NCBI GenBank assembly: GCA_902798745.1
Contig: CADBXM010000007.1
Span: 11,317 to 75,316 of the forward strand
Source of the DNA: an uncultured Eubacteriales bacterium
GTDB lineage: Bacteria > Bacillota > Clostridia > Peptostreptococcales > Anaerovoracaceae
Reading direction: 5' to 3'
Length of the DNA stretch: 64,000 bases
Shown here: one piece after another, positions 1-64,000 of the stretch
How the letters are laid out: each line of letters starts with the position of its first letter
Position numbering within the stretch: position 1 is the stretch's first letter
Notes under the pieces: model-generated
The model's input: only the letters and a program-made list of their open reading frames with translations
The model's database searches: none
What the model was told of the DNA's origin: nothing
Position numbers and translations under genes: made by a program

Positions 1-344
1 TGAGCACGGCAGACATGATGTTTGCTGCTGATCTTCTGGTGACAGATTACTCTTCGGTCATATTTGAATTCGCGCTTCTGGGCAAGCCTATGGTATTCTA
101 TTGTTACGACTATGATACCTATGAAAGGGATTTTTATCTTGATACGGACACAGAACTACCCGGCCCGGTGTTTAAGACGCAGGATGAATTCATCGGATTC
201 CTCGTAGGAGAGCAGGGAAAAAACGGGCATGTTGATAGAAACTCCGATAGTTTCTGCGAAAAGTATCTGGGTGCGTGTGATGGACACAGCAGCGAAAGGA
301 TAGCAGATCTGATAACAGACCTTTATCATGATAAAGAGATTTAG
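1..344 (+). CDS. C-terminal fragment of a CDP-glycerol/ribitol polyol-phosphate transferase (TagF/TarL family); 5' end lies outside the window
   Basis: The reading frame is open to the window edge. ADLLVTDYSSVIFEFALLGKPMVFYCYDYDTYERDFYLD is the conserved C-terminal core of TagF-type transferases. The same D/ITDYSS...KP(V/L)I(F/Y)Y motif recurs in the ORFs at 34596, 35678 and 48985. Confidence 0.7.
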   Translation, partial: STADMMFAADLLVTDYSSVIFEFALLGKPMVFYCYDYDTYERDFYLDTDTELPGPVFKTQDEFIGFLVGEQGKNGHVDRNSDSFCEKYLGACDGHSSERIADLITDLYHDKEI

Positions 345-389
345 CAAGACAGCTCAGCAATTATTGAGCAGATGCGGGAGGTACTATAA

Positions 390-1100
390 ATGATATTTGC
401 AGCGATACTTGCCGGAGGGATCGGAAGCCGCATGGGGAATGTTGATAAACCCAAGCAGTTTCTGTACATCGGAAACAAGCCGATAATTGTGCATACGGCA
501 GAAAAGTTTATCATCAACAGCAGATTCGATGGGGTGATAGTGCTGTGCCCTGCACAGTGGATCAACTACACAAAAGATCTGCTGGATAAATATATCCCCG
601 GCAATGATATCATTTTGATCGAGGGCGGAAGTACACGCAACAATACCATCATGAACGCCATAGACTATATCGAGAACAACTATGGGCTCGATGAAGAAAC
701 TGTACTGGTCACACATGATGCTGTAAGGCCATTTGTCACGCATAGGATCATAGAAGAAAACATCGACCTGGCATCGCGCGGGTTAGCGTGCGACACTGTC
801 ATTCCTGCGACAGATACTATAGTTGAGAGCAATGACGGCAGCTTCATTTCGAATATCCCCGACAGAGCGAAGTGCTATCAGGGCCAAACGCCGCAGAGCT
901 TCAGAGCAAAAAGATTCAAGACCCTTTACGATACATTGTCCGAAGATGAAAAGAGCATACTGACCGATGCTGCAAAAGTGTTCGTAGTTAAGGGTGATCG
1001 TGTTGAGTTGGTCATGGGCGAGACATTTAACATCAAGGTCACTTATCCGTATGACCTGCAGCTTGCAGAAATACTGCTTGAAGGAGAGAAGAAGTGCTGA
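390..1100 (+). CDS. tarI: D-ribitol-5-phosphate cytidylyltransferase (IspD/TarI family)
   Basis: The N-terminal AILAGGIGSRMG...KPKQFL matches the nucleotidyltransferase loop. The protein is 236 aa. A GGGAGG ribosome-binding site lies about 9 nt upstream. The gene overlaps the downstream reductase gene by 7 nt, as in tarIJ pairs. Confidence 0.8.
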   Translation: MIFAAILAGGIGSRMGNVDKPKQFLYIGNKPIIVHTAEKFIINSRFDGVIVLCPAQWINYTKDLLDKYIPGNDIILIEGGSTRNNTIMNAIDYIENNYGLDEETVLVTHDAVRPFVTHRIIEENIDLASRGLACDTVIPATDTIVESNDGSFISNIPDRAKCYQGQTPQSFRAKRFKTLYDTLSEDEKSILTDAAKVFVVKGDRVELVMGETFNIKVTYPYDLQLAEILLEGEKKC

Positions 1101-2119
1101 ACACAGTTTACAGGCTTGTTGAGCCCGGCAGAATCGAAGCAGAATTCTGCGACATCGATATAACGGCAGACGCTGTGCTTGTGCGGCCAACCTATCTGTC
1201 CATATGCAACGCAGACCAGAGATACTTTCAGGGGACGCGGCCGGCTCGCGTATTGCGAAGCAAGCTTCCCATGGCGTTGATACATGAGGGCATCGGGGAA
1301 GTAGTGTTTGACATGAAAGGCGAGTTCCCGGTAGGGAGCAGAGTAGTTATGGTGCCCAATATGCCTTGCGAAGAGGACGTAGCGGCAGCAGAGAATTATC
1401 TTCCGTCGAGCAGATTTGTGTCGAGCGGCTGGGACGGTTTCATGCAGGACATCGTGTCGATCAGAAGGGATCGTGTACTGAGCCTTCCTGAGAGTGTGAA
1501 CGATCAAGTCGCCGCGTTCACGGAGCTGGTTTCGGTAGCATACCATACGATAGACCGTTTTGATTCAAGAGCACATTCCAGGAGAAACGTTATAGGCGTA
1601 TGGGGAGATGGAAATCTGGCATTCATCACAACGCTTCTTCTAAAGAAGCGAATGCCGGAAAGCCGCATTATAGTATTTGGCAAGCACAATCACAAGTTGC
1701 GGGAGTTTGTCTTTGCAGACGAATGCTTCCATATCGATGAACTGCCGGAAGGTATCTATATAGACCATGGATTCGAGTGTGTTGGGGGCATGAATTCGGG
1801 TAGAGCGATCAATCAGATGATCGACATCATCGGCCCTGAAGGATGCATAGCTACGATGGGCGTTTCAGAGGATAATGTACCGATCAATACGAGAATGGTG
1901 CTCGAAAAAGGAATCACTCTTTTCGGAAGCAGCAGGAGCGGTGTTAGGGATTTTAGAAACCTTCTTGCATTCTATGAAGCAAATCCGGATGTTACGGAGT
2001 ATCTTGGTCGCATAGTCGGAAATGTTGTGCATGTGCGCAGTATTAGTGACATGAGTGCAGCCTTTGAAGCGGACATGAAGAAAAAGGGTGGAAAGACCAT
2101 TATGGAGTGGAAGAAGTGA
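1094..2119 (+). CDS. tarJ: Ribulose-5-phosphate reductase-like Zn-dependent medium-chain dehydrogenase
   Basis: A 341-aa MDR/ADH-like protein (…SICNADQRY…, GVWGDGNLAF Rossmann-like stretch). It has a GTG start after AAGGAGA and is translationally coupled to tarI. Confidence 0.7.
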   Translation: MLNTVYRLVEPGRIEAEFCDIDITADAVLVRPTYLSICNADQRYFQGTRPARVLRSKLPMALIHEGIGEVVFDMKGEFPVGSRVVMVPNMPCEEDVAAAENYLPSSRFVSSGWDGFMQDIVSIRRDRVLSLPESVNDQVAAFTELVSVAYHTIDRFDSRAHSRRNVIGVWGDGNLAFITTLLLKKRMPESRIIVFGKHNHKLREFVFADECFHIDELPEGIYIDHGFECVGGMNSGRAINQMIDIIGPEGCIATMGVSEDNVPINTRMVLEKGITLFGSSRSGVRDFRNLLAFYEANPDVTEYLGRIVGNVVHVRSISDMSAAFEADMKKKGGKTIMEWKK

Positions 2120-3449
2120 CTGCTGTCACATTAAACTCCTTTCCATCAGCGACAGCTGTCCATACGATCCCGTCGCGGTTGCTGTAAGTCCTCGAAGGCA
2201 CTCTTACACAGAAGTCATATATACTGTTCATCGACTCGCCCTTGTATGAGAGGTGATTCTTTGCGGGCGCGTATTTGAGTTCGCAATCATAATCTTTGCT
2301 GCCACAAGACAGCTTCAGAGATAATTCCTTTACAAACAGAGGGCACCTTATACTTCCGCTGACAACGGTTTTAAGAAGCGACTTGTTTTCGTTTTCAATA
2401 ACAAGACTATTTTTTCCGAAGACAGCTCCAATACGGAGACCGTTTATATATGCGAAACGCTTCTTGAACGTTATCATTTCCGCAAGCTTTTCCGCGCCGT
2501 ATTTCTGTCCGAGAAAATACAGCTTGGTCTGCATGGATATATTCCTGGCGCTGCATATGACATCATCATCGAAGAGCAATATCAGCTCTGACAGTATATC
2601 AATGTATGGCCCGCTTATTTCAGCCGGAATGCTGTCCGGTATCTCTGCGTTTACCCTGTACTTTATTGCGTTTATCAGGCAGTGTTGTATGAACGGGATC
2701 ACACATCCGTAAAGACTTAGGGAATGATCAGCCAGATATTTGTAATAATAAGAGGCCGTATCAAGATAAGCGGTCTCTTTATTACGCTTGTTCTGTGTGA
2801 GTGACGATTCATCCAAATGCCTGCGAATGTGGTATTCAGCGCTCCTGAGAAGGCCATACTTTTCCTTCTTCAATATAAGAGAAATGATGAATTTCGCGTC
2901 CTCGCCGTAACTGAGACGAGTATCATAAGTGAGATCGCCGATTGCGGAAGTCCGGCAAAAGGCCGAACTTACAGAGTATTGCCCAAATGTAGGATGCTCA
3001 TGTATATCGCATATCATGTCTCCGGCATCAAACTTGTAGTCCAGTTTATGATAACCGGTACGGCCTTCAAAGAAGTCCATTCGGCATGCGACGACATCGA
3101 TCTCTTCATGAGCCTCAAGCATATCCCATGCAGTTTTAAAGGCGTTCGCATCCCATAGGTCGTCGTCGTCCATGAAGTTGACATATTTTCCCTTTACATA
3201 CGGGATGCCTGCATTCCTAGCCGCAGACACACCTGCGTTGGCTTGCTTCACATAAACAATGTTTTCAGGATATTCTTTACAGAAAGAATCGCATATGCTG
3301 CCGGTATTGTCTGTGCTGCCATCGTCAACAAATATGATTTGGATATTATCTGAGAAACCGATGCTTTGTTGCAGTATGCTTTCGACTGTTTCTTCTAGAT
3401 ATGTGGCTGCGTTATACAGAGGCATTACGACTGAAAATTTATAATCCAT
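2100..3449 (-). CDS. Family-2 glycosyltransferase with an extended C-terminal region
   Basis: MDYKFSVVMPLYNAATYLEETVESILQQS...FVDDGSTD...DDDD is a typical GT2 (GT-A) N-terminal domain. I chose the internal ATG at 3449 over the ORF-track start at 3539 because the GT2 fold begins immediately after it. The 3' end overlaps tarJ convergently by about 20 nt. Confidence 0.75.
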   Translation of the reverse strand: MDYKFSVVMPLYNAATYLEETVESILQQSIGFSDNIQIIFVDDGSTDNTGSICDSFCKEYPENIVYVKQANAGVSAARNAGIPYVKGKYVNFMDDDDLWDANAFKTAWDMLEAHEEIDVVACRMDFFEGRTGYHKLDYKFDAGDMICDIHEHPTFGQYSVSSAFCRTSAIGDLTYDTRLSYGEDAKFIISLILKKEKYGLLRSAEYHIRRHLDESSLTQNKRNKETAYLDTASYYYKYLADHSLSLYGCVIPFIQHCLINAIKYRVNAEIPDSIPAEISGPYIDILSELILLFDDDVICSARNISMQTKLYFLGQKYGAEKLAEMITFKKRFAYINGLRIGAVFGKNSLVIENENKSLLKTVVSGSIRCPLFVKELSLKLSCGSKDYDCELKYAPAKNHLSYKGESMNSIYDFCVRVPSRTYSNRDGIVWTAVADGKEFNVTAVTSSTP

Positions 3450-3640
3450 CTGAATACCCTTTCGTCTGTTTATCTCTGTGAAGAGAGATGCTTTTTTATA
3501 GTATAACAAATGACTCGAGCAATTGAAAACAAAAGACAAAGCGCACTTGATGAGAGAATGAGCTGTTTGACTGTAAAAAAAAAAAATAATATATATAATT
3601 AATAGGCATGAATTGCGAAGATAACGTCATTTCTCAGCAA

Positions 3641-3670
3641 TTGACTGTCTCCAAGTATAGAGAATATAAT
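3641..3670 (+). promoter_or_regulatory. Candidate sigma-70 promoter for the 3733 gene
   Basis: TTGACT (3641-3646), an 18-nt spacer, then TATAAT (3665-3670), about 63 nt upstream of the ATG. Confidence 0.35.
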
Positions 3671-3732
3671 TAAGTGTTGTAGCTTAATAGCTTGAAAGCA
3701 GTTTTCTCGATTTCAAATCAGGAGAAAAGGGT

Positions 3733-4680
3733 ATGAAAAAAGCAGCAAAATTTGTCGCGATTGCGTTGGTTATGGCGGTAGTGGTCGTTTTCTCGCCGCT
3801 CGCTTCATTATCAGCTGATGCCGTGACGTTGCCTGGATACAAAGCAGCATCAACTGTTTCTGCTGCGAAAAATTGTACGACCAATTATAAGGACTGTGTA
3901 AAGTTTGTACGTATGTGCGCGCAGAAAGGCGGAGTCCCGGTTCAAAAGGGCAGAAAATATGGGTACTCTACAGAGCAGTATATGAAGTATCTCACGTCAG
4001 AGGGTTTTGCCGTAATTAATCAGTTGACTCTTTGCGGCGATGAGACCGTCTTAGGTTCCGGCAAGTATGGCAACCTATGTGTAGAACAAAACAAAGGCAA
4101 ACTGGCTGCAGGAGACCTTCTGGCATATAAATGCAAAAAGTGCGGCAAGTACTTCCATATGGCAGTAGTAACAGACATTGATCAGGGAGTAGACAGCAAT
4201 CTTCACTATTGGATAGTCTATGCTCAGAGCTCCAAGGGAATGATCAGGAACCAGCCGATGTATCAATTTTCTCATAACGGTCACGGAAGAGGAAATGTGG
4301 CTCTGTATGCACTGCACTTCACATCTTCAGACAACGGATTTACTGCATGCACCAAAACAGTCAAGAAGCTGAAAGCAAAAAAAGTGACCACGAAAAAGGC
4401 TAAGCTGAGCTGGAAAAAGACAAGCGGAGCAGTCGCATATAACATCTATGCTAAGACATACGCGGGCGGCCCTGTTGAATTTGTAAAGCAAGTCAAGGGC
4501 AACAGTGTAAAAGTAGCTATTCCTAAGAACAGCAAGGGAAAAGTCTACAACTATAAAAAAGTACAGTTTGCAGTTGCGCCTGTATTCAAACAGAGCGCTG
4601 CATTCGAAGGAGTCACAAAGACTTACAAGGTCGTAGGCAAAAAGTGCAAGTTGGTCAAAGTCAAAGAGACCACAAAGTAA
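3733..4680 (+). CDS. Secreted protein with a putative amidase (papain-like Cys/His) domain and a basic FN3-like C-terminal domain
   Basis: Signal peptide MKKAAKFVAIALVMAVVVVFSPLASLSADA. CVKFVRMCAQKGG...AAGDLLAYK...YFHMAVVTDID resembles the 'putative amidase domain' pattern (Cys...GD-L...H). The C-terminal KKLKAKKVTTKKAKLSWKKTSGAVAYNIYAK is FN3-like. A GGAGAAAAGGG ribosome-binding site is present. Confidence 0.55.
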   Translation: MKKAAKFVAIALVMAVVVVFSPLASLSADAVTLPGYKAASTVSAAKNCTTNYKDCVKFVRMCAQKGGVPVQKGRKYGYSTEQYMKYLTSEGFAVINQLTLCGDETVLGSGKYGNLCVEQNKGKLAAGDLLAYKCKKCGKYFHMAVVTDIDQGVDSNLHYWIVYAQSSKGMIRNQPMYQFSHNGHGRGNVALYALHFTSSDNGFTACTKTVKKLKAKKVTTKKAKLSWKKTSGAVAYNIYAKTYAGGPVEFVKQVKGNSVKVAIPKNSKGKVYNYKKVQFAVAPVFKQSAAFEGVTKTYKVVGKKCKLVKVKETTK

Positions 4681-4720
4681 AGATAAATCAAGTCAATAAA
4701 AAAACTGGGGTAATTTAAGA

Positions 4721-6706
4721 ATGAGCCTATTCCGGAGAAGGGACAGAGACGAAAAACACAAAGGGGAAAAATCTCCCGGCACAGTAAGCACCGGCAAAGA
4801 AGCGGCTTTTTCGGAAGCATCGGAAAAGTCGGGCAGAACTGAAGCCGATCTGAAGGCAGAAGCGGAAGCGCTTGAAAGAGAATACGGAATCGCAGAGAAG
4901 CAGTATCTTGCAAAAGAGTACTATATGATGCCGAAAGAACGTATGCTCAAAGCCGCTAATAATGCTCGCCTTAGAGATCTTTATGTTCATAAAGTGGCTG
5001 AAGAGAACTCGTGGACAGTCAGCGAGGCGAGATCGGCAATCAAAGCAGCAGCGGAGAAATATGGAATAACGTACTCTGCTTACTACAAGCAAGGCTATTT
5101 CCATTACTACGGAGAAGACCAGGAACGTTTCCATGAGGAACGCATGAAAAAAAAGGAGCAGCAGGCTGAAGAAAAGGTTGACTGGGCAGAGGCATTGGCT
5201 GAAAGGACAGGCGTACCTAAAGAAGAAGCCGCGAGCAGACTCGCTACCGTAAAGGAAGAATACGGTGTGCTGCCGAAATTATATGTAAACAACAAATATT
5301 ATGAGCTCCCGGCGGCGGAAATGCTGGGCAGATATGCCAAGGACAGAAGAAAAGAAGCTGCAAAAGCCGAAATGTATAGGCTTATGGAGGAACTTTCAGG
5401 CAAGGGCATAAAGCAGGTCAGAGAAGAGCTCGCGCAGATCAGAAGTCTGGATCCGGGATTCAGAGTTAGTTTGAAGTGGTATTTCAGAAAAGGCGCTTAC
5501 ATGATCGACCCTGAAAATGACCGGGAAGAGCTGGAAAGACTGTTTGATCTCACACGAAGAGAGGAACAACTCGAGAACAGTCTGGAAGAAAGCTTCAACA
5601 AAATAGACAGCGGAGAGCTTACATACGAAGATATAAGTGGAACGCTTGAAGAATACCGCAAACTGACGGGCGAGACTATGGCAGAGGCTCGCAGGCGTCA
5701 AATCATCTTGAAGACAGGGAACTTTCTGAAGGATGTTGAAGGAGAAGAGCTGGACAAGCTGCTGATAGATATCGAATTCACTAACAGGGTCCTGAAATAT
5801 TTCCCTTCAGAATATGTAGCATTCAGATTCCGTGATAAGAGCATTCCGGAGAGAAGAGAATATGTCTCATCCCAGCTTCGCTGGCAGGTCATCAAGATCC
5901 TTAACAGCACTGAAGGCCTCGAGCTTCTTGACAGCAAGTACGATGCCTATCTCAGGGTTAAGCCTCTTTACAAAAGAGAAATAGTCCTCCTTAAGGCTTC
6001 AGACGGTTACGAGAAATTCCTGGAATACGCGAACACGCATAAGGTATTTGTAAAGAAAAACAACTACGACAGTCTTGGAAGAGGAGTGGAAAAGATCGAT
6101 CTGAACAAAAACGTTCCTCTGAAGACCGTCTACGAAGAGATGACCGCTGACAGCAAGCAGGTGATCCTGGAAGATCTTATTGTTCCGGCAGATGAGATCA
6201 GATCCCTGAATCCAGACTCCGTTAATACCGTAAGAATAATCGTCTTCCACAATGACGATGGGTTCGCTGTACAAGATACCTTCGCAAAGATAGGGCGAAA
6301 GGGATCATTTGTTGACAATGGAGGAGCCGGAGGGATCTTTGTTCATGTCAACAAAGATACGGGAGCCTTTGATTCGGACGGCACCGATGAAGAAGGCAGG
6401 ATCTACGAGGCACATCCAGATCACGGATATATCTTCAAAGAAAAAGCCTTCCCTCAGTGGGAAGATGCTTTAGAGACTGCCATCGCTGCCTCGCGATTGG
6501 TTCCCGAAGCAAATTATATCGGCTGGGACCTCACGTTCACAGAGGACAGAGAGTGGATCATAGTGGAAGGCAACTCAAAGACACAGTTCTTTGCACAGCA
6601 GATGACACTTGGCAGAGGAATAAAGGATGAATTCCTTGCCAAGACCCACTATATGGATCTCGTTTCAGAGACAGAAGAAGACGACGATGACGCAGAAGCA
6701 TATTAA
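4721..6706 (+). CDS. ATP-grasp protein of the 'sugar-transfer-associated' (ATPgrasp_ST-like) amidoligase type, with a long helical N-terminal region
   Basis: The C-terminal half reads LNPDSVNTVRIIVFH...GRKGSFVDNGGAGGIFVHVNKDTGAFDSDGTDEEGRIYEAHPDHG...FPQWEDA...NYIGWDLTFTEDREWIIVEGNSK, which is shared with the three paralogs downstream. There is no signal peptide or transmembrane helix, and the C-terminal tail is acidic. Confidence 0.75.
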   Translation: MSLFRRRDRDEKHKGEKSPGTVSTGKEAAFSEASEKSGRTEADLKAEAEALEREYGIAEKQYLAKEYYMMPKERMLKAANNARLRDLYVHKVAEENSWTVSEARSAIKAAAEKYGITYSAYYKQGYFHYYGEDQERFHEERMKKKEQQAEEKVDWAEALAERTGVPKEEAASRLATVKEEYGVLPKLYVNNKYYELPAAEMLGRYAKDRRKEAAKAEMYRLMEELSGKGIKQVREELAQIRSLDPGFRVSLKWYFRKGAYMIDPENDREELERLFDLTRREEQLENSLEESFNKIDSGELTYEDISGTLEEYRKLTGETMAEARRRQIILKTGNFLKDVEGEELDKLLIDIEFTNRVLKYFPSEYVAFRFRDKSIPERREYVSSQLRWQVIKILNSTEGLELLDSKYDAYLRVKPLYKREIVLLKASDGYEKFLEYANTHKVFVKKNNYDSLGRGVEKIDLNKNVPLKTVYEEMTADSKQVILEDLIVPADEIRSLNPDSVNTVRIIVFHNDDGFAVQDTFAKIGRKGSFVDNGGAGGIFVHVNKDTGAFDSDGTDEEGRIYEAHPDHGYIFKEKAFPQWEDALETAIAASRLVPEANYIGWDLTFTEDREWIIVEGNSKTQFFAQQMTLGRGIKDEFLAKTHYMDLVSETEEDDDDAEAY

Positions 6707-6747
6707 GGGCAGAAACTAGGAACAGAATCTAGAAACAAGGAGAAAGC

Positions 6748-9330
6748 ATGGCAAAAACATCATTTCTATGGAGGGTCGGTAGATCCATTAAGGCGATGAT
6801 AGCCAATGATGAGACGGCTAGCACAGAAAAAAGAATAGAATTCTCGAAGCAGCAGGTTGAGAAGCGAGATCAGAAAAAGAAACAGGGTTTCAAGCAAGCA
6901 GGTTATGAAAAAATGATGCAGGGCGTAGAACTCTCCAAGGACGATCTCAAGGACAAGGCTGATCACTTTAGGGATATGAACGTTGTTGGATTCAGCGTCT
7001 ATCGTTTCAGAGCATCAGGACTTTACAAGATGACTGACGAGGAGGCTTGCAAAAGGCTGAGCTTGATGAAGCAGTCAATACGACTTGACAAGGATCTCAG
7101 ATGGGACTTCAGGCTTCTTGATGAGGGCAAGCTTACATATGACGATGTCATGGAGAAAATCAATGACTTCAAATTGCTTGAGTCAGAGATAATGACCCCT
7201 GAGGCAAAAAGGGATATAGCAAACAAGGCAGGCTATCTTCACCCTGAGAATATGAGCGACGAGCAGATCAGCGATGTTGCGGTAGACATGGAGTTTACAA
7301 GGCGCATCCTCAGATATAGCCATAGCGGCTATGTATCGTTCCGCTTTTATGATAAGACGATCCCTGAAAGAAGAGAGTTCATATCAGGCAAAGAAAGATT
7401 GCTTCTGCTCAATACCATGAACACCGACGAAAGTATCGCGGTGCTTGACGACAAGCTGATGACATACGAGAAGCTGCGTGAGCATTATGGCCGCGACATG
7501 ATCAGTGTAGGGAGCGAGAAGGACTGGTTCAGGTTCAAAGCTTTCTTTGAAAACAACGATACAGGCGTAATAAAACCTCGCTTTGATTCCTTGGGCAAAG
7601 GCATCAAATTGCTGCGTAAATCCGATATGAGCAATATGCGGGAGACCTTCCTGGAGCTGATCGACGAGTACAGGCGATTCCTGATGGAGGGTTATATCAA
7701 CGCGGCTGAAGAGATCAAGGCGCTAAACCCGGATTCCGTAAACACGGTGCGTATAATCGCTTATTTCGATGGAAAAGATACATCGATCCGAAGCGCCTCA
7801 ATGAGGATAGGCAAGGCCGGCTCATTTGTTGACAACGCGGGAGCCGGAGGCATCACCGTTGCGATCGACAGGGAAACCGGAATGATCGACAGTGACGGCT
7901 GCGATGAAAACGGATTCATATACGATAAGCACCCTGATACAGGGATCACCTTCAAGGGTTACCAGCTGCCGGCTTGGGAGAAAGCTCTTGCGGTGGTTTA
8001 TGATGTGTCCGGAAAGATAGAAGGCGCGAAGTATGTAGGCTGGGATCTCGCATGCACTTCCGACCACGAGTGGGTCATTGTCGAGGCCAATGGTAAGACC
8101 GGATTCTTCGGCGCGCAGGCTCCTCATGACAAGGGACGCCGCAAAGAATTCCTCAACACCATAGGAGCTGATCCTAGAGGAGCTATACGTGATGAAGTGG
8201 TATTCAGGACCGCGGCGAGGATCGCGAAGAGATATGAGCTTGACGAAGAGGAGCTTGTGGAAAAGATAAGGCATTTCGAGTCTATGGGGCTTGATGGGCG
8301 CTGGTTTGAGGACAATTGCGCATGGGATCTTACCGATGACGAGATACTCGAGCTGAAAAAGGTCATTGAAGCCGATACAGAGGCCGGAGAAAAACGTGAT
8401 AGCGAAATGTTTGCGTCCATCTGCAGCACATCGGGTCTGGACGAGGATACTGTAAAGCACAAATATCATCTTGCTAAGCTGCATGGTTACGATGTGGATT
8501 GCTTCCTCACGAACGGGATCTATCTGCTGAGTGATGAAGACATCAAATCTCAGGTATTTTTCAACAGGGCAGATGGCATCACAAGATTCCAGCGAAGGCG
8601 CAAGGAAGAGGCTATGAATGCTTTACATTCCATGCTTGGGCTGTCATATGGGCGTTATAGTCTCAATGAAGCAGAAGCAGCTCTTAAATGTGGATGCTCG
8701 CTTGATGAGTACGTGTTATACGGCATTTATGACAAGAACGGGGACGAAGCTGCGGGATTCTGCACCAATGACTTTATGCGCAGGATATGGACAGCGAACG
8801 CAACCGGCTATGAGAGCAGCAGGAAATTGCTTGAGGAAAGGCATTCTGATGCCGGAGCTATGCCGTTCGGAGATCTTACTGATGAACTCGAGAGTATAAA
8901 GCTGAACGACCGGAAGAGACTCCATATCGTCACAGCTACGCAGGGTGGAAATACAGAAGTCGTAATGGCTGCCTTCAGCGAAGGAAGCGATCAGACATGG
9001 ACGGGAAAAGGATTCTCTGCGGGAGTAGATGTTGAGACCGGAAAGATCGAGACCGAAAGAGTCAATGGTTACGGAGAAAGATTTGAAGAACGCAGAAGTA
9101 AGGACGCATCCAAGGGGGATGATGTACCTCTCTGGAAAGAAGCTGCTTCTAAATGCACTTCAGAGGCGCAGAAATATCCGGAACTGACATTCATGAAATG
9201 GGAAGTGGATGTTACAGGAGATACTGCGGATCTGAAAGCGGCCGGTCCGGTGTTTGATGTACATGTCATACAGATGCCATATGCCTTTGAAGGCATTGGA
9301 TTAAGGAACAGATTCGAGAAATACCTTTAG
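6748..9330 (+). CDS. ATPgrasp_ST-like protein (long form: one intact ATP-grasp core plus a degenerate C-terminal second copy)
   Basis: AAGGAGA ribosome-binding site. Core: LNPDSVNTVRIIAYFDG...GSFVDNAGAGGITVAIDRETGMIDSDGCDE...KYVGWDLACTSDHEWVIVEANGKTGFFGAQ. The C-terminal stretch GFSAGVDVETGKIETERVNGYGERF... looks like a partial second core. Confidence 0.75.
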   Translation: MAKTSFLWRVGRSIKAMIANDETASTEKRIEFSKQQVEKRDQKKKQGFKQAGYEKMMQGVELSKDDLKDKADHFRDMNVVGFSVYRFRASGLYKMTDEEACKRLSLMKQSIRLDKDLRWDFRLLDEGKLTYDDVMEKINDFKLLESEIMTPEAKRDIANKAGYLHPENMSDEQISDVAVDMEFTRRILRYSHSGYVSFRFYDKTIPERREFISGKERLLLLNTMNTDESIAVLDDKLMTYEKLREHYGRDMISVGSEKDWFRFKAFFENNDTGVIKPRFDSLGKGIKLLRKSDMSNMRETFLELIDEYRRFLMEGYINAAEEIKALNPDSVNTVRIIAYFDGKDTSIRSASMRIGKAGSFVDNAGAGGITVAIDRETGMIDSDGCDENGFIYDKHPDTGITFKGYQLPAWEKALAVVYDVSGKIEGAKYVGWDLACTSDHEWVIVEANGKTGFFGAQAPHDKGRRKEFLNTIGADPRGAIRDEVVFRTAARIAKRYELDEEELVEKIRHFESMGLDGRWFEDNCAWDLTDDEILELKKVIEADTEAGEKRDSEMFASICSTSGLDEDTVKHKYHLAKLHGYDVDCFLTNGIYLLSDEDIKSQVFFNRADGITRFQRRRKEEAMNALHSMLGLSYGRYSLNEAEAALKCGCSLDEYVLYGIYDKNGDEAAGFCTNDFMRRIWTANATGYESSRKLLEERHSDAGAMPFGDLTDELESIKLNDRKRLHIVTATQGGNTEVVMAAFSEGSDQTWTGKGFSAGVDVETGKIETERVNGYGERFEERRSKDASKGDDVPLWKEAASKCTSEAQKYPELTFMKWEVDVTGDTADLKAAGPVFDVHVIQMPYAFEGIGLRNRFEKYL

Positions 9331-9347
9331 CCGCAGCCATCGCGGGG

Positions 9348-10250
9348 TCAGCCTTCAATTTTGATCACAGGAGCCCCGGTTGCTATCGGCGCCATATTAC
9401 CCTTATAAACAGCATAGAAAGAGGACTTTGATGATTTCCGCCAGCCGGTGAACACAAAGTTCTCTTTTTTAGGGACGATCGCATCCAGAGATTTTTCGCC
9501 ATCGATCCTTACGAGCATAGGCTCTTCACTGTTGTTGAGGTTCATGGTCACGTCAGAATCTTCTGCTATCTGCACTTTGTGTTTTTTGCCATCAGGGGTC
9601 GTATAAGTCACAGGAAAGGTGTAAGGATGCGGGCTTTCCACCACCACGACGGCATGCTTTCCCGGATTGATCAGTATGTCTCCGACAGCAAGATTATCGG
9701 AAGAGTGGATATATTTCTTTGATGTAAATTTATAGAACTGTCCGGTCGCTTCTATGTCAGTCGGCATATCTCGTGTCATCCAGAGTCTCGGGACATTGAT
9801 GCCGGCAGCATTGAGGCATACCGAGATAGCGCATGAGCACGTAGTCTCGCAGTTCTTTTTTATTGCAGAAACATCCCAGCCGGCCTTTTTGGCGGCATCG
9901 TAAAAAGTGCCGCGATCTTTGTCGTTCTGATCGTATCCGATGTGGTCATTATTGCATGCGTCTGCCATCGTCGCGGCAATGATGCGAGCTTTATCGGGGT
10001 CCTTGCATCTGTAGACATACTGCCAATGCTCTGATTGAAGTGCGATAGGGCTGTATTTCCATTTTGAGATCATCACTTCTTTCTTTGTCTGATCCCCGGC
10101 CTTGTTGTTTTTATAGGATTTTTCGCCCTTTCTGGCCTGTCCGTATTTGACATGCGAAGCTGCATAAGCCGGCGCAGGCAAAGCGGTCCCGAAAAAGGAG
10201 AATATAAGGAAGGCAGATACCACGATGACCAGCAGTTTGTTAAGCTTCAT
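9348..10250 (-). CDS. Secreted putative cysteine-type cell-wall hydrolase with a C-terminal 'FTGW' (Listeria-Bacteroides-type) repeat
   Basis: Signal peptide MKLNKLLVIVVSAFLIFSFFGTALPAPAYA. The motifs ...CETTCSCAISVCLNAAG... and ...VGDILINPGKHAVVVVE suggest a Cys/His papain-like arrangement. FVFTGWRKS lies near the C-terminus. A strong GGAGGAGG ribosome-binding site is present. The start overlaps the 3' end of the upstream gene by 11 nt. Confidence 0.45.
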   Translation of the reverse strand: MKLNKLLVIVVSAFLIFSFFGTALPAPAYAASHVKYGQARKGEKSYKNNKAGDQTKKEVMISKWKYSPIALQSEHWQYVYRCKDPDKARIIAATMADACNNDHIGYDQNDKDRGTFYDAAKKAGWDVSAIKKNCETTCSCAISVCLNAAGINVPRLWMTRDMPTDIEATGQFYKFTSKKYIHSSDNLAVGDILINPGKHAVVVVESPHPYTFPVTYTTPDGKKHKVQIAEDSDVTMNLNNSEEPMLVRIDGEKSLDAIVPKKENFVFTGWRKSSKSSFYAVYKGNMAPIATGAPVIKIEG

Positions 10251-11076
10251 CAGTCTCCTCCTCCCTTTCCTTGAACTTGCATGTTTCCGAAACTATCCTG
10301 TACTCGGTGACCTTATCCGAGGTGCCTATGAACCTGAGGTGCATGTTCTCATCGATATCGGCGTCAGTGATATAAACAGAAGACGTTTCTTTGACTTTTC
10401 CCGACGCATCAAGCAGCTCTACCTCCAAGTCCAGATATTCAATACCAAGTCCCGATTCGTTCTTCAGTTCAGCGTCATAATGGCTCACGTTGCCTTCGTC
10501 AGTCCTTTTGAACGAAAGGTTGTCTGTCGCATTGAGAAGCCACCCCTGAGCAAGGATATACGCAGACTCATCGGCATACTGTTTTTTGTCGGGTGTAAAA
10601 TGAAAGTCGCCATTATGCATTTTGTAGAGGACCTTCAGTCTGCGGCCGTAAGGCTCCGAGAAGGCGTTCCAGAATGCGTCCGGCTCTGTGGCAGGATCAT
10701 ATTGTGACGCCGCTTGCTGGCATGCCTTTATCGCCGAAATGTATTCGCTTGCGAGGCGGGAGAGCTCGTCATCTTTATAGTTCTTGTTCGCATATCTGGA
10801 AACAGCTTCCATTTCAATATCTATGAACGCTGTGTCTGTGATACGCCCGGTGGTCTGCAGCTGCAACTCATTAACGGGGAGGTCCCAGCCTTCATAAAGG
10901 GCGTACTCGACGCTTCTCGGGAAGCTCCTGTCTATGCTTGTCATAGTAAGCAGTGTGGCGACTTCGGCAGCGATGATGACGATAGAGACGAATATGACTA
11001 TTAAAAGAACGCGCCGCTTGGAAACGCGCTTCTTCTGTTGCTCTTCATATTCATTTTTATACCTGTCCATCCTCAT
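10240..11076 (-). CDS. N-terminally membrane-anchored protein of unknown function, co-transcribed with the 9348 hydrolase gene
   Basis: A basic N-terminus is followed by one transmembrane helix (VLLIVIFVSIVIIAAEVATLL) and an approximately 230-aa extracytoplasmic domain. A GGAGG ribosome-binding site is present. I recognised no known family. Confidence 0.55.
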   Translation of the reverse strand: MRMDRYKNEYEEQQKKRVSKRRVLLIVIFVSIVIIAAEVATLLTMTSIDRSFPRSVEYALYEGWDLPVNELQLQTTGRITDTAFIDIEMEAVSRYANKNYKDDELSRLASEYISAIKACQQAASQYDPATEPDAFWNAFSEPYGRRLKVLYKMHNGDFHFTPDKKQYADESAYILAQGWLLNATDNLSFKRTDEGNVSHYDAELKNESGLGIEYLDLEVELLDASGKVKETSSVYITDADIDENMHLRFIGTSDKVTEYRIVSETCKFKEREEETDEA

Positions 11077-11231
11077 TTAACGGATCAGACCTCCACTTTG
11101 TATGACTGCCCGGCAAACCTTGTCAGGCTTTGTTGCATCAGCTGTAATTATAGGAGATACCATGCGGACAAACAAGGTAAATTTATGCTTCTGAGACGAC
11201 AGTTTCGATTGGCGCCTGAGACCGCGGTCTG

Positions 11232-11260
11232 TTGATTTTGCATATGATACATATTAGAAT
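11232..11260 (+). promoter_or_regulatory. Candidate sigma-70 promoter for the 11324 ATP-grasp gene
   Basis: TTGATT (11232-11237), a 17-nt spacer, then TAGAAT (11255-11260). Confidence 0.35.
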
Positions 11261-11323
11261 ATATCATGAAGAAAAACGTAATCTGACAGGCTCCCAAGCA
11301 GGAGAAAATACGATAAAAACAAT

Positions 11324-12946
11324 ATGGCAAGAGTATCATGGCTCTGGAGAATAGGACGATCGGTGAAGGCGCTCTTCGTGAATGACGAGAAAGCCGGTAC
11401 AGCCGAGAGGATCGAATTTTCACAGAAGCAAGTAGACAGGCGTGACAGAAAAAAGAAAAGAGGCATAAAGCAGAGCGGATATGAAGAGATGATGCAGGAT
11501 TCCGGTCTGACGCAAAGCGAACTTGATGAAAAGCTCGCTCGTTTTCGTGCGATGGATATCACGCATCTTAGCTTCTACAGATTCAGGGCCAACGGCTTTT
11601 ATAAAATGACCGATGAAGAGGCTGCAGAAGCTCTTCGTGGTATGAAGAGATCAGTAGAGATCGAAGAGGATCTCAAGTGGGACTTCAGGCAGATCGATCT
11701 CGGTAAAAAGAGTTATGAGGAAGTGCAGCCACGAATAGATGAGCTGAAAGAGCTTGAATCGAGGCTCATGACGCCTGCGGCCAAGAAAGAGATCGCCATG
11801 AAGGCCGGGTATCTGCACCCTGAGGATATGAATGAGGAGCAGATCGACAATGTCGCGATGGACATGGAATTTACCAGGCGCATACTCAGGTACAGCCACA
11901 ATGGATATGTAGAATTCCACTTTTTCGAGAAGTCTATTCCCGAGAGGCGTGAATTCATAAACGGTCATGAGAGAAGGATGCTGCTCCCTCTGGTCAATAC
12001 AGATGAGAGTATCGCCATACTCGATGACAAGCTGATGACATATGAGCGCCTTAAGGACTGGTTTGGCCGCGATATGGTCAACATAGGCAGCGAGAAGGAC
12101 TGGTTCAGGTTCAAAGCGTTTTTCGATAACAACGAGACCGCTGTGATAAAGCCGAGGTTCGACTCCCTCGGCAAGGGCATAAAGCTGATCCGCAAGTCAG
12201 AGATAAAAAACATGCGCAAGACTTTTATCGAACTGATAGATGACTACCGCAGGTTCCTTATGGAAGGTTTCATCGATGCAGCCGATGAGATAAAGGCGCT
12301 CAATCCCGACTCGGTGAACACTGTGCGCATCATCGCGTACTACGATGGAAAAACCACATCGATCAGAAGCGCATCGATGAGGATAGGCAGGTCGGGATCT
12401 TTCGTGGATAACGCAGGTGCCGGAGGAATCACTGTTGCGATCGACAGGGAAACGGGAATGATCGACAGCGACGGCTGCGACGAGAGAGGCTTCAGATATG
12501 AAAAGCATCCCGATACCGGCATCAGATTCAAAGGCTATCAGCTGCCGAAATGGGACAAGGCCCTTGAGACGGTATATAACGTTGTGGACAAGATAGAAGG
12601 GGCCAAATATGTTGGTTGGGATCTTGCCTGCACTTCAGACTACAGATGGGTCATTGTAGAAGCTAACGGCAAGACCGGGTTCTTCGGAGCGCAGGCTCCT
12701 CACGACCTGGGACGACGCAGAGAATTCCTTAACACCATCGGAGCTGATCCAAAAGGCGCGCTATATGAAGAGGTGGCGCTTAAGATGGCGCAGAGAGTCA
12801 AGGAAGAATATGGCATTCCTGAAGAGGAGACCATGGAAAAACTAAGACACTTTGAATCGCTGGGTCTCGACGGTCGCTTGTTTGAGCGGAACCGCGCGTG
12901 GGAGCTCACGGATGAAGAGTGTATAAGCAGATTCAGCAAACTGTAA
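11324..12946 (+). CDS. ATPgrasp_ST-like protein (short form: ends after the first post-core helical module)
   Basis: The stretch GSFVDNAGAGGITVAIDRETGMIDSDGCDE is identical to the 6748 paralog. The conserved leader MARVSWLWRIGRSVK... is present. The protein has one ATP-grasp core. Confidence 0.75.
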   Translation: MARVSWLWRIGRSVKALFVNDEKAGTAERIEFSQKQVDRRDRKKKRGIKQSGYEEMMQDSGLTQSELDEKLARFRAMDITHLSFYRFRANGFYKMTDEEAAEALRGMKRSVEIEEDLKWDFRQIDLGKKSYEEVQPRIDELKELESRLMTPAAKKEIAMKAGYLHPEDMNEEQIDNVAMDMEFTRRILRYSHNGYVEFHFFEKSIPERREFINGHERRMLLPLVNTDESIAILDDKLMTYERLKDWFGRDMVNIGSEKDWFRFKAFFDNNETAVIKPRFDSLGKGIKLIRKSEIKNMRKTFIELIDDYRRFLMEGFIDAADEIKALNPDSVNTVRIIAYYDGKTTSIRSASMRIGRSGSFVDNAGAGGITVAIDRETGMIDSDGCDERGFRYEKHPDTGIRFKGYQLPKWDKALETVYNVVDKIEGAKYVGWDLACTSDYRWVIVEANGKTGFFGAQAPHDLGRRREFLNTIGADPKGALYEEVALKMAQRVKEEYGIPEEETMEKLRHFESLGLDGRLFERNRAWELTDEECISRFSKL

Positions 12947-12967
12947 AAGAGAGGAGACAGACCGGAA

Positions 12968-13402
12968 ATGACAATAGGATATACGACAGGAGTTTATGAT
13001 CTGTTCCACATAGGACATCTGAATCTTCTGAAAAACGCCAAGGGCATGTGTGACAAGCTCATAGTAGGCGTGACGGTGGACGAACTTGTCGAGTACAAGG
13101 GCAAACAGGCAATGATCCCGTTTGAGGACAGGATAGAGATCGTCAGGAGCATCAAATACGTAGACGCGGCGGTCCCTCAGTATGACATGGACAAGCTTGC
13201 TGCATGCAAAAAGCTTGGAGCAACATACCTCTTTGTCGGCGATGACTGGTATGCCACAGAGAAATGGCAGGAATACGAGAAAGAATTCAACAAAGAAGGT
13301 ATCAAGATCATCTACTTCCCTTACACAAAGGGCGTATCCTCGACAAAGATATCGGAAGCGTTGAAGGCGGTCCGCAAGTCTTCTCTGCAGGATGTGAAAT
13401 AA
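12968..13402 (+). CDS. tagD: Glycerol-3-phosphate cytidylyltransferase
   Basis: GYTTGVYDLFHIGHLNLLKNAK (HxGH motif) and YTKGVSSTKI (RTxGISTT-like motif). The protein is 144 aa. A GAGAGGAGA ribosome-binding site is present. Confidence 0.85.
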   Translation: MTIGYTTGVYDLFHIGHLNLLKNAKGMCDKLIVGVTVDELVEYKGKQAMIPFEDRIEIVRSIKYVDAAVPQYDMDKLAACKKLGATYLFVGDDWYATEKWQEYEKEFNKEGIKIIYFPYTKGVSSTKISEALKAVRKSSLQDVK

Positions 13403-13418
13403 ACTCAAGGAGAGCCGG

Positions 13419-14456
13419 ATGACAGTCGACCCTGTTTATTGCGCAAGCTCGTTCTTTCAATTCAGGATGATAGAAGACGACGATCACATATTTGCGCCGG
13501 GTGTTTACCCGCGCCGTTTTGACATACCCGAAGGAAGGACTCCCGTGCACGACAGCACAGAGCTTGAGGTAGCGCTCAAGGCATCCGTAGACAAAGATCT
13601 TAAGAGCGGAAAATGCGCGCTTATGCTGAGCAGCGGCATAGACTCAGCCATACTGGCTCGTATGATGCCGCGCGGCACCAAGGCTTACACACTGAGATGC
13701 TGCGCTCCGGGAGCTGTCGATGAGACGTCCCAGGCAGCGCGCTACGCCGAGATATGCGGTCTCGACCATGAGATAATAGACATCACATGGGACGATTATG
13801 TCAGATATACACCGGGGCTTCTCAGACATATGGGGCAGCCTGTGCATTCCATAGAGCCCCAGATACATAAGGCGGCTCTTACAGCAAAAGCTGCCGGCTA
13901 TGATACGCTGATCTTCGGCGAGACGGCCGATATTATATACGGCGGACACAGCATACAGCTTTGCAGAGAATTTGAGCTGGACGAGTACATAGTTTATCAC
14001 AATTTCATAGATCCGCGAGTAGTACTGAAAGAAGGCGTCATAATAAGGGAACCTTACGAAAGACATTTTGTGAACGGCAGGATGGACGTATACGGTTTTC
14101 TGAACGATGTGCATCTGAGGCAGTCGCCTAATTCGTATGTCGACGCATGTTCTCTTGCGGATATCAGATTCTCGGCGCCTTATCTCACTACGGAACTGGC
14201 GGCTCCTCTCGACCTTGCCCGTATCCGCGCAGGTGAAAACAAGTACCTTGTCAGAGAGTTGTTCCACAGGCTCTATCCCGATATGGGGCAGCCGAAGAAA
14301 CTCCCTATGCCACGGGCGCTGGAACAGTGGATGGCGGATTATCCGGGGGCATCGAGGCCCGAGTTTTATCCCGGAGCGGGAAGGGATATGAGCCCCGACC
14401 AGAAATGGTACGTTTACATAACTGAAATGTTTATGAACATGGTATTGGACAAATAG
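13419..14456 (+). CDS. Asparagine-synthetase-C-terminal-domain-like (PP-loop adenylating) enzyme without a glutaminase domain
   Basis: ALMLSSGIDSAILARMM is an SGGxDS-type PP-loop. The 345-aa length leaves no room for the N-terminal Ntn glutaminase domain. An AAGGAGA ribosome-binding site is present. Confidence 0.55.
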   Translation: MTVDPVYCASSFFQFRMIEDDDHIFAPGVYPRRFDIPEGRTPVHDSTELEVALKASVDKDLKSGKCALMLSSGIDSAILARMMPRGTKAYTLRCCAPGAVDETSQAARYAEICGLDHEIIDITWDDYVRYTPGLLRHMGQPVHSIEPQIHKAALTAKAAGYDTLIFGETADIIYGGHSIQLCREFELDEYIVYHNFIDPRVVLKEGVIIREPYERHFVNGRMDVYGFLNDVHLRQSPNSYVDACSLADIRFSAPYLTTELAAPLDLARIRAGENKYLVRELFHRLYPDMGQPKKLPMPRALEQWMADYPGASRPEFYPGAGRDMSPDQKWYVYITEMFMNMVLDK

Positions 14457-14488
14457 CTCAAAGCAGGTCCTTTACCGGGGAGACGGAA

Positions 14489-17308
14489 ATGGCAAAAACG
14501 TCACTGCTTTGGAGAATAGGGAGATCAGCCAAAGATGCCTTGTTCGATATTGAAAGAGCCGGCACGGAAAAGCGGATAAAATTCTCTCGGAAGCAGGTAA
14601 AGAGAAGAGACAGCAAAAAGAAGAAACGGATCGATGATGCCGGGTTCGAGCTCATGACCGCAGACAGCGGTCTCACAAGGAAAGAGCTCGAGGACAAGGC
14701 TTCTCAATTCCGTACTTTTGGCATATGTGATTTCAGCAATTACGAATTCAGGGCGTATGGCCTGTACAAAATGGACGATGAGCAGGCGAAGAAAACGCTC
14801 GCTTTTAAGAAGTCTGCGGATCAGCTCGAAGAAGACCTGAACTGGGATTTCAGACTTATCGATTTCGGCAAACTGACATATGAGGACGTGTCTGACAAGA
14901 TACAGCAGTTCAAGGACAATGTATCCCATCTCCTCACTATGGACGCCAAGAAGGAGGTCGCGCTCAAGGCCGGATACCTTCATCCAGAAAACATGAGCGA
15001 TGAAGAAATCGACGATCTCGTAAGAGATATGGAATTCACAAGGTGCATACTTCAGTTTGGTCACGGGGAATATGCAAGGTTCCATTTTAAGGATAAGTCG
15101 ATCATCGAAAGGCGTGGATTCGTTTCTGACCGCGAAAGGAACCGACTGCTGTCCGCTGTCAATAGTGATACGAGCATAGCCGTGTTCGATGACAAGATGA
15201 TGACGTATGAAAAGCTGTCTGAGTTCTACGGACGCGATATGATAAGCGTCAACAGCGAGAAAGATTATTTCAAGTTCAGAAACTTCTTTGAAAAAAACGA
15301 AAAGGCTGTTATTAAACCGAGATTTGATTCGCTCGGCAAAGGAATAAAACTGATCAATAGGTCGGAGATCGACAACTACGGTAAATATTTTCTTGGACTC
15401 GTTGATGAATACCGTCGCTTTCTCATGGAGGGATTCATCGAAGCTGCCGATGAGATCAAAACGCTCAATCCCGATTCCGTCAACACAGTACGTGTGATCG
15501 CTTACTATGACGGGAAGAATACATCGATCAGAAACAGCTCCATGAGAATAGGGCACGCCGGATCCTTTGTGGATAACGCGGGCGCCGGAGGGATCACAGT
15601 CTCCGTGGACAAGGAAACCGGAGTCATCAATAGCGACGGATGTGATGAGAATGGTTTCAGATATGAAAAACATCCCGACACAGGAGTCACACTGAAGGGA
15701 TATCAGCTGCCGGCGTGGGACAAAGCCCTTGAAGTGGTTTACGCAGTGTCGGGAAGGATAGAAGGAGCCAGGTATGTCGGCTGGGACCTTGCCTGCACAG
15801 CAGACCATGAATGGGTGTTAGTAGAGGCAAACGGAAAGACAGGCTTCTTCGGAGCGCAGGCACCTTACGGTAAGGGGAGAAGAAGTGAGCTCCTTGAGAC
15901 GATAGGCGCAGATCCGAGGGGAGAACTATACAACGAGGTAGCCCGCAGGATGGCAAAGAAAGTTCGCGATGCGAACAAGATACCTGTAGAAGAGACCATG
16001 GACAGACTCTCGCACTTTGAGAGCCTTGGTTTGGACGGACGCTATTACAGGCCATATCGCGCGTGGGAACTCAGCGACGCGGAGTGCCTTGAACTAAAAG
16101 AGGCGCTTGAAGGAAGAGAAGCATACGGAAAGAAGAGAGAGCAGGACGTCTGCAGGCTGATATCCGCTAAATACGGACTCGATGAAGAGGATGTGAGAAG
16201 AAAGTACAGACTTGCTCTGAAGGAAGGATATAAAGAATTCTGGTTCCTTGCCGACGGCATCTTTATGCTGACAGATGATGAGATAAAGGCTCATACACAT
16301 CTTCGGGTCTCAGAAGCCGAAGATGACTGGGAAAGAGATAAGAAAAAGAAGCTGAACGAGATAAAAAAGAAAATCAGGGAGAAAAAACACTGGAGCAAAG
16401 GAAAGTACTCGCTTGAACAGTTGAAAGCCCGCAATAATTGCGGATGCGCCGCGGATGAGTTCATCGTTATGAGGATGTATGACAGATCCCCTGAAGAAGC
16501 TCGAAAATTCATCACGGCCGAAGTCAAGCACAAAGCATGGCTGATAAACGCCTGCACATATGAAGACAGCATGAAGCTTCGCAGCAAGATCAGCTTCAGC
16601 GATACCTTCAGCGAGTTTACGGATCGCATAGTTTTCTCCAACAGAGACATATCGCTTGATGACTTCGAAGAAAAGATCAAAGGCTTGGAGCAAATCGTCT
16701 ATAAGCCTGAAGAGGGCGACAAAGGCCTGGGAATTAAACGGTTCCATGTTAATGGCGCTCCGGAGGAAAACAAGGCGGTTTATGAGTCGCTGATGTCTCT
16801 GGAGCCGGGCGTTGTAGAAGAGTTTCTCTATCAGCATCCGGATATGGCCGCATTCTATCCTGATGCAGTCAATACAGTCAGAGTTATCACCGCTCTTAAG
16901 GACGACAAAGCGTGCGTTGTGATGGCGGCGCTTAGGACCGGGCGATATGGGAACACGGACAACTGGTCGCAGGGAGGCTTGTCTGCAGGGATCAACGTAA
17001 AGACAGGGACGATCGAGACCGACGGAGTGGATCAATACGGAGAGCGCTATGCAGATCATCCGGTGACCGGAAAAACATTCTTTGGCGCTAAGATACCCGA
17101 ATGGGATAAAATAGAAAGAAATTGTTGCGAGGCGGCAAGAAAGTGTCCGGACATCCCGCTTATTGGCTGGGATGCTGCTGTGCTGAGAGACGGGAGAGTC
17201 GTTCTTATCGAAGGAAATCTGTCGTTTGGAACTAAATCGATACAGACTCCGTTTTCTCTGGCTGATGTCGGCCTGAGGGAGCGCTTTGAGCAGTTCCTGC
17301 AGCAGTAA
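14489..17308 (+). CDS. ATPgrasp_ST-like protein with two apparently intact ATP-grasp cores
   Basis: Core 1: LNPDSVNTVRVIAYYDG...GSFVDNAGAGGITVSVDKETGVINSDGCDE...RYVGWDLACTADHEWVLVEANGKTGFFGAQ. Core 2: YPDAVNTVRVITALKD...NWSQGGLSAGINVKTGTIETDGVDQYGERYADHPVTG...IPEWDK...LIGWDAAVLRDGRVVLIEGN. Confidence 0.75.
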   Translation: MAKTSLLWRIGRSAKDALFDIERAGTEKRIKFSRKQVKRRDSKKKKRIDDAGFELMTADSGLTRKELEDKASQFRTFGICDFSNYEFRAYGLYKMDDEQAKKTLAFKKSADQLEEDLNWDFRLIDFGKLTYEDVSDKIQQFKDNVSHLLTMDAKKEVALKAGYLHPENMSDEEIDDLVRDMEFTRCILQFGHGEYARFHFKDKSIIERRGFVSDRERNRLLSAVNSDTSIAVFDDKMMTYEKLSEFYGRDMISVNSEKDYFKFRNFFEKNEKAVIKPRFDSLGKGIKLINRSEIDNYGKYFLGLVDEYRRFLMEGFIEAADEIKTLNPDSVNTVRVIAYYDGKNTSIRNSSMRIGHAGSFVDNAGAGGITVSVDKETGVINSDGCDENGFRYEKHPDTGVTLKGYQLPAWDKALEVVYAVSGRIEGARYVGWDLACTADHEWVLVEANGKTGFFGAQAPYGKGRRSELLETIGADPRGELYNEVARRMAKKVRDANKIPVEETMDRLSHFESLGLDGRYYRPYRAWELSDAECLELKEALEGREAYGKKREQDVCRLISAKYGLDEEDVRRKYRLALKEGYKEFWFLADGIFMLTDDEIKAHTHLRVSEAEDDWERDKKKKLNEIKKKIREKKHWSKGKYSLEQLKARNNCGCAADEFIVMRMYDRSPEEARKFITAEVKHKAWLINACTYEDSMKLRSKISFSDTFSEFTDRIVFSNRDISLDDFEEKIKGLEQIVYKPEEGDKGLGIKRFHVNGAPEENKAVYESLMSLEPGVVEEFLYQHPDMAAFYPDAVNTVRVITALKDDKACVVMAALRTGRYGNTDNWSQGGLSAGINVKTGTIETDGVDQYGERYADHPVTGKTFFGAKIPEWDKIERNCCEAARKCPDIPLIGWDAAVLRDGRVVLIEGNLSFGTKSIQTPFSLADVGLRERFEQFLQQ

Positions 17309-17346
17309 AACGGACACGAATACATAACATATAGAGGCAGAGGGGA

Positions 17347-18183
17347 ATGACAGAAACACAGAAAGTCATACTTGATATTTTCAAAATCACCGCAGACATC
17401 TGCGAGAGGCACGATATACCGTACTTTGCAATAGGCGGCACCTGCCTTGGCGCGGTCCGCCACAAAGGATTCATTCCCTGGGATGATGACATAGATATAG
17501 CGATACCGATACAGCACTTTGATGAATTCTGGGACATCGCCGAAAAGGAATTGCCTCCGGGATATGAGACGTATACGTGCAAAAAAGTAAGGACATACGA
17601 TAAGATCTTCGGAAAGATCCACAATACGGAGACCGCATATATAGAGACAAAAGAGATCGGATACTATAAGGCCTATAAAGGGATTTTTGTCGATATCATG
17701 CCGATCTCGGCGATACCCGACACTGGGGCTGAAAGAGAAGCCTTTTATGATAGTGTGCTGAATTATAAAAAGCTGAACTATTACCGGAGATTCCCATACA
17801 AGGTGGTTCAGTCGAAGCGCAAAAGGACAAGGCTCAAATGGATGCTCATGAGAGTGGCCGGCATGTTCGGCGGATTCGACTATTATTCCGATAAGTGGAT
17901 GGACCTGCTGCGTGCCCATCCTTTTGGCAGCTCATCTCTGACAGGGTATTCGTGGTCCAAAAACATCAGAAAATACACCTTCCCGGCAGACTGTTTCGCA
18001 AATACAGTCGATATGCCATTTGAAGATACAACTATCAAATGCCCGGCGCTTTACGACAAGTATCTGACTCTTCAGTTCGGTGATGACTACATGGAATTGC
18101 CACCTGAAGAAAAGCGGGCGCCACATCGCACTGAAGTGGTAGATGTGAATAAGTCGTACAAGCAATACATACCGTCAAAGTAA
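17347..18183 (+). CDS. LicD-family phosphotransferase (polyol-phosphate / phosphocholine transferase family)
   Basis: YFAIGGTCLGAVRHKGFIPWDDDIDIAIP is the diagnostic LicD nucleotidyltransferase-fold motif. A GAGGGGA ribosome-binding site is present. Confidence 0.8.
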   Translation: MTETQKVILDIFKITADICERHDIPYFAIGGTCLGAVRHKGFIPWDDDIDIAIPIQHFDEFWDIAEKELPPGYETYTCKKVRTYDKIFGKIHNTETAYIETKEIGYYKAYKGIFVDIMPISAIPDTGAEREAFYDSVLNYKKLNYYRRFPYKVVQSKRKRTRLKWMLMRVAGMFGGFDYYSDKWMDLLRAHPFGSSSLTGYSWSKNIRKYTFPADCFANTVDMPFEDTTIKCPALYDKYLTLQFGDDYMELPPEEKRAPHRTEVVDVNKSYKQYIPSK

Positions 18184-18209
18184 CGGTCGATCATCAAAGG
18201 AGAAGACGC

Positions 18210-19013
18210 TTGTTCAAACTTCTGATCAGAGTGATACAAGAGAATATTACGTACTTTCCACAGACACTGCGTCTGGCCAGGATAGATATGAAGAGGGCCC
18301 ACATGACTTCTGATCTAGGCTTTTTCTGGGCTATCATGAAGCCGCTCATGTACCTTGTGATGTTCTATCTTGCCATCTCAGCCGGATTTAAAGGCGGCCA
18401 TGACTTAAAGGGGACTGTGTGTCCATACTTCATTTGGCTCGCGGCCGGTATCGTTCAGTGGCAGTTCATCTCAAGCCTGTTGGTTGCGGGAGCAGGCTGC
18501 TACAACAGAAAGAAAAACGTGATCAAGAGTGTAAAATTCCCGTTGTCTACGATCCCGATGATAGAGGTGATGTCAAAGTTTTTCGTATATTTGATCATGA
18601 TCGGCATCCTTATGATTATGTGCGTATTCATGGGCGTGATGCCGAGCATATACTGGCTTCAGTTACCTATATACATAATTCTTACTGTGATATTCCTGTA
18701 TATATGGGTCATGATGACCTCGATGATGAGCATAATCAGTGTCGATATACTTGAGTTTCTCAAAACCATCAATACGGCGTTCTTTTGGCTATCGGGGATC
18801 CTCTTCAACGTCAAAGGGCGTACGAGCCCGTTCTTTACTTATAATCCTATAAGCTATCTGGCAGAAGGCTTTAGAAACACATTCGCATACCATATATGGA
18901 TATGGGAGGAGAAAAGCCTGTTTCTGCATTTCGTTATCGTATTGTTCGTACTGACGCTGATATCAAGCCTTCTTTTCAGAAGAATGGAGAAGCGTATACC
19001 GGAGATACTGTGA
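18210..19013 (+). CDS. tagG: ABC-2 type polymer-export permease (TagG-like)
   Basis: A six-TM-like hydrophobic profile. FWAIMKPLMYLVMFYL...VKFPLSTIPMIEV is typical of ABC-2 / TagG permeases. It has a TTG start 8 nt after AAAGGAGAA and lies directly upstream of the ATPase gene. Confidence 0.7.
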   Translation: MFKLLIRVIQENITYFPQTLRLARIDMKRAHMTSDLGFFWAIMKPLMYLVMFYLAISAGFKGGHDLKGTVCPYFIWLAAGIVQWQFISSLLVAGAGCYNRKKNVIKSVKFPLSTIPMIEVMSKFFVYLIMIGILMIMCVFMGVMPSIYWLQLPIYIILTVIFLYIWVMMTSMMSIISVDILEFLKTINTAFFWLSGILFNVKGRTSPFFTYNPISYLAEGFRNTFAYHIWIWEEKSLFLHFVIVLFVLTLISSLLFRRMEKRIPEIL

Positions 19014-19021
19014 GGCCATAA

Positions 19022-19846
19022 ATGAGTGGAGATAATATTGCCATTAGGGTAAAGCACGTAAAAAAAACGTACAGGCAGTACAAAACAAACATGCAGAAGA
19101 TCCGATTCCTCCTTCTTATGAGAGATGCAGGGACAAAAGACGAGGTCTTGAAGGATGTTTCATTTGACATAAAAAAAGGAGAGAAGGTCTGCATACTGGG
19201 CTATCAGCAATCGGGAAAGACAACTCTAATGCGCATACTCGCCAGAGTCATCAGACCTGATTCAGGCAAGGCCAGGATATACGGTGAGATCGCGCCTATT
19301 CTGGATGTGAGGCTTGGTTTTGACGGCGCAATGACCGGGAAAGACAACTACATAAGGATGAGCTCTGCCCTCGGACGTTCAGAAAAAGATATTAAAGAGC
19401 TCGAGGACAGCGTGTTTGCATTTGCAAGACTAAGCAAAGTTAAAAACGAACCCATCAAAACATATCAAAAGGGGGCTGCCACCAGACTGGGCTTCTCTAT
19501 TGCGACGGCTAAAAAGAGCGATGTGGTATTGTTTGACAGTGGGCTTGCGTTCGGAACAAAGGCTTGGAACGATGCCTGCATGGAGAGGCTGAAAGAGTTG
19601 ATATCGGGCGATACCACTTTTGTGATGACGGCTAGCAAGGCGAAGGTCGCTGCACAGCTGTGTGAGCGCGGGATAGTGCTTCACGAAGGACGAGTCGTCT
19701 TCGATGGAGCGCTTGAAGATGCCGCTTCATATTTCCGAAAGAACTGCAGACAACATAAAACCAAACTCGACGACGATGTTCCTGAGGAGCCGGCGACCGA
19801 ACAGCCGGCTCAGGCAGATACAGATGATGAGGGCGTTGAATTCTAG
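19022..19846 (+). CDS. tagH: TagH-like ABC ATPase subunit with degenerate catalytic motifs
   Basis: The layout and fold match TagH, and Walker A is retained (GYQQSGKTT). The signature reads YQKGAATRLGFS, Walker B reads VVLFDSG (no DE), and the H-loop region reads FVMTASK (no His). See the corresponding finding. Confidence 0.65.
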   Translation: MSGDNIAIRVKHVKKTYRQYKTNMQKIRFLLLMRDAGTKDEVLKDVSFDIKKGEKVCILGYQQSGKTTLMRILARVIRPDSGKARIYGEIAPILDVRLGFDGAMTGKDNYIRMSSALGRSEKDIKELEDSVFAFARLSKVKNEPIKTYQKGAATRLGFSIATAKKSDVVLFDSGLAFGTKAWNDACMERLKELISGDTTFVMTASKAKVAAQLCERGIVLHEGRVVFDGALEDAASYFRKNCRQHKTKLDDDVPEEPATEQPAQADTDDEGVEF

Positions 19847-19918
19847 AGTTCATGTTGATCAAACAAGCAGTCTGATCTAAGGATAAGGGCAGAGGATCGA
19901 CTATTTAGGTGAAACACA

Positions 19919-19957
19919 GAAGGGGACAGATCACAATGATCGTCCCCTTCTTTCTTG
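19919..19957. terminator. Hairpin terminator between convergent genes
   Basis: GAAGGGGAC (19919-19927), a 14-nt loop, GTCCCCTTC (19942-19950), followed by TTTCTTG. Confidence 0.5.
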
Positions 19958-19981
19958 TCATTTAGTAATGCTGATTATTTG

Positions 19982-21169
19982 TCAGTCATCGTCGTCATCG
20001 TCGTGATCATCATGATCATCATCGTCGTTGTCATCGTCATCGTCTCTGTCATCGTGATCATCAATATCATCGTGATCGTCGTCATCGTCATCACGGTCGT
20101 CGATGTCATCGTCTCGATCATCATCCTGAACATGACCATTGCTGACTTCTGCCCGTTCAACATCAGAAGATACGATCGTGCCGCTGGAAGCATCTATGTC
20201 ATACTCGTATTCCATGCCTCCGCTATTGAATTCGATCTCATAGATGATGATCCCATTCTCGCAGTCAAACTCTGTCCGGATGTTCGATGCGGCGTCTGCG
20301 CTTATTCCCGCGTCTGCAAGTGCAGCCGCGATTGCTGTGTCCTCACCGATATAACTGCTGGTGTCTGCGCTTCCATATGTGAGCTCGTTTTCTGCATTGC
20401 GGCTCTGTCCCAGAAGGATCAGTTCCTGTGTGGACAATCCCAGCAGATCATCTTCGGTCATCTTGGTACTGCCGGTATTCAGCAGGCTGCGGATCAGATT
20501 TGCCTTTCCCACTGATATGCCCTTTGATTCGGCAAATGCAGTCAGCTCTGCATCCTTGTCAACGTATTGGGCGAGTATGGCCGGCGTTATGGAAGAATCC
20601 TTAAGGTAGGAATTGAGATTCGTCGAGATCTCCTGTTCCATCTTTTTGCCTTTATCCGGGTCCTTCGACTGTACTGACATCAGTATTGAATTAGACGTGT
20701 CTGAAAGATATCCGCGGGTAAGCATAGCTCCGGTGACCGCATAGCAGGCCGTATTTATATCGGTTCCTTTGAGGGACAGATCGTTCAGTATTTCCTCACC
20801 CTCGCTGTTCAGCGCCGAGGCGCCGGTCACCTTTTCCTTGCTGTTTATGGTAAATTCTATCGCAGGGTTCACGTCCATTCCGACAACAGCAAATGCGCTG
20901 TTTATACTGCGGAACACCGCCATACCTCCCACGAACAGCACCAGAACTGCAGCGATGCTTAACAGCGGCTTGAGCACTCTGCCGCTTATTCTGCCGCCGG
21001 TAGAGGAAGGTTTTACGTATATTGAGTGATCCTCCTCAAGCAGCTTATCGCCGAGGCTCTTTTGAGGAGCCTTGTCCAGCGAAAGCTCTGCAAGCAGATC
21101 GTCGAGCATGTCCGGGGTATTCTGTTCGACAGCCTGGGCGAGACGCCTTTTAAGTTCTTTATCTGTCAT
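19982..21169 (-). CDS. Membrane-spanning putative anti-sigma factor with a C-terminal PepSY-like domain and an Asp/His-rich tail
   Basis: The ATG overlaps the stop of the upstream ECF sigma gene (an alternative start is at 21190). One transmembrane helix is present (LLSIAAVLVLFVGGMAVF). A PepSY-like stretch follows (IGEDTAIAAALADAGISADAAS...IIYEIEFNSGGMEYEYDIDASSGTIV), and the tail is about 48 aa of D/H/R. I saw no ZAS motif, so the function is inferred from position. Confidence 0.55.
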   Translation of the reverse strand: MTDKELKRRLAQAVEQNTPDMLDDLLAELSLDKAPQKSLGDKLLEEDHSIYVKPSSTGGRISGRVLKPLLSIAAVLVLFVGGMAVFRSINSAFAVVGMDVNPAIEFTINSKEKVTGASALNSEGEEILNDLSLKGTDINTACYAVTGAMLTRGYLSDTSNSILMSVQSKDPDKGKKMEQEISTNLNSYLKDSSITPAILAQYVDKDAELTAFAESKGISVGKANLIRSLLNTGSTKMTEDDLLGLSTQELILLGQSRNAENELTYGSADTSSYIGEDTAIAAALADAGISADAASNIRTEFDCENGIIIYEIEFNSGGMEYEYDIDASSGTIVSSDVERAEVSNGHVQDDDRDDDIDDRDDDDDDHDDIDDHDDRDDDDDNDDDDHDDHDDDDDD

Positions 21170-21698
21170 TGCCGTACCCCTTTCCTTCAAGTTCTGTTCT
21201 CATCTTTTTAAGAGCTCTGTTGTATTTTGACAGCACCGTGCCGACAGGGACTTCAAGTATGTCTGCGATCTCGCGGTGCTTCAGGCCGGTAAGCGCATGC
21301 AGGACCACGATCTGGCGCTCCTCACTGTCAAGTATGCCCATCGTTTGCTCGAGAACGATCCGATCAACGGCGTCATCTGTCGAAGCAGAAGTGAGGTGTT
21401 CGTATTCGGATATGTCCTCACAGACCTTGCCGGCGCGTATCCTGTTGAGACATAGATTGCGTACTATAGTCAGAAGCCAAGGCATCGGTTTGCCGGAAGG
21501 CCTGTAGCTGATCGCGGCACTGTATGCTCTGATGAAAGCATCATGCATCACATCTTCTGCGTCGTGCTTGTTGCGAAGAATGGACAGCGCGAATCCATAC
21601 ACGGCAGAAGAAGTCTGCCGGTAGAATTCGCTGAAAGCGTCTCTGTCGCCTTCGGCCATTTTTATGATCAAATTTTCATCGAGATGTGATGCGGTCAT
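21159..21698 (-). CDS. ECF-type sigma-70 family RNA polymerase sigma factor
   Basis: Region 2: DAFSEFYRQTSSAVYGFALSILRNKHDAEDVMHDAFIRAY...PWLLTIVRNLCLNRIR. Region 4: REIADILEVPVGTVLSKYNRALKKMR. I chose the start at MTASHL (an alternative is at 21737). Confidence 0.8.
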   Translation of the reverse strand: MTASHLDENLIIKMAEGDRDAFSEFYRQTSSAVYGFALSILRNKHDAEDVMHDAFIRAYSAAISYRPSGKPMPWLLTIVRNLCLNRIRAGKVCEDISEYEHLTSASTDDAVDRIVLEQTMGILDSEERQIVVLHALTGLKHREIADILEVPVGTVLSKYNRALKKMRTELEGKGYGNDR

Positions 21699-21705
21699 TT
21701 TTCTA

Positions 21706-22233
21706 TTACTTCTTGATAAGTTCCCAGTTGTACTCAATTATCTTGCCGGTCGGAGCAAGAACGTCATACTCATATCTGCGGTTGCCTTTCTTGAATTTTA
21801 CTTCATAAACACCCTTGCCGTCATCGTATTCATAGTGGCAGGAGCCTTTTTTGATCGTCTTGTAGCTTATTCCGGAATATTTGGCAACCTTTTTTCTCGC
21901 GGCCTTCTTTCCGATCTTCTCGCGAGAAGAGTTCCTCTTGTATTTGATGTCTACTGACTTTTCAAGGATCTTCCCGGTAGATGCGCTGATCTCATAGCTG
22001 TACTCTTTGCCGTTGGAGTTCTTTACAAACTCTATCTCGTATATCCCGTCTTCACTGTCATAGTCAGATTCTGTGACTGTGACCTTGGACTCCTTGAGCC
22101 CGGCATTTTTAAGAGCTTTTTTGAGGGCGGCATCCTCACTGCTGATGCCTGCTGCAAATGCGGACGCTCCCATTGCCGCAACCATCACAAGCGCTACGAA
22201 CATTGACAGCAGTACATTTATCTTCTTCTTCAT
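21706..22233 (-). CDS. Secreted tandem PepSY-domain protein
   Basis: Signal peptide MKKKINVLLSMFVALVMVAAMGASAFA. Two repeats of the PepSY pattern follow (...DGIYEIEFVKNSNGKEYSYEISASTGKIL... and ...KGVYEVKFKKGNRRYEYDVLAPTGKII). It is the first gene of the sigma/anti-sigma operon. Confidence 0.7.
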   Translation of the reverse strand: MKKKINVLLSMFVALVMVAAMGASAFAAGISSEDAALKKALKNAGLKESKVTVTESDYDSEDGIYEIEFVKNSNGKEYSYEISASTGKILEKSVDIKYKRNSSREKIGKKAARKKVAKYSGISYKTIKKGSCHYEYDDGKGVYEVKFKKGNRRYEYDVLAPTGKIIEYNWELIKK

Positions 22234-22550
22234 GATGTTTACCTCCTGTTCAGTCTGTTTGATTCGTAAGAACCTTACACTATGTATACACACGAACAGA
22301 CCGTTTTATTGCACGGATAACTATTTTCTGAAAATATATTTTGAACAGTCTTAAATATTAATTGACATACTAAAATGCAGTGAACTTGACATAAAATATC
22401 AAAGTTGTTAACCTAAATTTAGTAATGTTTTGAAGAAGCGCAGCATTACCTGTTGATGTTTAATGGAATATATTAATATAATACACAGTCAACTCAGGCT
22501 TGACAGCTCATCATGTTGCGCCAAAATCGCTGATTATAGGAGGAGGGCTT

Positions 22551-23966
22551 ATGAAACTCAAGAGAAGAGCAATAGCACTATTGTTGTCGCTGTCGCTAAT
22601 AATGACATTTATGCCGACACTTGCCTTTGCAGAAAGTAGCAGTTCAGCAAAAGCTGAGGCAAAAAAGGCTATCGCTTCACAGCAAGAGGAAAAAGGACCT
22701 TTATCGAAAGACAAAGACTACAAGGGTGCTAAGGCTGGAGACAACGGTGTCGTTAGAGCCTTAGATGATAATGATTATTACGACGATGATGATTATTATG
22801 ATGACGGTGTATATGACTACGATGGCATATATAGTGGAAAACCAACCATAAAGACGGTTGATGAGCAAAGCGATGGAGTGCTTGACTTTTACTATGATAT
22901 AGAGCCAAACTCCGGCGATTCAATTAAAGTGGATACAGACGAAGGTCAGATTGAGTATAAGTGGCTCCAAGACGAAGATGGAGAATGGTATTTCGAAAGG
23001 CCGAATGATCCTAACGACTGGCTGAGTATAAATAATCTAATCATTGACTATGATTCGACATTTAAGATATATGCAACAAGATATTTATGGGATGATGAAG
23101 AAGACGAATATGTGAGAGAATGGGTTGCGTTAATAGCCATAGGCAAGTATTCAATCAAGAATACTGTTTCAAAGATAACGTTCAATCCTACCAGCATTTA
23201 TTTGGTTGCAGAAGATATAATCAGCTATGAGGATGGAGTACCTTACTACTCACTGTACAAGAGGAGCACACATAAAGTAGGCAACGGTGAATGGGATTCT
23301 GTATTTGCAACAGGAGACAAACTGACTGTCTATTATACTAACGGAATAACACAGGTCTTTACTGATCAAAACAAATATGTAGAATACGAGGATGATGATG
23401 ATTATTATGATGATTGGTTCATGAACGGTGATTATCGTATTTGGCCAGAAATAGATAATACTCAACTGAAGCTCGGAAGCAACACGATTACCTTATCCTG
23501 GCATGGAGTTTCGACGACGTTCAACGTTACAGTAGAGACAGCTGCGCAAAAGGCTGCTAGAATAGCAGAGGAAGCCAGAAAGGCTGAAGAAGCCAGAAAG
23601 GCTGAAGAAGCCAGAAAGGCTGCAGAAGCTAAAAAAGCTGCTGCTGCAAAAGCAAGCAATATCAACAAAGCAACTGTAGTAGCGTCGGACATCAAGAAGG
23701 CATCTGATCTTGGAGTAACATCAATTACTCTCGGAGCAAAGGTTAAAAAGATAAAAAAGAACGCTTTCAAAGGAACAAAGATCACTACAGTCACGGTAAA
23801 GAGTAAAAAGCTGACAGCAAAATCCGTAAAGGGTTCACTCAAGGGCTCGAAGGTGAAAACTATCAAAGTCAAGGTCGGAAACAAGAAAGCCAACAAAAAA
23901 TTTGTAAAGAAGTACAAGAAGATATTCACAAAAAAGAATGCCGGCAAGAAAGTCAGCATAAAATAA
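22551..23966 (+). CDS. Secreted protein with D/Y-rich segments, an (AEEARK)n repeat and a lysine-rich LRR-like C-terminal module
   Basis: A strong AGGAGGAGGG ribosome-binding site. Signal peptide MKLKRRAIALLLSLSLIMTFMPTLAFA. The C-terminal 104 aa are shared with the ORF ending at 62832. Confidence 0.6.
   Translation: MKLKRRAIALLLSLSLIMTFMPTLAFAESSSSAKAEAKKAIASQQEEKGPLSKDKDYKGAKAGDNGVVRALDDNDYYDDDDYYDDGVYDYDGIYSGKPTIKTVDEQSDGVLDFYYDIEPNSGDSIKVDTDEGQIEYKWLQDEDGEWYFERPNDPNDWLSINNLIIDYDSTFKIYATRYLWDDEEDEYVREWVALIAIGKYSIKNTVSKITFNPTSIYLVAEDIISYEDGVPYYSLYKRSTHKVGNGEWDSVFATGDKLTVYYTNGITQVFTDQNKYVEYEDDDDYYDDWFMNGDYRIWPEIDNTQLKLGSNTITLSWHGVSTTFNVTVETAAQKAARIAEEARKAEEARKAEEARKAAEAKKAAAAKASNINKATVVASDIKKASDLGVTSITLGAKVKKIKKNAFKGTKITTVTVKSKKLTAKSVKGSLKGSKVKTIKVKVGNKKANKKFVKKYKKIFTKKNAGKKVSIK
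23566..23640 (+). repeat. In-frame 18-bp tandem repeat (gaagaagccagaaaggct, about 3 copies plus degenerate flanks) encoding (AEEARK)n
   Basis: Directly visible: gaggaagccagaaaggct gaagaagccagaaaggct gaagaagccagaaaggct gcagaagctaaaaaagct. Confidence 0.85.
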
Positions 23967-24065
23967 TACTAATAAACTAAAAACTGTTACAGGCGCCGGA
24001 GAATCAATCAAAGAATACTTTTGATTAGGTTACCGGCGCTTGTTGACCATTAAGACAAAGCAAAA

Positions 24066-26543
24066 ATGCAATTACAGGACGGAATAAGAGGAAAAAGAAT
24101 AATTACGGTGATCATTATGGTCGCCGTCTTGTTATGGTGTTATCCTTTTACATCCTCTGACTTTGTTTCTGAAGCAAAAATGGATCCATCAGGACAGGTG
24201 CTGGTTATGTATGAAGATAATCAGCTTAACGAACCATGTGCAGTAGAAAAAGACAGCGGACAGGAGGTGTCCGAAGACACACAGGAACAGATACTTAATG
24301 AAGCGCTTGGTGATAGCTATACGATAGATGAAACTATAGTGCTCGCTGAAACTGAAGAATCAGAAAATGAGTTGGTCATGGGCGTGATCTCTTCAGAAGA
24401 TCTCAGTGCGGAAGAGATGGTGGATGCTCTTCAGAACATAGAAGGGATTAAATACGCAGAACCAAACTACAAATTCAAGGCATGTGGATTTACCAACTGG
24501 AGTGATACGTACATAAATGATTCCTGGCATTTGGGAGAAAAAGGCATCAATGTGGAAAAAGCTCCTGTGGCTAAGAGCAGTAAAGAATCCATCGTGCTTG
24601 CGGTGATGGATACCGGGATTGCCTATGATCATCCTGATTTGGAGTCGCGAATGTGGTCGGCTCCCGAAAGTGTGGATATCGGCGGCGAACATGGAAAGGA
24701 TTTTTCAGACTTTGACGATGACCCATATGATGAAGAAGGCCATGGTACACATTGTGCGGGCATTATTGCGGCTGCGGCAGACAACGATGAAGGCACTGTC
24801 GGAGTCGTGGGTAAAAACAAAGTTGAGCTCATGTCTGTCAGAGTGCTTGACGAAAACGGAAGCGGTGATCTTTCACAGATTGTCAAGGCCTTTGATTACT
24901 TGATTGACGTAAAGAAGCAGGGCGTCAATATAAAGGCGGTGAACTGCTCTTTTGGCACCGAAGAGAGCTCATCCATCTTAGACAGCGTGATCGATCGTGC
25001 AGGAGAAAATGGCATCTTGACTATCGCTGCGGCCGGTAATGAAAGCTGGAATATTGATGAGCACAGTTGTATTCCGGGCAGCTCCAATTCTCAATATGTC
25101 ATATCAGTAGCGTCTGTAGATGATGACAGTAGTCTTTCCTCTTATTCCAATTACGGAAAAAACAATGTGGATGTGGCTGCACCCGGCAGCAACATACTGT
25201 CCAGCATCTCATACAACAATTACACTCCATATCTCTATGATGCGGAGCAGGTCAAAAATACTACGCAGGTATACGGAGAATTCGGCGGAGCAAGCATTAT
25301 TAAAGATATTGAAACAGGAAAGCCTTCGGTGACACCTGTATTGGGTACAGGATATGACGGGAATAAGATAACTGATGTAGAAGCATTTGGAGCTTCGAAA
25401 ATGTATACGATTTTGTCAGATAGCAGCAGGGGCTATGCTGAACTTAGCATTACTGACGGAAAGGAAAACGGAGCATTTCAAGCAGGTAATAATCAAAAAA
25501 GCCTTAGATGGACGATTAGGAATGCCAAATACGGCGACAAGTATATACTCTATTTCCCTTATACAAAAGTCGATGACGATCCATATGTCAGCATAGTATT
25601 AAAGACACACTCAGATTACGATGAGCATTCCGGCGGAGATCTGTGGCTTGGAGATGTAACGATAGAAGAGGGCGACCAGGGATCGATCAATTATCACACG
25701 TCTTCTGAAAGGACCAGATGGGTACTCGGAAATGACAGGACATATAACAGTATATGGCATGCGTCCGGGGAACACTCCGTATTATATGACAAGGCAAAAG
25801 TAAGAGACCTTTCATATGGATCTTATGGCTTTGGCCTTGTTTATGAGGCCTGGGATGAAGGCGATTTTTATGTAGACATCAGCTCGATCGCTATTTCTTC
25901 TTCACAGGCAAATGAAAGAGACTTCGGGTCTTATGATGTTGCATCAGGAACATCGATGGCTACACCTGTTGTGACAGGCGCAGTCGGTCTTATAGCTGCT
26001 GCGAGACCTGATTTGAATGCGCGGGAACTAAAAAAAGAATTGCTCAAAACCACAAAAGCCAACAAGTCACTTGCAAACAAATGCCTTACAGGTGCAGTTG
26101 TCGACTTTTCATCGTATGGAAGCTCTGTGAAACCTGAAGACAAGAACAGTAGCGATGCGAAAAAAACAGTTATAAAAAAACCTATAGAGAGACAGAAGTT
26201 TGTCTGGGGCGGAAAAAAACTGACTTCTAAGGTTAAAGTGCGTATACATGAAGCGCTCGCGGCTTCGAAGACTCCTAAGAAATTCACGGTGAAGAAAAAG
26301 AACGGCAAGGCAGTTCTGAAATGGAAAAAAGTGAGAGGTATCAATGGGTATATCGTTTTCCGCAAGACCGGCAAAGGTAGGTTCATTCAGATAAAGAAAC
26401 TTTCATCGAAGAAAAAAGCATTTACCGATAAAACCGTTAAAAAAGGTAAGCATTATAAGTACATAATTGTCAGTTATAAAAAAGTGGCAGGAACAAAGGC
26501 GGTGCGTATATCACCGGCAACCAAAGTTAAGAAGCTCAGATAA
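24066..26543 (+). CDS. Secreted subtilisin-like (S8) serine protease with a basic FN3-like C-terminal domain
   Basis: Catalytic triad motifs are present: VLAVMDTGIAYDHPDL (Asp), HGTHCAGIIAA (His) and GTSMATPVVTGAVGLIAA (Ser). The N-terminus is hydrophobic. The C-terminus reads KFTVKKKNGKAVLKWKKVRGINGYIVFRK. The exact start is uncertain because there is no clear ribosome-binding site. Confidence 0.85.
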   Translation: MQLQDGIRGKRIITVIIMVAVLLWCYPFTSSDFVSEAKMDPSGQVLVMYEDNQLNEPCAVEKDSGQEVSEDTQEQILNEALGDSYTIDETIVLAETEESENELVMGVISSEDLSAEEMVDALQNIEGIKYAEPNYKFKACGFTNWSDTYINDSWHLGEKGINVEKAPVAKSSKESIVLAVMDTGIAYDHPDLESRMWSAPESVDIGGEHGKDFSDFDDDPYDEEGHGTHCAGIIAAAADNDEGTVGVVGKNKVELMSVRVLDENGSGDLSQIVKAFDYLIDVKKQGVNIKAVNCSFGTEESSSILDSVIDRAGENGILTIAAAGNESWNIDEHSCIPGSSNSQYVISVASVDDDSSLSSYSNYGKNNVDVAAPGSNILSSISYNNYTPYLYDAEQVKNTTQVYGEFGGASIIKDIETGKPSVTPVLGTGYDGNKITDVEAFGASKMYTILSDSSRGYAELSITDGKENGAFQAGNNQKSLRWTIRNAKYGDKYILYFPYTKVDDDPYVSIVLKTHSDYDEHSGGDLWLGDVTIEEGDQGSINYHTSSERTRWVLGNDRTYNSIWHASGEHSVLYDKAKVRDLSYGSYGFGLVYEAWDEGDFYVDISSIAISSSQANERDFGSYDVASGTSMATPVVTGAVGLIAAARPDLNARELKKELLKTTKANKSLANKCLTGAVVDFSSYGSSVKPEDKNSSDAKKTVIKKPIERQKFVWGGKKLTSKVKVRIHEALAASKTPKKFTVKKKNGKAVLKWKKVRGINGYIVFRKTGKGRFIQIKKLSSKKKAFTDKTVKKGKHYKYIIVSYKKVAGTKAVRISPATKVKKLR

Positions 26544-26584
26544 AAGCAATGGACTAAATATGCATGTGATTAAATTCGAAGTCA

Positions 26585-26620
26585 GCGAGGCTGGGGCTCA
26601 CACCCTGTCCTCGTTTTTTT
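26585..26620 (+). terminator. Rho-independent terminator after the S8 protease gene
   Basis: An imperfect GC-rich hairpin (gcgaggctgggg...caccctgtcctcg) is followed by T7. A second hairpin plus T-run (agcctttt ta aaaggct ttttt) lies at about 26669-26691. Confidence 0.5.
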
Positions 26621-26816
26621 CTAGTTCGTATCTTCTCGCGAGAAGAGTTTATCTTATATTTGATGTTACAGCCTTTTTAAAAGGCTTTTTTAGTATGCTT
26701 CGGACGGGACTTGGTACGTAATGACATATTGAATAAGAGGTTGACGATGGGTACAATAATAATGAGCGGTTCGAATAACGAATAGCGCACAATAAATAGG
26801 AAAAGGAAGGATAGTT

Positions 26817-27503
26817 ATGAAGAAGGTATTATCAAAGGTGTTGTCTTTGTGCATTGCGGTAATGGTGGCATTTGGTCTCATAATAGTTCCGGCTGCTGCT
26901 CCGGCACATGCTGACGGTTTTGTCTCGGGGAGTATAAAGTACAGAAAAAGCATGACGCTGTATTCAGGGTCAGAATACGGAAACGTTTATTTGATCAAAA
27001 TGGGATCAAAGCTTAAAGGAGCCAAGAGTGTCAAGATCAAATCGAGTAACAAAAAGGTCCTGGAACCGTTCGGCTACTACAAAGGGGATAAAGACTTAAT
27101 GGCCAATGCTAAGAAATCAGGTAAGGCTGATCTGACTGTCAAGGTCAAGAAAGGCGGAAAGACAAAGACATATAAGATAAAAGTCAAAGTGGAAAAATCC
27201 GGAAATCCATTCAAGTCATTCAAGGTGGGAAAGAAGAACATCACATCCCAGTTCAAAAGCGAACAAATTGCTGATTGCAGAGTGAAAAACAACTCAAAGC
27301 AGAAGATATCGATCAAGCCGAAAAGCGGAATGAAGATCAAAAAAATCCAGTTCTCTACTTATGATTTCGAAACGGATAAATCTATAAGAAAGAACATCAA
27401 AAATAACAGCACAGTTAAAGTAAAAAAAGATGAAACTAATATATACGTAGAGTTATATGAGAAAAAGAGCAAAATAACATATTGCTACTACGTTTTCATG
27501 TAG
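26817..27503 (+). CDS. Small lysine-rich secreted protein, paralog family member (subtype A)
   Basis: Signal peptide MKKVLSKVLSLCIAVMVAFGLIIVPAAAPAHA. A Big_2-like stretch follows (KSSNKKVLEP...GKADLTVKVKKGGKTKTYKIKVKVEK). It is closely similar to the 28382 ORF. Confidence 0.65.
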   Translation: MKKVLSKVLSLCIAVMVAFGLIIVPAAAPAHADGFVSGSIKYRKSMTLYSGSEYGNVYLIKMGSKLKGAKSVKIKSSNKKVLEPFGYYKGDKDLMANAKKSGKADLTVKVKKGGKTKTYKIKVKVEKSGNPFKSFKVGKKNITSQFKSEQIADCRVKNNSKQKISIKPKSGMKIKKIQFSTYDFETDKSIRKNIKNNSTVKVKKDETNIYVELYEKKSKITYCYYVFM

Positions 27504-27556
27504 AAATCGTTAAAGAGAATAAGGGTCAATACACTGGGACATAGAGGTAAGTGGTG

Positions 27557-28231
27557 ATGAGAAAACAATTCAGCAAAATAATGGCAGCGCTTCTGGCTGT
27601 ACTCGTAGCATTCAGCATGGTGATAATAGATACGGAAACAGCTAGTGCGAAGAGTTCATGGGATGTATATCTTAACAATTACGCTTTTGTTGGACAGCAG
27701 GAGACAGTGTATGCAGGCAATGGCGACGATAGCGCAACTGTGACTTCTGTAAAGTCCGGCAACTCAAAGATCATTAAAGTCAAAAAATCTAAATTTGAAG
27801 GGGTGACTTATTATGATCTGAAGTATAAAAAGACGGGCAAGACAAAAGTGACAGTAAAATTCAAAACTCCTTCCGGAGAAGTCTTTACAAAAACTAAGAC
27901 GATCAAAGTCCTGAAGTATCCTAATCACATCAAGAGTATCAAGATCAATGGGAAGAGCGTTAACGTCAAGAAAAACAAGTACTATTTTGACAAGAAGGTC
28001 AAGGGTACAAGCGTTAACATAAAGATGGCAACCAAGAACGGGTGGAAGATATCATATGCTGATATCAATATGTCTGGTAAAAATAACGAAAAAGAGGTCA
28101 AAAATAGCAAGTCTAAGATCAAGAAGGGCACGACCATTAAATTCCCTAAAGGATACGATTACCTTAGTGCTTGGGTAGAAATGTCAAAAGGAAATAAGTA
28201 CATTACTTATCAGGTATTCCTATATAGGTAA
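27557..28231 (+). CDS. Small lysine-rich secreted protein, paralog family member (subtype B)
   Basis: GAGGT ribosome-binding site 8 nt upstream. Signal peptide MRKQFSKIMAALLAVLVAFSMVIIDTETASA. The motifs ...KKTGKTKVTVKFK...VLKYPNHIKSIKINGKSV...GWKISYADI...YQVFLYR are shared with the 30923 and 33734 ORFs. Confidence 0.65.
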   Translation: MRKQFSKIMAALLAVLVAFSMVIIDTETASAKSSWDVYLNNYAFVGQQETVYAGNGDDSATVTSVKSGNSKIIKVKKSKFEGVTYYDLKYKKTGKTKVTVKFKTPSGEVFTKTKTIKVLKYPNHIKSIKINGKSVNVKKNKYYFDKKVKGTSVNIKMATKNGWKISYADINMSGKNNEKEVKNSKSKIKKGTTIKFPKGYDYLSAWVEMSKGNKYITYQVFLYR

Positions 28232-28261
28232 TAAAGCAAGTGACCGGGCAATGATATTATC

Positions 28262-28297
28262 AAAAACCCCCGCGCGTCTGCGCGGGGGTTTTGTTTT
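28262..28297 (+). terminator. Strong rho-independent terminator
   Basis: AAAAACCCCCGCGC-GTCT-GCGCGGGGGTTTTGTTTT. Confidence 0.8.
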
Positions 28298-28381
28298 CAC
28301 TTAGGGATGTTGGCAGACAGAAGGTATGATATACTGAATCTGTTAATAATTACTATCATCAGGAGATAGGAGGCATCTGTT

Positions 28382-29065
28382 ATGAAGAAGGTATTATCAA
28401 GAATTGCAACACTGACTCTTGCTGTATTCGTGGCATTCGGGCTCATAATAGCGCCGGCCACAGCTTCGGTGCATGCTGATATGTTCGAAGGCTCATATGT
28501 TAAATATGCGAAAAAGATCACGCTGTATGCAAATCCGAAAAGCGATTCCTATTATACGATCAAAATGGGGAAAAGACTCAAAGGAGCCGACAGCGTCAAG
28601 GTCAAGACGAGCAAGAAAAAAGTACTTGCACCGGAATATTATGAAGGCGACACGGACCTCCTTGTCAATGCAAAAAAAGCAGGCAAAGCAAAGCTGACGA
28701 TCACCGTTAAGAAAGGCGGCAAGACTGAAACATACAAGATAAATGTCACAGTTGAGAAGGGAAAAAATCCTTTCAAGTCATTCAAGATCGGAAAGAAGAA
28801 CCTAACCTCCGAGTTTAAGAATAGCGCTTTTTGCAACTACAAAGTAAAAAGCAGCTCTAAGCAGAAGATATCGATCAAGCTTCAAAGCGGAATGAAGATC
28901 AAAAAGATGTTATTCCATTACTACGATCCTAAAGCAGATAGTGATGCAAACAAGACTATAAAAAACAACAGCTCGATCAAGTTGAGAGGCGATGCCGCTA
29001 TCATTCTGAATATTTATGACAAGAAGAGCAAAGTGACATTTACATATATGGTGTACACTTATTAG
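28382..29065 (+). CDS. Small lysine-rich secreted protein, paralog family member (subtype A)
   Basis: TAGGAGG ribosome-binding site. Signal peptide MKKVLSRIATLTLAVFVAFGLIIAPATASVHA. GKAKLTITVKKGGKTETYKINVTVEKGKNPFKSFKIGKKNLTS parallels the 26817 ORF. Confidence 0.65.
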   Translation: MKKVLSRIATLTLAVFVAFGLIIAPATASVHADMFEGSYVKYAKKITLYANPKSDSYYTIKMGKRLKGADSVKVKTSKKKVLAPEYYEGDTDLLVNAKKAGKAKLTITVKKGGKTETYKINVTVEKGKNPFKSFKIGKKNLTSEFKNSAFCNYKVKSSSKQKISIKLQSGMKIKKMLFHYYDPKADSDANKTIKNNSSIKLRGDAAIILNIYDKKSKVTFTYMVYTY

Positions 29066-29111
29066 TAACTGATCGGAGTATCAAGTCGGACGATCCGTTC
29101 CGTCACATGTA

Positions 29112-29153
29112 AAAACGAGCGTCTGTCATGAATGACAGGCGCTCAATTTTTTT
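29112..29153. terminator. Bidirectional terminator between convergent genes
   Basis: AAAAAC-GAGCGTCTGTCAT-GA-ATGACAGGCGCTC-AATTTTTTT. Confidence 0.7.
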
Positions 29154-29175
29154 GTCGGCCATAAAGTGTCAGTTG

Positions 29176-30759
29176 TCAGATATCAAGCAGTTCGGCGTAT
29201 ACCGAAAGCGCGCCGTCTGTCTCGTGGCTCAGGACTCTCTTTGCGAGCACTTTGCCAAGCTGGACGCCTTCCTGATCAAAGCTATTCAGATTCCACAGGA
29301 ATCCCTGGAACATTATCTTATTTTCAAAATGCGCTAGCAATGCTCCCAGCGATTCCGGCGTTAGCTCTTCTCCTACGATGATGCTTGACGGTCTGCCTCC
29401 GTCGAATTGTTTGTTGAGGTCATTATCATCCTTGCCGCAGGCAAAAGCAACGATCTGGGCGGCAACATTGGCGCCCAGCTTCTGCTGACTTGTGCTTCCC
29501 TGGATATCCATATCGACACCGGACTGATTCTTTCTGAATCCAACAAACTGGAGAGGCACGATATCTTTCCCTTGGTGAAGCAGCTGGTAGAATGAGTGCT
29601 GGCCATTAGTACCCGGCTCGCCGAAAAGGACGGGACCGGTCTTGTAGTCGACAGGCTCTCCGAAACGGTTTACGGATTTGCCGTTTGATTCCATATCTGC
29701 CTGCTGCAGATGTGCAGGGAATCTCGACAGGGCCTGTGAGTACGGAAGGACAGCTGTCGTCTCATAGCCCAAAATGTTTCTTTCATAGACGCCGATCAAT
29801 GCATCCAGCATCGCGGCATTGCTGAGAGGGGCCTCATGCGCGGCCAGTTTATCTGCCTCCGCGGCACCATTAAGGAATCTTTCGAATACTTCCGGCCCGA
29901 AAGCGAGCGACAGAACGACTCCGCCTACCGCTGATGTTGAAGAGTACCTGCCGCCAATATAATCATCCATGAAGAAGGCAGCCAGATAATCACTGCTTTT
30001 AGCGAGCGGCGATGTCTCACTGGTGACAGCCACCATATGCTTTGACGGATCGAGTCCCGCGTCCTTGAGTGCGTTCTTTACGAAAGCTTCATTCGTGAGC
30101 GTTTCGAGAGTCGTTCCAGACTTGGACACCAGAATGAACAGAGTGTGCGCAGGGTCGATGGAAGCAAGCACGTTGAGCGCGTCATCAGGATCGACGTTGC
30201 TGATGAACTTCGCATCCATAAGCATGCGACCGTTTGCGCGGGCCCAGTTCTCGAGGGCGATATACATAGCGCGAGGACCGAGATCGCTACCGCCAATACC
30301 TATCTGAACGGCTGTAGTGAATCTCTCCCCGTCAGCATTCGTTATCTCGCCGGAATGTATCTTTGCGGCAAACTCAGATATCTTTGCCTGTTCTTTTTTA
30401 TAGAAATCTCTTTTGTCGACACCGTCCGCGACTACATCGTTGCCAAGCTGCCCGCGAGTGAGATGGTGCAGAACAAGTCTCTTTTCACCGGTGTTGATCA
30501 TGGCGCCGTTGTACAGCTCTTCGAATTTGCCGGCAAGGTCGGAGTCTTTTGCAAGATCGTTCAGCATTTCGAGCACCTCACCGTCGACCTGCTTTGCGGC
30601 ATAGTTGTATGTAAGCCCACACGCCATAGGAACAGAATAATTCCTGACCCTCTCAGCCCCGGCTTCACCCGCGAGGACGTCCTTCAGATCGACACGATGA
30701 TCTGATGACGACAGTTTTTTATATGAATCTAATGTATCAAGGTTTTTCCAATCAGCCAT
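29176..30759 (-). CDS. pgi: Glucose-6-phosphate isomerase
   Basis: The long-form PGI is collinear throughout (…IGIGGSDLGPRA…, …VSKSGTTLETL…, …GEPGTNGQHSFYQLLHQG…). I chose the start at MADWKNL after AAAGGAG (the ORF track begins 33 nt upstream). Confidence 0.9.
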   Translation of the reverse strand: MADWKNLDTLDSYKKLSSSDHRVDLKDVLAGEAGAERVRNYSVPMACGLTYNYAAKQVDGEVLEMLNDLAKDSDLAGKFEELYNGAMINTGEKRLVLHHLTRGQLGNDVVADGVDKRDFYKKEQAKISEFAAKIHSGEITNADGERFTTAVQIGIGGSDLGPRAMYIALENWARANGRMLMDAKFISNVDPDDALNVLASIDPAHTLFILVSKSGTTLETLTNEAFVKNALKDAGLDPSKHMVAVTSETSPLAKSSDYLAAFFMDDYIGGRYSSTSAVGGVVLSLAFGPEVFERFLNGAAEADKLAAHEAPLSNAAMLDALIGVYERNILGYETTAVLPYSQALSRFPAHLQQADMESNGKSVNRFGEPVDYKTGPVLFGEPGTNGQHSFYQLLHQGKDIVPLQFVGFRKNQSGVDMDIQGSTSQQKLGANVAAQIVAFACGKDDNDLNKQFDGGRPSSIIVGEELTPESLGALLAHFENKIMFQGFLWNLNSFDQEGVQLGKVLAKRVLSHETDGALSVYAELLDI

Positions 30760-30833
30760 AAATGTACTCCTTTCACACGAGCATTTTAGCATATTAGACG
30801 AGCTTCGGATAGATGCCTAAGTGGGTTTGCACG

Positions 30834-30863
30834 TTGACCATAGGGGATGACATTTTGTAAAAT
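30834..30863 (+). promoter_or_regulatory. Candidate sigma-70 promoter for the 30923 paralog
   Basis: TTGACC, an 18-nt spacer, then TAAAAT. An analogous element sits upstream of the 33734 paralog. Confidence 0.35.
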
Positions 30864-30922
30864 GTTATAGATTTGTTTGAATGATGAAGTTCGGTCAATG
30901 GATCACAAAGGAGGAAAGGGTA

Positions 30923-31657
30923 ATGAGTTACAAGCTTAAGAGAGCAGTATCGCTGATGATAGCAGTCCTTGTCGCGTTTGGCATGATGACTTTTGGCACC
31001 GGAGAAGCCAACGCGGCATCCGGTAAGGTCAAAGTAATCGTAAAGAGTCAAGACTTAGACAATACAATCTATGTAGGGGAAGAAGGTTGTGTATGTGCAT
31101 ACAATCCAAAGAAGGGCGATTTTGCAATAGTCAAGGCTGTAATAATAACCGATAAATCCATTGCCAGGGTCAAAAGAACTACATACAAATATAAAGGCAA
31201 AAAGTACAAGGAGTACTATGTTGTCGGAAAGAAGTCGGGTAAAACAAAATTAAGCGTTAAATACAAATATAAAGGCAAAACAAGCACCAAAAAGTTGACA
31301 GTTACTGTAAAAGAGTATCCGAATGCAATACAGAGCCTTACAATTAACGGTAAGGACCAATCACTTACAGGAGAAAATGCGTTCAGATACACGAAAAAAT
31401 ACAGCAAAAAGAACACAAAGGCCAGTATAAAGATGATCCCTGCAGAAGGCTGGAAGATCTCTTATGCTTATGGTGAAATTGGTTATCCTAAGGGCAAAAC
31501 TTATAAATCTAACGTAATCAAAAAAATGGCGACAAAAATTAAAAAAGGAACAGAAATCTCTTACCCAAAAAAGTATACTGACATGTGGATTACCGTTACT
31601 CTGGAGAATAAAAAAGGAGACCTTTTCAGCTACAGTATTGGTTTATATAGATTTTGA
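30923..31657 (+). CDS. Small lysine-rich secreted protein, paralog family member (subtype B)
   Basis: AAAGGAGGAAAGGG ribosome-binding site. Signal peptide MSYKLKRAVSLMIAVLVAFGMMTFGTGEANA. KEYYVVGKKSGKTKLSVKYKYKGKTSTKKLTVTVKEYPNAIQSLTINGK...GWKISYAY...YSIGLYRF. Confidence 0.65.
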   Translation: MSYKLKRAVSLMIAVLVAFGMMTFGTGEANAASGKVKVIVKSQDLDNTIYVGEEGCVCAYNPKKGDFAIVKAVIITDKSIARVKRTTYKYKGKKYKEYYVVGKKSGKTKLSVKYKYKGKTSTKKLTVTVKEYPNAIQSLTINGKDQSLTGENAFRYTKKYSKKNTKASIKMIPAEGWKISYAYGEIGYPKGKTYKSNVIKKMATKIKKGTEISYPKKYTDMWITVTLENKKGDLFSYSIGLYRF

Positions 31658-31817
31658 TCACTATAGCTTTGTTCCTTTGTAATTGAGCCCCTATAACTTT
31701 ATCTGGGGTCAAGCAAAATGACGCTTTTGCATTATTTGGGGTAAGAGTGAACACGGGGTGCACAACTGACTGAACTGCTGTCCGTCAAGAGGACAGTGAA
31801 TAGTTAAAAGGTTTAGG

Positions 31818-31860
31818 CAACCAGTAACAGCAATGTTGCTGGTTGTTTATTTAGTTGTTC
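31818..31860 (+). terminator. Rho-independent terminator-like hairpin
   Basis: CAACCAGTAAC-AGCAAT-GTTGCTGGTTG followed by TTTATTTAGTTGTT. Confidence 0.55.
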
Positions 31861-32063
31861 CCCTCGCTGGGGAGGCAGGTCAGCAGCGTGTTCCCGCTGC
31901 TGACGCAAAAGAGGGTATTCCGTGTCGCTACGTCAAGCGCTGCTCGGCCTTCGGCCTGCGTACTGTCACTTGACTCCTTTCCCGCTCCATGCGCATATTG
32001 AAATGATGTGTGGATTCGTGAGTGACTATGCGCTGCGAGAAGATATGTAGGGTCATACCCCAA
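31861..32063. ncRNA. Candidate structured RNA or MITE-like element (GC-rich, hairpin-dense, non-coding island); class unknown
   Basis: Several perfect stems are visible: GTCAGCAGCG/CGCTGCTGAC (10 bp), GTCAAG/CTTGAC enclosing GGCC-TTC-GGCC, GCGCATA/TATGCGC, and CCCTC...GAGGG. The island is clearly more GC-rich than the AT-rich 622-nt intergenic region around it. The only ORF is an unconvincing 70-aa reading frame. Confidence 0.25.
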
Positions 32064-32279
32064 AAGAAGTTAAAGGGCCTTTTTCAGTTGCTATGGAAAT
32101 AACTAAAAGTATAGTCAGTATAATATGCATTGAACTAACTTAGAGATACAGCTTGTTGACGTTAAATGGCGGTGGGGTTACAATTATCTACAAATAAATA
32201 TATGTGTAATGTTATGTTTTAGTAGATTAGTGAAAAAGAATATAGACAGATTAAAAAGTAAATACATAAGGAGGCCGGC

Positions 32280-33422
32280 ATGAGAATCAAAGAAATGAAC
32301 AGTAACCTTATTAGATTATTATCGATTACACTTTTTACATTTTTGATAGTGTTTGCTTTATTTTATGATTCATCTTTTGCTTCTGACTCAAACAAGAAGA
32401 CGTTAGTTTCTCAAAGAACCTTACATTTTGCTGACTATTATGAAGAGTATGATGAGGAAGATGCAACACATTCTTCCAGTTCCCTTTCATTCAAGTTTAA
32501 GACGGATCGAAAAATGGTTTTTATGATGCCATTAACAATCCGGTTTGGTTATGATGATCTTGTAAGTGAAGGTGGAATAAGAGTTGTATTAAGAAATGAG
32601 CATGGAGATGTAATTCAGAATGATTATATTAGCTTGAACGGTTACGGCGGCGGTGTCGATTTCGAGGATTGGCTCTATAGTGATGGCTTTTTTCAAAAAG
32701 CTGGATCATATACATATACAATTACATGGAACGCAGACGAAGATATTGATTTAAAGTGTTCAGTAATAGGCTATTCAAAAATTGCGAAAAAGGCAGAAAT
32801 AAAGAAAAAAGTATCAAAGCGTAGCGGAAATTGGGTTAAGATAGGGAAAATTGAAGGTGGACTCCCTTATGTAAAGAAGTTTAAATCTTCTAATAAAAAA
32901 GTCGTACAGTACTGTGATGTAAAAGCAAATGGCTCAGTCTATGTTTATGCAAAAAGGAAGGGAAAAGCAAAAGTAACCATTACCTTACAAAATGGTAAAA
33001 AGTACTCTTCCAATGTTACAGTAAAGCCTGGCGATTTCAACATGATGGCATTTGTTTATGACTACGCAACAAGGGATAATTATTTTGTAGTAAAGGTGAA
33101 GAACAATAGTTCAAGCCCAATTACAATTATTAGAAATGGTGGTAAGGTAAAAAATGTAGATTACAAGTCATATGACCGAAATATTAAAGGTGGAAATGTT
33201 ACGGTAAAGCCGGGAAAAACTAAATATGTAAGATTTTACTTAAAAGGCTCAAATACTTGGTATGATTACTCAGATTTCACATTATACTCCAAGATAAGAT
33301 ATGAAGGTAAAACATATGAATGGCACGTGTGGGATGAAGATAGCGTATATAAAAAGAATAAGAAATGGTATGCTACCTATTGGAACGACAATCAGTATGA
33401 GAATTGGGTAGATGCAGATTAG
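32280..33422 (+). CDS. Membrane-anchored or secreted multi-beta-domain protein with a Big_2-like module, unknown function
   Basis: AAGGAGG ribosome-binding site. The N-terminus is hydrophobic (LIRLLSITLFTFLIVFALFY). KKFKSSNKKVVQYCDVKANGSVYVYAKRKGKAKVTITLQNGKKYSSNVTVKP is Big_2-like. The gene is visibly more AT-rich than its neighbours. Confidence 0.55.
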   Translation: MRIKEMNSNLIRLLSITLFTFLIVFALFYDSSFASDSNKKTLVSQRTLHFADYYEEYDEEDATHSSSSLSFKFKTDRKMVFMMPLTIRFGYDDLVSEGGIRVVLRNEHGDVIQNDYISLNGYGGGVDFEDWLYSDGFFQKAGSYTYTITWNADEDIDLKCSVIGYSKIAKKAEIKKKVSKRSGNWVKIGKIEGGLPYVKKFKSSNKKVVQYCDVKANGSVYVYAKRKGKAKVTITLQNGKKYSSNVTVKPGDFNMMAFVYDYATRDNYFVVKVKNNSSSPITIIRNGGKVKNVDYKSYDRNIKGGNVTVKPGKTKYVRFYLKGSNTWYDYSDFTLYSKIRYEGKTYEWHVWDEDSVYKKNKKWYATYWNDNQYENWVDAD

Positions 33423-33554
33423 AAAATAATACAATAATTGACATGCTTGTATGATAGTCCTGCATTTTAATCATCACATCAAGCGAAATATGCCAGTACA
33501 AATAAATAAGTAAATAGTAGCATAATAGCCGCAATGTCTTGATCAGTACTGGAC

Positions 33555-33606
33555 TAGATCGGGGGGGCTCAACCGGCAATGTTGAGCCCCCCGATCTATT
33601 TATTTG
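33555..33606 (+). terminator. Strong rho-independent terminator
   Basis: TAGATCGGGGGGCTCAAC-CGGCAAT-GTTGAGCCCCCCGATCTA followed by TTTATTTG. Confidence 0.75.
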
Positions 33607-33646
33607 AACGCCCCGCATTTTGTTGTAAATAACGATTGCTTGCCCG

Positions 33647-33676
33647 TTGACTATATATAATGGCTTTTTATAATAT
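33647..33676 (+). promoter_or_regulatory. Candidate sigma-70 promoter for the 33734 paralog
   Basis: TTGACT, an 18-nt spacer, then TAATAT. Confidence 0.35.
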
Positions 33677-33733
33677 GAATACAACAAAACAAGCATCAAA
33701 TTGTTTAGACTGGTTACAAAGGAGGGCGTGATT

Positions 33734-34456
33734 ATGAAATTTGGACTTAAGAGAGCCATGTCGCTGATGATAGCGGTTTTTGTCGCTTTCGGCATGATGG
33801 CAGTCAGCACAGGTGAAGTAAATGCGGCATCCGGCAAAGTTAAGGTAGAAATAAATAATCAAATTGAAAAAACTAACCATATTTATGCAGGCGAACAGAC
33901 TTATGTCGCTGTATATAACACCAAGCAGAAGAAAGTAAAGATCAAGTCTGTCAAAGTAAGTGACAAATCGATCGCAAAGGTCAAGGTAAAAACTTTAAAA
34001 TATGCTGGTAAAAAAAATAAAGAATATTATGTCGTAGGGAAACAGCCGGGCAAAACAAAAGTCAGCGTCAAGTACAAATGCAATGGCAAAGCAGGCACCA
34101 AAAAAGTGACTGTTACTGTAGTGCCGTATCCGAATCCTCTTGCGAGCCTTGAAGTAAACGGCAAGAACGTACCTCTGTCAGGTGACACAGGTTTCTTATA
34201 TGAAAAGAAATGCAAAAAAACAAAAGTCAATATAAAAGCTGTTGCGGCAGAAGGCTGGGAAATTACCTCTGCAGACAGTCGTTCTGTTTATGGAACCGCT
34301 AAAAATCCTAAATTCAAAGACACGGGAGTGAAGAGCAAGATCAAAAATGGGAAAACAATTAGTTTCCCTAAGAAGCATAAAGCTTTGTACACAAGCATTA
34401 ATCTGGAAAATGATGAGGGAGTCGTCGTATTCTACGAGATCGTTCTCAAAAGATAG
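33734..34456 (+). CDS. Small lysine-rich secreted protein, paralog family member (subtype B)
   Basis: AAAGGAGGG ribosome-binding site. Signal peptide MKFGLKRAMSLMIAVFVAFGMMAVSTGEVNA, nearly the same as in the 30923 ORF. KEYYVVGKQPGKTKVSVKYKCNGKAGTKKVTVTVVPYPNPLASLEVNGK...GWEITSAD...YEIVLKR. Confidence 0.65.
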   Translation: MKFGLKRAMSLMIAVFVAFGMMAVSTGEVNAASGKVKVEINNQIEKTNHIYAGEQTYVAVYNTKQKKVKIKSVKVSDKSIAKVKVKTLKYAGKKNKEYYVVGKQPGKTKVSVKYKCNGKAGTKKVTVTVVPYPNPLASLEVNGKNVPLSGDTGFLYEKKCKKTKVNIKAVAAEGWEITSADSRSVYGTAKNPKFKDTGVKSKIKNGKTISFPKKHKALYTSINLENDEGVVVFYEIVLKR

Positions 34457-34500
34457 ACTGATCGTTCAATATCAGCAAATCCAGAATACAGACACTATGG

Positions 34501-34542
34501 CAGGGAGCTGGGTCAGTTAATGACACGGCTTCCTGTTTTGTT
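34501..34542 (+). terminator. Terminator-like hairpin
   Basis: CAGGGAGC...GCTTCCTG (one wobble pair) followed by TTTTGTT. Confidence 0.4.
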
Positions 34543-34595
34543 CAGGCTGTTTAAATGATACAATACTCTCAGCAAATGAACCAAAGTACACATGC

Positions 34596-35681
34596 ATGAC
34601 ATTGATAAAGAAAAGAAGAATTAAAAGAGTTTCAATAATAAGCCGTGAGAGTGACGCCCGCACTCTTGACGTCGCTATGCTCGAAGCGGAACTTTTGAGA
34701 CGCGGCATCAAAGTAACTGTGCTGAGCAGACTTTTGACCAAAGAAAAGTCTTTAAAGGCCCTTGGTTATGCCGGGCATGTGCTGAGACAACAGGCAGAGA
34801 TACTCAGATCGGATGTTGTCGTGCTCGACACGTACTGTATTCCGGCAAGCATGCTGCCACACCGCAAGGAAACGAAAGTGGTGCAGATATGGCATGCGCT
34901 CTCAGCCATTAAAAAATTCGGTTGGCAGACTGTCGGTAAAGAGGGCGGCTCGTCCGAGAAAGTGGCGAGACTGATGCGCATGCACCATGGCTATGACTAT
35001 GTGGTCTCTTCAAGCGACATTACCGCAGAGCATTTCTGCGAAGCATTCAAGGTCGAACAGAGCAAGATAGTCAAATGCGGTTTGCCGCGCATAGACTATG
35101 TAAAGAGCGTTGCTTTAGGTGATAGGCGCGCTGATATGCTTTCGAAGATACATGCGGCATATCCTCAGCTGAATAACGGAAAGAAGACCATACTGTATGC
35201 GCCTACATTTCGCAAGGGGGCTACAGTCGATCCGGAGGAACTTGCGGCTGCGCTTGACCCCGGGAAGTACGATCTGATCGTGAAGCTCCATCCTCTTTAC
35301 AGGGGAGCTGAGTCCGACGCTAGGCACGAAAGAGAGAACGTCATATATGATGACGACTTCTCATCATTCGATTGGCTGTCGGCTGCAGATATAATAATCA
35401 GCGACTACTCATCGCTTGTCATAGAATCTACGCTTGCGGACAAGCCGCTATATATTTACGCGTACGACCTTGATGACTACGAGGCAAACACCGGCCTCAA
35501 CGTAGACTTCAGCAGCGAGCCTATAGCTCCGTATGTATTCAGCGACGCGAAGGAAATGGCAAAGGCTATAGATGCAGGCGACTACGATCTTGGCGCTTTG
35601 CGCGAATTCAGGGATCGCTATATAGATATTGATACAAACAATTGCACAGCTGCACTGGCAGACTTCATCGAATCATTATGA
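34596..35681 (+). CDS. CDP-glycerol glycerophosphotransferase, short TagB/TarB-like form
   Basis: ...ILYAPTFRKG...DLIVKLHPL...IISDYSSLVIESTLADKPLYIYAYDLDDY. The 361-aa length fits a TagB-like enzyme. The stop overlaps the next start (ATGA). Confidence 0.7.
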   Translation: MTLIKKRRIKRVSIISRESDARTLDVAMLEAELLRRGIKVTVLSRLLTKEKSLKALGYAGHVLRQQAEILRSDVVVLDTYCIPASMLPHRKETKVVQIWHALSAIKKFGWQTVGKEGGSSEKVARLMRMHHGYDYVVSSSDITAEHFCEAFKVEQSKIVKCGLPRIDYVKSVALGDRRADMLSKIHAAYPQLNNGKKTILYAPTFRKGATVDPEELAAALDPGKYDLIVKLHPLYRGAESDARHERENVIYDDDFSSFDWLSAADIIISDYSSLVIESTLADKPLYIYAYDLDDYEANTGLNVDFSSEPIAPYVFSDAKEMAKAIDAGDYDLGALREFRDRYIDIDTNNCTAALADFIESL

Positions 35682-36931
35682 GCATCACACAGATATTCAG
35701 AAAAACGATTTTTGACATAGCCAAGAAGAACAAAGCGTTCCGCATTGCTTTCAGGAAGAGCAGGGATGCCGCTTACAGTGTCAAAATGATACTGGACGAT
35801 CCTTTCGGGAAGATAGACGACAAGCTGGTCTACTTCCAGACTTTCTCGGGACGCGGCTACAGCGATTCGCCTAAGGCTATGTATGAATACATGCTGAGCG
35901 CGCCGGAATATAAGGATTACCGCTTCGTGTGGAGTTTCAAGGAACCCGAAAAATTCAGCTTTCTGCTTCAGAACGGCCGGACGGAAATCGTAAAGTTCCG
36001 CACACGCGCGGATAACATAGCTCTTCGCACGGCAAAGTACTGGATCACAAACTACCGCATGCTTGACCACCAGCTGCCGCGAAAGGGACAGATATACCTT
36101 CAGTGCTGGCATGGGACTCCGCTCAAGAGGCTCGGATACGATATCAAAGAGGGCGACAATGTAATGAACTCGCTGTCTGAGGTGAGAGAAAAATACAGGA
36201 GCGACGCAAAGCGTTTCGCCTATCTTCTTTCGCCTTCGCCGTTCGCGACCGAAAAATTTGCCACGGCATGGAACCTGATCGAGACGGGTCAGACGCACAA
36301 GATAATAGAGGAAGGCTATCCGCGCAATGACAGGCTCATCAACACTACTGAAGAAGAGCGCAGGGAGATAAGGAAGCAGCTGGGCGTAGACGATAAAAAA
36401 GTCATACTTTATGCTCCGACCTGGCGCGACAACCAGCACACGAGCGGGCAGGGCTACACCTACAAAACTGAGGTGGATTTTGACAAACTTCAGAAGGAGC
36501 TCGGTGGGGAATACGTGATACTGTTCCGCGCTCACTACCTTGTAGCCAACAGCTTTGACTTCAGCAAATACCCGGGCTTCGTTATCGACATGAGTTCTTA
36601 TGGCGACATAAACGAGCTCTACATAGCATCCGACCTGCTTGTGACCGATTACTCGAGCACATTCTTTGACTACGCGAATCTTAAAAAACCGGTCATCTTC
36701 TACATGTATGACCTTGAAGAATATGCCGGAGAGCTGCGAGGATTCTATCTTTCGCTAGACGAGCTCCCGGGACCGATCGTCAGAGACGAACAGAGCCTGA
36801 TAGATGAGGTGAGAGCGTGCTATGGCAGGCAGCCTGATGAGAAATACGAAGCATTCAGCAAGAGATTCAATCCGCTGGATGATGGCCACGCTTCGGAGCG
36901 TGTCCTGAAGAGGATAATGGAAAATGCTTGA
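35678..36931 (+). CDS. CDP-glycerol/ribitol polyol-phosphate transferase (TagF/TarF family)
   Basis: ...VYFQTFSGRGYSDSPKAMYEYM...LQCWHGTPLKRLGYD...ILYAPTWRDN...LLVTDYSSTFFDYANLKKPVIFYMYDLEEY...GFYL...LPGPIV. Confidence 0.8.
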   Translation: MSITQIFRKTIFDIAKKNKAFRIAFRKSRDAAYSVKMILDDPFGKIDDKLVYFQTFSGRGYSDSPKAMYEYMLSAPEYKDYRFVWSFKEPEKFSFLLQNGRTEIVKFRTRADNIALRTAKYWITNYRMLDHQLPRKGQIYLQCWHGTPLKRLGYDIKEGDNVMNSLSEVREKYRSDAKRFAYLLSPSPFATEKFATAWNLIETGQTHKIIEEGYPRNDRLINTTEEERREIRKQLGVDDKKVILYAPTWRDNQHTSGQGYTYKTEVDFDKLQKELGGEYVILFRAHYLVANSFDFSKYPGFVIDMSSYGDINELYIASDLLVTDYSSTFFDYANLKKPVIFYMYDLEEYAGELRGFYLSLDELPGPIVRDEQSLIDEVRACYGRQPDEKYEAFSKRFNPLDDGHASERVLKRIMENA

Positions 36932-38252
36932 CGCGATATCGAGACTTCTTGAAAGAACAAGAAATATCTCGCGAAGCGCTTACATCTGGAATACTGTGAG
37001 CGCGATGATGCTCGCGCTGCAGGGACCGGTGATCCAGGCGGTGGTGAGCAGGACAAACGGAGCTACCGACTTCGGTATCATTTCGATTGCCTTTTCCGCC
37101 GCGACCCTCATTATGTATGTGGGCCAGTACGGACTAAGAAGATTTCAGGCTTCGGACGTAAAAGAGCAATTCAGCTTTGAAGAGTATCACGGCATGCGTG
37201 TCGTGACATGCTTGCTGATGATAGTTGCCAGCTTCGTATTCTGCGCTTACGGCATGGCCTTCAAAGGCTATTCTTCTTTCAAGTTTGCAGTCGTGTTTAC
37301 GATATGCATTCTGAAGATGATAACCGCGTATTCCGATGTGTATCACGGAAACATGCAGCAGAAGGGCCGTTTCGACGTAGCGTCAAAGTCAACGGCGATA
37401 CGTTATACAGCTGAGATAATCATATTTTGCGTTATAGTTGCGATCACGCGCGACTTGCTGATATCCGCGCTGGTAACCGTTGTGAGCTCAGCGGTCATGA
37501 TGGCATTGCTGTCTATGAACGCGGGCAGCCACTACTGCAAATCGCTTAAACCGGTCTTCAAAAAGTCTGCTATAAGGGGACTGTTTATCGAAGGCTTCCC
37601 GCTGTTTGTGGGGATGTTCCTTAACACCTACGTGAGCAATGCGCCGAGATACGCGATAGATACATATCTGACCGATGATGTGCAGGCGGTGTTCTCTTCG
37701 ATATTCATGCCTGTGTTCGTCGTACAGGTCGCGTCCCAGTTCATCTTTTACCCGCTGATCACATCGTACGCGCACATGTGGAGCAAAGAAACGCTGGACA
37801 CATACAACGCGTTTGTCAAAAGGATATACAAGATGAGCGGGCTCGTTATCGGACTTGCTGTTCTGGGCCTTGTTGTCGCGGCTACTATAGGCATACCGGT
37901 GCTTTCCCTTATCTTCAAGCTGGATCTTACACCGTATAAAAAAGAGCTGATGATAATAATGCTGGGCGGAGGGCCGCTGGCATTCTCTGTCTACTTCAGC
38001 ACTATAATAGCGATAATACGCGCGCAGAAAAGCCTGATAGTCTGTTATGGAGTGACATCCGTGATGGCTTTGGCGCTGTCGGGCGTGTTCGTGAAGGGGC
38101 ACGGGATAACAGGAGCGTCCTGGATGTACGCATTGCTCATGACAGTACTGGCGCTGTCTCTTTTCGTAGCAATGCTGATCAGAATGAAGAAACAGAGACG
38201 GGATCTGACAAAAACAGAAGCTGGCTATGAGGCCGGTGATTTGGTACAATAG
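36924..38252 (+). CDS. Polysaccharide/teichoic-acid flippase-like polytopic membrane protein (MOP/Wzx-type)
   Basis: A 442-aa protein with about 12 or more hydrophobic segments, overlapping the preceding tagF-like gene by 8 nt. The assignment rests on topology and context rather than on a diagnostic motif. Confidence 0.5.
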   Translation: MLDAISRLLERTRNISRSAYIWNTVSAMMLALQGPVIQAVVSRTNGATDFGIISIAFSAATLIMYVGQYGLRRFQASDVKEQFSFEEYHGMRVVTCLLMIVASFVFCAYGMAFKGYSSFKFAVVFTICILKMITAYSDVYHGNMQQKGRFDVASKSTAIRYTAEIIIFCVIVAITRDLLISALVTVVSSAVMMALLSMNAGSHYCKSLKPVFKKSAIRGLFIEGFPLFVGMFLNTYVSNAPRYAIDTYLTDDVQAVFSSIFMPVFVVQVASQFIFYPLITSYAHMWSKETLDTYNAFVKRIYKMSGLVIGLAVLGLVVAATIGIPVLSLIFKLDLTPYKKELMIIMLGGGPLAFSVYFSTIIAIIRAQKSLIVCYGVTSVMALALSGVFVKGHGITGASWMYALLMTVLALSLFVAMLIRMKKQRRDLTKTEAGYEAGDLVQ

Positions 38253-38287
38253 CAAATGGATAAATTTATTATCGGAGGAAAACAGCT

Positions 38288-38734
38288 ATGAAAACAAACA
38301 AGCTTTTAATTACAACACTTTTGATCGTCGCATTGCTCGGCTTTTCGGTATTTCTGACAGCCTGCCTCAATGAAGATGAGGAAGAGGGCGGAGAATTCGT
38401 TCCTGATACAGCCGGCGGAGCTATGATAATGGTCGTGGCGCTTCCTTCCGATTCAGACAATGGCTCTGAATGGGAGTTTGAGCAGGACGGCGATCTGTTC
38501 ACTTGTGAAGAAGCCTTTATGGACAATGGTGGTTCAGAGAGCCAGTCGTTCCAGCTGGTACCGGAAACGGCGGGAAAGACCAAAGTCAGCTTCACAAATA
38601 AGGCTGAGGATACTACCTACACATATGAATGTGAGATCAGCGAAGATCTCGAAAACATCGAAATAGTTAAGTCTGAAGGCGTAAAGGCCGGCGAGACCGT
38701 AGAAGCGCCTGAGCCTGTACTCGAAAGAGATTAA
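38288..38734 (+). CDS. Lipoprotein with a chagasin-like (I42) cysteine-peptidase-inhibitor-like domain
   Basis: Lipobox LLGFSVFLTAC. LPSDSDNGSEWEF parallels the chagasin LPSNPTTGFAWYF loop, and NGGSESQSFQLVPETAGKTKVSF parallels GAGGTEHFHVTVKAAGTHAVNL. The third (RPW) loop is not evident. Confidence 0.4.
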   Translation: MKTNKLLITTLLIVALLGFSVFLTACLNEDEEEGGEFVPDTAGGAMIMVVALPSDSDNGSEWEFEQDGDLFTCEEAFMDNGGSESQSFQLVPETAGKTKVSFTNKAEDTTYTYECEISEDLENIEIVKSEGVKAGETVEAPEPVLERD

Positions 38735-38851
38735 CAGACTTTAAGGGAATGACCCGCAGTCATTAATAACTTGTAAGAAAGCGACCCTCTTATGCGTTTT
38801 GGTGATACAATCCATCATGTATCTATATGGAGACGTATAAGGGGGCTTATT

Positions 38852-40186
38852 ATGTCTAAAAGGGGAAAAAGGTTAGTCAGCGTTTTAGTGACATTGGTCA
38901 TGATGATTTCCGCAGTCAACCTTCAGGCTGTGGGAGCTTTTGCCACGTCAAGTGTGACACTGAAGGGCTCAAATGTGCCTAAATCGATCACCAAAGGAAC
39001 CAATTTAAAGGTCAAAGGCACGATTGTTTCAAATGAAAAAATCAATCGTGTGGAAATAGGCATCGTAAAGGCATCGGATCTCAATAAATGGACTAAGTAC
39101 AAATACGACAACGCGAAAGTAAAGTCCAAGAAGTTCAAAGTAAAGAAGGCGGCCAAGAAGCTCAAATTCAACAAGCTTAAGACCGGAACATATTACTATA
39201 GGATCTACGCCCATACCGATAGCGGGGTATCGATCGTTCAGAACAAGAAGTTCAAAGTAAAGAAAGCGCCTGTCAAAAAGACAGTGGTCGCCTCAACTTC
39301 CTCAGATAATGTCGTGGTCGATATGCTTAATGCGATCACAGGGGAAAAAGTCGACAAAGTCAAATTGTCGTCATACAACTGCCCGACAAAACTCAGCTCG
39401 AAGGCTAATTATTCCGTAAAAGGAAAGATCACGTGCAGCAGCACGATCAATCGCGTTGAGATAGGGATCGTGGTGACAGCCACAAACAAATGGACGGCGT
39501 ACAAATATGATAATAGATATGTGAACGCGACATCGTTCGACATAAGCAACGCTGCTCCTGCGCTGGCATTCAACAGACTGCCGGGAGGCAATTTCACATA
39601 TCGGATCTACGTACACACAGACAACGGCACTGCACTCTTGCTGGACAGACCGTTTGAAGTTGCTGCTAACAGCGGTCCTAGGAAGGCTATCAAATGGGCG
39701 ACTGACCTGGCGGCAGATGATCATTTCACCTACGGTAAAGGCTATGGCAGGCATTCACAGTGCTGCATCTGCGCAGGCAAAACAAAAAAGAAATCACATG
39801 CCCAGTTTACATGCATGCCTTTCCTTGCGGCAGCTTATGCCCATGGTACAGGAAAACTCGACTCGCTTGATAAAGGACAAGCCGGTTACCACTTTATGCA
39901 TCTTAATGATAAGAACTTCAAAGGTGAGCTGGGAGAATCATGGTTCAAGATCGGACTGTGCAGAGACCTTTCGATCGAGGATCTTCAGCCGGGAGACGTA
40001 ATAATCAAGTGGTCTGACAACGACTCTACCGGTCATGCCTGGATGTATGGCGGCGGAGATAAGATAATCGAAGCGGTACCTTCAGACATACACGTGCTTG
40101 AAACAGGCGCTGCGGCAAAACTGAGAAGATACGGTACCGTTGAAGGAAAGCCTAAACAGAATTACGTAATGAGATACAGAGGCTGA
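38852..40186 (+). CDS. Secreted protein with two Ig-like repeats and a C-terminal NlpC/P60-like (papain-fold) domain
   Basis: AAGGGGG ribosome-binding site. Signal peptide MSKRGKRLVSVLVTLVMMISAVNLQAVGAFA. A duplicated module is visible (...KGTIVSNEKINRVEIGIVKA...YYYRIYAHTD / ...KGKITCSSTINRVEIGIVVT...FTYRIYVHTD). The C-terminus reads KWATDLAADDHFTYGKG...CCICAG...FTCMPFLAAAYAHG...GDVIIKW...GHAWMYGGGDKIIEAVP. Confidence 0.6.
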   Translation: MSKRGKRLVSVLVTLVMMISAVNLQAVGAFATSSVTLKGSNVPKSITKGTNLKVKGTIVSNEKINRVEIGIVKASDLNKWTKYKYDNAKVKSKKFKVKKAAKKLKFNKLKTGTYYYRIYAHTDSGVSIVQNKKFKVKKAPVKKTVVASTSSDNVVVDMLNAITGEKVDKVKLSSYNCPTKLSSKANYSVKGKITCSSTINRVEIGIVVTATNKWTAYKYDNRYVNATSFDISNAAPALAFNRLPGGNFTYRIYVHTDNGTALLLDRPFEVAANSGPRKAIKWATDLAADDHFTYGKGYGRHSQCCICAGKTKKKSHAQFTCMPFLAAAYAHGTGKLDSLDKGQAGYHFMHLNDKNFKGELGESWFKIGLCRDLSIEDLQPGDVIIKWSDNDSTGHAWMYGGGDKIIEAVPSDIHVLETGAAAKLRRYGTVEGKPKQNYVMRYRG

Positions 40187-40201
40187 GAATAGTTTTAGAC
40201 T

Positions 40202-40981
40202 CTATGTATGAGCGGCGCTGCCTGTGTGGATACTGTCAGCGCATGCTTTGAAGATCTTTTCCGCTTTATCGAAGTAGTCAGGATCATAACAATTAAGCTC
40301 AAATACAAACTGCTCAATATCACTATCTGTTTCGACAGCGAAATAGTATGTATATGAGCAGTTTCCATTTTTTGAATTCTCTTCGGAATTATCTTGGGAC
40401 TTGTCTTCTGCTGTGCCTGCGGACTGATCTTCAGTCTTGTCTTTAGCATTATCGTCGGATTTGTCTTCTGACGGCTCAACATTGCCGGTCTGTATCAGGA
40501 AGCCTTTGGTATCAGGAGTCTTATAAGGCTTTTGGTTGCTGTCCCCCTTAGATGCCTTTTCCCATTCGTCATACCACATGTCAAGAGTGTACTTCTTCCC
40601 GCTTTTTTCTTTTGGAGTGACTTTGTCTCTGTATAACAGGACTTCGTACCGGGTCTGTTCATTGTCATCGGTGTAATAGGCTGACGCTGATGAAGGGATC
40701 GATGGATATTCCGTGTCCTTCTTTGCCCAGTCATAACCGATCACATAAGTCGCGTCTTCATCAGGAACGATGACTCTGACGTTGTCATAAATCAACAAAC
40801 CATCGTCAGCTGTGATCTCGGGGATGTCTTTAGTATCAGCATATTTTTCGACATTTCCGGCGCTTAGTGAAGAACGCAAAAAATAGAGGAGAATTATGAG
40901 AACAACTATAAGCTCCACACCGATCATCATGATCAGAGCTTTGTTTCTTTTTGATTGTGCGGAAAACCATCTGCTAAACAT
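40202..40981 (-). CDS. N-terminally membrane-anchored protein of unknown function with an acidic low-complexity linker
   Basis: One transmembrane helix (ALIMMIGVELIVVLIILLYFL) followed by an extracytoplasmic domain. A D/E/S/K-rich stretch is present (EPSEDKSDDNAKDKTEDQSAGTAEDKSQDNSEENSK). I recognised no known family. Confidence 0.5.
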   Translation of the reverse strand: MFSRWFSAQSKRNKALIMMIGVELIVVLIILLYFLRSSLSAGNVEKYADTKDIPEITADDGLLIYDNVRVIVPDEDATYVIGYDWAKKDTEYPSIPSSASAYYTDDNEQTRYEVLLYRDKVTPKEKSGKKYTLDMWYDEWEKASKGDSNQKPYKTPDTKGFLIQTGNVEPSEDKSDDNAKDKTEDQSAGTAEDKSQDNSEENSKNGNCSYTYYFAVETDSDIEQFVFELNCYDPDYFDKAEKIFKACADSIHTGSAAHT

Positions 40982-41125
40982 TTTTTGAGCTATTCAACCT
41001 CTTTTGAAACGCCGTCAAAACTTACTGCAGAATGATAACACCATACCCATTACATCGTCAAATGATATTGATTTGGACTATGAATGATGATAATATTTCT
41101 ACGTCTGCACTTGGAGGATAAACGT

Positions 41126-42604
41126 TTGTTAAGAAAACTGCATTTTCTCACTTTTTTAATAACATGCATTCTCGCTTTCACGGTCATTTCAGTCGCTGAG
41201 TCTGAGGTGCGTTTTCACATCTATAACCCGACGACCGTAACGACCAACGTTGATGCTACATATATACAAGGCGATATCAGCAGGGCAAAAGGACAGATCA
41301 TCAAAGTGAATGGTCCTGAAGGGCTCGTAGCGGAAAAGACACTACCTGATACAGGAAAGAAGTACTCATTCAGGATTAAAGTACCGAAAGAATCGATCAA
41401 GACCGACAAAATCAATTCTTATTCTGTTACAGCCACTACTGCTGAAGGCAAGCAGATCAGAACTACTTACGTAGTGGTCAAGTACAAGCCGAGAAAAGAC
41501 CAGAGCATCGATGTAAAGAAGAAGGAATTCGAAGTTGAGTGCCCGGGAGAGCCGGTCGCCATCAATGCTTCTTCAAGTGCGGGCCTTGATCTTGACTATC
41601 AATCAAGCAATGAGGATATAGTAAAGGTTGATGACGAAGGTAACATCGAGGCGGTAGGCGAAGGTACTGCGGAGATCTCCGTCATCCAGTCCAACGACAA
41701 CGAATATGAAGATGCTTCCGAGACCATAAAGGTATCCGTCAAAGAGGTCCCGCATTTCACAGTGCGTTTCCACCTGGGCAAGAACGCGGAGCTCAGCGAG
41801 GAAGAAGGCGGCAAAGAAGAAACTGAAGAAGACGCTTACATCGAAGCGGTACTTGACGTCGAAGAGAACGCCGAAGAGCCCGAAGAAGAGGGAAGCGATG
41901 AAGATCTGATAGTAGAGCAGAAGATCGCGGTCAATCAGAAGACCAAGCTCCTCGCTGCAAACGACAGCAAAGGCGACTATGAATTCATCGGCTGGGCTGA
42001 GTCGGAAACCGGACAGCCTCAATATGATAACTCTGAAACAGTAATTGACATTGCGGATGAAGATCAGACTATCGATCTCTACGCGGTATGGCACGGTGAG
42101 AGAGCGCAGAAGGCTGTCGACTGGGCGATAGAGCTCGCGGCCGATGACAGATTCGGATACGGGCGCGGCTCATCCGAATGCTGCATTTGCCATAATCTTG
42201 TGAAGAAATACACCTGTATGCCGTTTATCGCTGCGTCTTACGCGCATGGTATTGGAGATCTCAGTCTTTTGAGCAAAGGCAGAAGCGGATGGCATTACAT
42301 ACACCTGAGCGACAGAAACTTTACCGACGGCAAACTCAACGGAGTCTGGGAAAAGATCGGTCTTTGCAGAGATCTGACGATAGACGACCTTGAGCCGGGC
42401 GATGTAATCATCAAGTACTCAGCCGACGACGGGCATGGCCACGCATGGATGTATGCTGGTGAAGATAAGATCGTTGAAGCGGTACCTGCAAAGAATTACG
42501 CGGATCAGATCGCTGTAAAGAACGGCGCCGCGGCCAAGCTGAGAAGATACGGCAGCAGCGAAGGCACACCGAGTAAGAACTACGTGATGCGCTACAGATT
42601 CTAA
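41126..42604 (+). CDS. Secreted protein with a Big_2 domain, an 'F-GW' repeat and a C-terminal NlpC/P60-like domain (paralog of the 38852 C-terminus)
   Basis: A TTG at 41126 sits 8 nt after GGAGG and gives a clean signal peptide (LRKLHFLTFLITCILAFTVISVAES). The ORF-track ATG at 41084 is an alternative start. SSNEDIVKVDDEGNIEAVGEGTAEISV is Big_2-like, and YEFIGWAE...LYAVW is also present. The C-terminus reads DWAIELAADDRFGYGRG..ECCICH...YTCMPFIAASYAHG...GDVIIKY..GHGHAWMYAGEDKIVEAVP. Confidence 0.6.
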   Translation: MLRKLHFLTFLITCILAFTVISVAESEVRFHIYNPTTVTTNVDATYIQGDISRAKGQIIKVNGPEGLVAEKTLPDTGKKYSFRIKVPKESIKTDKINSYSVTATTAEGKQIRTTYVVVKYKPRKDQSIDVKKKEFEVECPGEPVAINASSSAGLDLDYQSSNEDIVKVDDEGNIEAVGEGTAEISVIQSNDNEYEDASETIKVSVKEVPHFTVRFHLGKNAELSEEEGGKEETEEDAYIEAVLDVEENAEEPEEEGSDEDLIVEQKIAVNQKTKLLAANDSKGDYEFIGWAESETGQPQYDNSETVIDIADEDQTIDLYAVWHGERAQKAVDWAIELAADDRFGYGRGSSECCICHNLVKKYTCMPFIAASYAHGIGDLSLLSKGRSGWHYIHLSDRNFTDGKLNGVWEKIGLCRDLTIDDLEPGDVIIKYSADDGHGHAWMYAGEDKIVEAVPAKNYADQIAVKNGAAAKLRRYGSSEGTPSKNYVMRYRF

Positions 42605-42613
42605 TATTTGATC

Positions 42614-42645
42614 AAAAAAAAGATCCGCTTTAGCGGATCTTTTCT
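42614..42645. terminator. Bidirectional rho-independent terminator
   Basis: AAAAAAAAGATCCGCT-TT-AGCGGATCTTTTCT. It overlaps the last codons of the minus-strand GT2 gene. Confidence 0.75.
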
Positions 42646-43577
42646 ACATCTGATCGATTACTTTCGGCCACTATGTAATGTGGTCGTTTTTTAGTCTCCA
42701 TATATGTTTTGGCTAAGTATTGTCCCATGATCCCCAGGACCGCGAGCTGGACCCCGCCGATGAACACCACTATGCAGACCAGTGATGCCCAGCCTGCGAC
42801 CGGATCTCCGAAAGCGAGCCGCCTTATTATTATGAACAGGAGAGCAATGAACGAGAGCCCGGTCATGATCACGCCTATGATCGATGCTATGTTGAGCGGC
42901 GCGAGCGTAAAGCTGATTATGCCGTCGATAGCGTATTTGAACAGGCCCCAGAAACTCCACTTTGTCTCGCCGGCAACGCGCTCAACGTTCTCAAACGGCA
43001 TCCAGTAAGTCTTGAAGCCTACCCAGCCGTATATTCCTTTTGAGAATCTGTTGTACTCTCCCATAGCGAGTATGGCGTCTACCATCTCGCGCTTCATGAG
43101 CCTGAAGTCGCGGGCGCCGTCTACGATGTCCGCGTCGGAATGCCTGTTTATCAGTTTGTAGAACTTGCGGGCAAACCAGCTTCTTACCGGCGGCTCACCC
43201 TTTCTGTCGACTCGTCTTGTCGCCACGCTGTCGTACTCACCGGTCTCCAGGATCGAAAGCATCTCAGGAAGCAGTGAAGGCGGATCTTGAAGGTCGGCGT
43301 CAAGGACTGCCACATAGTCACCGCGGGCATTGCAGAAGCCTGCGTACATGGCTGACTCCTTGCCGAAGTTACGCGCGAATGACAGATAGACAACGCGAGG
43401 GTCCTTCTCGGCGAGTTCTTTCAGCACATCAAGTGTGCCGTCGCTGCTGCCGTCGTTAACGAACAGCATCTCGCAATCTACATCCATCCCGGACAGGACG
43501 CGGTCAGCTTCTTCATAGAACAGCGGCAAAGCCTTTTCTTCGTTATAACAAGGTATGATGAGAGAGATCAAACTCAT
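42630..43577 (-). CDS. GtrB/CsbB-like GT2 (polyprenyl-phosphate sugar synthase type) with two C-terminal transmembrane helices
   Basis: AAGGAG ribosome-binding site 6 nt upstream of the ATG. MSLISLIIPCYNEEKALPLFYEE...FVNDGSSDGT...DADLQDPP. C-terminal transmembrane helices IASIIGVIMTGLSFIALLFIII and LVCIVVFIGGVQLAVLGIMGQY. Confidence 0.75.
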   Translation of the reverse strand: MSLISLIIPCYNEEKALPLFYEEADRVLSGMDVDCEMLFVNDGSSDGTLDVLKELAEKDPRVVYLSFARNFGKESAMYAGFCNARGDYVAVLDADLQDPPSLLPEMLSILETGEYDSVATRRVDRKGEPPVRSWFARKFYKLINRHSDADIVDGARDFRLMKREMVDAILAMGEYNRFSKGIYGWVGFKTYWMPFENVERVAGETKWSFWGLFKYAIDGIISFTLAPLNIASIIGVIMTGLSFIALLFIIIRRLAFGDPVAGWASLVCIVVFIGGVQLAVLGIMGQYLAKTYMETKKRPHYIVAESNRSDVEKIR

Positions 43578-43591
43578 TTCATGCTCCTTAA

Positions 43592-44551
43592 TCAACTATT
43601 ACCACCACCCGGATCCTTGTCCGGCGGCGCTTTGGAATAAACCGATTTGACTACATATTGCGGGGCGCTGCCCATAGTCAGGAACATTCGTCCCACGTAT
43701 TCCCCGATCAGTCCCAGGAACAGAAGTATCACTCCCGAGAAGAACAGGATGGCTACCATTGTGGACGCGTAACCAAGCTGCATGTTCGGATGCATTATCT
43801 TTTCGATAAGCACCCACAGAGCCGCGATAAGCCCGCAGGCAGACAGTATGAATCCCAGATGGCGCGCGATGCGCAGAGGGACCACGCTGAAGCCGACGAT
43901 GTTCGACCACAGATGGAGAAGTTTCTTGAATGTATAATTGGACGTCCCATACACTCTCTCGTGATGTTCGATAGGAACGCAGGAGATGTTCTGCGTAGTC
44001 CTTAAAAACAATCCCTGCATATATGCGTACGGGCTCTTGTACTGAATGACATAATCCCTGACGAATTTGCGGATGACCCAGAAGCTGGAAGTCTTCATGT
44101 CGCGAGGCTTTCCGATGAGCAGGCAGACGGATTCGTGATTGACCCAGCTGCCGAAGTTGCGGAAAGGACTGTGCTTTTTGTCAGGATAAAAACCATAAAC
44201 GACATCGTAACCCTTGTCGATCTCGTCCAGAAGTATGTGAAGCTGAGACGGATGCGTCTGCAAGTCATCATCCATCGATATGATAAAGTCGCCCTGCGCG
44301 TGATTGAGCGCCGCCATGATGGCGTTGTGCTGGCCGGAATTCTGCGCCAGCTCGATCGCGGTCACGAACGGGTAGTCATCAGCGAGGGAGACCAGTTCTC
44401 TGTATGTCGCTCCGTCATCAGGCGAGTGGTCATCGACCAGAACGAATTCAAAAGGCTTTCTCTCAAGCCTTTCAAGTTCTTTTGCCGTCGTTTCGACAAC
44501 TTCCCTGATAGAGCGGGATGAATTGTAGCATGGAATAATGACTGAATACAT
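43592..44551 (-). CDS. Second GtrB/ArnC-like GT2 with two C-terminal transmembrane helices
   Basis: GAGGAG ribosome-binding site. MYSVIIPCYNSSRSIREVVETT...LVDDHSPDDG...MDDDLQTHP. C-terminal transmembrane helices GFILSACGLIAALWVLI and MVAILFFSGVILLFLGLIGEY. Confidence 0.75.
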   Translation of the reverse strand: MYSVIIPCYNSSRSIREVVETTAKELERLERKPFEFVLVDDHSPDDGATYRELVSLADDYPFVTAIELAQNSGQHNAIMAALNHAQGDFIISMDDDLQTHPSQLHILLDEIDKGYDVVYGFYPDKKHSPFRNFGSWVNHESVCLLIGKPRDMKTSSFWVIRKFVRDYVIQYKSPYAYMQGLFLRTTQNISCVPIEHHERVYGTSNYTFKKLLHLWSNIVGFSVVPLRIARHLGFILSACGLIAALWVLIEKIMHPNMQLGYASTMVAILFFSGVILLFLGLIGEYVGRMFLTMGSAPQYVVKSVYSKAPPDKDPGGGNS

Positions 44552-44635
44552 CAACAACTCCTCGATTTCTGATAATATAAGTATTATAGCATGAAAGATT
44601 ATAAAAAACGATAAATGAGCAGTGGGAGGAACATC

Positions 44636-45514
44636 ATGAGAGTAGCGGTCACAGGGGCAAGCGGATATCTGGGGAGGAACTTCATGTCGATGTACATGGG
44701 CTCGTGCGACTTCGTTGCCCTAACAAGGAACGCGTCTTCTGCCGGACTCATGGAAGGCGTAGAGTATCGTGAGAGCGACTACAGCGAAGAGAGCCTTAAG
44801 GAAGTGCTGAGCGGCTGCGATGCGGTGGTACACCTGGCATACGCGATGGCAACAAAGGAAAATGAGCAGGCGGGCATGGAGGCATATCGCTCGAGCATGG
44901 AAGTGACTGAAAGAGTCTTCGAGACGGCCCTGAGCCTTGGTATCAAAAATATGGTGTTTGCCTCGAGCAGGCTGGTCTATCCGAGCCGCTCCGAGGAGCC
45001 GTTCACAGAGGACAGTCCGCTTGACCCGGGGACATCCTACGGAAAAAGCAAAGTCATGATGGAGCAGCTATGCGAGGAGCTCAATCAAAAGGGAGCGCGC
45101 ATCAAGGCGCTTAGATTCGGGCAGATAATAGGAGCGGACATGAAGGTGAGAGGCATGTTCCAGATATTTATGGAAAAGGCCGCGAATAACGAGCCGCTCA
45201 CCCTTATCGGAAGCGACGTAAGAGACTACATTTACGTAAAGGATGCATGCGGGGCCATAATGGCAGCGCTTCAGCACCCGGAAGCTTCGGGCATCTTCAA
45301 CATAAGCATGGGACGCGGAACAGACAACAGAGCGATGGCCGAAGGCATCATCAGCGAAATAGGGAGTTCGTCGGAAATATTGATCTCCGAAACAGGCAAT
45401 ACGAAGACACCTGACCGCATAGTGCTGGACACCCGAAAGGCCCAAAAACAATTAAGTTTCAGCTGTGAGTATGATACAATTAATAAGATAGTCAGAGACG
45501 TTTCGGCCTGCTGA
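44636..45514 (+). CDS. NAD(P)-dependent sugar epimerase/dehydratase/reductase (SDR extended family)
   Basis: GGGAGG ribosome-binding site. MRVAVTGASGYLGRNF contains the GxxGxxG motif, and SYGKSK is the YxxxK catalytic motif. Confidence 0.8.
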   Translation: MRVAVTGASGYLGRNFMSMYMGSCDFVALTRNASSAGLMEGVEYRESDYSEESLKEVLSGCDAVVHLAYAMATKENEQAGMEAYRSSMEVTERVFETALSLGIKNMVFASSRLVYPSRSEEPFTEDSPLDPGTSYGKSKVMMEQLCEELNQKGARIKALRFGQIIGADMKVRGMFQIFMEKAANNEPLTLIGSDVRDYIYVKDACGAIMAALQHPEASGIFNISMGRGTDNRAMAEGIISEIGSSSEILISETGNTKTPDRIVLDTRKAQKQLSFSCEYDTINKIVRDVSAC

Positions 45515-45538
45515 GACAGGCGGAGAAATCAACATATC

Positions 45539-46660
45539 ATGGACAATAAAAAAGTACTGATCCTGGGCGCGGGAAACGGCCAGATCGAAGCAATCGAATA
45601 CTGCAAAGCTCAAGGGCTTTTTGTTGCGGGCTGCAGCTACACCAACACAGACAAAGGGATACCACTGCTTGACGATTTCCGTCAGTCCGACATAAAGGAC
45701 ATAGAGGCGGTTGCCGCATACGCGACAGACCTTGGCGCGGATGCAGTCTATTCTGTCGGCTCAGACCTCGCCATACCAACGGCAATGCGCGTGAGCGAGA
45801 TACTCGGGCTGCCTCACTTCATATCCTACAGGTCGGCAGAGCTCTGCCACTCAAAACACCTGATGCGTGAGGCACTGGGAAATGGCTTCACGGGCAACGT
45901 GGACTTCATCGTTTGCGAAACACTTGATGAGGCTCTTGGCTGGGAGGCATTCCCGGCAATGATGAAGCCAGTAGACTCGCAGGGGCAGAGAGGCTGCTTC
46001 AGGGTGGATTCGGCAGAGGACATACGCGAGCACTTTGAGGCCTCGCTCGACTACTCGGTATGCGGTAAGGTGATCATCGAATCATATATAGACGGGCCGG
46101 AGATATCCGTCAATTCATACAGGGCAAATGGCAAGACTGTGTTTGCCGTAGTGTCCGACCGCGAGAGCTTTGAGGAGTATCCGGGAGGCCTGCCGAAAAA
46201 ACACAGGATACCTTCACTGTTCGCCGGCGCGGAAGCCAGCGCGGAGGCTGAGGACATCGTGGACAAGGCTGCTGATAAGCTGGGCATAACAGACGGGCCG
46301 TGCTACTGCCAAATGAAGATCGGCACCGACGGCAAGCCGTATATCATTGAGATAGCCCCTAGGCTGGACGGCTGCCACATGTGGAATCTCATCAAGCACT
46401 GGTGCGGAGTCGATCTGCTGAGCGCCTGCTTCGATCACCTTCTCACGGGAGATCCGGGCATCGACCCGGTCGATGAGGAGCCTTCAGGCGGTATAGAGCT
46501 TGAATTCCTGAGCGAAAAGACCGGCGCGCCATTCGACCCGGACAAATACGATACATCGGGCGCGGAGTATGTCTGCCTGTATTATGAAGAGGGAGACGCC
46601 GTGTCAAAGGTAAACGGTTATTACGAGAAATGCGGATATATGATCCGCCGTACAAAATAG
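45539..46660 (+). CDS. Classical ATP-grasp carboxylate-amine ligase-like protein
   Basis: KKVLILGAGNGQIEAIEYCKAQG (pre-ATP-grasp Rossmann-like stretch), ...MMKPVDSQGQRGCFRVDS..., ...IIESYIDGPEISVNSY..., ...YIIEIAPRLDG. Confidence 0.65.
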   Translation: MDNKKVLILGAGNGQIEAIEYCKAQGLFVAGCSYTNTDKGIPLLDDFRQSDIKDIEAVAAYATDLGADAVYSVGSDLAIPTAMRVSEILGLPHFISYRSAELCHSKHLMREALGNGFTGNVDFIVCETLDEALGWEAFPAMMKPVDSQGQRGCFRVDSAEDIREHFEASLDYSVCGKVIIESYIDGPEISVNSYRANGKTVFAVVSDRESFEEYPGGLPKKHRIPSLFAGAEASAEAEDIVDKAADKLGITDGPCYCQMKIGTDGKPYIIEIAPRLDGCHMWNLIKHWCGVDLLSACFDHLLTGDPGIDPVDEEPSGGIELEFLSEKTGAPFDPDKYDTSGAEYVCLYYEEGDAVSKVNGYYEKCGYMIRRTK

Positions 46661-46709
46661 AGCGTACAAAAAAGAGTTATAGCAAATCGAAAGCAAGGGG
46701 GATGATATA

Positions 46710-48020
46710 GTGTCTATCCACAAGAAACTTAAAAACGTATATGTACTCTGGTACGTCCTCACACTCAAGAAGACGTTCGAAGGAGACCCTAAAAAGATCA
46801 AGGCGAAGCAGAACCGCGATATCCACAGGCTCATGAAGCGCGCCTATAAGATCCCATTCTATCGCAAGAAATTCGAAGAATCCGGAACGACTCCAGACGA
46901 TTACCACTGCGCTGAAGACCTCGTCAAATTCCCGCTGCTCACCAAGCCTGAACTGAGAAAGTGGATGCAGGACGAATGGGACAACCATCCGGAGATCCAC
47001 GACAAGGTCAATGTTCACGCTACCAGCGGATCATCGGGCGTTCCTCTTCGCGTGCTCTACTCTCAGAGAGAACAGGGCTGCAGCGACGCCAACTGGATCA
47101 GAGTGCTGATGGCCGCGGGCTATCATCCGTTCTTCGGCAAGATGTATTCGTTCCAGACAAGCCACAGGGACCCTAACGACAAGAGCAGGGATTCCTTTAT
47201 ACAGAAGTTCGGCGTGATGAGACGCAAAGTCGTTTCCGAGGATTATTGCGTGGGCGACGGCATTGCCGATACCATCAGGGACATCAACGAATACAAACCT
47301 GACATGATCTGCTTCAGGCGCAACTGCCTCGTGAGGATAGTAGCGTATGCCGAGCAGCACAACATGCCGGTGTGGAAGCCTAAACTGTACTGCCCAATAA
47401 GCGAGATGGTCGATGATGTCACAGTCAAGCTGCTGACAAAGACCCTCGGCGACGGACTGATCGACGCGTACGGCATATCCGAGATGGGAAGCAGCATCTA
47501 CAAATTCCCGGGCAATGATTTCTATTATCTTGCCAACGACATCGCCGCCGCGAATGTTTACGATGACAACGATCAGCCGGTAGACAACGGCAGACTCATT
47601 CTGACCGCGACTTACAAGAAAGACTACCCGCTCATCAATTACGATGTGCTCGACATCGTCACATCATACAAGAAGGACGGACTCAGATACTTCAAATCCA
47701 TCGAGGGCCGCATGAACGACCTTGTCAAACACGAGGGCGGAGCTGACTCATCCGCGCTTATGCTGATGAGGATCGCGAACAAGGTGGTCGGACTGTCGCA
47801 GTTCAGGTTCGTGGAGGAGACCTATCACGACATGCTGATCGAGCTCGCTCCTGACCCAAACAACACCTCGATGACCAGAGAAGAGATAGAGAACCACTTT
47901 ATCACCGAAGTCAAAAAGCTTTACGGTGATGAGTTCAGGATCAGGGTCGAATGGAAAGACACCCTGCCGCCTGAAGAGACGGGAAAGCAGAAGTGCTTCA
48001 TATGCAAAGTGAAAGATTAA
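46710..48020 (+). CDS. Adenylate-forming enzyme of the PaaK/CapK/F390-synthetase type
   Basis: GTG start 8 nt after AGGGGGA. ...YKIPFYRKKFEESG...FPLLTKPELR...HATSGSSGVPLRV (AMP-binding T-S-G-S-S-G loop). Confidence 0.65.
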   Translation: MSIHKKLKNVYVLWYVLTLKKTFEGDPKKIKAKQNRDIHRLMKRAYKIPFYRKKFEESGTTPDDYHCAEDLVKFPLLTKPELRKWMQDEWDNHPEIHDKVNVHATSGSSGVPLRVLYSQREQGCSDANWIRVLMAAGYHPFFGKMYSFQTSHRDPNDKSRDSFIQKFGVMRRKVVSEDYCVGDGIADTIRDINEYKPDMICFRRNCLVRIVAYAEQHNMPVWKPKLYCPISEMVDDVTVKLLTKTLGDGLIDAYGISEMGSSIYKFPGNDFYYLANDIAAANVYDDNDQPVDNGRLILTATYKKDYPLINYDVLDIVTSYKKDGLRYFKSIEGRMNDLVKHEGGADSSALMLMRIANKVVGLSQFRFVEETYHDMLIELAPDPNNTSMTREEIENHFITEVKKLYGDEFRIRVEWKDTLPPEETGKQKCFICKVKD

Positions 48021-48982
48021 GAGACCCTTACTTCGACAACTTAAGAGGCGCGCTTATATGCCTCGTGGTTGCCGGGCACTGTGCCAACCTGTATAAAGAC
48101 AGCAATGTTTATTGCTGGTATTTGTTCAACTTTATCTACGCCTTCCATATGCCTCTGTTCTTCTACATATCGGGCTACTTCAGCAAGAATGTGGAGAAGA
48201 CATATAGAAAAGCGTTCGAAGCGTTGATCATACCGGCGATACCTTTCGAATTGCTGTATTTCATAATGCATGTAGCGACCGGAGCAGACAATACGGAGCC
48301 GTTCCTGACTCCTGTATTTGCCTACTGGTTTTGCTTTGCGCTGTTCTTCTGCAGGGCGCTGCTGCCTTATCTCATCCGCCTGAGGTGGATCGTACCGATC
48401 ACCTTTATCCTGGCGCTTGCGATAGGCTTCAACCCGCAGATCAACGAATACATGACTTTATCGCGCTTCCTGTGTATGCTGCCGTTCTTCCTGCTCGGCT
48501 ATTACACGACACGCGAAAACATGGAGAGGATACGCAGCATCAATACCGGGCTGGCGGCAGCGCTTGGAGTAGCAGCGATCGCAGCGGTCTTTGCCCTGCT
48601 TAAGTTTACGGATCTGGCCCCGGGATTCACACTGAGGGCACCGTACGAAACCCCGATGGGCGTGCTGGTCAGAGCTTTCCAGTTTGTTGTTGCGATACTG
48701 ATTTCCCTTGCGGTGATGAAGCTGATCCCGCAGGGCAAATCTTATTTAGCTACTATAGGACAGAGGACATTGCAGATCTATTTCCTGCATTTCTACTTCA
48801 CGACAGCGATCAAAATGGTGAACCCTGTCGCTGAAGCATCTGTTCTCAATTTCGTATTGATGCTGGTCGCCGCGCCGGTGATCACGGTCATACTGGCGAC
48901 TCCGCCGGTGACTAAGGTCTACGACGCGCTGATAAACGCGGTCAAGAAGCTGTTGTTAAAAAGAGAAACAGGAGAAGTATAA
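47993..48982 (+). CDS. Acyltransferase-3 family membrane O-acyltransferase
   Basis: PYFDNLRGALICLVVAGHC... followed by about 10 hydrophobic helices, which is the typical Acyl_transf_3 N-terminus. The start is ambiguous (GTG at 47993 or ATG at 48002). It overlaps the preceding gene. Confidence 0.65.
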   Translation: MLHMQSERLRDPYFDNLRGALICLVVAGHCANLYKDSNVYCWYLFNFIYAFHMPLFFYISGYFSKNVEKTYRKAFEALIIPAIPFELLYFIMHVATGADNTEPFLTPVFAYWFCFALFFCRALLPYLIRLRWIVPITFILALAIGFNPQINEYMTLSRFLCMLPFFLLGYYTTRENMERIRSINTGLAAALGVAAIAAVFALLKFTDLAPGFTLRAPYETPMGVLVRAFQFVVAILISLAVMKLIPQGKSYLATIGQRTLQIYFLHFYFTTAIKMVNPVAEASVLNFVLMLVAAPVITVILATPPVTKVYDALINAVKKLLLKRETGEV

Positions 48983-48984
48983 GT

Positions 48985-50283
48985 ATGTATATAGATCCGG
49001 GTACCGGAAGTATGCTGTTTACGATCCTTGTCGGATCGATCGGTGCCGGCGCTTACGCGCTGAGGGACCGCATGCTTAAGTTGAGGTTTTATATGAGCGG
49101 CGGAAGGGCCGAGAAGAACACGGGCGACAACCCCGACTATGTCATCTTCTCAGACAGCAAGAGATACTGGAATGTGTTCGAGCCGATTTGCGATGAGTTT
49201 GAGGCGAGAGAGACAGAGATCATCTACATGACATGTTCGGAAGACGACCCTGCTCTCAGCAAGGACTACAAATTCGTTAAGTGCGAGTTTATCGGTGAGG
49301 GCAACAAGGCTTTCGCTAAGCTCAACAGCCTGAAGGCGGATATCCTGCTGTCCACGACACCGAGCCTGGATGTCTTTTACTGGAAGCGTTCCAAGGACGT
49401 CAAATGGTATGTGCATATCCCGCACGCATGCGACGACCTCACAAAATACAGAATGTTCGGCATCGACTACTACGATGCCATATTATGCTCAGGCGACTAT
49501 CAGATCAACGAGGTGAGGAAGCTCGAAGAGCTGAGGAACCTGCCTCAGAAGGAGATGGTGAATACCGGGCTCACATACCTCGACACGATGAAGGCAAGGC
49601 TCGAAAAGACCGGCGGGCGCAAGACCGCGGGCAGGCCTAAAAGCGAGATCAATGTTCTGCTGGCACCTTCGTGGGGACCGAGCTCCATATTCAACCGCTT
49701 CGGGACCGAAATGATAGACAGCCTTCTGTCGACCGGATACCACATCATCGTAAGGCCTCACCCTCAGTCATTCACCAGCGAAAAGGAGATGATAGAGGGC
49801 ATAATGGCAAAGTATCCTGACAGCGACAGACTGGAGTGGAACAGGGACAACGACAACTTCGATGTGCTCAACAGATCGGACATACTGATATCCGACTTCT
49901 CGGGCGTGGTGTACGACTTCTGCCTTGTCTTCGACAAACCGGTGATCTACGCCGACGTCTCGTTCGACGACAGCCCGTATGACGCGTGCTGGATCAAAGA
50001 GAAACCATGGTCGCTGTCCACCCTTGAGAAGGTGGGTACGCAGCTCACAAAGGACAATATAGGAAACATCGGGCAGGTGATAGACACCTGCATCAATGAT
50101 GAGAGATTCCAGAAGGCAAGGGACGAAGCCCGCGAGGAAGCCTGGGTCTGCATGGGAGAGAGCGCAAAGCTCGTAGCAGACTATCTCATCGTCAAGCACG
50201 CCGAGTTGGAAAGGCTTGCTGAAGAGGAACAGGCTGTCAACGTAAAGGAAAAGAAAAAAGAAAAAGTAAAGGAACCGGCGTAG
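48985..50283 (+). CDS. TagF-family polyol-phosphate transferase-like protein with an N-terminal membrane helix
   Basis: CAGGAGAAG ribosome-binding site. N-terminal GTGSMLFTILVGSIGAGAYAL. ...VLLAPSWGPSS...IVRPHPQS...ILISDFSGVVYDFCLVFDKPVIYAD. Confidence 0.6.
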   Translation: MYIDPGTGSMLFTILVGSIGAGAYALRDRMLKLRFYMSGGRAEKNTGDNPDYVIFSDSKRYWNVFEPICDEFEARETEIIYMTCSEDDPALSKDYKFVKCEFIGEGNKAFAKLNSLKADILLSTTPSLDVFYWKRSKDVKWYVHIPHACDDLTKYRMFGIDYYDAILCSGDYQINEVRKLEELRNLPQKEMVNTGLTYLDTMKARLEKTGGRKTAGRPKSEINVLLAPSWGPSSIFNRFGTEMIDSLLSTGYHIIVRPHPQSFTSEKEMIEGIMAKYPDSDRLEWNRDNDNFDVLNRSDILISDFSGVVYDFCLVFDKPVIYADVSFDDSPYDACWIKEKPWSLSTLEKVGTQLTKDNIGNIGQVIDTCINDERFQKARDEAREEAWVCMGESAKLVADYLIVKHAELERLAEEEQAVNVKEKKKEKVKEPA

Positions 50284-50295
50284 AAAGGCAGCACA

Positions 50296-53079
50296 ATGAC
50301 CATTTTAGGAATGTTATATAAATTACTGATAGGCCCTCTGGAACTGCTTTTCGAGGTGATATTCGTCATCGCCAACGGAAAGGTCAGCAATCCGGCCTAT
50401 GCCATCATCGCGCTCAGCCTTGCGATGAACTTTCTGGTGCTCCCGCTGTACAAGCGGGCGGACGCCATGCAGGCAGAAGAGCGTGACCGTGAGGCGAGGA
50501 TGCGCCCGTGGATCGACCACATAAAGAAGACCTTCAAGGGCGATGAGCGCTTCATGATGCTCCAGGCGTATTACAGACAAAACGACTACAAGCCTACGCA
50601 CGCGTTCAAGGGCTCGGTATCGCTGTTCCTTGAGATCCCATTCTTTATCGCGGCGTACAGATTCCTCTCGGGGCTCGAAACTCTGAAGGGCATATCCTTC
50701 GGACCTCTCACAGACCTGGGAGCGCCTGACGCTCTGATCAACATCGGCGGAACAACAATAAACTTCCTTCCGATATTGATGACTCTTATCAACGTCGTAG
50801 CTGCCGCTGTATACATGAAGGGCATGCCTCTCAAAAATAAGATAACGACTTATGGTATCGCGGCGATCTTCCTGGTACTGCTGTACAACTCTCCGGCGGG
50901 ACTGGTATTCTACTGGACTCTGAACCAGATATTCTCGCTGATCAAAAACGTATTCTATAAGTTCAAGGACCCTGCCAAGGTGCTCAGGATACTGGCATCC
51001 GTTACAGGCATCGTGCTTGTGGCTCTGGTGATAATCGCTCATCCATTCAGGAGCATTCGGGTGCAGGTCATGGTGATCGTGCTTCTTCTCTGCCTGCAGC
51101 TGCCTATTCTGCTCGCGTATCTCAGGAAAAGAGGCAACAGCCTTGAGATCAAAGCGGATATCAAGCAGAGCAATCTGCTCTTCCGCGCGTCGACCATACT
51201 GTTGACCATACTTACGGGTATACTGTGCCCATCAGCCGTGATCGGCGACAGTACCGAGGAATTCATCAATCTTAATAATTACGTATCGCCAAACTGGTTC
51301 GTGGTAAGCGCGTTCCTGCTGGCAGCCGGTACGTTCATCATATGGTTTGGCATTTTCTACGGATTGGCGGATACGGGCGGCAAGCATGTGCTCAGTCTCA
51401 TCACTGCCATGATCGCGGTGATCGGTCTGGTGAATTACATGCTGTTCAGCAAGGATTACGGTAACCTCTCGGCTGAACTTCAGTACGACGAAAATCCATC
51501 GATATCCGGCAAGATGATACTCATCAATCTGGTGGTCGCGCTCGCGATCATGCTGGTGGTCGCCCTGATCTGGAAGTTCAAGGCGTCTCTGCTCGGCGGA
51601 GGCATCGCGGTAGTCTGCGTAGCGCTTCTTATAATGAGCGCGCTCAACATCGTATCGATCAATAAGGTGCTCGCGGCTGACAGCGACATGATAAAAAGCG
51701 CTTCAGTAGCCGAAGAGCCCGAGCTTGATCTCAGCAAGAACGGAAAGAACGTAGTCGTCATCATGATGGACAGGATGGCCGGCTTCTACATCCCTTACAT
51801 ACTGGAGGAAAAGCCTGAACTGAAGGAACAGTTCGACGGCTTCACATATTACGAAAATGTTGTGTCGCACGCGACTACAACTAACGAAGGTGCGCCGGCT
51901 CTGTATGGCGGATACGACTATACGCCGTTTGAGATCGATAAGCGCTCCGATGAATCGCTGAAGAAAAAGAACGACGAAGCTCTGAAGGTGATGCCTGAGA
52001 TGTTCGGAGGTTCGGGCTATGATGTGACTATCTGCGAGCCGACATACGCCGGATACAAGCAGATCCCGGATCTCTCGATATTCGACGATCACCCTGAATA
52101 CAAGACATTCAATCTGAACGGAAAGTTCTCGCTTGAAGAGTATGGATATGTCACAAGCAAGGATTCAAGTTCTGTGACTATGTTCCGAAACTTCTTCTGC
52201 TACAGCATATTCAGGATAGTTCCATCGGCGCTGCAGAAGATGGTTTACTCAAAAGGCACCTACAACTCATCCGTTACCAGCGGCTTTGTTATAGGCCACA
52301 CCATGGATGGCTCATCGAAGTCACACGGATTCGTTAGGAACTTCATGAGGACATACGCAGTTCTGTGCCATCTCAATGATATAACCGTGACATCGAAGGG
52401 AGGCAAAGGCAACTTCATAATGATGTCGAATGACACCTCGCACGAGCCTATGCTTCTGCAGGAACCGGCATATGTACCGGCGCTGGATGTAGACAACACG
52501 GAATACGATGAGGAGCACCCGACACGCGTCGACGCTGACGGAAATGTTCTGGAGTTCGAAAACGACGAGACCCGCAAGCATTATCACGTCAACATGGCGA
52601 CCATGCTGAAACTCGGTGAGTGGTTCGACTATCTCAAGAAGGAAGGCGTGTACGACAACACCCGCATCATCATCGTTTCAGACCACGGTACTCCTTACAG
52701 ATTTACCGGGCCGTATTCCCTCTATTATACCGATGAAGATACCGGCGAGCAGAAGAACCTCGATATCCGCAGGTTCCAGTGCACTCTGATGTATAAGGAC
52801 TTCGATGCGGAGGGCATCACGGTCGAAGAGGAATTCACCACGAATGCCGACGTGCCGGCACTCGCGACTGAAGGTTTAGTCAAGGATCAGGTCAATCCGT
52901 TTACCGGAAATCGTCTGGCAAAAGGAAATAGTAGTCTGCTGCCGATCAGACTCGTGAGGACAAGTGAGCACAACATAAGAAAGAACAACGGCAACACGTT
53001 TATCCCGGGCAATATATTCGAGCTCAGCGGAGACCCGCATGTCGTCGATAACTGGGAATATGTCGGTAACGATTACTAA
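50296..53079 (+). CDS. Fusion protein: YidC/Oxa1-like insertase domain, polytopic membrane region, and an alkaline-phosphatase-superfamily (LtaS/sulfatase-like) ectodomain
   Basis: The N-terminus matches the YidC core pattern: ...LVLPLYKRADAMQAEE...MRPWIDHIKKTFKGDERFMMLQAYYRQNDYKP...LEIPFFIAAYRFL...FGPLTDLGAPD...FLPILMTLIN...PAGLVFYWTLNQIFSLI. The C-terminus is AP-superfamily-like: VVVIMMDRMAG...SHATTTNEGAPAL...MSNDTSHEP...IIIVSDHGT. Confidence 0.6.
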   Translation: MTILGMLYKLLIGPLELLFEVIFVIANGKVSNPAYAIIALSLAMNFLVLPLYKRADAMQAEERDREARMRPWIDHIKKTFKGDERFMMLQAYYRQNDYKPTHAFKGSVSLFLEIPFFIAAYRFLSGLETLKGISFGPLTDLGAPDALINIGGTTINFLPILMTLINVVAAAVYMKGMPLKNKITTYGIAAIFLVLLYNSPAGLVFYWTLNQIFSLIKNVFYKFKDPAKVLRILASVTGIVLVALVIIAHPFRSIRVQVMVIVLLLCLQLPILLAYLRKRGNSLEIKADIKQSNLLFRASTILLTILTGILCPSAVIGDSTEEFINLNNYVSPNWFVVSAFLLAAGTFIIWFGIFYGLADTGGKHVLSLITAMIAVIGLVNYMLFSKDYGNLSAELQYDENPSISGKMILINLVVALAIMLVVALIWKFKASLLGGGIAVVCVALLIMSALNIVSINKVLAADSDMIKSASVAEEPELDLSKNGKNVVVIMMDRMAGFYIPYILEEKPELKEQFDGFTYYENVVSHATTTNEGAPALYGGYDYTPFEIDKRSDESLKKKNDEALKVMPEMFGGSGYDVTICEPTYAGYKQIPDLSIFDDHPEYKTFNLNGKFSLEEYGYVTSKDSSSVTMFRNFFCYSIFRIVPSALQKMVYSKGTYNSSVTSGFVIGHTMDGSSKSHGFVRNFMRTYAVLCHLNDITVTSKGGKGNFIMMSNDTSHEPMLLQEPAYVPALDVDNTEYDEEHPTRVDADGNVLEFENDETRKHYHVNMATMLKLGEWFDYLKKEGVYDNTRIIIVSDHGTPYRFTGPYSLYYTDEDTGEQKNLDIRRFQCTLMYKDFDAEGITVEEEFTTNADVPALATEGLVKDQVNPFTGNRLAKGNSSLLPIRLVRTSEHNIRKNNGNTFIPGNIFELSGDPHVVDNWEYVGNDY

Positions 53080-53090
53080 AAGATACTATC

Positions 53091-54809
53091 ATGCTGGAAA
53101 GAGACACTAATAGATCAAACGCAAAAGCACTCATCATAGCACTGTCAGTAAATATACTGATATTGCTGGTTTGCTTTTTCATTTTCTATCCTGTATTCGA
53201 AACAAACGACGACAACGGGCTTATCGCGATCGCGAGCGGCATAAGGGGAGTTCGCGAGGCGCATATAGTGCATACGAACATCCTGGTCGGGAAACTGATC
53301 ACATCGCTCTACGCGGTCGCGCCGGCGATTCAGTGGTGGAGCGTGCTCCAGCTGCTCCTGCTGTTCATCTCTTTCTTCTTTGTCACGTATATCTTCATCC
53401 GGAGCGACACCGGCATCGCGAGGGTCCTGTTCGTGACGGCCGTTACATCATTCTTCGCTTATGAAGGCTATGTTCGCATCCAGTACACAAAGAGCGCGGG
53501 CATATACAGCGCGGCAGGGCTCATGCTTGTGTTCTACGGGCTGCTTCAGGAGAAGCCTGAGAAGAAGTTTATAATTCCCGGCATGCTGCTCGCTCTTGCA
53601 GGTTCGTTCTACAGGACGCAGCAGTTCGCCTGCATAGTGGCTATCTTCGCGTCCATGGTCGTATATTTGATCATGCGCTGCGTCCAGGATTTTGAGAAGC
53701 CTAAAAAACGCATAATCACAGCTCTTGCGGTCGGCGCCATACTGCTGCTCGCCGCGGGCGGATTCAGAGTATACGACAGGAGCCAGTATAAGGACCCTGA
53801 CTGGGCGGCTTATCTTGAGTTCGACAAGTACCGCACCGAGGTGCTCGACTACAGGATCCCTGATTATGACGAGCACAAGGAAGAGTACAACGCTATAGGC
53901 ATAGACGAGACAGCCTACAAGCTCATGAAGAGCTGGACCTTCCAGGACCCTGAGAAGTTCACTGCCGAAACATTCAAAAAGATATCCGATCTGAACGAGA
54001 AACGGACGATAGACGCGGCGTTCGCGAAGAAATTCCTCAAGAGATTCGCGAAGGGACTAAGAGATGAAGCAGTGTTCCTCTGCTTCGCCGTCATAGCGAT
54101 AGGATGGCTGCTCACCGGCAGACGCAAGGCCCGCAACTGGGTGTGCCTCATCATCATGGCCTTGGCCATATTGGCGATGAACGCATACCTCTATTACGCG
54201 GGAAGGTTCATGATACGCAGGGTGGATGTAGGCATATGGTTTGCCGCCTCACTCATAATGATGTACCAGTGCTTCGCCGACAAGCCTGTTAAGGACAAAG
54301 CGGAGGCGGTCGGCGGGAGCGCCAAAGGCGGTGTGCTGAAGAATGCAGTGCTTGTTGTGCTCTGCCTGGCGATCATCGCCGTATTCGCCTTTGAGATGCC
54401 GTGGCGAAGCGGCTTCAGATCTGTGGTAGAGGAGAAAGCCGCAGCCGCCGAAGTCGAAAGAAGCGCTATAGAAAAGATCGGAGGCGACAAAGATCACCTC
54501 TATCTGACAAAGGTGGGCGTCCTCGGATTCAGCGAGGTCTATGGAGTGATGGACCCTCAGCCTTACAAGATAGCGGACAACATCTATCCTCTTGGAGGAT
54601 GGGGAGCGGCGACTCCGGCTTACCTGAGCGTGCTCAGAAATTACGGCGTGAACAATCCGTTCCGCGACATGATCGGTAACGACAAAGTCTATCTCATAGA
54701 CAATAAGATAAACGACACACTGGCATATCTCAGAAAATGGTATAAGCCTGACGCTGAAGCCGAACTGGTGGATGAGGTAGAAGGCCATAAAATATACAGG
54801 ATAAAGTAA
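53091..54809 (+). CDS. Large polytopic membrane protein, unknown function (candidate extracytoplasmic polymer-modifying enzyme)
   Basis: A 572-aa protein with about 10 hydrophobic segments and a soluble C-terminal region. I recognised no diagnostic motif. It lies between the YidC-LtaS-like fusion and a GT-C-like protein. Confidence 0.4.
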   Translation: MLERDTNRSNAKALIIALSVNILILLVCFFIFYPVFETNDDNGLIAIASGIRGVREAHIVHTNILVGKLITSLYAVAPAIQWWSVLQLLLLFISFFFVTYIFIRSDTGIARVLFVTAVTSFFAYEGYVRIQYTKSAGIYSAAGLMLVFYGLLQEKPEKKFIIPGMLLALAGSFYRTQQFACIVAIFASMVVYLIMRCVQDFEKPKKRIITALAVGAILLLAAGGFRVYDRSQYKDPDWAAYLEFDKYRTEVLDYRIPDYDEHKEEYNAIGIDETAYKLMKSWTFQDPEKFTAETFKKISDLNEKRTIDAAFAKKFLKRFAKGLRDEAVFLCFAVIAIGWLLTGRRKARNWVCLIIMALAILAMNAYLYYAGRFMIRRVDVGIWFAASLIMMYQCFADKPVKDKAEAVGGSAKGGVLKNAVLVVLCLAIIAVFAFEMPWRSGFRSVVEEKAAAAEVERSAIEKIGGDKDHLYLTKVGVLGFSEVYGVMDPQPYKIADNIYPLGGWGAATPAYLSVLRNYGVNNPFRDMIGNDKVYLIDNKINDTLAYLRKWYKPDAEAELVDEVEGHKIYRIK

Positions 54810-54818
54810 CGACTTGAC

Positions 54819-56522
54819 ATGGATCGGGACAGACATCTGAAACCCTCTGAAAAATCAAATAATGGTATGTTAGCAACATGGCTGATAATTATCAGCTTGG
54901 TGATTTTGGGTATAGTTTACTGTCTGCCTCTGTTTTTTACAGACGGGATCCACAAAGTCGACGACACCACATTCCACGTCGGCAGGCTTGTAGGTCTCAG
55001 CAATGTATTCACCTCGCCTGTCAACTTCAACAGCTTCGGCAACAACGGCCTGATGGTCAACATCTTTTACCCGTGGCTCACCATGTACCCTATGTACATC
55101 CTGTACAAGCTCACGGGAAGCTATGTACTGGGATACAAACTGTACTATGTTCTCCTGTCGGTCGTGACGATGCTGCTGTCATATTGGTCGATGCTTAAGA
55201 TCACCAAGAACAAAGCCGGGGCGTATGTGTTTGCTATCATATACGCGTTTTCGAGCTACAGGTTCGCAGACGTGTTCAACAGGGCGGCTCTCGGAGAGTC
55301 GATAGCCCTGGCGTTCCTGCCATTGGTCCTCCTCGGCATATACAAGATCTGCTTTGAAAACTATAAAGAGTGGCGCAAACTCGCGGCCGGGATGACTCTG
55401 CTGGCATACTCTCATATGCTTTCGCTTGTCATGGCTACGGCGTTCACGGGAGTCCTGTTCCTGATCGCGATCATCACTCAGGACAACAGAGGCAAGAGGT
55501 TTGTCTCCATGGTGAAGGCAGCTTGTCTCTCACTTGCGCTTTCGGCCGCCATGATAGTTCCGATGGCGGAGCAGATGCTCAAAAACGATTTATTCACTCC
55601 GTCGGGAGACGGGGGTACGATGTCAAAGTCGGCGTACAGCCTGGCAGAGATAATCAAATTCACAGTTATTAACAACCCTGCGGGCAGAGGCGTTGGAGCC
55701 ATGTCTCTTGCGGCATTCCTGATGACGATAGTGCTGCTGATCTGCGGCATCATACTGCATGGCCGCTTTACGACCGATGACAAGTTCGTCATCTGGCTGC
55801 TGCTGATAGGGATCGTCATGTTTGTCGCCACAGCCGACATACTTCCATGGCATTATCTCGGGGACAACACTCCTCTTTCGACGATACAGTTTGTCTGGAG
55901 GATGAACGCCTATCCGACGCTCGCGTTCGCCGCGGCCTTTTCGATATTGCTGTCAAAGGCAATGAGTTCCGATAGGAAGAATGTTATAATACTAATTACA
56001 ATTGTCACCTTGGCATTCGCCGGGGTGCAGTACTACACTCTGTATGCGCGGAACGCGGAGATCGTGAGTCACGATCGCATAGCGGAGGAGGACGTCGCGA
56101 CCTGGGCTTCGGGCAATGTCGACTACACTCCGTACCAGGCATGGGAATACCGCGAAGAACACAGCGACAATATGCAGTACATGTATATTGACGGAAAAGA
56201 GATCGCCAAGAGCCCGGTGACAAAGGAAAGTGGAACATACTATGTTCAGGATCTCGGCGGTTCGGGCAAGGACAGGACAGCGGACATACCGGTCTTCAAA
56301 TTCTACGGAGAGAAGGTGCTGCTGAACGAAGAAGCTGTCGAATCAGACTTATCCGCCCGCGGAACGACGGAAGTCAAGGTCCCGCGTTCCAAAGAAGCGG
56401 TAGTTACGATATCTTATGCCTACACGACTCTCGCGAGAGCATCATGGGCATTTTCGATAATTATATTAATTCTCAGTATCATAGTTGCCATGCGCGCCAA
56501 GCCTGAAAAGCAGGAAGGCTGA
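54819..56522 (+). CDS. GT-C-fold-like polytopic membrane glycosyltransferase (YfhO / PTPS-related-membrane-protein-like)
   Basis: After the first transmembrane helix comes ...TDGIHKVDDTTFHVGRLVGLSNVF...NNGLMVNIFYPWL, a D-x-x-FH-x-x-R first-loop motif typical of these GT-C proteins. About 12 transmembrane helices and a C-terminal ectodomain with a final transmembrane helix follow. The assignment is tentative. Confidence 0.45.
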   Translation: MDRDRHLKPSEKSNNGMLATWLIIISLVILGIVYCLPLFFTDGIHKVDDTTFHVGRLVGLSNVFTSPVNFNSFGNNGLMVNIFYPWLTMYPMYILYKLTGSYVLGYKLYYVLLSVVTMLLSYWSMLKITKNKAGAYVFAIIYAFSSYRFADVFNRAALGESIALAFLPLVLLGIYKICFENYKEWRKLAAGMTLLAYSHMLSLVMATAFTGVLFLIAIITQDNRGKRFVSMVKAACLSLALSAAMIVPMAEQMLKNDLFTPSGDGGTMSKSAYSLAEIIKFTVINNPAGRGVGAMSLAAFLMTIVLLICGIILHGRFTTDDKFVIWLLLIGIVMFVATADILPWHYLGDNTPLSTIQFVWRMNAYPTLAFAAAFSILLSKAMSSDRKNVIILITIVTLAFAGVQYYTLYARNAEIVSHDRIAEEDVATWASGNVDYTPYQAWEYREEHSDNMQYMYIDGKEIAKSPVTKESGTYYVQDLGGSGKDRTADIPVFKFYGEKVLLNEEAVESDLSARGTTEVKVPRSKEAVVTISYAYTTLARASWAFSIIILILSIIVAMRAKPEKQEG

Positions 56523-56552
56523 GGACGTGAACGGCAAACCGGAAGAAAGCTT

Positions 56553-57881
56553 ATGAAAAAAGTAATCACATACGGAACATACGATATGATGCACGTCGGT
56601 CATATCAATCTGCTCAAAAACGCCAAGGCACTCGGCGACTATCTTATCGTCGGCGTAACGTCTGATGAGTTCGACATTTCGAGGGGCAAAATAGATGTCC
56701 GTCAGTCGCTCACCGAGAGGATCAACGCCGTGCGCGAGACAGGCCTTGCGGACGAGATCATCGCGGAGGAGTACGAAGGCCAGAAGATCGCCGACATAAT
56801 AAAGTATGACGTAGACATCTTCACCGTCGGTTCGGACTGGGTCGGAAAGTTCGACTACCTGAAAGACTTCTGTCAGGTGGTATATCTGCCGCGCACCGAA
56901 GGCATATCGAGTACACAGATAAGGGAAGAGTCGAACAAGACAGTAAGGCTCGGAGTCTATGGCCACAAAGAGCCGGCTGGCCGGGTCGTAGATGAGACAG
57001 CTTTTGTCAGCGGCATCAAAGCGTCTTCGGTCTACTCGGAGGACGCCGAGGCGGGGAAAGCCCTGGCAGAGAAGAAATCGATCGAGGCATGCGGCAGTGT
57101 CGAAGAGTTTTACGATTCATGCGACGCCGTCTACATCAATGCGAATATCAATGAAAGAGCAGATCTTATAAAGGACGCGCTCAAAAACGGCAAGCATGTG
57201 CTCTGCGAGGGACCGCTTTCAAATGATGAAAAAGCAACCTCCGAATGCATAGAACTCGCGAAGGAGAAAAAACTCGTCCTCTTCGACGCGATCAAGACGG
57301 AGTTCTTCCCGGGATACAAACATCTCGAGCTTCTGATAAAGAGCGGAAAGCTCGGAGAGATCAAGGACATAGACGTTTCGTTCAGCCAGCAGGACGCTTC
57401 CCAGAATTACGATGAAATGACCAGATATGAGGGCAGCATCTATGACATGTGCGGATTCATCTTCCTGCCTATATTCCATCTGCTGGGCACTGACTTTGAA
57501 AGCATCGACTTCTATTCAAGTCTTAACTCGAACGGAGCGGATATATATACGCGCGGGCTCATCAAGTTCAGCAACGCCATCGCGTCCTTCAGGACCGGGC
57601 TCGGCATCAAGACCGAGGGCCAGCTCATCATAACGGGAACGAAGGGATACCTGTACGTGCCTGCGCCATGGTGGAAGACCGACTACTTCGAGATAAGGTT
57701 TGAAGACCTCAGAGATACGAAGAAATACTTCTGGCAGTATGAAGGCGAAGGCTTCAGGTATGAGATGATCGAATTCCTTCGCAGGATAAATACGGAAAAA
57801 TATGAACCGGACTTCTCGCGCTCACTTGCCACGGCGAAAGCGCTTGAGGCCTTCAATGATCACAGAGAGAATGTCTTTTAG
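56553..57881 (+). CDS. Fusion of a TagD-like cytidylyltransferase with a Gfo/Idh/MocA-like domain
   Basis: The N-terminus is ITYGTYDMMHVGHINLLKNAK...LPRTEGISSTQIR (both cytidylyltransferase motifs). The C-terminus is VRLGVYG...DAVYINANINERADLIKDALKNGKHVLCEGPLS..., Gfo/Idh/MocA-like, but the EKP motif reads EGP. Confidence 0.7.
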   Translation: MKKVITYGTYDMMHVGHINLLKNAKALGDYLIVGVTSDEFDISRGKIDVRQSLTERINAVRETGLADEIIAEEYEGQKIADIIKYDVDIFTVGSDWVGKFDYLKDFCQVVYLPRTEGISSTQIREESNKTVRLGVYGHKEPAGRVVDETAFVSGIKASSVYSEDAEAGKALAEKKSIEACGSVEEFYDSCDAVYINANINERADLIKDALKNGKHVLCEGPLSNDEKATSECIELAKEKKLVLFDAIKTEFFPGYKHLELLIKSGKLGEIKDIDVSFSQQDASQNYDEMTRYEGSIYDMCGFIFLPIFHLLGTDFESIDFYSSLNSNGADIYTRGLIKFSNAIASFRTGLGIKTEGQLIITGTKGYLYVPAPWWKTDYFEIRFEDLRDTKKYFWQYEGEGFRYEMIEFLRRINTEKYEPDFSRSLATAKALEAFNDHRENVF

Positions 57882-57898
57882 GAGAAACGGAGGACAGA

Positions 57899-58966
57899 AT
57901 GGGATATTACGTAGACGAACATGTAAAGAATACCGAGAGGGTCTTTCCGGGCCAGGGAAGATACGGGAAAAAGAGATATGACATGAATGAGAACCCGGAA
58001 GGTCTCCCAAAGGAATTCGTTGACGGAGTCCTCAAGGAGATCACGCCTGAATTTCTCAGCATCTATCCTGAGCCTGACAGATTCCTCAGAAAATACGCGG
58101 AGTTCCTGGGCTGCGGCGTCAAGTTCGAAAACCTCGTAGCGACGAACGGCTCGGATATGTCGATCAGATATGTACTGGAAACATTCGGCGAAGAGGGCAA
58201 AGGCGTCGTTACTGTCAGCCCTTCGTTTGAGATGTACTGGGTCAACTGCTCTATCCTTGGGCTTAAGCATGTTCCTGTTACATACGAGGATGACATGACT
58301 ATCTCGATAGACAAGATACTCGGAGCTATCGATGAGGATACGAGGATAGTGGTGTTGCTCAATCCGAACAACCCTATAGGCAACGTGTATACCGATGACG
58401 ATGTAGAGAAAGTGATCGCCAAGGCAAAGGAAGTCGGCGCTATAGTCGTTATCGATGAGGCATATCATTACTTCTGCGAGAAGACCTTCCTTCCATACGC
58501 AATGTCAGAAGACAACGTGATCGTGCTGCGGACTTTCTCTAAGCTAATGTCAATTGCGGCATGCAGACTGGGTATCGCGATCGGTCATCCTCAGCTGATC
58601 CACTATATCAAAAACAGCAAGCTCACATTCGATGCCAACTCTATAGCGCTTCTGTTCGCGGAGAGGCTGATAGAGCGCCCGGATATAGTCGAAGACCTGA
58701 TCAAGATCGAAAAAGAAGGAAAGGCGCATATACTCAAGAGGCTTGATGAAGAGGGATACGAGGCCAGGGGAGGCCAGGGCAATTTCATTTTCGTGAAGCC
58801 GAAGAAAAACGCGAAAGAACTGGCAAAGGAGCTTGAGGAAAAATACGACGTGCTTGTTCACGCTTACGGAAATCCTCTTCTGAAGGACTTTATCAGGGTA
58901 ACAACAGGTTCGAAAGAATCGATGGATGTGTTCCTCGAAGCGTTTTTCAAGGCAGATACACTGTAA
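57899..58966 (+). CDS. Class I/II PLP-dependent aminotransferase (HisC-like)
   Basis: GGAGAAACGGAGG ribosome-binding site. ...LNPNNPIGN..., ...IDEAYHYF..., ...RTFSKLMSIAACRLGIAIG (PLP-lysine motif). Confidence 0.75.
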   Translation: MGYYVDEHVKNTERVFPGQGRYGKKRYDMNENPEGLPKEFVDGVLKEITPEFLSIYPEPDRFLRKYAEFLGCGVKFENLVATNGSDMSIRYVLETFGEEGKGVVTVSPSFEMYWVNCSILGLKHVPVTYEDDMTISIDKILGAIDEDTRIVVLLNPNNPIGNVYTDDDVEKVIAKAKEVGAIVVIDEAYHYFCEKTFLPYAMSEDNVIVLRTFSKLMSIAACRLGIAIGHPQLIHYIKNSKLTFDANSIALLFAERLIERPDIVEDLIKIEKEGKAHILKRLDEEGYEARGGQGNFIFVKPKKNAKELAKELEEKYDVLVHAYGNPLLKDFIRVTTGSKESMDVFLEAFFKADTL

Positions 58967-59096
58967 ATATAAGGGTTTATGACCGAAAAGCCTTGCAAGA
59001 TGCATCGGATATAATATAAAATTTTAACGCACATTAACATTTATTAAGTTAATACGCAAAAGGCAATGGGAGTTGTTAATAGAAGGGAGCTTGTTT

Positions 59097-60320
59097 ATGA
59101 ACAAGTATAAAAGCATTTTTATAAAAAGAAGGATCGTATCGATCTTTCTGACGGTACTGATGCTTGTAGGATGCATTGCGCCACTCGAGTCCAGAGTATT
59201 CGCCGAGGGCGAGGGCAACACGACCTCAACTGATCCTGCACCTATAGCTACAAATGAGACCACAGTACCGGCTCCAAAGAAAGTCAAGGCGAAAGCCGGC
59301 TTCCAGAGAGTATATCTTTCGTGGACAAAAGTCAGCTGCAATGCAGGTGATGACGGCAAGGTCTATTACGAGATCCGCGACGGTAAGGGAAAGAAGAGCA
59401 CAGTCGTTTATATGCAGAAAAAGAAAAACAGCGACAAGCTCATAAAAGCAAAAGATCTTAAGAAGACCGAGGCTTGGATACCGTTCGATCCGTATCCTGG
59501 AAAGAAAAACGGAGAAGCAAAGAACGGCAAAAAGAAATCAAGCGCCGAAGCCAGAACGGCAACATTCGCTGTCCGCGCATATATCAAAAAGGACGGCAAG
59601 AAGGTATACAGTGACTATACTGTAAAGGAAGACATCGAACTCGTACACCCGATGTATGTTATCGTTAAGGCCAAGGGCAACGTTCCTATCCTGAAGGCTT
59701 CTGATAGCAATAAGAAGGTGGCCACCGCGAAGAAAGGTCACTACTATATAGTCTTCGGAGGCTCTCGTATCAAGGGCGAGAACAAGAGAGTCATCATAAA
59801 GATCTGGAACAAAAAGGATCATTGCTGGGATGCCAGATACATCAGATCCCGTAACGTGGAGATCGTCAGATATGTGTATAAGGCTCAGACCGGTTCGCGC
59901 ACAAAGAACCCTGCTAAAGGTTATTACTTTACAGAGAAGCAGGTAGAGGACTTCATCAACGACAAGAAGCCTGTCAGCAAGAACAACAACTTTATCTGGG
60001 TAAACACATATAATCAGCGCGTATATCTTTTCAAGAAAAAGAGCGGCAGATGGGAAATCACCAGAAACCCTAAAGGCGTGCTTTGCAACACCGGAAGAGA
60101 ACTCAGCCCATATGGCAGTTATAAAATAACCGGTTTCATGGCAAGGAAGAAGACTACAGGAACAAAGTGGTGGTGCCTCTTCAACCACGTCGGCATCCAC
60201 GAGAAACTTCCTGATGCACTGGGTAAGCCGGCAAGCGGAGGCTGCGTCCGTATACCTGACTCTGAAGCTAAATGGTTCTATGATAATATCAGAGGCGGTA
60301 CGGGAATCTTCGTATACTAG
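59097..60320 (+). CDS. Secreted L,D-transpeptidase (YkuD domain) with FN3-like and SH3-like N-terminal modules
   Basis: GAAGGGAG ribosome-binding site. Signal/lipobox-like sequence IVSIFLTVLMLVGCIAP. The C-terminus is ...NQRVYLFKKKSGRWEI...LCNTGRELSPYGSYKI...HVGIHE...GKPASGGCVRIPDSEAKWFYDNI (His and Cys of YkuD). Confidence 0.8.
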   Translation: MNKYKSIFIKRRIVSIFLTVLMLVGCIAPLESRVFAEGEGNTTSTDPAPIATNETTVPAPKKVKAKAGFQRVYLSWTKVSCNAGDDGKVYYEIRDGKGKKSTVVYMQKKKNSDKLIKAKDLKKTEAWIPFDPYPGKKNGEAKNGKKKSSAEARTATFAVRAYIKKDGKKVYSDYTVKEDIELVHPMYVIVKAKGNVPILKASDSNKKVATAKKGHYYIVFGGSRIKGENKRVIIKIWNKKDHCWDARYIRSRNVEIVRYVYKAQTGSRTKNPAKGYYFTEKQVEDFINDKKPVSKNNNFIWVNTYNQRVYLFKKKSGRWEITRNPKGVLCNTGRELSPYGSYKITGFMARKKTTGTKWWCLFNHVGIHEKLPDALGKPASGGCVRIPDSEAKWFYDNIRGGTGIFVY

Positions 60321-60357
60321 TATCAAGAAAAGAATACTAGAGATTGAAAACTAACTT

Positions 60358-60387
60358 GAAGCCGGGATCGATTTCGATTCCGGCTTC
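60358..60387 (+). terminator. Terminator-like hairpin (no T-run)
   Basis: GAAGCCGG-14 nt-CCGGCTTC, followed by gttacatt and therefore weak as an intrinsic terminator. Confidence 0.3.
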
Positions 60388-60461
60388 GTTACATTATGGT
60401 GATTGTCAAGCATTTCATGTGCCGGATGCATCATCGATCGTTATACGGAAGGTAAATCAAA

Positions 60462-60572
60462 ATGAAGACACGTAACAGATTGTTCACGATACTGCTCGCT
60501 TTTGCGATAGCCATCACTTTTATGCCGGGAGCAGCATTCGCTATTGATGACCAGGCTTTCAGGAGGTTCTAA
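60462..60572 (+). other. Orphan signal-peptide reading frame (36 codons), out of frame with the downstream 762-codon ORF
   Basis: MKTRNRLFTILLAFAIAITFMPGAAFA|IDDQAFRRF* is preceded by GGAAGG. The signal peptide resembles that of the 22551 paralog (…MTFMPTLAFA). The body continues in the +1 frame, which is open from 60511. Confidence 0.6.
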
Positions 60573-62832
60573 AATAAAAGATCCTGTAAGCAGGGAGCCC
60601 GAGACAGTTGCTACCGATGTTGATGTGAGTGACGATCTGCTGCAGGAATATATAGACAGGAAAGTCGCGGAAGAGCTCGGGCAAGCTTCGGGAAGAGCTT
60701 ACACAAAGAACGGGATGACTAAACTGAGCGGCGCTGAACTAAACCTTTATAAAGCGCTTCTTCCGCTGATAAAAGAAGTAGCCTCAGGCGATAGAGGAAG
60801 CACGGAATTCAAGATCCCGGCCGCGAAATTATTCGGCGCCAAAGCGGCGGACGCTATCTATTCGGCGAGCGATCTTGGGCTCGCGACTCTGTTCGACAAT
60901 AATGGTCACATAACCGATGAAGCGGCAGATAGATTCTACGGGAAATATTCGATCGATTTGAGCGCGGTGTTCGACGCGCTGCTGTCAGACCTGCCATATG
61001 AACTCTACTGGTATGACAAGGAAAAAGGTGCCCGTAAGCTCTCTCCGGAGATCGGTATATACACTTACTATGGTAAAAAGTATCTGTGTTTCTACGATGA
61101 TGATCCGGAATTCACTTTCAAGCTTAGTGTATCCGCCGATTACAGCGCGAACGCGTTTTTTGATGAGCAGGGTGTTTTCCATAGAGGCGATCAGGGTACA
61201 ACAAATGTGAACCGCAGCCTGACGAAGGCCGCTTCGGCTGCTCCCGAAAACATCGCGGATATAATAATCAATAACGCGAGCAAAGAAGATTACGACAAGC
61301 TGGTTTCTTACAAGGACGCCATTATCGGACTGACCGACTATAATGACGACGCTTTAAAGCCGGACGTTCCATATGGCAACCCGTGGCAGCTGATCTTCGT
61401 GTTTGACGGAGATCCTGCTACCAATGTGGTATGCGAAGGTTATTCAAAAGCTTTCCAGTATCTCTGCGACAGCACGAGCTTTGACCATGCTGCGATAGAA
61501 TGCCGCTCGGTGACAGGCTCGATGGACGGAGGCGTCGGCGCGGGACCGCACATGTGGAACATCCTCCACATGGAAGACGGCAGGAATTACTTAGCGGATA
61601 TCACCAACAGCGATACCGATAGCGCCGGTTATATTGATAAACAATATGATCCTGATGGCTCATGGCTTTTCCTCAACGTTTACGATGAAGGAAATGTCGA
61701 AGACGGATACATTTATCGTTACTATGAAGACGATACTACGGGTATCTATTACGAATATGATGAAGACGCAAAATCGCTGTATTCAAAAAAAGAGCTGACA
61801 ATGTCAAGCGCCGAGTACAACAAATCGGTACAAGTTATCTCCAAGCTTGATCTGACATTTGATGAGCCTGCTTGCGGTACAGAGATAATACTGACAGAAG
61901 GAGAGCCAAACGAAAGACCTGCGGTAGAGGTCACGTCAGATAAGGACTCGAAAGTACAGGCGTACTGGTCGAACGATGATGGTAGCGAGAAATTCGAAGG
62001 CAAGATGATGGGCGTAGACGACTATTCAGCAGTCATTACGGTCGATCTTGACAAGCCTGCGGAAGAATGCGTTTACTCTGGGGATATAGAGGTGAAGGTC
62101 AATGGTATTTCTGTCCCACCGAGCAGTGTAGACTTGTCGGAAGTGACACTCTTCGTTTGTATAAATGTCGAGCATGATCTGACACTTCACAAGGCGGACC
62201 CGGTAAATTGCATCCTCAAATACTGGCACTGCGAAGAGTGTGGAATGAACTTCGCCGATGAGGACGGGACAGAGGTGCTTAAGGACACGACAGATACCGC
62301 CCTTAAGAACGCAAAAGCCGCGGCTCTTGCCGAGCTTGACAAGATCGATCTGAGCAAGTACAGCGGCGCGGAGAGGACTAAAGTCGAAAACGCGATCAAG
62401 GCTGCAAAAGAAAAGATCAGGACCGCGGCTACTGTCGATGCTGTGAGATCTGCCAAAGAAGATGCAAACAAGACGATCAGCGCCCAGAAGACAAATAAGA
62501 CCAAGGCGCTTGAAGCCGCAAGCAATATCAATAAGACGACCGTCACTGCTAAAGATATCAAAAAAGCATCGAATCTTGGGGCGACGACCGTGACCCTTGG
62601 CAAGAATGTCAAAAAGATCAAGAAGAACGCCTTCAAGGGCACAAAGATCAAGACAGTCGTAGTCAAGAGCAAGAAGCTGAAGGCTAAAACCGTAAAGGGT
62701 TCTCTCAAGGGCTCAAAGGTGAAAACCATCAAGGTCAAAGTCGGAAGCAAGAAGGTCAACAAACAATACGTAAAGAAATATAAGAAGATCTTCACCAAGA
62801 AGAATGCAGGCAAGAAGGTATCTGTGAAATAG
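60544..62832 (+). CDS. Transglutaminase-like (Cys-His-Asp papain-fold) surface protein body with a lysine-rich LRR-like C-terminal module; apparently frameshifted from its signal peptide
   Basis: VVCEGYSKAFQYLC (Cys codon at 61432), GAGPHMWNIL (His codon at 61549) and NYLADITN (Asp codon at 61597) match the transglutaminase-core pattern. The C-terminal 104 aa are shared with the ORF ending at 23966. Confidence 0.6.
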   Translation: MMTRLSGGSKIKDPVSREPETVATDVDVSDDLLQEYIDRKVAEELGQASGRAYTKNGMTKLSGAELNLYKALLPLIKEVASGDRGSTEFKIPAAKLFGAKAADAIYSASDLGLATLFDNNGHITDEAADRFYGKYSIDLSAVFDALLSDLPYELYWYDKEKGARKLSPEIGIYTYYGKKYLCFYDDDPEFTFKLSVSADYSANAFFDEQGVFHRGDQGTTNVNRSLTKAASAAPENIADIIINNASKEDYDKLVSYKDAIIGLTDYNDDALKPDVPYGNPWQLIFVFDGDPATNVVCEGYSKAFQYLCDSTSFDHAAIECRSVTGSMDGGVGAGPHMWNILHMEDGRNYLADITNSDTDSAGYIDKQYDPDGSWLFLNVYDEGNVEDGYIYRYYEDDTTGIYYEYDEDAKSLYSKKELTMSSAEYNKSVQVISKLDLTFDEPACGTEIILTEGEPNERPAVEVTSDKDSKVQAYWSNDDGSEKFEGKMMGVDDYSAVITVDLDKPAEECVYSGDIEVKVNGISVPPSSVDLSEVTLFVCINVEHDLTLHKADPVNCILKYWHCEECGMNFADEDGTEVLKDTTDTALKNAKAAALAELDKIDLSKYSGAERTKVENAIKAAKEKIRTAATVDAVRSAKEDANKTISAQKTNKTKALEAASNINKTTVTAKDIKKASNLGATTVTLGKNVKKIKKNAFKGTKIKTVVVKSKKLKAKTVKGSLKGSKVKTIKVKVGSKKVNKQYVKKYKKIFTKKNAGKKVSVK

Positions 62833-62982
62833 CGCAAGTATGATTTGCTTTACACCGATCATACATACAAGGTAAAATTTAATATTATAATCAAACGTTT
62901 TTCGAGCCAGTATGAGCTCGTCCAACAGGCTCGACCAACAAAGAAGCAACTCCAAATCGCAGTATAAGCGGGAGGGAGACAT

Positions 62983-64000
62983 ATGACCTATTCTATAATG
63001 GGTATCGTCGCGGCTATCATTCTGGTGATCATAAACCGCGATGCATTATGGGGCGCAGACGGAATAGAATTCACGAAGGTCCAGCGAAATTACCGCTACT
63101 TCCTGATGGGCGTGATGGCGTATTACATCACGGATATGCTCTGGGGCATACTCTATTCGCGCGGCCTGATCACAGCGACATATGTCGACACCTTCATACA
63201 TTTTATCGCCATGGCGGCGGCCGTATTCCTTTGGACGCGCTACGTGGTGTCATATCTTGAAGAAAAGAGCGCTTTCGGCACTGTGCTAAATTACGCCGGG
63301 TGGCTGTTCATGGCTTTCCAGATCATTGCTCTTGTCGTGAATTTCTTTAAGCCTGTGATGTTCGGCTTCGACGAGAGCGGCGCGTATCAGGCAGGGATCG
63401 CCAGATACATCTCTCTCACCATCCAGATAACACTCTTCCTGCTGACATCGGTCTACACACTGGTCATCACATCGAGAACAGAGGGCAAGGTGCGCCGGCG
63501 CCACCTCACGATAGGGCTGTTCGGCATAGCTATGGTAGTGCTCATGTCGATACAGGTGTTCTACCCACTGCTCCCGTTCTACGCTATGGGATACATGCTC
63601 GGCACATGCGTGCTCCACACTTTTGTTGTGGAGGACGAGAAAGAGGAATACCGCATAGAGCTTGAGGAGAGCCTCAAAAGAGAGCAGCTCCAGACAGAAG
63701 AACTGCAAAAGAACCGCGAGACGCTGAGAGAAGCTCTGGACGCAGCCGAGAGGGCGAACAAAGCAAAGACATCGTTCCTGTCCAACATGAGCCATGAGAT
63801 ACGCACACCGATGAACGCGATAATCGGGCTCAACAACATAGCGATGAACGATCCGACAGCGAGCGAAAGCGTGAAGTCCTACCTCGACAGGATAGGAGGT
63901 TCCGCTCAGCATCTGCTCGGGATCATAAACGACATACTCGACATGAGCCGCATCGAATCCGGCCGAATGACCATCAAGAACGAAGAGTTTTCTTTCTCGA
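62983..64000 (+). CDS. Sensor histidine kinase, N-terminal part (membrane sensor region, coiled coil, HisKA); 3' end lies outside the window
   Basis: GGGAGGGAGA ribosome-binding site. About 6 hydrophobic helices are followed by ...ERANKAKTSFLSNMSHEIRTPMNAIIGL (H-box). The frame is open to the window end, and this ORF is absent from the supplied ORF track. Confidence 0.8.
   Translation, partial: MTYSIMGIVAAIILVIINRDALWGADGIEFTKVQRNYRYFLMGVMAYYITDMLWGILYSRGLITATYVDTFIHFIAMAAAVFLWTRYVVSYLEEKSAFGTVLNYAGWLFMAFQIIALVVNFFKPVMFGFDESGAYQAGIARYISLTIQITLFLLTSVYTLVITSRTEGKVRRRHLTIGLFGIAMVVLMSIQVFYPLLPFYAMGYMLGTCVLHTFVVEDEKEEYRIELEESLKREQLQTEELQKNRETLREALDAAERANKAKTSFLSNMSHEIRTPMNAIIGLNNIAMNDPTASESVKSYLDRIGGSAQHLLGIINDILDMSRIESGRMTIKNEEFSFS

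What the first reader, a model, noticed from the sequence alone, without database searches (positions are those of the whole stretch)
4721..17308. Array of four paralogous 'sugar-transfer-associated' ATP-grasp proteins inside a teichoic-acid locus
What the sequence shows:
- The ORFs at 4721-6706, 6748-9330, 11324-12946 and 14489-17308 all carry the same core: LNPDSVNTVR.I...GSFVDN.GAGGI...D..TG...SDG.DE.G..Y..HPD.G......P.W......(Y)(I/V)GWDL......W(I/V)(I/L)VE.N.
- I recognise this core as the ATPgrasp_ST / RimK-related amidoligase type.
- The 30-aa stretch GSFVDNAGAGGITVAIDRETGMIDSDGCDE is identical in two of the paralogs, and the three 'MAKTS'-type copies are very similar by eye over more than 300 aa.
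- None has a signal peptide or a transmembrane helix.
- They are interleaved with tagD, an AsnB-like adenylating enzyme, a secreted hydrolase pair and LicD/TagGH.

Established knowledge: this ATP-grasp clade has been predicted from comparative genomics to ligate amino acids or amines onto surface glycopolymers, and ATP-grasp amidoligases decorate capsular uronic acids in Campylobacter. As far as I know, no multi-copy array in a teichoic-acid cluster has been characterised.

Inference: the array may be a combinatorial amide or peptide decoration system for an anionic wall polymer, functionally analogous to D-alanylation.
Basis: partly seen in the sequence, partly recalled or inferred. Interest (0 to 1): 0.75.

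Follow-up and report, generated by a model that had tools for sequence, protein, structure and literature searches.

The report
Amino-acid ligase array in teichoic-acid locus
A gut or rumen Gram-positive bacterium carries four genes, encoding five working ATP-dependent amino-acid-ligase domains, inside a cell-wall polymer export locus; they probably attach a short peptide-like decoration to the polymer, a chemistry nobody has yet demonstrated for this enzyme family.

Summary
The four ORFs at the stated coordinates all match Pfam ATPgrasp_ST (E 4e-37 to 4e-87). An AlphaFold model (pLDDT 90) is closest to RimK, LysX/ArgX and Ddl.

- G4 has a second intact ATP-grasp domain.
- G2 ends in a degenerate half-domain.
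- The five active domains fall into three old classes, each with orthologs in other genomes.

All four genes are under strong purifying selection. The array is conserved in Anaerovoracaceae and Mogibacterium MAGs, with 3 to 6 copies. There it is always embedded in a cassette of LicD, a TagD-like cytidylyltransferase and an AsnB-like enzyme without a glutaminase domain, next to an ABC-2 exporter. The LicD/TagF–TagD–AsnB cassette also occurs widely without the ATP-grasps.

UDP-sugar dehydrogenases are nearly absent around this family (2 of 71 loci), so the Campylobacter uronic-acid analogy is weak. That enzyme also belongs to a different Pfam family.

Most likely, the ligases work in the cytoplasm and build a peptide or aminoacyl decoration stepwise on the phosphodiester-linked head group of a glycerol-phosphate wall polymer, an amidation caps it, and the polymer is then exported. 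Substrates remain unknown. I found no experimental characterisation of any family member.

The parts
390..2119 (+). TarI-like (IspD family, 390-1100) and TarJ-like (zinc ADH, 1094-2119) genes; probable CDP-ribitol supply.
   Evidence: Pfam IspD E 7e-43; ADH_N and ADH_zinc_N. The same pair lies upstream of the array in L008.
2100..3539 (-). GT2 glycosyltransferase, 479 aa.
   Evidence: Pfam Glycos_transf_2 E 5e-35. GT2 is the second commonest neighbour of ATPgrasp_ST genes (18 of 71 loci).
3641..3670 (+). Best sigma-70-like promoter match in the first 20 kb, upstream of the Amidase_6-G1-G2 operon.
   Evidence: TTGACT-18-TATAAT, 11 of 12 positions. This is a consensus match only; the total number of such sites is not above the shuffle expectation.
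3733..4680 (+). Secreted, very cationic (net +37) Amidase_6-domain protein; first gene of the operon.
   Evidence: Pfam Amidase_6 E 1e-5, 26.1 bits against a 23.2 cutoff. N-terminal hydrophobic signal sequence and charge. An ortholog sits next to the array in L001, L002, L008 and L012. dN/dS 0.09.
4721..6706 (+). G1, a class B ATP-grasp ligase. Residues 1-340 are helical and contain 3-4 copies of a ~45-aa repeat. Residues 341-655 (nt 5741-6685) are the ATPgrasp_ST core.
   Evidence: PF14397 E 4e-37. 33 of 34 family-invariant residues kept, including the K/E/R/D/E/N set. Class B orthologs occur in L001, L002, L008, L022 and L046. Repeats. dN/dS 0.05.
6748..9330 (+). G2, a class A ATP-grasp ligase: N-terminal extension aa 1-170, active core aa 171-480, helical linker, then a degenerate C-terminal half-domain.
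   Evidence: PF14397 E 3e-45. All 34 invariant residues kept in the core. 70% identical to G3.
8668..9327 (+). Degenerate second ATP-grasp half-domain of G2 (aa 641-860). The ATP-binding N half is missing and the metal-ligand positions are changed (D to E, E to A, N to P).
   Evidence: 33% identical to G4 aa 797-937. PF14397 only 12.8 bits. Residue table. Still constrained: dN/dS 0.17.
9348..10250 (-). Secreted endolysin-like-domain (ELLD) protein.
   Evidence: PF25309 E 3e-46. Signal-like N terminus. Present only in the window and in L001/L007.
10240..11076 (-). Single-pass membrane protein of unknown function, co-oriented with and overlapping the ELLD gene.
   Evidence: No Pfam family. A weak FxLYD match. 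One TM-like segment at aa 17-41.
11324..12946 (+). G3, a class A ATP-grasp ligase and the minimal form: N-terminal extension 1-170, core 171-480, one C-terminal helical repeat.
   Evidence: PF14397 E 3e-44. AF2 model pLDDT 90.4. Foldseek top hits ArgX, RimK, LysX and Ddl. dN/dS 0.06.
12968..13402 (+). TagD-like cytidylyltransferase (HxGH present). The phospho-alcohol substrate is not established.
   Evidence: PF01467 E 1e-21. TIGR01518 scores 88 bits against a cutoff of 165. 67.5 bits to S. aureus TarD 2B7L; 46.8 + 24.1 bits to human ethanolamine-P cytidylyltransferase. 98% identical to the L001 ortholog.
13419..14456 (+). AsnB-like carboxylate-adenylating amide synthetase. It has the synthetase domain only (no glutaminase domain), with PP-loop SSGIDS.
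   Evidence: PF00733 E 5e-16. AF2 pLDDT 95.4. Foldseek top hits carbapenam synthetase, E. coli AsnB and beta-lactam synthetase. Adjacent to the TagD-like gene, or a few genes away in the same module, in all 11 loci examined.
14489..17308 (+). G4, a fusion of two ATP-grasp ligases. The class A domain is aa 171-480 (nt 14999-15928). The class C domain is aa 631-939 (nt 16379-17305). A helical repeat linker joins them.
   Evidence: PF14397 E 4e-87 with two stretches. Both domains keep the catalytic set; the class C domain differs at 6 of 34 invariant positions. Class C orthologs are standalone in L022 and fused to class B in L046. dN/dS 0.07.
17347..18183 (+). LicD-family phosphotransferase; transfers a phospho-alcohol from a CDP donor.
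   Evidence: PF04991 E 9e-40. Weak match to fukutin-related protein 6KAJ.
18210..19846 (+). TagG/TagH-like ABC-2 exporter: permease 18210-19013 and ATPase 19022-19846.
   Evidence: Six TM-like segments. Weak KpsM/Wzm NCBIfam matches. ABC_tran E 4e-11. Counterparts in L002 and L005 hit PF01061.
34596..36931 (+). Pair of TagF-like CDP-glycerol glycerophosphotransferases, probably the primase and polymerase of the same polymer.
   Evidence: PF04464 E 5e-51 and 4e-110. Both are 75% identical to the pair immediately downstream of the ATP-grasp/LicD module in L002.

Best explanation
The four genes encode five active ATP-grasp ligase domains of the RimK/LysX type, in three ancient classes:
- Class A: G2, G3 and the N-terminal domain of G4.
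- Class B: G1.
- Class C: the C-terminal domain of G4.

They are add-ons to a conserved three-gene cassette. In that cassette a TagD-like cytidylyltransferase makes a CDP-activated phospho-alcohol. LicD transfers this as a phosphodiester-linked head group onto a lipid-linked wall glycopolymer; in the relative L002 a TagF-like pair sits next to the module. A glutaminase-less AsnB-like enzyme converts a carboxylate to an amide.

**Proposed mechanism.** The system works in the cytoplasm. Each ATP-grasp phosphorylates a carboxylate to an acyl-phosphate, and an amine then attacks it. One class handles each successive step, so a short peptide or aminoacyl side chain is built on or next to the LicD-installed head group. 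The AsnB-like enzyme caps a remaining carboxylate as a carboxamide. The TagGH-like ABC-2 transporter exports the finished polymer. Outside the cell, the cationic secreted Amidase_6 and ELLD proteins bind or trim it.

**Shown.** Family, fold and retention of the family-invariant (presumed catalytic) residues; three classes with orthologs; fusions between classes; purifying selection; cytoplasmic location; conserved gene neighbourhood.

**Inferred.** That the target is the glycopolymer head group; that the classes act in sequence; the direction of chain growth; the identity of the amino acids; the role of the AsnB-like enzyme.
For: **Family, fold and residues.**
- PF14397 hits are far above cutoff.
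- The AF2 model of G3 (pLDDT 90.4) is closest to ArgX/LysX, RimK and Ddl. These amino-acid ligases act through acyl-phosphates.
- Five domains keep the family-invariant K276, E314, R335, D433, E446 and N448.

**Classes and fusions.**
- Three classes, each with orthologs in other genomes, plus A-C and B-C fusions, point to distinct cooperating steps rather than redundancy.
- dN/dS is 0.05-0.09 for all four genes against the 66-89% identical orthologs in L001.
- There is no recent gene conversion: nucleotide identity is 64-69% and the longest identical run is 29 nt.

**Location and operon structure.**
- No TM segment or signal peptide.
- Tight operon spacing with Shine-Dalgarno-like sites.

**Conserved module.**
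- The module of at least 3 ATPgrasp_ST genes, TagD-like, AsnB-like, LicD and an ABC-2 exporter recurs in Anaerovoracaceae, Mogibacterium and other MAGs.
- The LicD/TagF-TagD-like-AsnB-like cassette is contiguous in 5 of 5 distant AsnB-like loci. It has 0 or 1 ATPgrasp_ST genes there, so the ligases are an extension of that cassette.
- The AsnB-like model matches AsnB, beta-lactam synthetase and carbapenam synthetase, all carboxylate adenylation followed by amide formation.
- The TagF-like pair is linked to the module in L002 and present in the window.

**Family-wide neighbours.** All are consistent with amino acids being joined to glycans: other ATP-grasp ligases (21 of 71 loci), Mur-ligase-like proteins (16), DegT sugar aminotransferases (16), initiating sugar transferases, Wzx/Wzy, PGA_cap, and a ThrRS-like paralog.
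Against: - No substrate is identified, and no PF14397 member has been characterised in the literature I could search.
- The locus shows no obvious source of a polymer-borne carboxylate or amine. There is no UDP-sugar dehydrogenase and no sugar aminotransferase within 1-20 kb.
- What the AsnB-like enzyme acts on is unknown, even in the simpler cassettes.
- The TagD-like enzyme is below the equivalog cutoff for glycerol-3-phosphate cytidylyltransferase.
- Context-based prediction has already failed for a related family. The TupA-like ATP-grasp CfmP, predicted to decorate polysaccharide, was found to act on the fimbrial protein FimA (PMC12632600).
- The class tree is a simple NJ tree without support values.
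- dS is saturated, so the dN/dS values are approximate.
Confidence: 0.5

Rival explanations
1. The ligases act on the soluble precursor, not on the polymer. They build an amino-acid-bearing phospho-alcohol or CDP-linked head group, which LicD then transfers ready-made.
For: - ATP-grasp genes are interleaved directly with the TagD-like and AsnB-like genes (G3-TagD-AsnB-G4-LicD).
- The compact Mogibacterium module has no glycosyltransferase within 10 kb.
- In L078 the same position holds a TagD-oxidoreductase fusion plus an aminotransferase, which are clearly precursor-making enzymes.
Against: - The nearest structural relatives, RimK and LysX/ArgX, act on a macromolecule-borne carboxylate.
- The large helical extensions and class fusions look like scaffolding for a polymer-bound or membrane-proximal assembly.
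- Nothing distinguishes the two options directly.
Confidence: 0.2
2. The enzymes amidate a uronic-acid or other sugar carboxylate with small amines, like the Campylobacter jejuni Cj1438 C-terminal amidoligase. The copies would reflect different amines.
For: - Cj1438C is an ATP-grasp that forms glucuronamides in a capsule (PMC11800379).
- GT2-ATPgrasp_ST fusions with the same layout as Cj1438 exist (P0073).
Against: - Cj1438C is TupA-like (PF14305). The window proteins give no PF14305 hit at E <= 0.01.
- A UDP-sugar dehydrogenase signature occurs in only 2 of 71 ATPgrasp_ST loci, and not in this window's locus.
- This does not explain the three conserved classes and the tandem fusions.
Confidence: 0.08
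3. The enzymes add homopolymeric tails, such as poly-Glu or poly-Asp, processively as RimK does. The result would be a teichuronopeptide-like glycan-polypeptide copolymer rather than a defined short peptide.
For: - RimK is among the top structural matches.
- PGA_cap (CapA-like) and Mur-ligase/CapB-like genes accompany ATPgrasp_ST arrays in other loci.
- Teichuronopeptide of Bacillus halodurans is a precedent (PMC8153356).
Against: - No PGA_cap or Mur-ligase-like gene lies in this locus.
- One processive enzyme would suffice, yet three classes are conserved.
- RimK family models score far below cutoff.
Confidence: 0.1
4. The targets are not glycopolymers. They would be proteins (RimK- or CfmP-like modification) or peptidoglycan precursors (D-Asp-ligase-like cross-bridge synthesis followed by AsnH-like amidation).
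For: - RimK, LysX and ArgX modify proteins.
- CfmP shows that context prediction can mislead (PMC12632600).
- An ATP-grasp ligase paired with an AsnB-like amidating enzyme is reminiscent of lactococcal AslA/AsnH (my own knowledge, not tested here).
- Secreted cell-wall hydrolase-like genes lie in the locus.
Against: - Linkage to LicD, the TagD-like gene and an ABC-2 exporter is constant across genomes.
- No candidate carrier or substrate protein is conserved in the module.
- No Mur or Fem genes are nearby.
Confidence: 0.07

Closest known systems
Pfam PF14397 ATPgrasp_ST ('sugar-transfer associated ATP-grasp'; predicted family of Iyer et al. 2009, cited in PMC12632600)
   Same: All four proteins match above the gathering score. 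They have the ATP-grasp fold, and they sit in a surface-glycan locus.
   Different: Typical members are 330-420 aa, core only. The window proteins add three things:
- a 170-aa N-terminal helical extension, found in only 9 cluster representatives among 1.84 billion proteins;
- ~45-aa helical repeats;
- tandem-domain fusions and a degenerate domain.

The family has no characterised member that I could find.
RimK, LysX/ArgX and Ddl (ATP-grasp amino-acid ligases with solved structures)
   Same: They are the best structural matches: Foldseek E 1e-8 to 1e-6, TM-score normalised to target about 0.55. They share the acyl-phosphate chemistry and the GG-loop and Mg-ligand motifs.
   Different: Sequence identity is only 14-17%. 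NCBIfam RimK-type models score 16-70 bits against cutoffs of 143-314. The pre-ATP-grasp domain is replaced by helices. The genomic context is different.
Cj1438 C-terminal amidoligase of Campylobacter jejuni HS:2 capsule (TupA-like ATP-grasp, PF14305) and TupA of Bacillus halodurans teichuronopeptide
   Same: These are ATP-grasp enzymes that put amide-linked groups on surface glycopolymers. GT2 fusions exist in both families (PMC11800379, PMC8153356).
   Different: They belong to a different Pfam family, with no PF14305 hit here. They use a uronate carboxylate, and uronate-forming genes are nearly absent around ATPgrasp_ST. They occur as a single enzyme rather than a multi-class array.
Dlt D-alanylation of teichoic acids
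   Same: The likely outcome is the same: amino-acid substituents that change the charge of an anionic wall polymer.
   Different: The machinery is unrelated (adenylation enzyme, carrier protein, MBOAT) and acts after export. The system here is cytoplasmic, uses ATP-grasp enzymes and acts before export. No dlt gene was seen in the window.
AsnB-family amide synthetases acting on glycoconjugate or peptide carboxylates (E. coli AsnB, beta-lactam synthetase, carbapenam synthetase; MoeH5 is cited in PMC12632600 as a moenomycin-pathway enzyme, and that it is AsnB-like is my own recollection)
   Same: The 345-aa partner protein has the AsnB synthetase fold and a PP-loop.
   Different: It lacks the glutaminase domain. 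It forms its own large family, always next to a TagD-like gene. No sequence relative is in the PDB.

Membership tests
Pfam PF14397 ATPgrasp_ST | HMM score above the curated gathering threshold (31.4 bits) | tested here: met
   128.2, 155.2, 151.8 and 292.4 bits for G1-G4; two stretches in G4.
Pfam PF14397 ATPgrasp_ST | ATP-grasp fold | tested here: met
   AF2 model of G3 with pLDDT 90.4. 376 PDB matches at E <= 1e-3; all 50 listed are ATP-grasp enzymes.
Pfam PF14397 ATPgrasp_ST | Family-invariant (presumed ATP- and Mg-binding) residues retained: Lys, Glu, Arg, Asp, Glu, Asn | tested here: met
   K276, E314, R335, D433, E446 and N448 (G3 numbering) are present in five domains. They are lost in the G2 C-terminal remnant.
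Pfam PF14397 ATPgrasp_ST | Association with sugar-transfer or surface-polysaccharide genes | tested here: met
   LicD, GT2, an ABC-2 exporter and TarI/J-like genes in the window. The same holds across 71 loci.
Pfam PF14397 ATPgrasp_ST | Amidoligase activity on a glycan-linked substrate | not testable with these tools
   This needs enzyme assays. No characterised member was found in the literature.
TupA-like ATP-grasp PF14305 (Cj1438C, TupA, CfmP) | HMM match to PF14305 | tested here: not met
   PF14305 is not among the Pfam hits at E <= 0.01 for any of the four proteins.
RimK family (TIGR00768) / RimK-related Glu ligase (TIGR02291) | Score above the NCBIfam cutoff | tested here: not met
   TIGR00768 scores 16-17 bits against 143. 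TIGR02291 scores 28-70 bits against 314.
Wall teichoic acid (ABC-exported polyol-phosphate polymer) locus | CDP-polyol synthesis genes (TagD/TarD; TarI/TarJ) | tested here: inconclusive
   IspD-type and ADH-type TarI/J-like genes are present. The TagD-like gene is present but below the TIGR01518 cutoff (88 against 165 bits), and it is nearly as close to ethanolamine-P cytidylyltransferase.
Wall teichoic acid (ABC-exported polyol-phosphate polymer) locus | TagF/TarL-type polyol-phosphate polymerase (PF04464) | tested here: met
   There is none within 1-20 kb. A pair lies at 34596-36931 (E 5e-51 and 4e-110) and is 75% identical to the pair contiguous with the module in L002.
Wall teichoic acid (ABC-exported polyol-phosphate polymer) locus | TagG/TagH-type ABC-2 exporter | tested here: met
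   A six-TM permease and an ABC ATPase at 18210-19846.
Wall teichoic acid (ABC-exported polyol-phosphate polymer) locus | Linkage-unit enzymes TagO, TagA, TagB | not tested
   None appeared among the ORFs I annotated. ORFs between 26.8 and 34.5 kb were not scanned.

The most novel reading that the evidence does not exclude
The widespread cassette of LicD (or TagF), a TagD-like cytidylyltransferase and a glutaminase-less AsnB-like enzyme installs a three-carbon phospho-head group that carries a carboxylate. For example, phosphoglycerate could be activated as CDP-glycerate and normally capped as phosphoglyceramide. In this lineage, the three classes of ATP-grasp ligase insert amino acids one by one onto that carboxylate before the AsnB-like cap. 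Growth would run N to C, as with Mur ligases. The product would be a 'stem peptide' on a teichoic acid, a wall-polymer chemistry not described so far.

Precedents exist only in parts:
- CDP-glycerate is made by the non-homologous CpgD (PMC12275187).
- D-glyceramide 2-phosphate occurs on the Providencia alcalifaciens O22 antigen (cited in PMC6222762).
Probability: 0.15. Interest if true: 0.8.

Novelty: new variant of a known kind. Interest (0 to 1): 0.55.

Why it matters
Secondary wall polymers of gut and rumen Firmicutes shape phage adsorption, immune recognition and cation binding. Their chemistry is almost unexplored.

ATPgrasp_ST is a large family that was predicted in 2009 and, as far as I could find, never tested. 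This locus and its compact Mogibacterium version give a defined, conserved and apparently functional gene set in which to test it:
- three ligase classes;
- a cytidylyltransferase;
- an AsnB-like amide synthetase;
- LicD;
- an exporter.

If the model is right, it would show a cytoplasmic, ATP-grasp-based route to peptide-decorated teichoic acids, distinct from Dlt D-alanylation. It would also assign a function to the very common LicD/TagD-like/AsnB-like cassette.

Tried and rejected
**Non-functional or recently duplicated copies.** Rejected. dN/dS is 0.05-0.09 against the L001 orthologs. Nucleotide identity between paralogs is only 64-69%, with no long identical tracts, so the identical 30-aa stretch reflects active-site constraint rather than gene conversion.

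**Uronic-acid amidation as the general role of the family.** A motif scan for UDP-sugar dehydrogenase found it in 2 of 71 loci. This was a regular-expression test, so divergent enzymes could be missed.

**Known domains in the N-terminal extension, linkers and tails.** None in Pfam even at E <= 10. An exhaustive HMMER search of the first 170 aa found only 9 representatives; the full-length ones (492-1026 aa) are the size of ATP-grasp proteins and two are known PF14397 members, but the others were not domain-checked.

**Sequence search of the PDB.** Nothing significant with the family profile (best hit TTLL7, E 0.087). Nothing with the AsnB-like protein.

**Literature searches.**
- Nothing for ATPgrasp_ST or PF14397.
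- No characterised PF14397 member turned up for ATP-grasp with teichoic acid, LicD or TagD, cps loci, or O-antigen amides.
- The 2009 Iyer et al. paper and the 2022 Cj1438 amidoligase paper are not held.

**Assigning the TagD-like substrate from sequence.** Inconclusive.

**Promoter and terminator scans.** Counts equal the shuffle expectation. Only the 11-of-12 site at 3641-3670 is worth noting.


Full report
**1. The observation**

I call them G1 (4721-6706, 661 aa), G2 (6748-9330, 860 aa), G3 (11324-12946, 540 aa) and G4 (14489-17308, 939 aa). Each matches Pfam PF14397 ATPgrasp_ST, with E-values from 4e-37 to 4e-87 against a gathering score of 31.4 bits. NCBIfam gives only weak, sub-threshold matches to RimK-type glutamate ligases.

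- G2, G3 and G4 are 55-70% identical over their first 534 or more residues. G1 is 35-37% identical to them over about 375-430 residues.
- The quoted core motif is in all four. The 30-residue stretch is identical in G2 and G3.
- None has a hydrophobic segment that could be a signal peptide or TM helix.

**2.

G4 has two complete ATPgrasp_ST domains, at aa 171-480 and 631-939. G2 ends in a remnant of the same second domain (aa 641-860, 33% identical to the G4 C-terminus).

An alignment of 38 family members has 34 invariant columns.
- The class A cores of G2, G3 and G4 keep all 34.
- G1 keeps 33.
- The G4 C-terminal domain keeps 28.
- All five keep K276, E314, R335, D433, E446 and N448 (G3 numbering).
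- The G2 remnant lacks the N-terminal half altogether and has D to E, E to A and N to P at the three metal-ligand positions.

So there are five presumably active domains and one degenerate one. The degenerate domain is still under constraint (dN/dS about 0.17). That suggests a structural or regulatory role rather than decay.

**3. Fold**

An AlphaFold2 model of G3, built on that alignment, has mean pLDDT 90.4. Foldseek against the PDB returns only ATP-grasp enzymes among the listed hits. The top ones are ArgX/LysX, RimK and D-Ala-D-Ala ligases, with E 1e-8 to 1e-6 and target-normalised TM-score about 0.55. A profile search of PDB sequences finds nothing significant, so the family has no solved structure.

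The ATP-grasp core occupies residues ~170-480. The first 170 residues and the last 60 are helical.
- The N-terminal extension has no Pfam match.
- In an exhaustive search of 1.84 billion representatives it recurs in only 9 proteins, which are ATP-grasp-sized proteins (two of them known family members) or short fragments.
- Within it, and in the G1 N-terminus, the G2 and G4 linkers and the G3 tail, a weak ~45-residue helical repeat recurs. Its function is unknown. Scaffolding or docking between the ligases is a guess.

**4. The organism and conservation of the array**

The closest genome is an Anaerovoracaceae MAG (JAZQBC010000026.1, 89% identity to G3). Other relatives are Mogibacterium, Lachnospiraceae and unclassified Bacillota MAGs, many of them from ruminant or other herbivore gut samples.

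| Locus | Content |
|---|---|
| Anaerovoracaceae MAG (L001/L007) | Same gene order as the window, but six ATPgrasp_ST genes |
| Mogibacterium MAG (L005) | Compact module: ATP-grasp, TagD-like, AsnB-like, ATP-grasp, ATP-grasp, long LicD, ABC-2 permease, ABC ATPase |
| L002 | Three ATP-grasps with the same partners, several GT2s, and two TagF-like enzymes |

A neighbour-joining tree of 72 core domains puts the window's domains in three clades, each with orthologs elsewhere:
- Class A: G2, G3 and the G4 N-terminal domain.
- Class B: G1.
- Class C: the G4 C-terminal domain.

Classes are found fused in different combinations: A-C in G4, and B-C in a 974-aa protein of L046.

Against the L001 orthologs, all four genes have dN/dS of 0.05-0.09 (dS is saturated, so these are rough). 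The paralogs share only 64-69% nucleotide identity and show no conversion tracts. Together this argues for old, functionally distinct and cooperating enzymes.

**5. The cassette underneath**

The 345-aa protein next to the TagD-like gene has the AsnB synthetase domain with a PP-loop but no glutaminase domain. Its model (pLDDT 95.4) matches carbapenam synthetase, E. coli AsnB and beta-lactam synthetase. It belongs to a family of more than 1000 proteins.

I looked at five distant members (44-47% identical) on long contigs.
- In every case the gene sits directly beside a ~140-aa TagD-like gene, with LicD or a TagF-like transferase alongside or within about 1 kb. These lie inside Wzx/Wzy- or ABC-type polysaccharide loci.
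- An ATPgrasp_ST gene follows it in one locus, is a fragment in one, and is absent in three.
- All six ATPgrasp_ST loci with the AsnB-like gene also have the TagD-like gene and LicD.

The ATP-grasp array is therefore an elaboration of a conserved three-gene cassette that presumably makes and installs a phosphodiester-linked head group.

The TagD-like enzyme has the HxGH motif. It scores below the equivalog cutoff for glycerol-3-phosphate cytidylyltransferase (88 against 165 bits). It is nearest to S. aureus TarD, but not far from ethanolamine-phosphate cytidylyltransferase.

**6. Is it a teichoic-acid locus?**

Largely yes.
- TarI- and TarJ-like genes, a GT2, LicD and a TagGH-like exporter flank the array.
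- There is no TagF-type polymerase within 20 kb. A pair does lie at 34.6-36.9 kb. Both are 75% identical to the pair that directly follows the ATP-grasp/LicD module in L002.

This link supports a glycerol-phosphate polymer and, most simply, CDP-glycerol as the TagD-like product.

**7. Family-wide context**

I compared 71 non-redundant loci. Arrays of 3-6 core-only ATPgrasp_ST genes are common in Oscillospiraceae, Lachnospiraceae and Ruminococcus MAGs.

| Neighbour of ATPgrasp_ST genes | Loci (of 71) |
|---|---|
| A second kind of ATP-grasp ligase | 21 |
| GT2 | 18 |
| Mur-ligase-domain protein with LRRs | 16 |
| DegT-type sugar aminotransferase | 16 |
| Initiating sugar transferase | 16 |
| LicD | 14 |
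| Ornithine-cyclodeaminase-like enzyme | 9 |

Wzx and Wzy are also frequent.

Single examples add two more:
- PGA_cap.
- A ThrRS-like paralog together with a TagD-oxidoreductase fusion and an aminotransferase.

A UDP-sugar dehydrogenase signature appears in only 2 of the 71 loci.

So the family is tied to amino-acid and amine chemistry on surface glycans, but not to uronic acids. The window proteins do not match that family.

**8. Mechanism**

ATP-grasp ligases phosphorylate a carboxylate and let an amine, or sometimes a hydroxyl, attack the acyl-phosphate. This is established knowledge of the superfamily.

The evidence in hand is:
- a cytoplasmic location;
- an exporter at the end of the operon;
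- three conserved classes;
- fusions between classes;
- an AsnB-like partner.

From this, I think the most likely reading is stepwise construction of a short peptide or aminoacyl side chain on or next to the LicD-installed head group of a lipid-linked glycerol-phosphate polymer. The AsnB-like enzyme would amidate a carboxylate, and TagGH-like export would follow (confidence about 0.5).

Several things are not known:
- which partner carries the carboxylate;
- which amino acids are used;
- whether the work is done on the polymer or on the CDP-linked precursor.

The secreted Amidase_6 protein (net charge +37; conserved beside the array in four loci) and the ELLD protein may bind or trim the product. 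That is speculation.

A caution comes from a TupA-like ATP-grasp that was predicted from context to decorate polysaccharide and was found to act on a fimbrial protein (PMC12632600).

**9. The most novel reading**

The position next to the TagD-like gene holds different nitrogen-introducing enzymes in different loci: an oxidoreductase plus an aminotransferase in L078, and the AsnB-like enzyme here. The head group may therefore be a three-carbon glycolytic derivative.

If it is phosphoglycerate, the sequence would be as follows. The cassette alone would give phosphoglyceramide. The ATP-grasps would insert amino acids on the glycerate carboxylate before the amide cap.

CDP-glycerate (PMC12275187, made by a non-homologous enzyme) and D-glyceramide 2-phosphate on an O-antigen (cited in PMC6222762) show the pieces exist in nature. 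Nothing here tests this, and the linkage to TagF-like enzymes argues for ordinary CDP-glycerol. I give it about 0.15.

**10. Verdict**

- The proteins are true members of a known, uncharacterised family, with an unusual architecture and a newly recognised cassette context. I rate this a new variant of a known kind, of moderate to good interest, because it offers a compact, testable system.

Noticed in passing
window 42630-58966: There is a second cell-wall glycopolymer region. It holds two GT2s, an epimerase, an ATP-grasp_4 ligase (45539-46660), an Acyl_transf_3 protein, a TagF-like enzyme (48985-50283), a YidC-like + sulfatase/LtaS-like fusion (50296-53079) and a YfhO-like protein. It also holds a TagD-GFO/IDH/MocA fusion (56553-57881) followed by a class I/II aminotransferase (57899-58966). 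The last pair resembles the pair in L078 and could make a CDP-linked amino-alcohol such as serinol phosphate. That would be a possible amine partner for the ligases.
   Followed up: partly
L079-L083 (and window 12968-14456 plus 17347-18183): A contiguous cassette of LicD (or TagF-like), a ~140-aa TagD-like cytidylyltransferase and a ~345-aa AsnB-like protein without a glutaminase domain recurs in diverse polysaccharide loci, with or without ATPgrasp_ST. Its product is unknown.
   Followed up: partly
window 19982-21737 (- strand): An RsgI-like anti-sigma factor (with a PepSY domain) and its sigma factor lie directly after the exporter. They are conserved in the same place in L001. They may regulate the locus.
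   Followed up: no
L076, L077, and 16 of 71 ATPgrasp_ST loci: In other genomes, ATPgrasp_ST arrays travel with PGA_cap (CapA-like) genes and with a ~620-aa Mur-ligase-domain protein that carries BspA-type leucine-rich repeats. This unusual domain pair may also point to peptide building on glycans.
   Followed up: no
L078 2709-4454: A ThrRS-like paralog (tRNA_SAD, tRNA-synt_2b, anticodon-binding domain) sits between the ABC exporter and three ATPgrasp_ST genes. It may be an amino-acid supplier or simply a housekeeping gene.
   Followed up: no
L082 9913-10194: A 93-aa ORF with a faint ATPgrasp_ST match lies downstream of the LicD/TagD-like/AsnB-like cassette. It is possibly a decayed ligase gene, which would suggest the ATP-grasp add-on is gained and lost.
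   Followed up: no
window 9348-11076 (- strand): The ELLD gene and the membrane-protein gene lie on the opposite strand and split the ATP-grasp operon in two. They occur only in the window and its closest relative, and are absent from L002 and L005. This looks like a lineage-specific insertion.
   Followed up: partly
window 22500-26543 and 59073-60320: Other envelope genes are present: a protein with a weak BspA-type LRR match, a large S8 subtilase (24066-26543), and a YkuD-type L,D-transpeptidase.
   Followed up: no

Follow-up and report, generated by a model that had tools for sequence, protein, structure and literature searches.

The systems closest to the locus described here are the TagGH/TarGH exporters, solved from S. 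aureus (9cfl/9cfp) and A. herbarius (6jbh) together with B. subtilis TagH (7dd0), and the Wzm-Wzt O-antigen/galactan exporters (A. aeolicus 6m96/8dl0; mycobacterial 9qhw). The gate helix takes part in substrate handling in both TarGH and WzmWzt. The translocation mechanism of TarGH has been called unclear (PMC11971408). Each ATP site of an ABC transporter combines Walker A, Walker B and the His of one chain with the signature of the other (PMC7756269). Asymmetric ABC transporters (TM287/288, TAP, CFTR, ABCG5/G8) show loss of the catalytic Glu, loss of the His, an altered signature and a Walker A Lys to Arg exchange (PMC7756269), but these changes are limited to one composite site and the other is kept working. 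The literature that we searched on degenerate or hydrolysis-free TagH/Wzt-type exporters, mostly outside subscription journals, described no dead TagH or Wzt, and that on Mogibacterium teichoic acids contained nothing relevant.

The DNA analysed here, a stretch of 64,000 nucleotides (the window), carries a permease and ATPase-fold gene pair of the TagGH/TarGH kind. The TagG-like permease (18210..19013, + strand; 267 aa, TTG start), whose best solved match is S. aureus TarG (E 2.7e-27), ends 8 nt ahead of an ORF of 274 aa (19022..19846, + strand) that has a TagH/Wzt-fold nucleotide-binding domain predicted to be unable to hydrolyse ATP, and which we call pseudo-TagH. Close homologues are labelled Mogibacterium, family Anaerovoracaceae, and the runs that match best are metagenomes of the bovine gut. 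As in TagGH/TarGH systems, the pair sits among TagF/TagD/TarIJ/LicD genes, so that pseudo-TagH adjoins a TagG/Wzm permease inside a wall-polymer cluster. Pfam and NCBIfam assign the upstream genes on the same strand (11324..18183, +) to ATP-grasp proteins (starting at 11324 and 14489), a TagD-like cytidylyltransferase (12968), an Asn-synthase-like protein (13419) and LicD (17347). This gene order is the one that precedes a canonical tagG-tagH pair in another genome (G023), and pseudo-TagH carriers of other genera likewise occupy the canonical tagG-tagH slot. The GC content of the window's genes gave no sign of recent foreign origin, and a promoter and terminator scan of 11000-20100 stayed at chance level. 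The teichoic-acid cluster also holds three large ATPgrasp_ST paralogues with a common N-terminal region (6748-9330, 11324-12946 and 14489-17308), the 939-aa one having two ATP-grasp domains; such paralogues recur adjoining tagG-tagH across the family. At 50296-53079 a 927-aa fusion protein joins a YidC/60KD_IMP-like domain to an LtaS-like sulfatase domain; the same fusion is found in two canonical Mogibacterium loci.

The AlphaFold model of pseudo-TagH (pLDDT 84) has an intact ABC ATPase fold with an N-terminal gate helix, and its top fold matches are Wzt, TarH and TagH; the Wzm-Wzt exporters are the closest folds, with a TM-score of ~0.75-0.79 over ~233 residues, gate helix included. Formal alignment placed A. 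aeolicus Wzt, TarH and B. subtilis TagH as the closest solved sequences. Unlike Wzt, which itself has two consensus ATP sites, the protein has no carbohydrate-binding C-terminal domain. Its matches to PF00005 and to the best NCBIfam models (TagH/Wzt) were all under cut-off, with 111.8 bits against a required 320 for NF010066 and 120.7 against 400 for NF050108.

A preliminary description, made by eye, had proposed that nearly every catalytic motif of this protein except Walker A is lost. Alignment to the solved Wzt, TarH and TagH sequences bears out most of its details. Walker A is present, with GKT intact and Lys66 in place (19199..19225, +). The four residues that TagGH/TarGH systems keep for catalysis are all substituted: the ABC signature reads YQKGA for YSSGM (19463..19477, +), the catalytic Glu is Ser173 and the D-loop Asp is Thr179 (both within 19523..19558, +), and the H-switch His is Ser205 (19634..19636, +). 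The statement was nevertheless too broad, since the Walker B Asp172, the A-loop Tyr17 and the gate-helix region from Tyr20 to Leu32 (19070..19117, +; helix 23-32 in the AlphaFold model) are kept. It was also mistaken about the Q-loop, which had been located at residues 100-106 and described as having lost its Gln. The true Q-loop spans residues 93-100 (19298..19321, +), with Val96 at the Gln position; S. aureus TarH carries Ile92 there (PMC11971408), and all 93 canonical relatives have Leu. Because TagH/Wzt proteins normally have no Q-loop Gln, its absence is not degeneration and is a feature that the window pair has in common with TagGH/TarGH. A further difference from those systems is a disordered acidic C-terminal tail (19754..19843, +; residues 245-274, pLDDT <50).

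What do these substitutions mean for a dimer? Since both the elements supplied in cis (Glu, His) and the one supplied in trans (signature) are missing, pseudo-TagH would spoil both composite sites of any dimer that it enters. The substitutions resemble in kind those of the asymmetric transporters, but here one chain carries all the changes and both sites are affected. As first proposed, a homodimer would thus have no competent hydrolysis site. As far as sequence can tell, the residue pattern is that expected of a subunit able to dock, to gate and to bind nucleotide but not to split it.

This pattern is not peculiar to the window. Searches collected 63 full-length degenerate TagH proteins; those with a known genome come from four genera of Anaerovoracaceae, Mogibacterium among them. 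Compared with 93 canonical family proteins, the degenerate set has the H-switch His in 0/63 (canonical 93/93), the signature Ser in 1/63 (92/93), the catalytic Glu in 18/63 (93/93) and the D-loop Asp in 10/63 (93/93), counts that are partly circular because the distant members were chosen by motif loss; the closest 31 were gathered by similarity alone. No member has Glu and His together. The Walker B Asp is found in 61 of the 63 (93/93 canonical), an A-loop aromatic residue in 61, and a Walker A Lys or Arg in 62, of which 34 have Lys and 28 Arg; the 28 with Arg may be weak ATP binders as well. In the gate-helix region, position 20 is aromatic or His in 61/63, Asn23 is kept in 95% and Gln25 in 85%. 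The acidic tail is typical of the degenerate family, the last 25 residues having a net acidic charge of at least 5 in 52 of the 63 proteins.

It could be argued that pseudo-TagH still hydrolyses ATP slowly, or through unusual residues, at a rate sufficient for export. Walker A and the Walker B Asp are indeed kept, Glu persists in those 18 members, and within the subclade of the window protein the signature recurrently has a Lys and the H-switch an Asn or Lys. However, the signature, Glu and His positions vary freely across the family, no replacement catalytic residue common to its members was found, and the window protein has none of the four elements. We regard residual hydrolysis as quite unlikely.

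Some proteins stand near the border of the group. One TagH (G425, L281:5281-6932) is intermediate, being canonical but for the H-switch His and already having the acidic tail; its TagG has Ile at the seal position discussed below. Another protein (P0200), a partly degenerate TagH of 404 aa with an unannotated N-terminal extension of ~145 aa, branches near the base of the degenerate group. Tandem Wzt-Wzt fusions, some of about 520-530 aa and many others of ~800 aa (P0121, P0125, P0127; L035), were rejected as family members, as both of their domains are canonical. A related-locus search with the clade alignment returned generic Wzt/ABC matches only. No cultured carrier of pseudo-TagH was identified, and all the carriers traced are metagenome-assembled genomes (MAGs).

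Could the exporter simply be defunct, or the sequence an artefact? Both had been raised in the preliminary description, and both are now largely refuted and very improbable. Over 18774-19782 the window is matched with 0 differences by a contig that the same study obtained from another sample, and over 18951-19438, again with 0 differences, by one from a different study; these exact matches indicate that the sequence is not an assembly error. Contigs from RNA runs scarcely overlapped the two genes. Recent drift is equally hard to sustain, because the relatives are degenerate too and those at 26-66% identity remain full-length. Purifying selection has acted on both genes. Pseudo-TagH dN/dS was 0.07-0.17 (12 pairs) against 0.02-0.05 for canonical TagH (7 pairs), with many pairs near saturation and the least diverged pseudo-TagH pairs at 0.07, 0.10 and 0.16. 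The roughly 3-fold higher ratio would suit decay, yet it is far below 1. For TagG, the partners of pseudo-TagH gave 0-0.20 and canonical proteins 0.03-0.17; the window permease gave 0.056 against its closest genome relative, and one partner pair had 21 synonymous and 0 non-synonymous changes.

The degenerate group was recovered in the all-column tree with SH-aLRT 86-95. When the motif columns were removed, the degenerate set still stood apart from the canonical core (SH-aLRT 96), forming a polytomy with G425, G164 and P0200. A single origin is likely, and the pseudo-TagH family is an old group rather than the product of recent decay. Its carriers are scattered across the gyrB tree, which suggests that the wall-polymer cluster has been exchanged between lineages.

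All 58 canonical TagG proteins fall in one clade (support 100), and all 24 partners of pseudo-TagH lie outside it. The outer seal of S. aureus TarG is formed by Tyr51, Phe55, Phe189 and Tyr190 (PMC11971408). At the Phe55 equivalent, the window TagG has the aliphatic Ile56, and Ile, Met or Leu occupies this position in 24/24 partner proteins, compared with Phe in 93% of the 58 canonical ones; the other three seal equivalents stay aromatic. The same change occurs in two canonical Mogibacterium TagG proteins. It is probably one ancestral event and therefore a hint only. A complex model of the window TagG with pseudo-TagH, in which the latter lies on the coupling and interface helices of TagG, scored 0.61 against 0.00 for the best control, with at least 97% contact agreement between runs and partner pLDDT of at least 81. 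It passed the mark set for such models, which 58/80 solved pairs and 2/110 mismatched pairs also reached; as similar TarGH and WzmWzt complexes have been solved, this pass may express no more than likeness to known complexes.

If pseudo-TagH cannot hydrolyse ATP, a canonical ATPase encoded elsewhere might energise TagG, through a heterodimer or by exchange, with pseudo-TagH as a regulator. The preliminary description had suggested an asymmetric heterodimer of this kind and a search of the rest of the genome for a canonical paralogue. In the window's genome, which is 93% complete and holds six TagB/F-family genes and, like TagGH/TarGH hosts, LCP genes (two), neither a query with canonical TagH nor a scan for the motifs detected one. 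What the search found was a second tagG/pseudo-tagH pair, on contig C13 (L009:10880-12631), 60% and 46% identical to the window pair; this pseudo-TagH keeps the Glu, but its signature, D-loop Asp and H-switch His are gone. The C13 pair is ~7 kb from an LCP gene. Because a single contig of another genome (G080) holds the same two pairs at a distance of 55 kb, the window's contig (C7) and C13 probably adjoin within a large wall-polymer region. The degenerate type occurs in 15 genomes; in 12 of these, ten of them at least 90% complete, no canonical TagH or Wzt was found. One carrier (G446) is a single contig with four TagB/F genes, in which pseudo-TagH is the sole TagH type found and no partner ATPase with a consensus site was detected. 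On the other side, G415 (99% complete) combines the degenerate type with a second cluster that is canonical, and a canonical Wzm-Wzt of the rhamnan type is present in G078, but these canonical copies have their own permeases (a TagG in G415). A third carrier, G025, was not counted as a case of co-occurrence: it is 100% identical to G031 over 19.8 kb (L064 vs L070), a canonical contig, and in the gyrB region (L182 vs L178), and the bin looks chimeric. MAGs are incomplete, and an unrelated ABC-2 ATPase would be compatible with the sequence. Nevertheless, a subunit lacking Glu and His in an asymmetric heterodimer should keep a canonical signature, which the single signature Ser among the 63 contradicts, and pairing into a heterodimer would still leave no consensus site. 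We consider a borrowed ATPase improbable.

The main rival explanation, in our view rather unlikely, is that a Wzx/MOP-type flippase exports the polymer and that TagG and pseudo-TagH now do new, accessory work, for example as a scaffold for the TagF polymerases or as a sensor or holder of lipid-linked intermediates. A flippase candidate adjoining TagF-family genes is present in the window (36924..38252, + strand; PF01943, E 1e-6), and the clusters of the window's genome (G000) and of G080, G067, G012, G015, G071 and G446 contain Wzx-like genes. Three relatives (G007, G061 and G085) have TagF with an adjacent Wzx and no TagH match, and the new acidic tail of the family would suit an accessory job. 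However, the same Wzx type also adjoins canonical tagG-tagH (G031, G006, G066, G023, G084 and G266), which means that Wzx does not track degeneration. Moreover, in G108 (99% complete) and G406 (95%), where pseudo-TagH is the only TagH type alongside TagF-family genes, no Wzx-type flippase was found beyond MurJ/SpoVB- and MATE-sized matches. The normal constraint on the partner TagG also speaks against export by Wzx. Explanations other than those considered here receive hardly any weight.

The best reading, which we put forward tentatively, is a hydrolysis-independent export channel in which pseudo-TagH would serve as an ATP-binding scaffold, the option among those of the preliminary description that appears to fit best. 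TagG and pseudo-TagH would still form the exporter of a lipid-linked polyol-phosphate wall polymer, with translocation uncoupled from ATP hydrolysis. Pseudo-TagH would dock on TagG with nucleotide bound as a structural ligand, its gate helix kept for entry of the lipid-linked substrate, and the TagG channel may have a looser outer seal. From general bioenergetics, the polyanion could be driven outward by the inside-negative membrane potential, and the exported polymer trapped by LCP-catalysed transfer to peptidoglycan; LCP genes are present in 12/12 carriers tested. The loss of the hydrolysis residues together with retention of the ATP-binding residues and gate helix, the purifying selection, the co-inheritance with TagG and the lack of a detected canonical TagH in most carriers argue for hydrolysis-free export. 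Against it, the TarGH and WzmWzt systems studied are ATP-driven (PMC11971408, PMC13649706), and many carriers, the window's own genome among them, hold a Wzx-like gene in the cluster. TagGH also appears dispensable in the family, as several relatives with TagF genes give no TagH match. Two carriers, G081 (L074:9600-11247; 91% complete) and G455 (96%), have tagG/pseudo-tagH and no TagB/F match, either because contigs are missing or because the substrate is another one; this likewise counts against hydrolysis-free export.

In its fullest form, for which we claim somewhat less, the proposal is that a type V ABC polymer exporter may have been converted to a hydrolysis-free channel, the ATPase subunit acting as nucleotide-binding scaffold and gate while membrane potential and wall ligation drive export. 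A natural, long-conserved exporter with both sites dead would be a ready test of the part that ATP plays when TarGH and WzmWzt move long lipid-linked polymers, in particular of whether hydrolysis serves translocation or gating only. It comes with built-in controls, namely canonical relatives that occupy the same slot and the intermediate G425, in which only the His is lost. If the proposal is true, these Anaerovoracaceae would have a rare ABC system without a consensus ATP site.

Follow-up and report, generated by a model that had tools for sequence, protein, structure and literature searches.

What are the five small, lysine-rich exported proteins encoded around pgi and next to wall-polymer transferase genes in a Mogibacterium-like bacterium (Anaerovoracaceae), and what may keep such proteins on the cell? 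In the window, the whole 64,000-nucleotide stretch of DNA analyzed, the five open reading frames began where the initial annotation had placed them; all were intact and encoded related paralogs of 224-244 aa (Table 1). They were very lysine-rich, as described (18.8-21.5% Lys, net charge +30 to +36, pI 9.9-10.0), and the GK(T/A)x(V/L)(T/S)(V/I) motif and the hinge motif were present in 5/5. The proposed subtypes A (A1, A2) and B (B1, B2, B3) were recovered as a deep branch of the whole family (SH-aLRT 99 in a quick tree). Pairwise identity was 58% for A1/A2, 51% for B2/B3, 33-36% for B1 against B2 or B3 and 27-34% between A and B, with between-subtype similarity at E 1e-5 to 1e-9. The location of pgi on the opposite strand within the array was likewise as reported.

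Other details changed on inspection. The signal peptides of B2 and B3, previously called nearly identical, were only similar (22/31 positions in protein, 68/93 in DNA, synonymous sites near saturation). The 18-nucleotide promoter spacer claimed for both genes held for B2; for B3 a match with a 16-nucleotide spacer fitted better. Promoter-like sites across the region occurred at about the chance level (22 found, 18.7 in shuffled sequence), and an Rfam search of the region returned only a chance Leu-leader match on a terminator. A family of five was correct for the window but not for the genome, in which nine copies were found, five in the window and four elsewhere. A1 and B1, 53 bp apart, are probably co-transcribed, and the hairpin where A2 and pgi converge reads as a probable terminator common to both. 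The array also contained a 380-aa secreted-protein gene and an IS-end-like remnant, both left out of the initial annotation; the gene was missing from the closest relative (G068) and from the P0005-P0004 strain contig.

Table 1. Features of the array and adjoining transferase genes (positions in the window)
Feature	Position	Strand	Remarks
A1	26817..27503	+	Clade A, 228 aa, 21.5% Lys; signal peptide, Big_2-type domain (D1), unnamed beta-sandwich (D2)
B1	27557..28231	+	Clade B, 224 aa; starts 53 bp past A1; protein used for folding
Intrinsic-terminator-like hairpin 3' of A1-B1	28263..28292	+	13-bp stem, T tail
A2	28382..29065	+	Clade A, 227 aa; 58% identity with A1
Hairpin separating convergent A2 and pgi	29117..29144	.	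From sequence
pgi (glucose-6-phosphate isomerase)	29176..30759	-	527 aa; named from the initial annotation and sequence motifs
Sigma-70-type promoter match 5' of B2	30834..30863	+	TTGACC-18-TAAAAT; kept in G068 ortholog
B2	30923..31657	+	Clade B, 244 aa; ortholog in G068
IS-end-like remnant	31769..31851	.	88% identity to a repeat at three contig ends in the same genome
Secreted-protein gene, not a family member	32280..33422	+	380 aa; AT-rich (GC 0.33); one central Big_2-like domain, no D2
Terminator-like hairpin 3' of the 32280 gene	33562..33592	+	Hairpin
Promoter match 5' of B3	33647..33674	+	TTGACT-16-TATAAT (11/12), sequence match
B3	33734..34456	+	Clade B, 240 aa; 51% identity with B2
TagB-like and TagF-like polyol-phosphate transferases	34596..36931	+	Scores under NCBIfam equivalog cut-offs

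Fold and domain identity

The view of these proteins as secreted, uncharacterized and built of two domains, the first of Big_2 type, was supported. An AlphaFold model of B1 (pLDDT 97) comprised a Big_2-type D1 and an unnamed, weakly cadherin-like D2 sandwich. D1 of the model matched SbsB with Z 10.6 (rmsd 2.3 over 82 residues, 27% identity), LigA with Z 9.0 and a Big_2-CBM56 chain with Z 8.1; other D1 neighbors were S-layer domains of EA1, SbsC and Sap, and further structural neighbors included SraP, intimin and GH10 and GH43 modules. As modeled, D1 has the Big_2-type Ig sandwich fold. It shares this fold with Big_2 proteins (PF02368; Geobacillus SbsB, Leptospira LigA/LigB, phage tail or capsid decorations) but, unlike them, is present as a single copy, nearly always paired with D2, coated with lysine and under the Pfam cut-off. 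That cut-off was reached by 0/5 of the proteins (best 16.1 vs 22.8 bits), and 3/147 family members matched PF02368 at E<=0.01. The family profile pulled in Big_2 repeat proteins via D1, and an Atlas cluster with 90% PF02368 matched both domains (TM 0.74).

For D2, the fold search returned generic sandwiches only (best Z 7.4), which did not establish a new fold. It aligned end-to-end with a 29-sequence alignment of the cadherin-like PF12733 at E 5e-4 to 2e-3, with an HH probability of just 15-30%, and an Atlas feature search led to the same family (0.80-0.84). The list of 25 Pfam families matched by 147 D2 sequences did not include PF12733, and a search of the genome with PF12733 at E 1e-8 gave no match. 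D2 differed from the cadherin-like family in its own motifs (YxNPxKS, GW(K/E)I, KNG) and in an inserted helix or loop. Pfam and NCBIfam gave no convincing family for the five proteins; the sole match over a cut-off, T2SS-T3SS_pil_N on B3 (24.5 vs 23 bits), was put down to a generic resemblance of Ig strands. PDB sequence searches found nothing below E 0.05. A lead from D2 to bacterial expansin (CBM63, EXLX1) consisted of one profile match (E 0.71), which was lost with a deeper profile and did not appear in the fold-search lists. An enzymatic function was rejected, since no D/E/H/C column was conserved above 20%. The N-terminus suggests probable Sec export with release by signal peptidase I; none of the five proteins had a lipobox, LPXTG or C-terminal membrane anchor.

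Distribution, neighborhood and turnover

At least 216 single-module homologs were found, plus doubles and fusions. The representative search gave 3459 matches at E 1e-3 and 1623 at 1e-10, including proteins matching via D1 or the signal peptide alone, so only the 226 matches at 1e-30 are a safe gauge of family size; the profile was seeded with lysine-rich sequences and favors basic members. Members came mostly from rumen or gut samples (Anaerovoracaceae, other Clostridia and GC-rich contigs). With few candidates scored per genome, the family was not found among 400 other genomes drawn from the phylum and was found in 1/400 drawn from the class. Phage, plasmid and IMG/VR collections held no family match, a JGI pattern scan gave none, and literature searches returned no description of the family, which is uncatalogued and not named in databases. 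Distribution was patchy even within the genus, with family genes in 13/67 genomes and tagB in 48/67.

The picture of an array grown around a core gene was not supported: pgi had different neighbors in 20/20 further relatives examined and, in the 35/67 genus genomes in which it was found, occupied several different neighborhoods. The order pgi-B-tagB was seen only in G068. Because two relatives carry family genes 5' of tagB without pgi, pgi most likely moved beside a pre-existing B gene, and other genes accreted afterwards. The claimed position beside an anionic-polymer locus held in part: family genes lay directly upstream of a tagB-like gene in 4/11 genus genomes having both, but 4/9 copies in this genome were elsewhere, away from wall-polymer genes. 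No family gene was present at the other tagB loci (0/20), and co-occurrence of the family with tagB was not significant (Fisher p 0.32). The link of the family to a teichoic-acid-type locus is thus weakly supported.

Diversification of the paralogs had also been suggested. Their dN/dS was 0.10-0.75; selection on the family is purifying, with no gene-wide positive selection. The repertoire changes as genes are gained and lost and as paralogs recombine. The A copy was broken in G068, and P0005, a strain allele of B2, matched it in D1 (97%) but carried another D2 (58%), a single domain swap. Recent amplification or gene conversion of the array within the genome was rejected, since the nine copies were each separate in the tree (a quick tree with 9 label changes, 6 of them forced by starred branches) and synonymous sites were near saturation. 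Codon adaptation was average (CAI 0.45-0.48, 47th-66th percentile; ribosomal reference 0.71).

Lysine, proposed wall retention and competing explanations

In the conserved strands, lysines alternated with core hydrophobic residues, column entropy was 1.7-2.0 bits and 23-32% of residues were basic; conserved lysines lay at 63-72 in D1 and at 94-102 and 121-134 in D2 (mature B1 numbering). The N-terminal half of D1, its 46-58 loop and the C-terminal strands of D2 had entropies of 2.9-3.3 and just 13-15% basic residues. The "lysine face" is deduced from this alternation along the strands, not from a mapped surface, and charge from composition. Among 147 stand-alone members, D1 was basic in 93% and D2 in 98%. 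The module was also basic at the C-terminus of four neutral or acidic proteins (P0032, P0145, P0157, P0180). By contrast, it was acidic (net -0.09 to -0.17 per residue) in four relatives with another anchor: P0103/L026 with choline-binding repeats, L027 with a basic FN3 tail, and the lipoproteins L138 and L139, in which the D2 match was distant (HH probability 78%, E 2e-5 for L138). One protein, P0089, had neutral modules, and the search found no anchor in it.

Lysine enrichment extended well beyond the family. A stretch of 90 residues containing 20% Lys or more occurred in 61/180 secreted-like proteins of the genome (by a crude signal-peptide heuristic) compared with 22/1417 others, and dozens of unrelated exported proteins, a subtilase among them, had tails with the same lysine coat. 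The genome (93% complete) had no match to SLH, CWB2, choline-binding domains or DltD, a single LysM match and six PF04464 (TagF-type) transferases. The wall polymer is apparently not D-alanylated. Binding to an anionic wall polymer is, on indirect evidence, the family's most likely mode of retention. There is precedent in Lactobacillus SlpA, whose positively charged domain has been shown to bind teichoic acid (PMC11181022). The TAB/SLAP domain of SlpA (PF03217) is likewise a small non-covalent module of strongly basic character carried by exported proteins, and the same action on a polyol-phosphate polymer is only proposed here. Unlike that domain, the family gave no sequence match to it and did not have it among its structural hits; PF03217 had no match, and the SlpA phosphate-site motif YxY....KxxN was present in 0/147 members and 0/9 genome copies.

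We therefore put somewhat better than even chances on the proteins being exported by Sec and kept on the anionic wall by electrostatic attraction through a conserved lysine face, with the variable face outward. The two-domain proteins, D1 plus a family-specific D2 sandwich, would be released by signal peptidase I and retained non-covalently through the lysine-covered sandwich face on a polyanion that the six TagF-type transferases would make. The less basic hypervariable segments might then form the working surface, speculatively binding an outside ligand or shielding the wall polymer, and the lysine coat would be a lineage-wide retention device used over many folds and not particular to this family. 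Counting against retention are the family's occurrence in 13/67 genomes when tagB is in 48/67, adjacency in 4/11, and the acidic cases, just four; DNA, mucin or pectin would be equally plausible ligands of a basic surface.

An unlikely alternative is that the proteins are released and serve as adhesins, bridges or biofilm-matrix proteins, their basic surface binding mainly a polyanion beyond the cell's own wall (mucin, extracellular DNA, or the pectin or acidic xylan of feed particles). Sandwiches of the Big_2 and cadherin-like kinds often occur in adhesins and in the accessory regions of glycanases, as the neighbors LigA, SraP, intimin, GH10 and GH43 illustrate, the family is accessory and mainly from rumen or gut samples, and most copies do not adjoin wall genes. 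The loss of lysines where another anchor exists, however, fits a retention signal and not a ligand-binding function, and the lysine coat on unrelated exported proteins also counts against this alternative.

The top D1 matches, being S-layer domains (SbsB, EA1, SbsC, Sap), raise the possibility of small self-assembling S-layer or S-layer-associated lattice proteins, comparable to the basic Lactobacillus Slp paralogs and exchanging cassettes for surface variation; a pI of ~10, several paralogs and one recombinant allele would agree. We consider this improbable. The Bacillales proteins are chains of six or more Ig-like domains with a dedicated wall anchor, and the family has two domains in a mature protein of ~21 kDa only, is missing from most genus genomes searched, lacks the SlpA motif and has a codon adaptation (a proxy for expression) unlike that of a dominant S-layer gene. 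Big_2 domains are, moreover, common in many non-lattice proteins. A slim chance also goes to protection from phages or cationic antimicrobials by decoys or shields that coat a non-alanylated polymer, neutralizing its charge or hiding receptors in place of the missing Dlt, with the variable segments mattering little. The absent DltD match, the tagB adjacency in four genomes and the repeated gain, loss and swapping typical of conflict genes are consistent with such a role, but gene-wide positive selection was not seen, codon adaptation was average, phage, plasmid and viral collections held no match, and the acidic versions would be unable to shield a polyanion.

Wall retention by the lysine face remains our preferred reading. 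It can be extended, though doubtfully, to rumen Mogibacterium-like bacteria at large: a fold-independent lysine coat may replace dedicated anchor domains there in keeping exported proteins on a teichoic-acid-type wall, and the family may represent minimal binders with a constant basic face and a hypervariable one, their domains exchanged by recombination at the conserved hinge. The surprise is moderate, as the folds are ordinary and Ig-like and charge-based wall retention has precedent. Even so, the family amounts to a fairly large, uncatalogued surface module in rumen and gut bacteria. Its charge appears to flip with anchoring context, basic when alone and acidic beside another anchor, which offers a natural experiment in how exported proteins stay on the cell in Clostridia that have no SLH, CWB2 or choline-binding domains.

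Composition and predicted fold of the five proteins

All five ORFs that the initial annotation had grouped as a secreted family were recovered intact where it had placed them, and the motifs listed for them were present in the five proteins.

Intact family ORFs (A, clade A; B, clade B)
Gene	Position	Length (aa)
A1	26817-27503	228
B1	27557-28231	224
A2	28382-29065	227
B2	30923-31657	244
B3	33734-34456	240

The proteins contained 18.8-21.5% lysine with arginine nearly absent (net charge +30 to +36, pI about 10), and the GC of their ORFs was 0.37-0.40 vs 0.48 for the genome. Identity was 58% for A1/A2, 51% for B2/B3, 33-36% for B1 vs B2/B3 and 27-34% for A vs B. By inspection, a basic N-region, hydrophobic stretch and AxA-type cleavage site could be made out at every N-terminus. 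The five showed neither a lipobox nor LPXTG, and no membrane segment at the C-terminus. The B2 and B3 signal peptides, described earlier as nearly identical, matched at only 22 of 31 positions, and the promoter reading with an 18-nt spacer claimed for both genes is the weaker one for B3, whose better match has a 16-nt spacer. Hairpins resembling terminators come after B1, A2/pgi and the gene at 32280, suggesting that A1-B1, A2, B2 and B3 are probably separate transcription units.

An AlphaFold model of B1 from a 147-sequence alignment showed two beta-sandwiches (pLDDT 97.2, pTM 0.87). The predicted first domain (D1) matched SbsB (Z 10.6, rmsd 2.3, 82 residues, 27% identity), LigA (Z 9.0) and phage decoration domains (Z 8.3-8.5), agreeing with the earlier Big_2 assignment; by predicted fold D1, and only D1 of the two, can be filed with Big_2. 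The second domain (D2), folded alone (pLDDT 97.3), matched generic Ig-like sandwiches only (best Z 7.4), and a Foldseek search with it returned no match at E 1e-3. Its end-to-end alignment with cadherin-like PF12733, where the Atlas had pointed first, was weak (E 5e-4, probability 30%). The family is absent from existing catalogues. Conservation stayed at or below 20% in every D, E, H and C column, which argues against an enzyme. Lysine and core hydrophobics alternated in the conserved strands. Variability was higher (entropy about 3 vs about 2 bits) and basic residues were half as frequent in the N-half of D1, its 46-58 loop and the last strands of D2; two further variable D2 segments remained basic. 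The pattern suggests one constant, basic face and a second, variable one.

Distribution and turnover of the locus

Nine complete copies were present in the genome, five in the window and single copies on contigs C3, C4, C6 and C15, these four surrounded by unrelated genes. D2 was detected in 13 of 67 genus genomes (8 of the 29 of high quality), in five other-genus genomes when 250 were drawn from the taxonomic family, and in 1 of 400 drawn from the class; 226 clusters of a representative library matched at E 1e-30. One homologue is labeled Mogibacterium sp., the closest syntenic genome (G068) is an Anaerovoracaceae MAG, and further matches derive from sheep-rumen and RUG assemblies. Among 296 fetched proteins, 216 were single D1-D2, 26 were D1-D2-D1-D2 and a few were fusions. 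Some doubles sit on contigs of 55-58% GC and so probably belong to another lineage. Tandem arrays of 3-4 members occurred in other genomes (loci L029, L089, L090-L092). Contig C3 has another cluster of genes for basic secreted proteins (L003, 32000-45000); it includes one member of the family and a Big_2 protein, a homologue of which lies between family genes in L090-L092. In a quick tree, the proposed A and B subtypes formed separate clades (SH-aLRT 99) and the nine copies were scattered, as expected of old lineages that were gained and lost rather than of a recent burst.

In four genomes (our genome G000, G068, G048 and G066) family genes immediately preceded the tagB-like gene. Another 20 tagB loci had none there, including four whose genomes carry the family elsewhere; tagB occurred in 11 of 13 family-bearing vs 37 of 54 other genus genomes (p 0.32). 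The proposed link to an anionic-polymer locus was thus borne out only in part by adjacency and not by co-occurrence. Several of the 20 loci had genes for different basic-tailed secreted proteins in the same position, which marks it as a place where genes for surface proteins generally land. The type of pgi present in the window (29176-30759) was detected in 35 of 67 genus genomes, and its neighbors differed from the window in all 20 examined besides G068, contradicting an array grown around a core gene. Among the 21 examined it had at least five different neighborhoods, an unusual mobility for a glycolytic gene.

The order in G068 was pgi-B-tagB, with DNA similarity unbroken from pgi into B2. 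A 6.85-kb segment that separates the PepSY gene from pgi (window 22322-29175) was missing from G068; it comprises the 22500 gene, the subtilase gene (24066), A1, B1 and A2. Also missing was the stretch from the B2 end to tagB. The 22500 product is secreted and D/Y-rich and has, like the subtilase, a basic tail. A broken A1 ortholog, frameshifted and internally deleted, lay elsewhere in the same G068 locus (L030:7110-7672) between ABC-transporter ATPase and anti-sigma genes. In the simplest history, a B gene would have been located before tagB, pgi would then have moved next to it, and additional surface genes would have joined on both sides. Conserved in G068 were the genes (assigned by inspection; window 19982-22293) for an ECF sigma factor, an acidic-tailed anti-sigma factor with PepSY-like repeats, and a PepSY-like protein that is secreted and basic. 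In G015, a 3045-codon open frame ending in tagB-like sequence (L077:190-9327) could be a giant fusion or an artefact of read-through.

In the non-coding gap 31660-32280, an IS-end-like remnant of 83 bp (31769-31851), which shares 88% identity with sequence found at three contig ends, precedes a GC-rich hairpin segment. Both are flanked by a 32-nt imperfect inverted repeat (31715-31746/32053-32084); an Rfam search of the gap gave no match. The next gene (32280-33422) is AT-rich (GC3 0.27), encoding a secreted product with a central Big_2-like domain. Neither G068 nor a contig from a conspecific strain has it, indicating that it is probably a recent arrival. On that metagenome contig, which also lacked the IS-end remnant, a near-copy of B3 lies 221 bp after homologue P0005 and differs from B3 at residues 2-4 and one other site. 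P0005 shared its D1 with B2 (97%), switched at the hinge, and had a D2 58% identical to that of B2 and 88% to that of P0007. A single recombination tract running from the B2 hinge to the signal peptide of B3 would explain this arrangement, although the mosaic, the only domain-swapped case among 147 sequences, may be an assembly chimera. Pairwise dN/dS per domain was mostly 0.10-0.48, reaching a maximum of 0.75 among young G066 duplicates; these comparisons gave no gene-wide positive selection and suggest purifying selection.

Lysine content and probable retention at the cell wall

Lysine-rich segments (≥20% in a 90-residue window) were found in 61 of 180 secreted-like proteins, a set defined by a crude heuristic, vs 22 of 1417 others. 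They were often C-terminal and lay on several different sequence types; about one third of the secreted-like proteins bear such domains, of several unrelated types. The five window proteins ranked as the top five for lysine richness. No SLH, CWB2, choline-binding repeat or DltD match was found in the genome (93% complete; PF03217 and PF01473 searched without a working control), which has one LysM, a few sortases and six TagF-type transferases, suggesting that its wall polymer is of polyol-phosphate type and that dedicated anchors are few. The missing DltD match would agree with a shield or decoy role, which we consider improbable.

The stand-alone module was basic in D1 in 93% and in D2 in 98% (n=147), as it was where C-terminal in neutral or acidic proteins (P0032, P0145, P0157, P0180). 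It was acidic (2-3% Lys, net -0.15) beside C-terminal choline-binding repeats (P0103/L026) or a C-terminal basic FN3 domain (L027), as were the D2-like domains of two lipoproteins; these four cases, two of them distant, came from a search biased to basic members. Both lipoproteins (L138:795-1622, L139:754-1539; two other genera of the taxonomic family) carry the D2-like domain N-terminally and lack D1. The fold thus appears able to do without lysines, which would be lost where another anchor is present; P0089, with neutral modules and no visible anchor, is an exception. Binding of outside polyanions agrees with the folds but is unlikely, since it does not fit this charge switch. The structural neighbors of D1 agree with an S-layer role, yet average codon adaptation, protein size and patchy distribution make that improbable too, and the tests applied place the family outside the S-layer families. 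The basic TAB domain of Lactobacillus SlpA is a precedent for teichoic acid binding (PMC11181022); its sequence is unrelated, its motif is missing from the family, and the tests applied did not place the family with TAB. Lysine-rich exported proteins, a polyol-phosphate polymer with few anchors, and charge that tracks context together point to lysines serving retention on the cell's own wall. The family members are most likely charge-retained surface proteins built from common Ig-like folds.

Follow-up and report, generated by a model that had tools for sequence, protein, structure and literature searches.

Closest described systems

Proteins of the YidC/Oxa1 family, represented by Bacillus halodurans YidC2 (3wo6/3wo7), Escherichia coli YidC, and Bacillus subtilis SpoIIIJ, are known as general insertases, and one normal task of YidC is to bring the short N-terminal tails of proteins with a single helix to the other side of the membrane. 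Enzymes of the EptA/MCR-1, LtaS/LtaP, GacH, and PbgA/YejM class combine five transmembrane (TM) helices with an outward-facing alkaline-phosphatase-fold (AlkP-fold) domain; the known LtaS/EptA-type enzymes use lipid donors (membrane phospholipids). Surface phospho-groups influence charge, phage binding, and host recognition. The DltB-DltX-DltD and PatA-PatB systems combine a cytoplasmic donor, an invariant Tyr on an outer tail, and an enzyme on the outside that uses a hydroxyl nucleophile; their Tyr shuttles, DltX and PatA, may be free or fused (PMC12148441). The noeA and noeB genes have been known since 1995 to be needed for nodulation of particular Medicago species (work cited in PMC9758233). 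Our literature search, with most subscription literature outside its scope, found no published description of YidC joined to a sulfatase domain, of YidC with LtaS and phosphocholine, of YidC with TagF and a microprotein, or of the peptide motif described below, in agreement with the original prediction that the fusion is uncharacterized.

A YidC-like domain fused to a complete 5-TM transferase

The window, by which we mean the whole 64,000-nt stretch of DNA that was analyzed, encodes a 927-amino-acid (aa) fusion protein (Table 1). The original prediction described a single ORF joining a YidC-like insertase domain to an LtaS/sulfatase-type ectodomain; every motif it quoted lies within that ORF, and the fusion is genuine. 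Both Pfam profiles score above their cutoffs there: 60KD_IMP over residues 35-221 (E = 6e-20; 72 bits versus a cutoff of 35) and Sulfatase over residues 484-800 (E = 7e-8; 32.5 bits versus a cutoff of 25). The protein has ∼12 TM helices with the ectodomain outside, and its AF2 model has a pLDDT of 94.8 and a pTM of 0.92. A missed stop or frameshift was ruled out: there are 5525 matches of similar length, and the best 120 nearly all span the entire query. Full-length relatives, GTDB loci, and contigs from a strain of another study likewise rule out an assembly artifact; single contigs from that strain read through both junctions, YidC/linker (50834-51360) and TM/ectodomain (51543-52083), with no gap. 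RNA evidence for the locus consists of short contigs only, in two bovine RNA libraries, and a promoter scan gave a result at chance level.

Relatives of the fusion are encoded at at least 544 GTDB loci. Searches of 300 Bacillota genomes and of 150 from the order gave no full fusion, and among 18 genomes of the genus one has it; the fusion is therefore accessory and patchy. No full-length relative was found on plasmids.

Table 1. Features of the fusion locus, with positions in the window
Feature	Position	Strand	Evidence
TagF-like (GT-B) cytoplasmic phosphotransferase, 432 aa; putative loader	48985..50283	+	Pfam Glyphos_transf, E 5.5e-12; Foldseek
N-terminal Y-I-D-P-G-T-G tail and single TM helix (aa 1-37 of TagF-like partner); fused microprotein	48985..49095	+	
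Fusion gene, 927 aa: YidC-like domain, 2-TM linker, 5-TM/AlkP-fold transferase	50296..53079	+	
YidC-fold domain (aa 1-222)	50296..50961	+	Pfam, E 6e-20; fold match; alignment to BhYidC2 and E. coli YidC; conservation
Asn45, in place of groove Arg	50428-50430	+	
Lys217, in place of conserved Gln (TM5)	50944-50946	+	
Two-helix linker (aa 226-278), dispensable	50971..51129	+	
Five-TM membrane domain, EptA/MCR-1/PbgA type (aa 289-461)	51160..51678	+	
Extracytoplasmic alkaline-phosphatase-superfamily domain	51724..53076	+	Pfam Sulfatase; structural matches; conservation
T529, putative nucleophile	51880-51882	+	149/150; start of helix 529-538
TagD-like cytidylyltransferase/Gfo/Idh/MocA oxidoreductase fusion; candidate donor-making (cargo) gene	56553..57881	+	
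HisC-like PLP enzyme; candidate cargo gene	57899..58966	+	

The LtaS/alkaline-phosphatase reading of the C-terminal half was right as to fold and residues but too narrow, because this half is an entire 5-TM transferase rather than an ectodomain alone. According to the structural model, aa 289 to 927 form a complete 5-TM and AlkP-fold enzyme of the EptA/LtaS/PbgA type: residues 286-926 match PbgA (6xlp; Z = 19.9; rmsd = 14.9), residues 287-877 match MCR-1 (9nww; Z = 17.8), and the ectodomain matches LtaS (2w5q; Z = 17.7) and EptC (Z = 18.4). Identity to the EptA/LtaS class is ∼10 to 15%, with a common pattern of acidic ligand, Thr, His, and Asp-His. The metal and nucleophile residues are present on alignment (D492, T529, H716, D796, and H797), their catalytic roles being assigned from motif position; among 150 relatives, D492, H716, D796, and H797 are conserved in all and K834 in 150 or 149. 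A Thr does stand at the predicted nucleophile site, specifically the third Thr of SHATTTN; T527 and T528 are variable. A formylglycine sulfatase was ruled out, since the sequence there is T529-N-E-G-A-P, with no C/S-x-P-x-R motif. Unlike the known enzymes of the class, which need none of these, the fusion is tied to a microprotein, a YidC domain, and a loader that probably uses a CDP donor. The linker has two TM helices in 109 of the 150 relatives, none in 33, and one in 8; with two or none in most, topology is mostly preserved.

The fusion as half of a four-part module

The TagF-like gene stops 12 bp ahead of the fusion gene. Its product has the TagF fold (top Foldseek matches to TagF 3l7i-m; E = 1e-12), and both catalytic-type His residues of that fold, H144 and H259, are invariant. 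It differs from the wall teichoic acid polymerase TagF in its TM anchor and in its low PF04464 score, 46 bits versus 174 and 369 for two ordinary tagF-like genes upstream, and it shows hardly any resemblance to the local tagF; by these comparisons it is a remote, dedicated paralog. The ordinary pair (34596-36931) lies 13 to 16 kb upstream of the fusion, which is as far as the predicted setting within a teichoic acid cluster holds; the label is loose, because the module moves among unrelated loci.

Comparison of loci indicates that the fusion is half of a four-part module comprising a YidC paralog, a TagF-like loader, a single-helix peptide with a Y[IL]DP motif, and an ectoenzyme. What is new here, judging from gene content, is this module in three fusion arrangements. 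In type A, the arrangement in the window, a peptide-TagF fusion adjoins a YidC-ectoenzyme fusion; of 74 loci, 55 include the partner, which in 47 lies <100 bp away. When type A loci without a local partner were checked in 10 draft genomes, 8 had a partner elsewhere and none was found in 2. Type B has a YidC-TagF fusion, a free microprotein, and one to three stand-alone ectoenzymes; an ectoenzyme is present in 78 of 90 loci and a peptide in 85 of 93, many of these loci being near-copies. One locus (L154) encodes a peptide-ectoenzyme fusion. Type C consists of a microprotein, a NoeA kinase-methyltransferase, and an AlkP-fold enzyme. A Treponema-type locus (L083) has no TagF-like gene and no peptide within ∼10 kb. 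When 400 genomes were screened with the peptide profile only, all eight solid matches with context came with a loader and an AlkP-fold neighbor.

Only the Tyr and Asp of the peptide are invariant across types, and the Tyr is its sole conserved hydroxyl. None of the 57 type A, 28 type B, and 120 database sequences has Phe at the Tyr position; these counts come from searches biased toward Tyr. The entire heptapeptide is invariant in type A, so that a docking role for the motif fits too. Peptide leaders range in length from a single Met up to a complete signal peptide, and the alpha-amine thus seems dispensable. From signal peptides and the positive-inside rule, we predict that the Tyr lies on the outer tail of the TM microprotein, whether free or fused. 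NCBIfam has no model that fits the microprotein.

In Sinorhizobium, the same unannotated peptide immediately precedes noeA-noeB: the S. meliloti order is nodL, a 71-aa ORF containing YLDPGTGSM, noeA, and noeB. As at the fusion locus, the microprotein stands ahead of a loader with an AlkP-fold neighbor, but the loader is a kinase-methyltransferase, in the place taken here by the TagF-like gene. S. meliloti NoeB matches the C-terminal profile weakly (E = 0.04), whereas neighbors of NoeA in Bacillota give E = 1e-24 to 1e-30. In the Legionella Lani_1193-1195 cluster (PMC9758233), Lani_1193 may be the same peptide, judging only from its size and position.

An accessory YidC with an altered groove

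The N terminus is YidC-like, as predicted, by profile match and by the five-TM core fold that it shares with YidC/Oxa1 proteins, together with the amphipathic first helix and cytoplasmic hairpin; 208 of 224 residues align with B. halodurans YidC (3wo7; VIA Z = 15.2; rmsd = 3.1). It differs from these proteins in scoring below the TIGR03592 cutoff, in being accessory, patchy, and fused to an enzyme, and in having Lys at the TM5 Gln. The original prediction asked whether the conserved groove Arg is retained: it is not, the site being N in 135, S in 10, Q in 3, and C in 2 of 150 relatives, whereas the same TM1 site is K/R in 34 of 35 housekeeping YidCs. As to retention of the hydrophilic groove, also raised in the original prediction, the alignment of 150 relatives shows conserved polar residues at S41, N45, Q59, E/Q113, T163, N166, N210, S214, and K217.

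Another gene holds the housekeeping position rpmH-rnpA-yidD-yidC-jag in this genome, ruling out the fusion as the housekeeping yidC. In trees whose nearest housekeeping rows were selected for likeness to type B, type B YidCs nest among housekeeping YidCs and type A sits on a long branch; we do not claim two independent recruitments, as the AU test leaves a single A+B clade standing (p = 0.46).

Cargo genes

Genes linked to the module are biosynthetic, encoding cytidylyltransferases, choline kinase, and PEP mutase. At the position of the TagD-like gene, the locus of a close relative (L017) encodes a nucleotidyltransferase fused to an aminotransferase. By analogy with Campylobacter jejuni Cj1437/Cj1436 (PMC11800397), the HisC-like enzyme may yield an amino-alcohol phosphate such as serinol-P. 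Like the lic operon (LicABC-LicD), many module loci have LicABC-like cargo genes (licC-, licA-, and licB-like genes in 28, 22, and 19 of 80 loci, respectively), but of 10 licABC-linked draft genomes searched for LicD, 9 gave none. Choline, which cannot polymerize, is frequent among the predicted cargoes of linked genes; together with the low PF04464 score and the slight similarity to the local tagF, this bears on whether the loader could be a processive polyol-phosphate polymerase.

Proposed mechanism

The general function is very probably surface phospho-decoration from a nucleotide-activated donor. For the mechanism, we favor export of the phospho-headgroup on the peptide Tyr, at a probability of roughly 45%. 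The fusion would be the membrane-crossing and outward-transfer half of an envelope-decorating system in which interchangeable cargo genes, whose linkage is observed, would make a CDP- or CMP-activated donor: CDP-choline from LicABC and, at this locus, probably a CDP-amino-alcohol or CDP-polyol. The TagF-like enzyme would place the phospho-headgroup on the unvarying Tyr in the Y[IL]DP tail (Tyr2 of the partner here), releasing CMP; the YidC-fold domain would let the tail shift from the loader in the cytoplasm to the outer side of the membrane and back; and Thr529, at the metal site of the ectodomain, would accept the group for transfer to a wall polymer or glycan. For this last step the fold and residues are observed, and the chemistry would follow that of LtaS/EptA. 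With either kind of loader, CDP-alcohol phosphotransferase or kinase plus methyltransferase, the product would be a phosphodiester, and enzymes of this class take donors of that type. The recurrence of the four parts in different fusions, the outcome of the peptide-profile screen, the unvarying Tyr, and the apparently dispensable alpha-amine count in favor of this mechanism, as do the licABC-like cargo genes without LicD and the Dlt/Pat precedent; the L083 locus and the two draft genomes that gave no partner count against it.

The module may work like Dlt/Pat by analogy, without being a member: it lacks MBOAT and SGNH proteins and has TagF, YidC, and AlkP folds, its Y[IL]DP motif sits at the N terminus whereas FxYxxF is C-terminal, and the proposed cargo is phospho rather than acyl. 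Unlike in Dlt/Pat, the loader is of a soluble fold, which means that the tail would have to travel. Since the positive-inside rule puts the Tyr outside at rest, repeated loading would require inward return of the tail; we know of no such return of a substrate tail by YidC. That the fusion depends on a partner with an N-terminal Y[IL]DP helix suggests that the groove client is a peptide rather than a lipid. A complex prediction for the full fusion and the first 48 residues of the partner scored 0.00 and weighs neither way.

Were the carrier a lipid, in line with the lipid-scramblase idea of the original prediction, the TagF-like enzyme would load diacylglycerol or undecaprenyl phosphate, the YidC groove would scramble the loaded lipid to the outer leaflet, the EptA/LtaS-type half would use it as donor, and the Y[IL]DP helix would be a structural connector. 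YidC does scramble phospholipids in vitro (10.1101/2023.09.01.555937). Retention in the fusion of all five TM helices typical of the EptA/MCR-1 and LtaS enzymes, whose donors are lipids, fits this reading and also counts against a Tyr carrier. A conserved acidic loop residue is present at E322 (E/D in 148 of 150), and the type A groove is remodeled at N45, K217, T163, and N166. The type B groove, however, is housekeeping-like (K at the Arg site and Q at 217), TagF-fold enzymes act on polymer hydroxyls rather than lipids, and a lipid carrier leaves unexplained how the same peptide, with its unvarying Tyr, serves two unrelated loaders. We consider it doubtful. An ectodomain acting as a hydrolase (phosphodiesterase or phosphonate monoesterase) for headgroup removal or scavenging is highly improbable: its top Z scores are indeed to phosphonate monoester hydrolases and sulfatases (20 to 21, versus 17 to 18 for LtaS/EptA), but the Thr at the nucleophile site in place of a formylglycine motif, the 5-TM transferase architecture, and the biosynthetic linked genes all argue against it.

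The YidC domain could instead be a dedicated insertase or chaperone, inserting the N-out helix of the peptide or folding the polytopic transferase, with transfer taking place in a complex of loader, peptide, and ectoenzyme that needs no turnover by YidC. Type A peptides have no signal peptide, and their N-tail is acidic, as in classical YidC-only substrates. Loss of the groove Arg need not abolish insertase activity, because E. coli YidC R366A/N retains complementing activity when residue 517 is aromatic (PMC8920935) and the fusion combines N45 with W207; in B. subtilis, the groove charge can also be moved (PMC6827917). No YidC gene lies close to the NoeA-type loci, and in three of five genomes with such loci there is a single YidC, so some systems do without a dedicated one, which also weighs against the Tyr-carrier mechanism. 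Yet the genomes already own a housekeeping YidC, and a dedicated YidC remains adjacent even to peptides with a Sec signal, which counts for a carrier since a role in biogenesis only would need no such YidC. Permanent fusion to loader or ectoenzyme and strong family-specific groove conservation would also fit a standing role better. We think a role in assembly only unlikely and retain the Tyr carrier as our working model.

Implications

Tentatively, the module may represent a third export route for activated phospho-groups. In place of bulk phospholipid or undecaprenyl carriers, it would use a peptide that bears a phosphotyrosine diester and can be recycled, its tail passing back and forth through a YidC insertase turned to a new purpose; NoeA/NoeB would then be a methyl-phosphate decoration system. 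The unnamed 71-aa gene ahead of noeA makes the old question of the noeA/noeB mechanism directly testable. The module would give gut and rumen Clostridia a way to phosphocholine, amino-alcohol, or phosphonate surfaces that bypasses LicD, and a YidC paralog built into a biosynthetic relay would, if true, be a new use of the fold.

The YidC-ectoenzyme fusion

As in the original prediction, a YidC/Oxa1-like domain and an LtaS/sulfatase-type ectodomain are joined in one protein: a single ORF contains every motif quoted, and Pfam profiles 60KD_IMP (aa 35-221) and Sulfatase (aa 484-800) each matched above cut-off. The fusion is not an assembly error, because similar-length relatives number in the thousands (Oscillospiraceae, Lachnospiraceae, Anaerovoracaceae, Eggerthellaceae, Negativicutes, and Treponema) and another strain's contigs span both domain junctions without gaps. 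Among named relatives, the closest are two Anaerovoracaceae/Mogibacterium MAGs (84% and 77%); the fusion's distribution across the genomes screened is accessory and patchy, and its DNA was detected in bovine gut runs. The fusion is real, conserved, and undescribed: our literature search found no published description of it or of the Y[IL]DP peptide discussed below.

In the AF2 model (pLDDT 94.8, pTM 0.92), aa 1-222 superpose on B. halodurans YidC (Z 15.2, rmsd 3.1, 208 residues), which upholds the proposed YidC likeness. The conserved groove Arg, however, is not retained: N45 aligns with it, and a basic residue occurs there in 0 of 150 relatives, while K217 (K/R in 149 of 150) replaces a Gln conserved in housekeeping YidCs. 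N45 is compatible with insertase activity, since the groove charge can be relocated in B. subtilis YidC (PMC6827917) and is dispensable in E. coli YidC if residue 517 is aromatic (PMC8920935). The same genome has a separate yidC within an rpmH-rnpA-yidD-jag operon. We class the N-terminal part as a YidC-fold paralog that lacks the groove Arg and lies outside the housekeeping locus.

In 142 of 150 relatives, the linker contains either a pair of helices or no helix, an arrangement that leaves the ectodomain outside. Residues 286-926 superpose on PbgA and MCR-1 as a five-TM domain plus ectodomain, and the ectodomain superposes on LtaS, EptC, and sulfatases (AF2 model). The expected metal and nucleophile residues are present: D492, H716, D796, and H797 are invariant among 150 relatives, as is K834, and T529 is almost so. 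The formylglycine motif is absent from the ectodomain sequences. The C-terminal part represents a new EptA/LtaS-type enzyme family. One Treponema-type fusion lies within a glycosyltransferase locus, where no TagF-like gene or peptide was found within ~10 kb.

A four-part module: types A and B

The upstream partner has a TagF fold with two invariant His; its N-terminal YIDPGTG tail is followed by one TM helix. It shares the locus in 55 of 74 relatives; of 10 exceptions checked, 8 have it at another place in the genome. In 14 loci of this arrangement (type A), an Rce1-like (CPBP) intramembrane protease gene occurs, often between the partner gene and the fusion or just upstream; the protease might trim or recycle the peptide.

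A weak match in a phylum screen led to the reciprocal arrangement, type B: YidC is joined to the TagF-like enzyme, and the neighbors are a five-TM ectoenzyme encoded on its own and a free microprotein that also bears the Y[IL]DP tail. This family is also large (ectoenzyme in 78 of 90 loci), and in one locus the peptide is joined to the ectoenzyme. Human-gut type B loci (L182-L230) have tandem arrays of one to three divergent ectoenzyme genes, with one loader (the TagF-like enzyme) and one peptide for all. Signal peptidase I-like (S26) genes adjoin the microprotein or these arrays. Together with the folds and conserved residues, we observed exchangeable donor genes and an obligate-looking linkage of the four parts.

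Candidate donor-making (cargo) genes near the partner vary: licC-, licA-, and licB-like genes occur in 28, 22, and 19 of 80 loci, respectively, a nucleotidyltransferase-aminotransferase fusion in 5 of 80, and PEP mutase in one type B locus. A search of 10 draft genomes with linked licABC detected no LicD in 9 of them, and licABC is absent from the genome of the window. By likeness to C. jejuni Cj1437, the window's own candidates may point to an amino-alcohol phosphate cargo; a teichoic-acid-like polymer, presumably made by the TagF/TagB-type genes, could be the acceptor. Genes flanking the module are shared only with the two to three closest relatives.

Locations of features (window coordinates unless prefixed by locus, L, or genome, G)
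Location	Feature	Context
50296-53079 (+)	Fusion	927 aa
48985-50283 (+)	TagF-like partner	
56553-58966	TagD-like/oxidoreductase fusion; HisC-like enzyme	Candidate cargo genes
34596-38252	Two ordinary TagF/TagB-type genes; Wzx-like flippase	
4721-19846	Four "sugar-transfer associated ATP-grasp" paralogs; asparagine-synthase-like gene; LicD-family gene (17347-18183); ABC transporter pair	Another envelope locus
44615-48982, 53091-56522	Epimerase; ATP-grasp; PaaK-like ligase; acyltransferase-3; two GT-C-like membrane proteins	Flank module
L006, L008, L009, L022, L043, L059-L061, L065, L070, L072, L076, L080	Rce1-like (CPBP) gene	Type A
L083:10001-12655	Treponema-type fusion	
L254:3080-7261	Module with PEP mutase/nucleotidyltransferase fusion (phosphonate cargo)	Type B; back-to-back with housekeeping rpmH-yidC operon
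L257:7332-7760; L182-L230	S26 genes	
L241:3260-3475	71-aa microprotein gene	S. meliloti pSymA
G059:C44:3099-3617; G013:C18:43598-44113	Second, divergent stand-alone YidC	Two NoeA-type genomes

NoeA-type loci

In a third module type, found in S. meliloti, Novosphingobium, and Singulisphaera among others, the microprotein accompanies a NoeA kinase-methyltransferase and an AlkP-fold enzyme. The unnamed S. meliloti gene between nodL and noeA, present on 57 Sinorhizobium plasmids, encodes a Y[IL]DP microprotein with a signal peptide and a single helix (AHA-YLDPGTGSM followed by the TM helix); NCBIfam has no matching model. A small conserved neighbor of NoeA homologs was noted previously, without a function (PMC9758233). 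When 400 genomes were screened by the peptide profile and nothing else, there were nine solid matches besides the genome of the window, and all eight with context had a loader (seven NoeA, one YidC-TagF) and an AlkP-fold neighbor; one weak match was an unrelated gene. Only the Tyr and Asp are invariant across all module types; no Phe replaced this Tyr among the sequences examined, in searches biased toward Tyr. In two Bacillota genomes, microprotein-noeA-ectoenzyme triplets (L270, G059; L272, G013) are located within polysaccharide loci of the ABC-transporter (wzm/wzt-like) kind, suggesting that a glycan is decorated or capped with methyl phosphate.

Proposed mechanism

From established enzymology, it follows that the ectodomain would form a Thr-phospho intermediate and that a TagF fold would perform phosphotransfer with CMP release. 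Two unrelated loaders, both phosphodiester forming, appear to share one peptide with a single fixed hydroxyl, as in Tyr shuttling by DltX and PatA (PMC12148441); the module resembles the logic of Dlt/Pat systems but is not a member. Because the loader is a soluble domain, the loaded Tyr tail would have to travel, and short N-tails are what the YidC fold moves.

By analogy, we give a shuttle with Tyr as the carrier a probability of roughly 45%. Two points weigh most against it: YidC is not known to pass a tail back inward, and NoeA-type genomes often possess just one YidC. A lipid carrier scrambled by YidC is a less probable but serious alternative, and a YidC serving only in assembly is somewhat less likely still; that the ectodomain is simply a hydrolase is improbable. 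The hypothesis on the module is testable, and it bears on noeA and noeB too.
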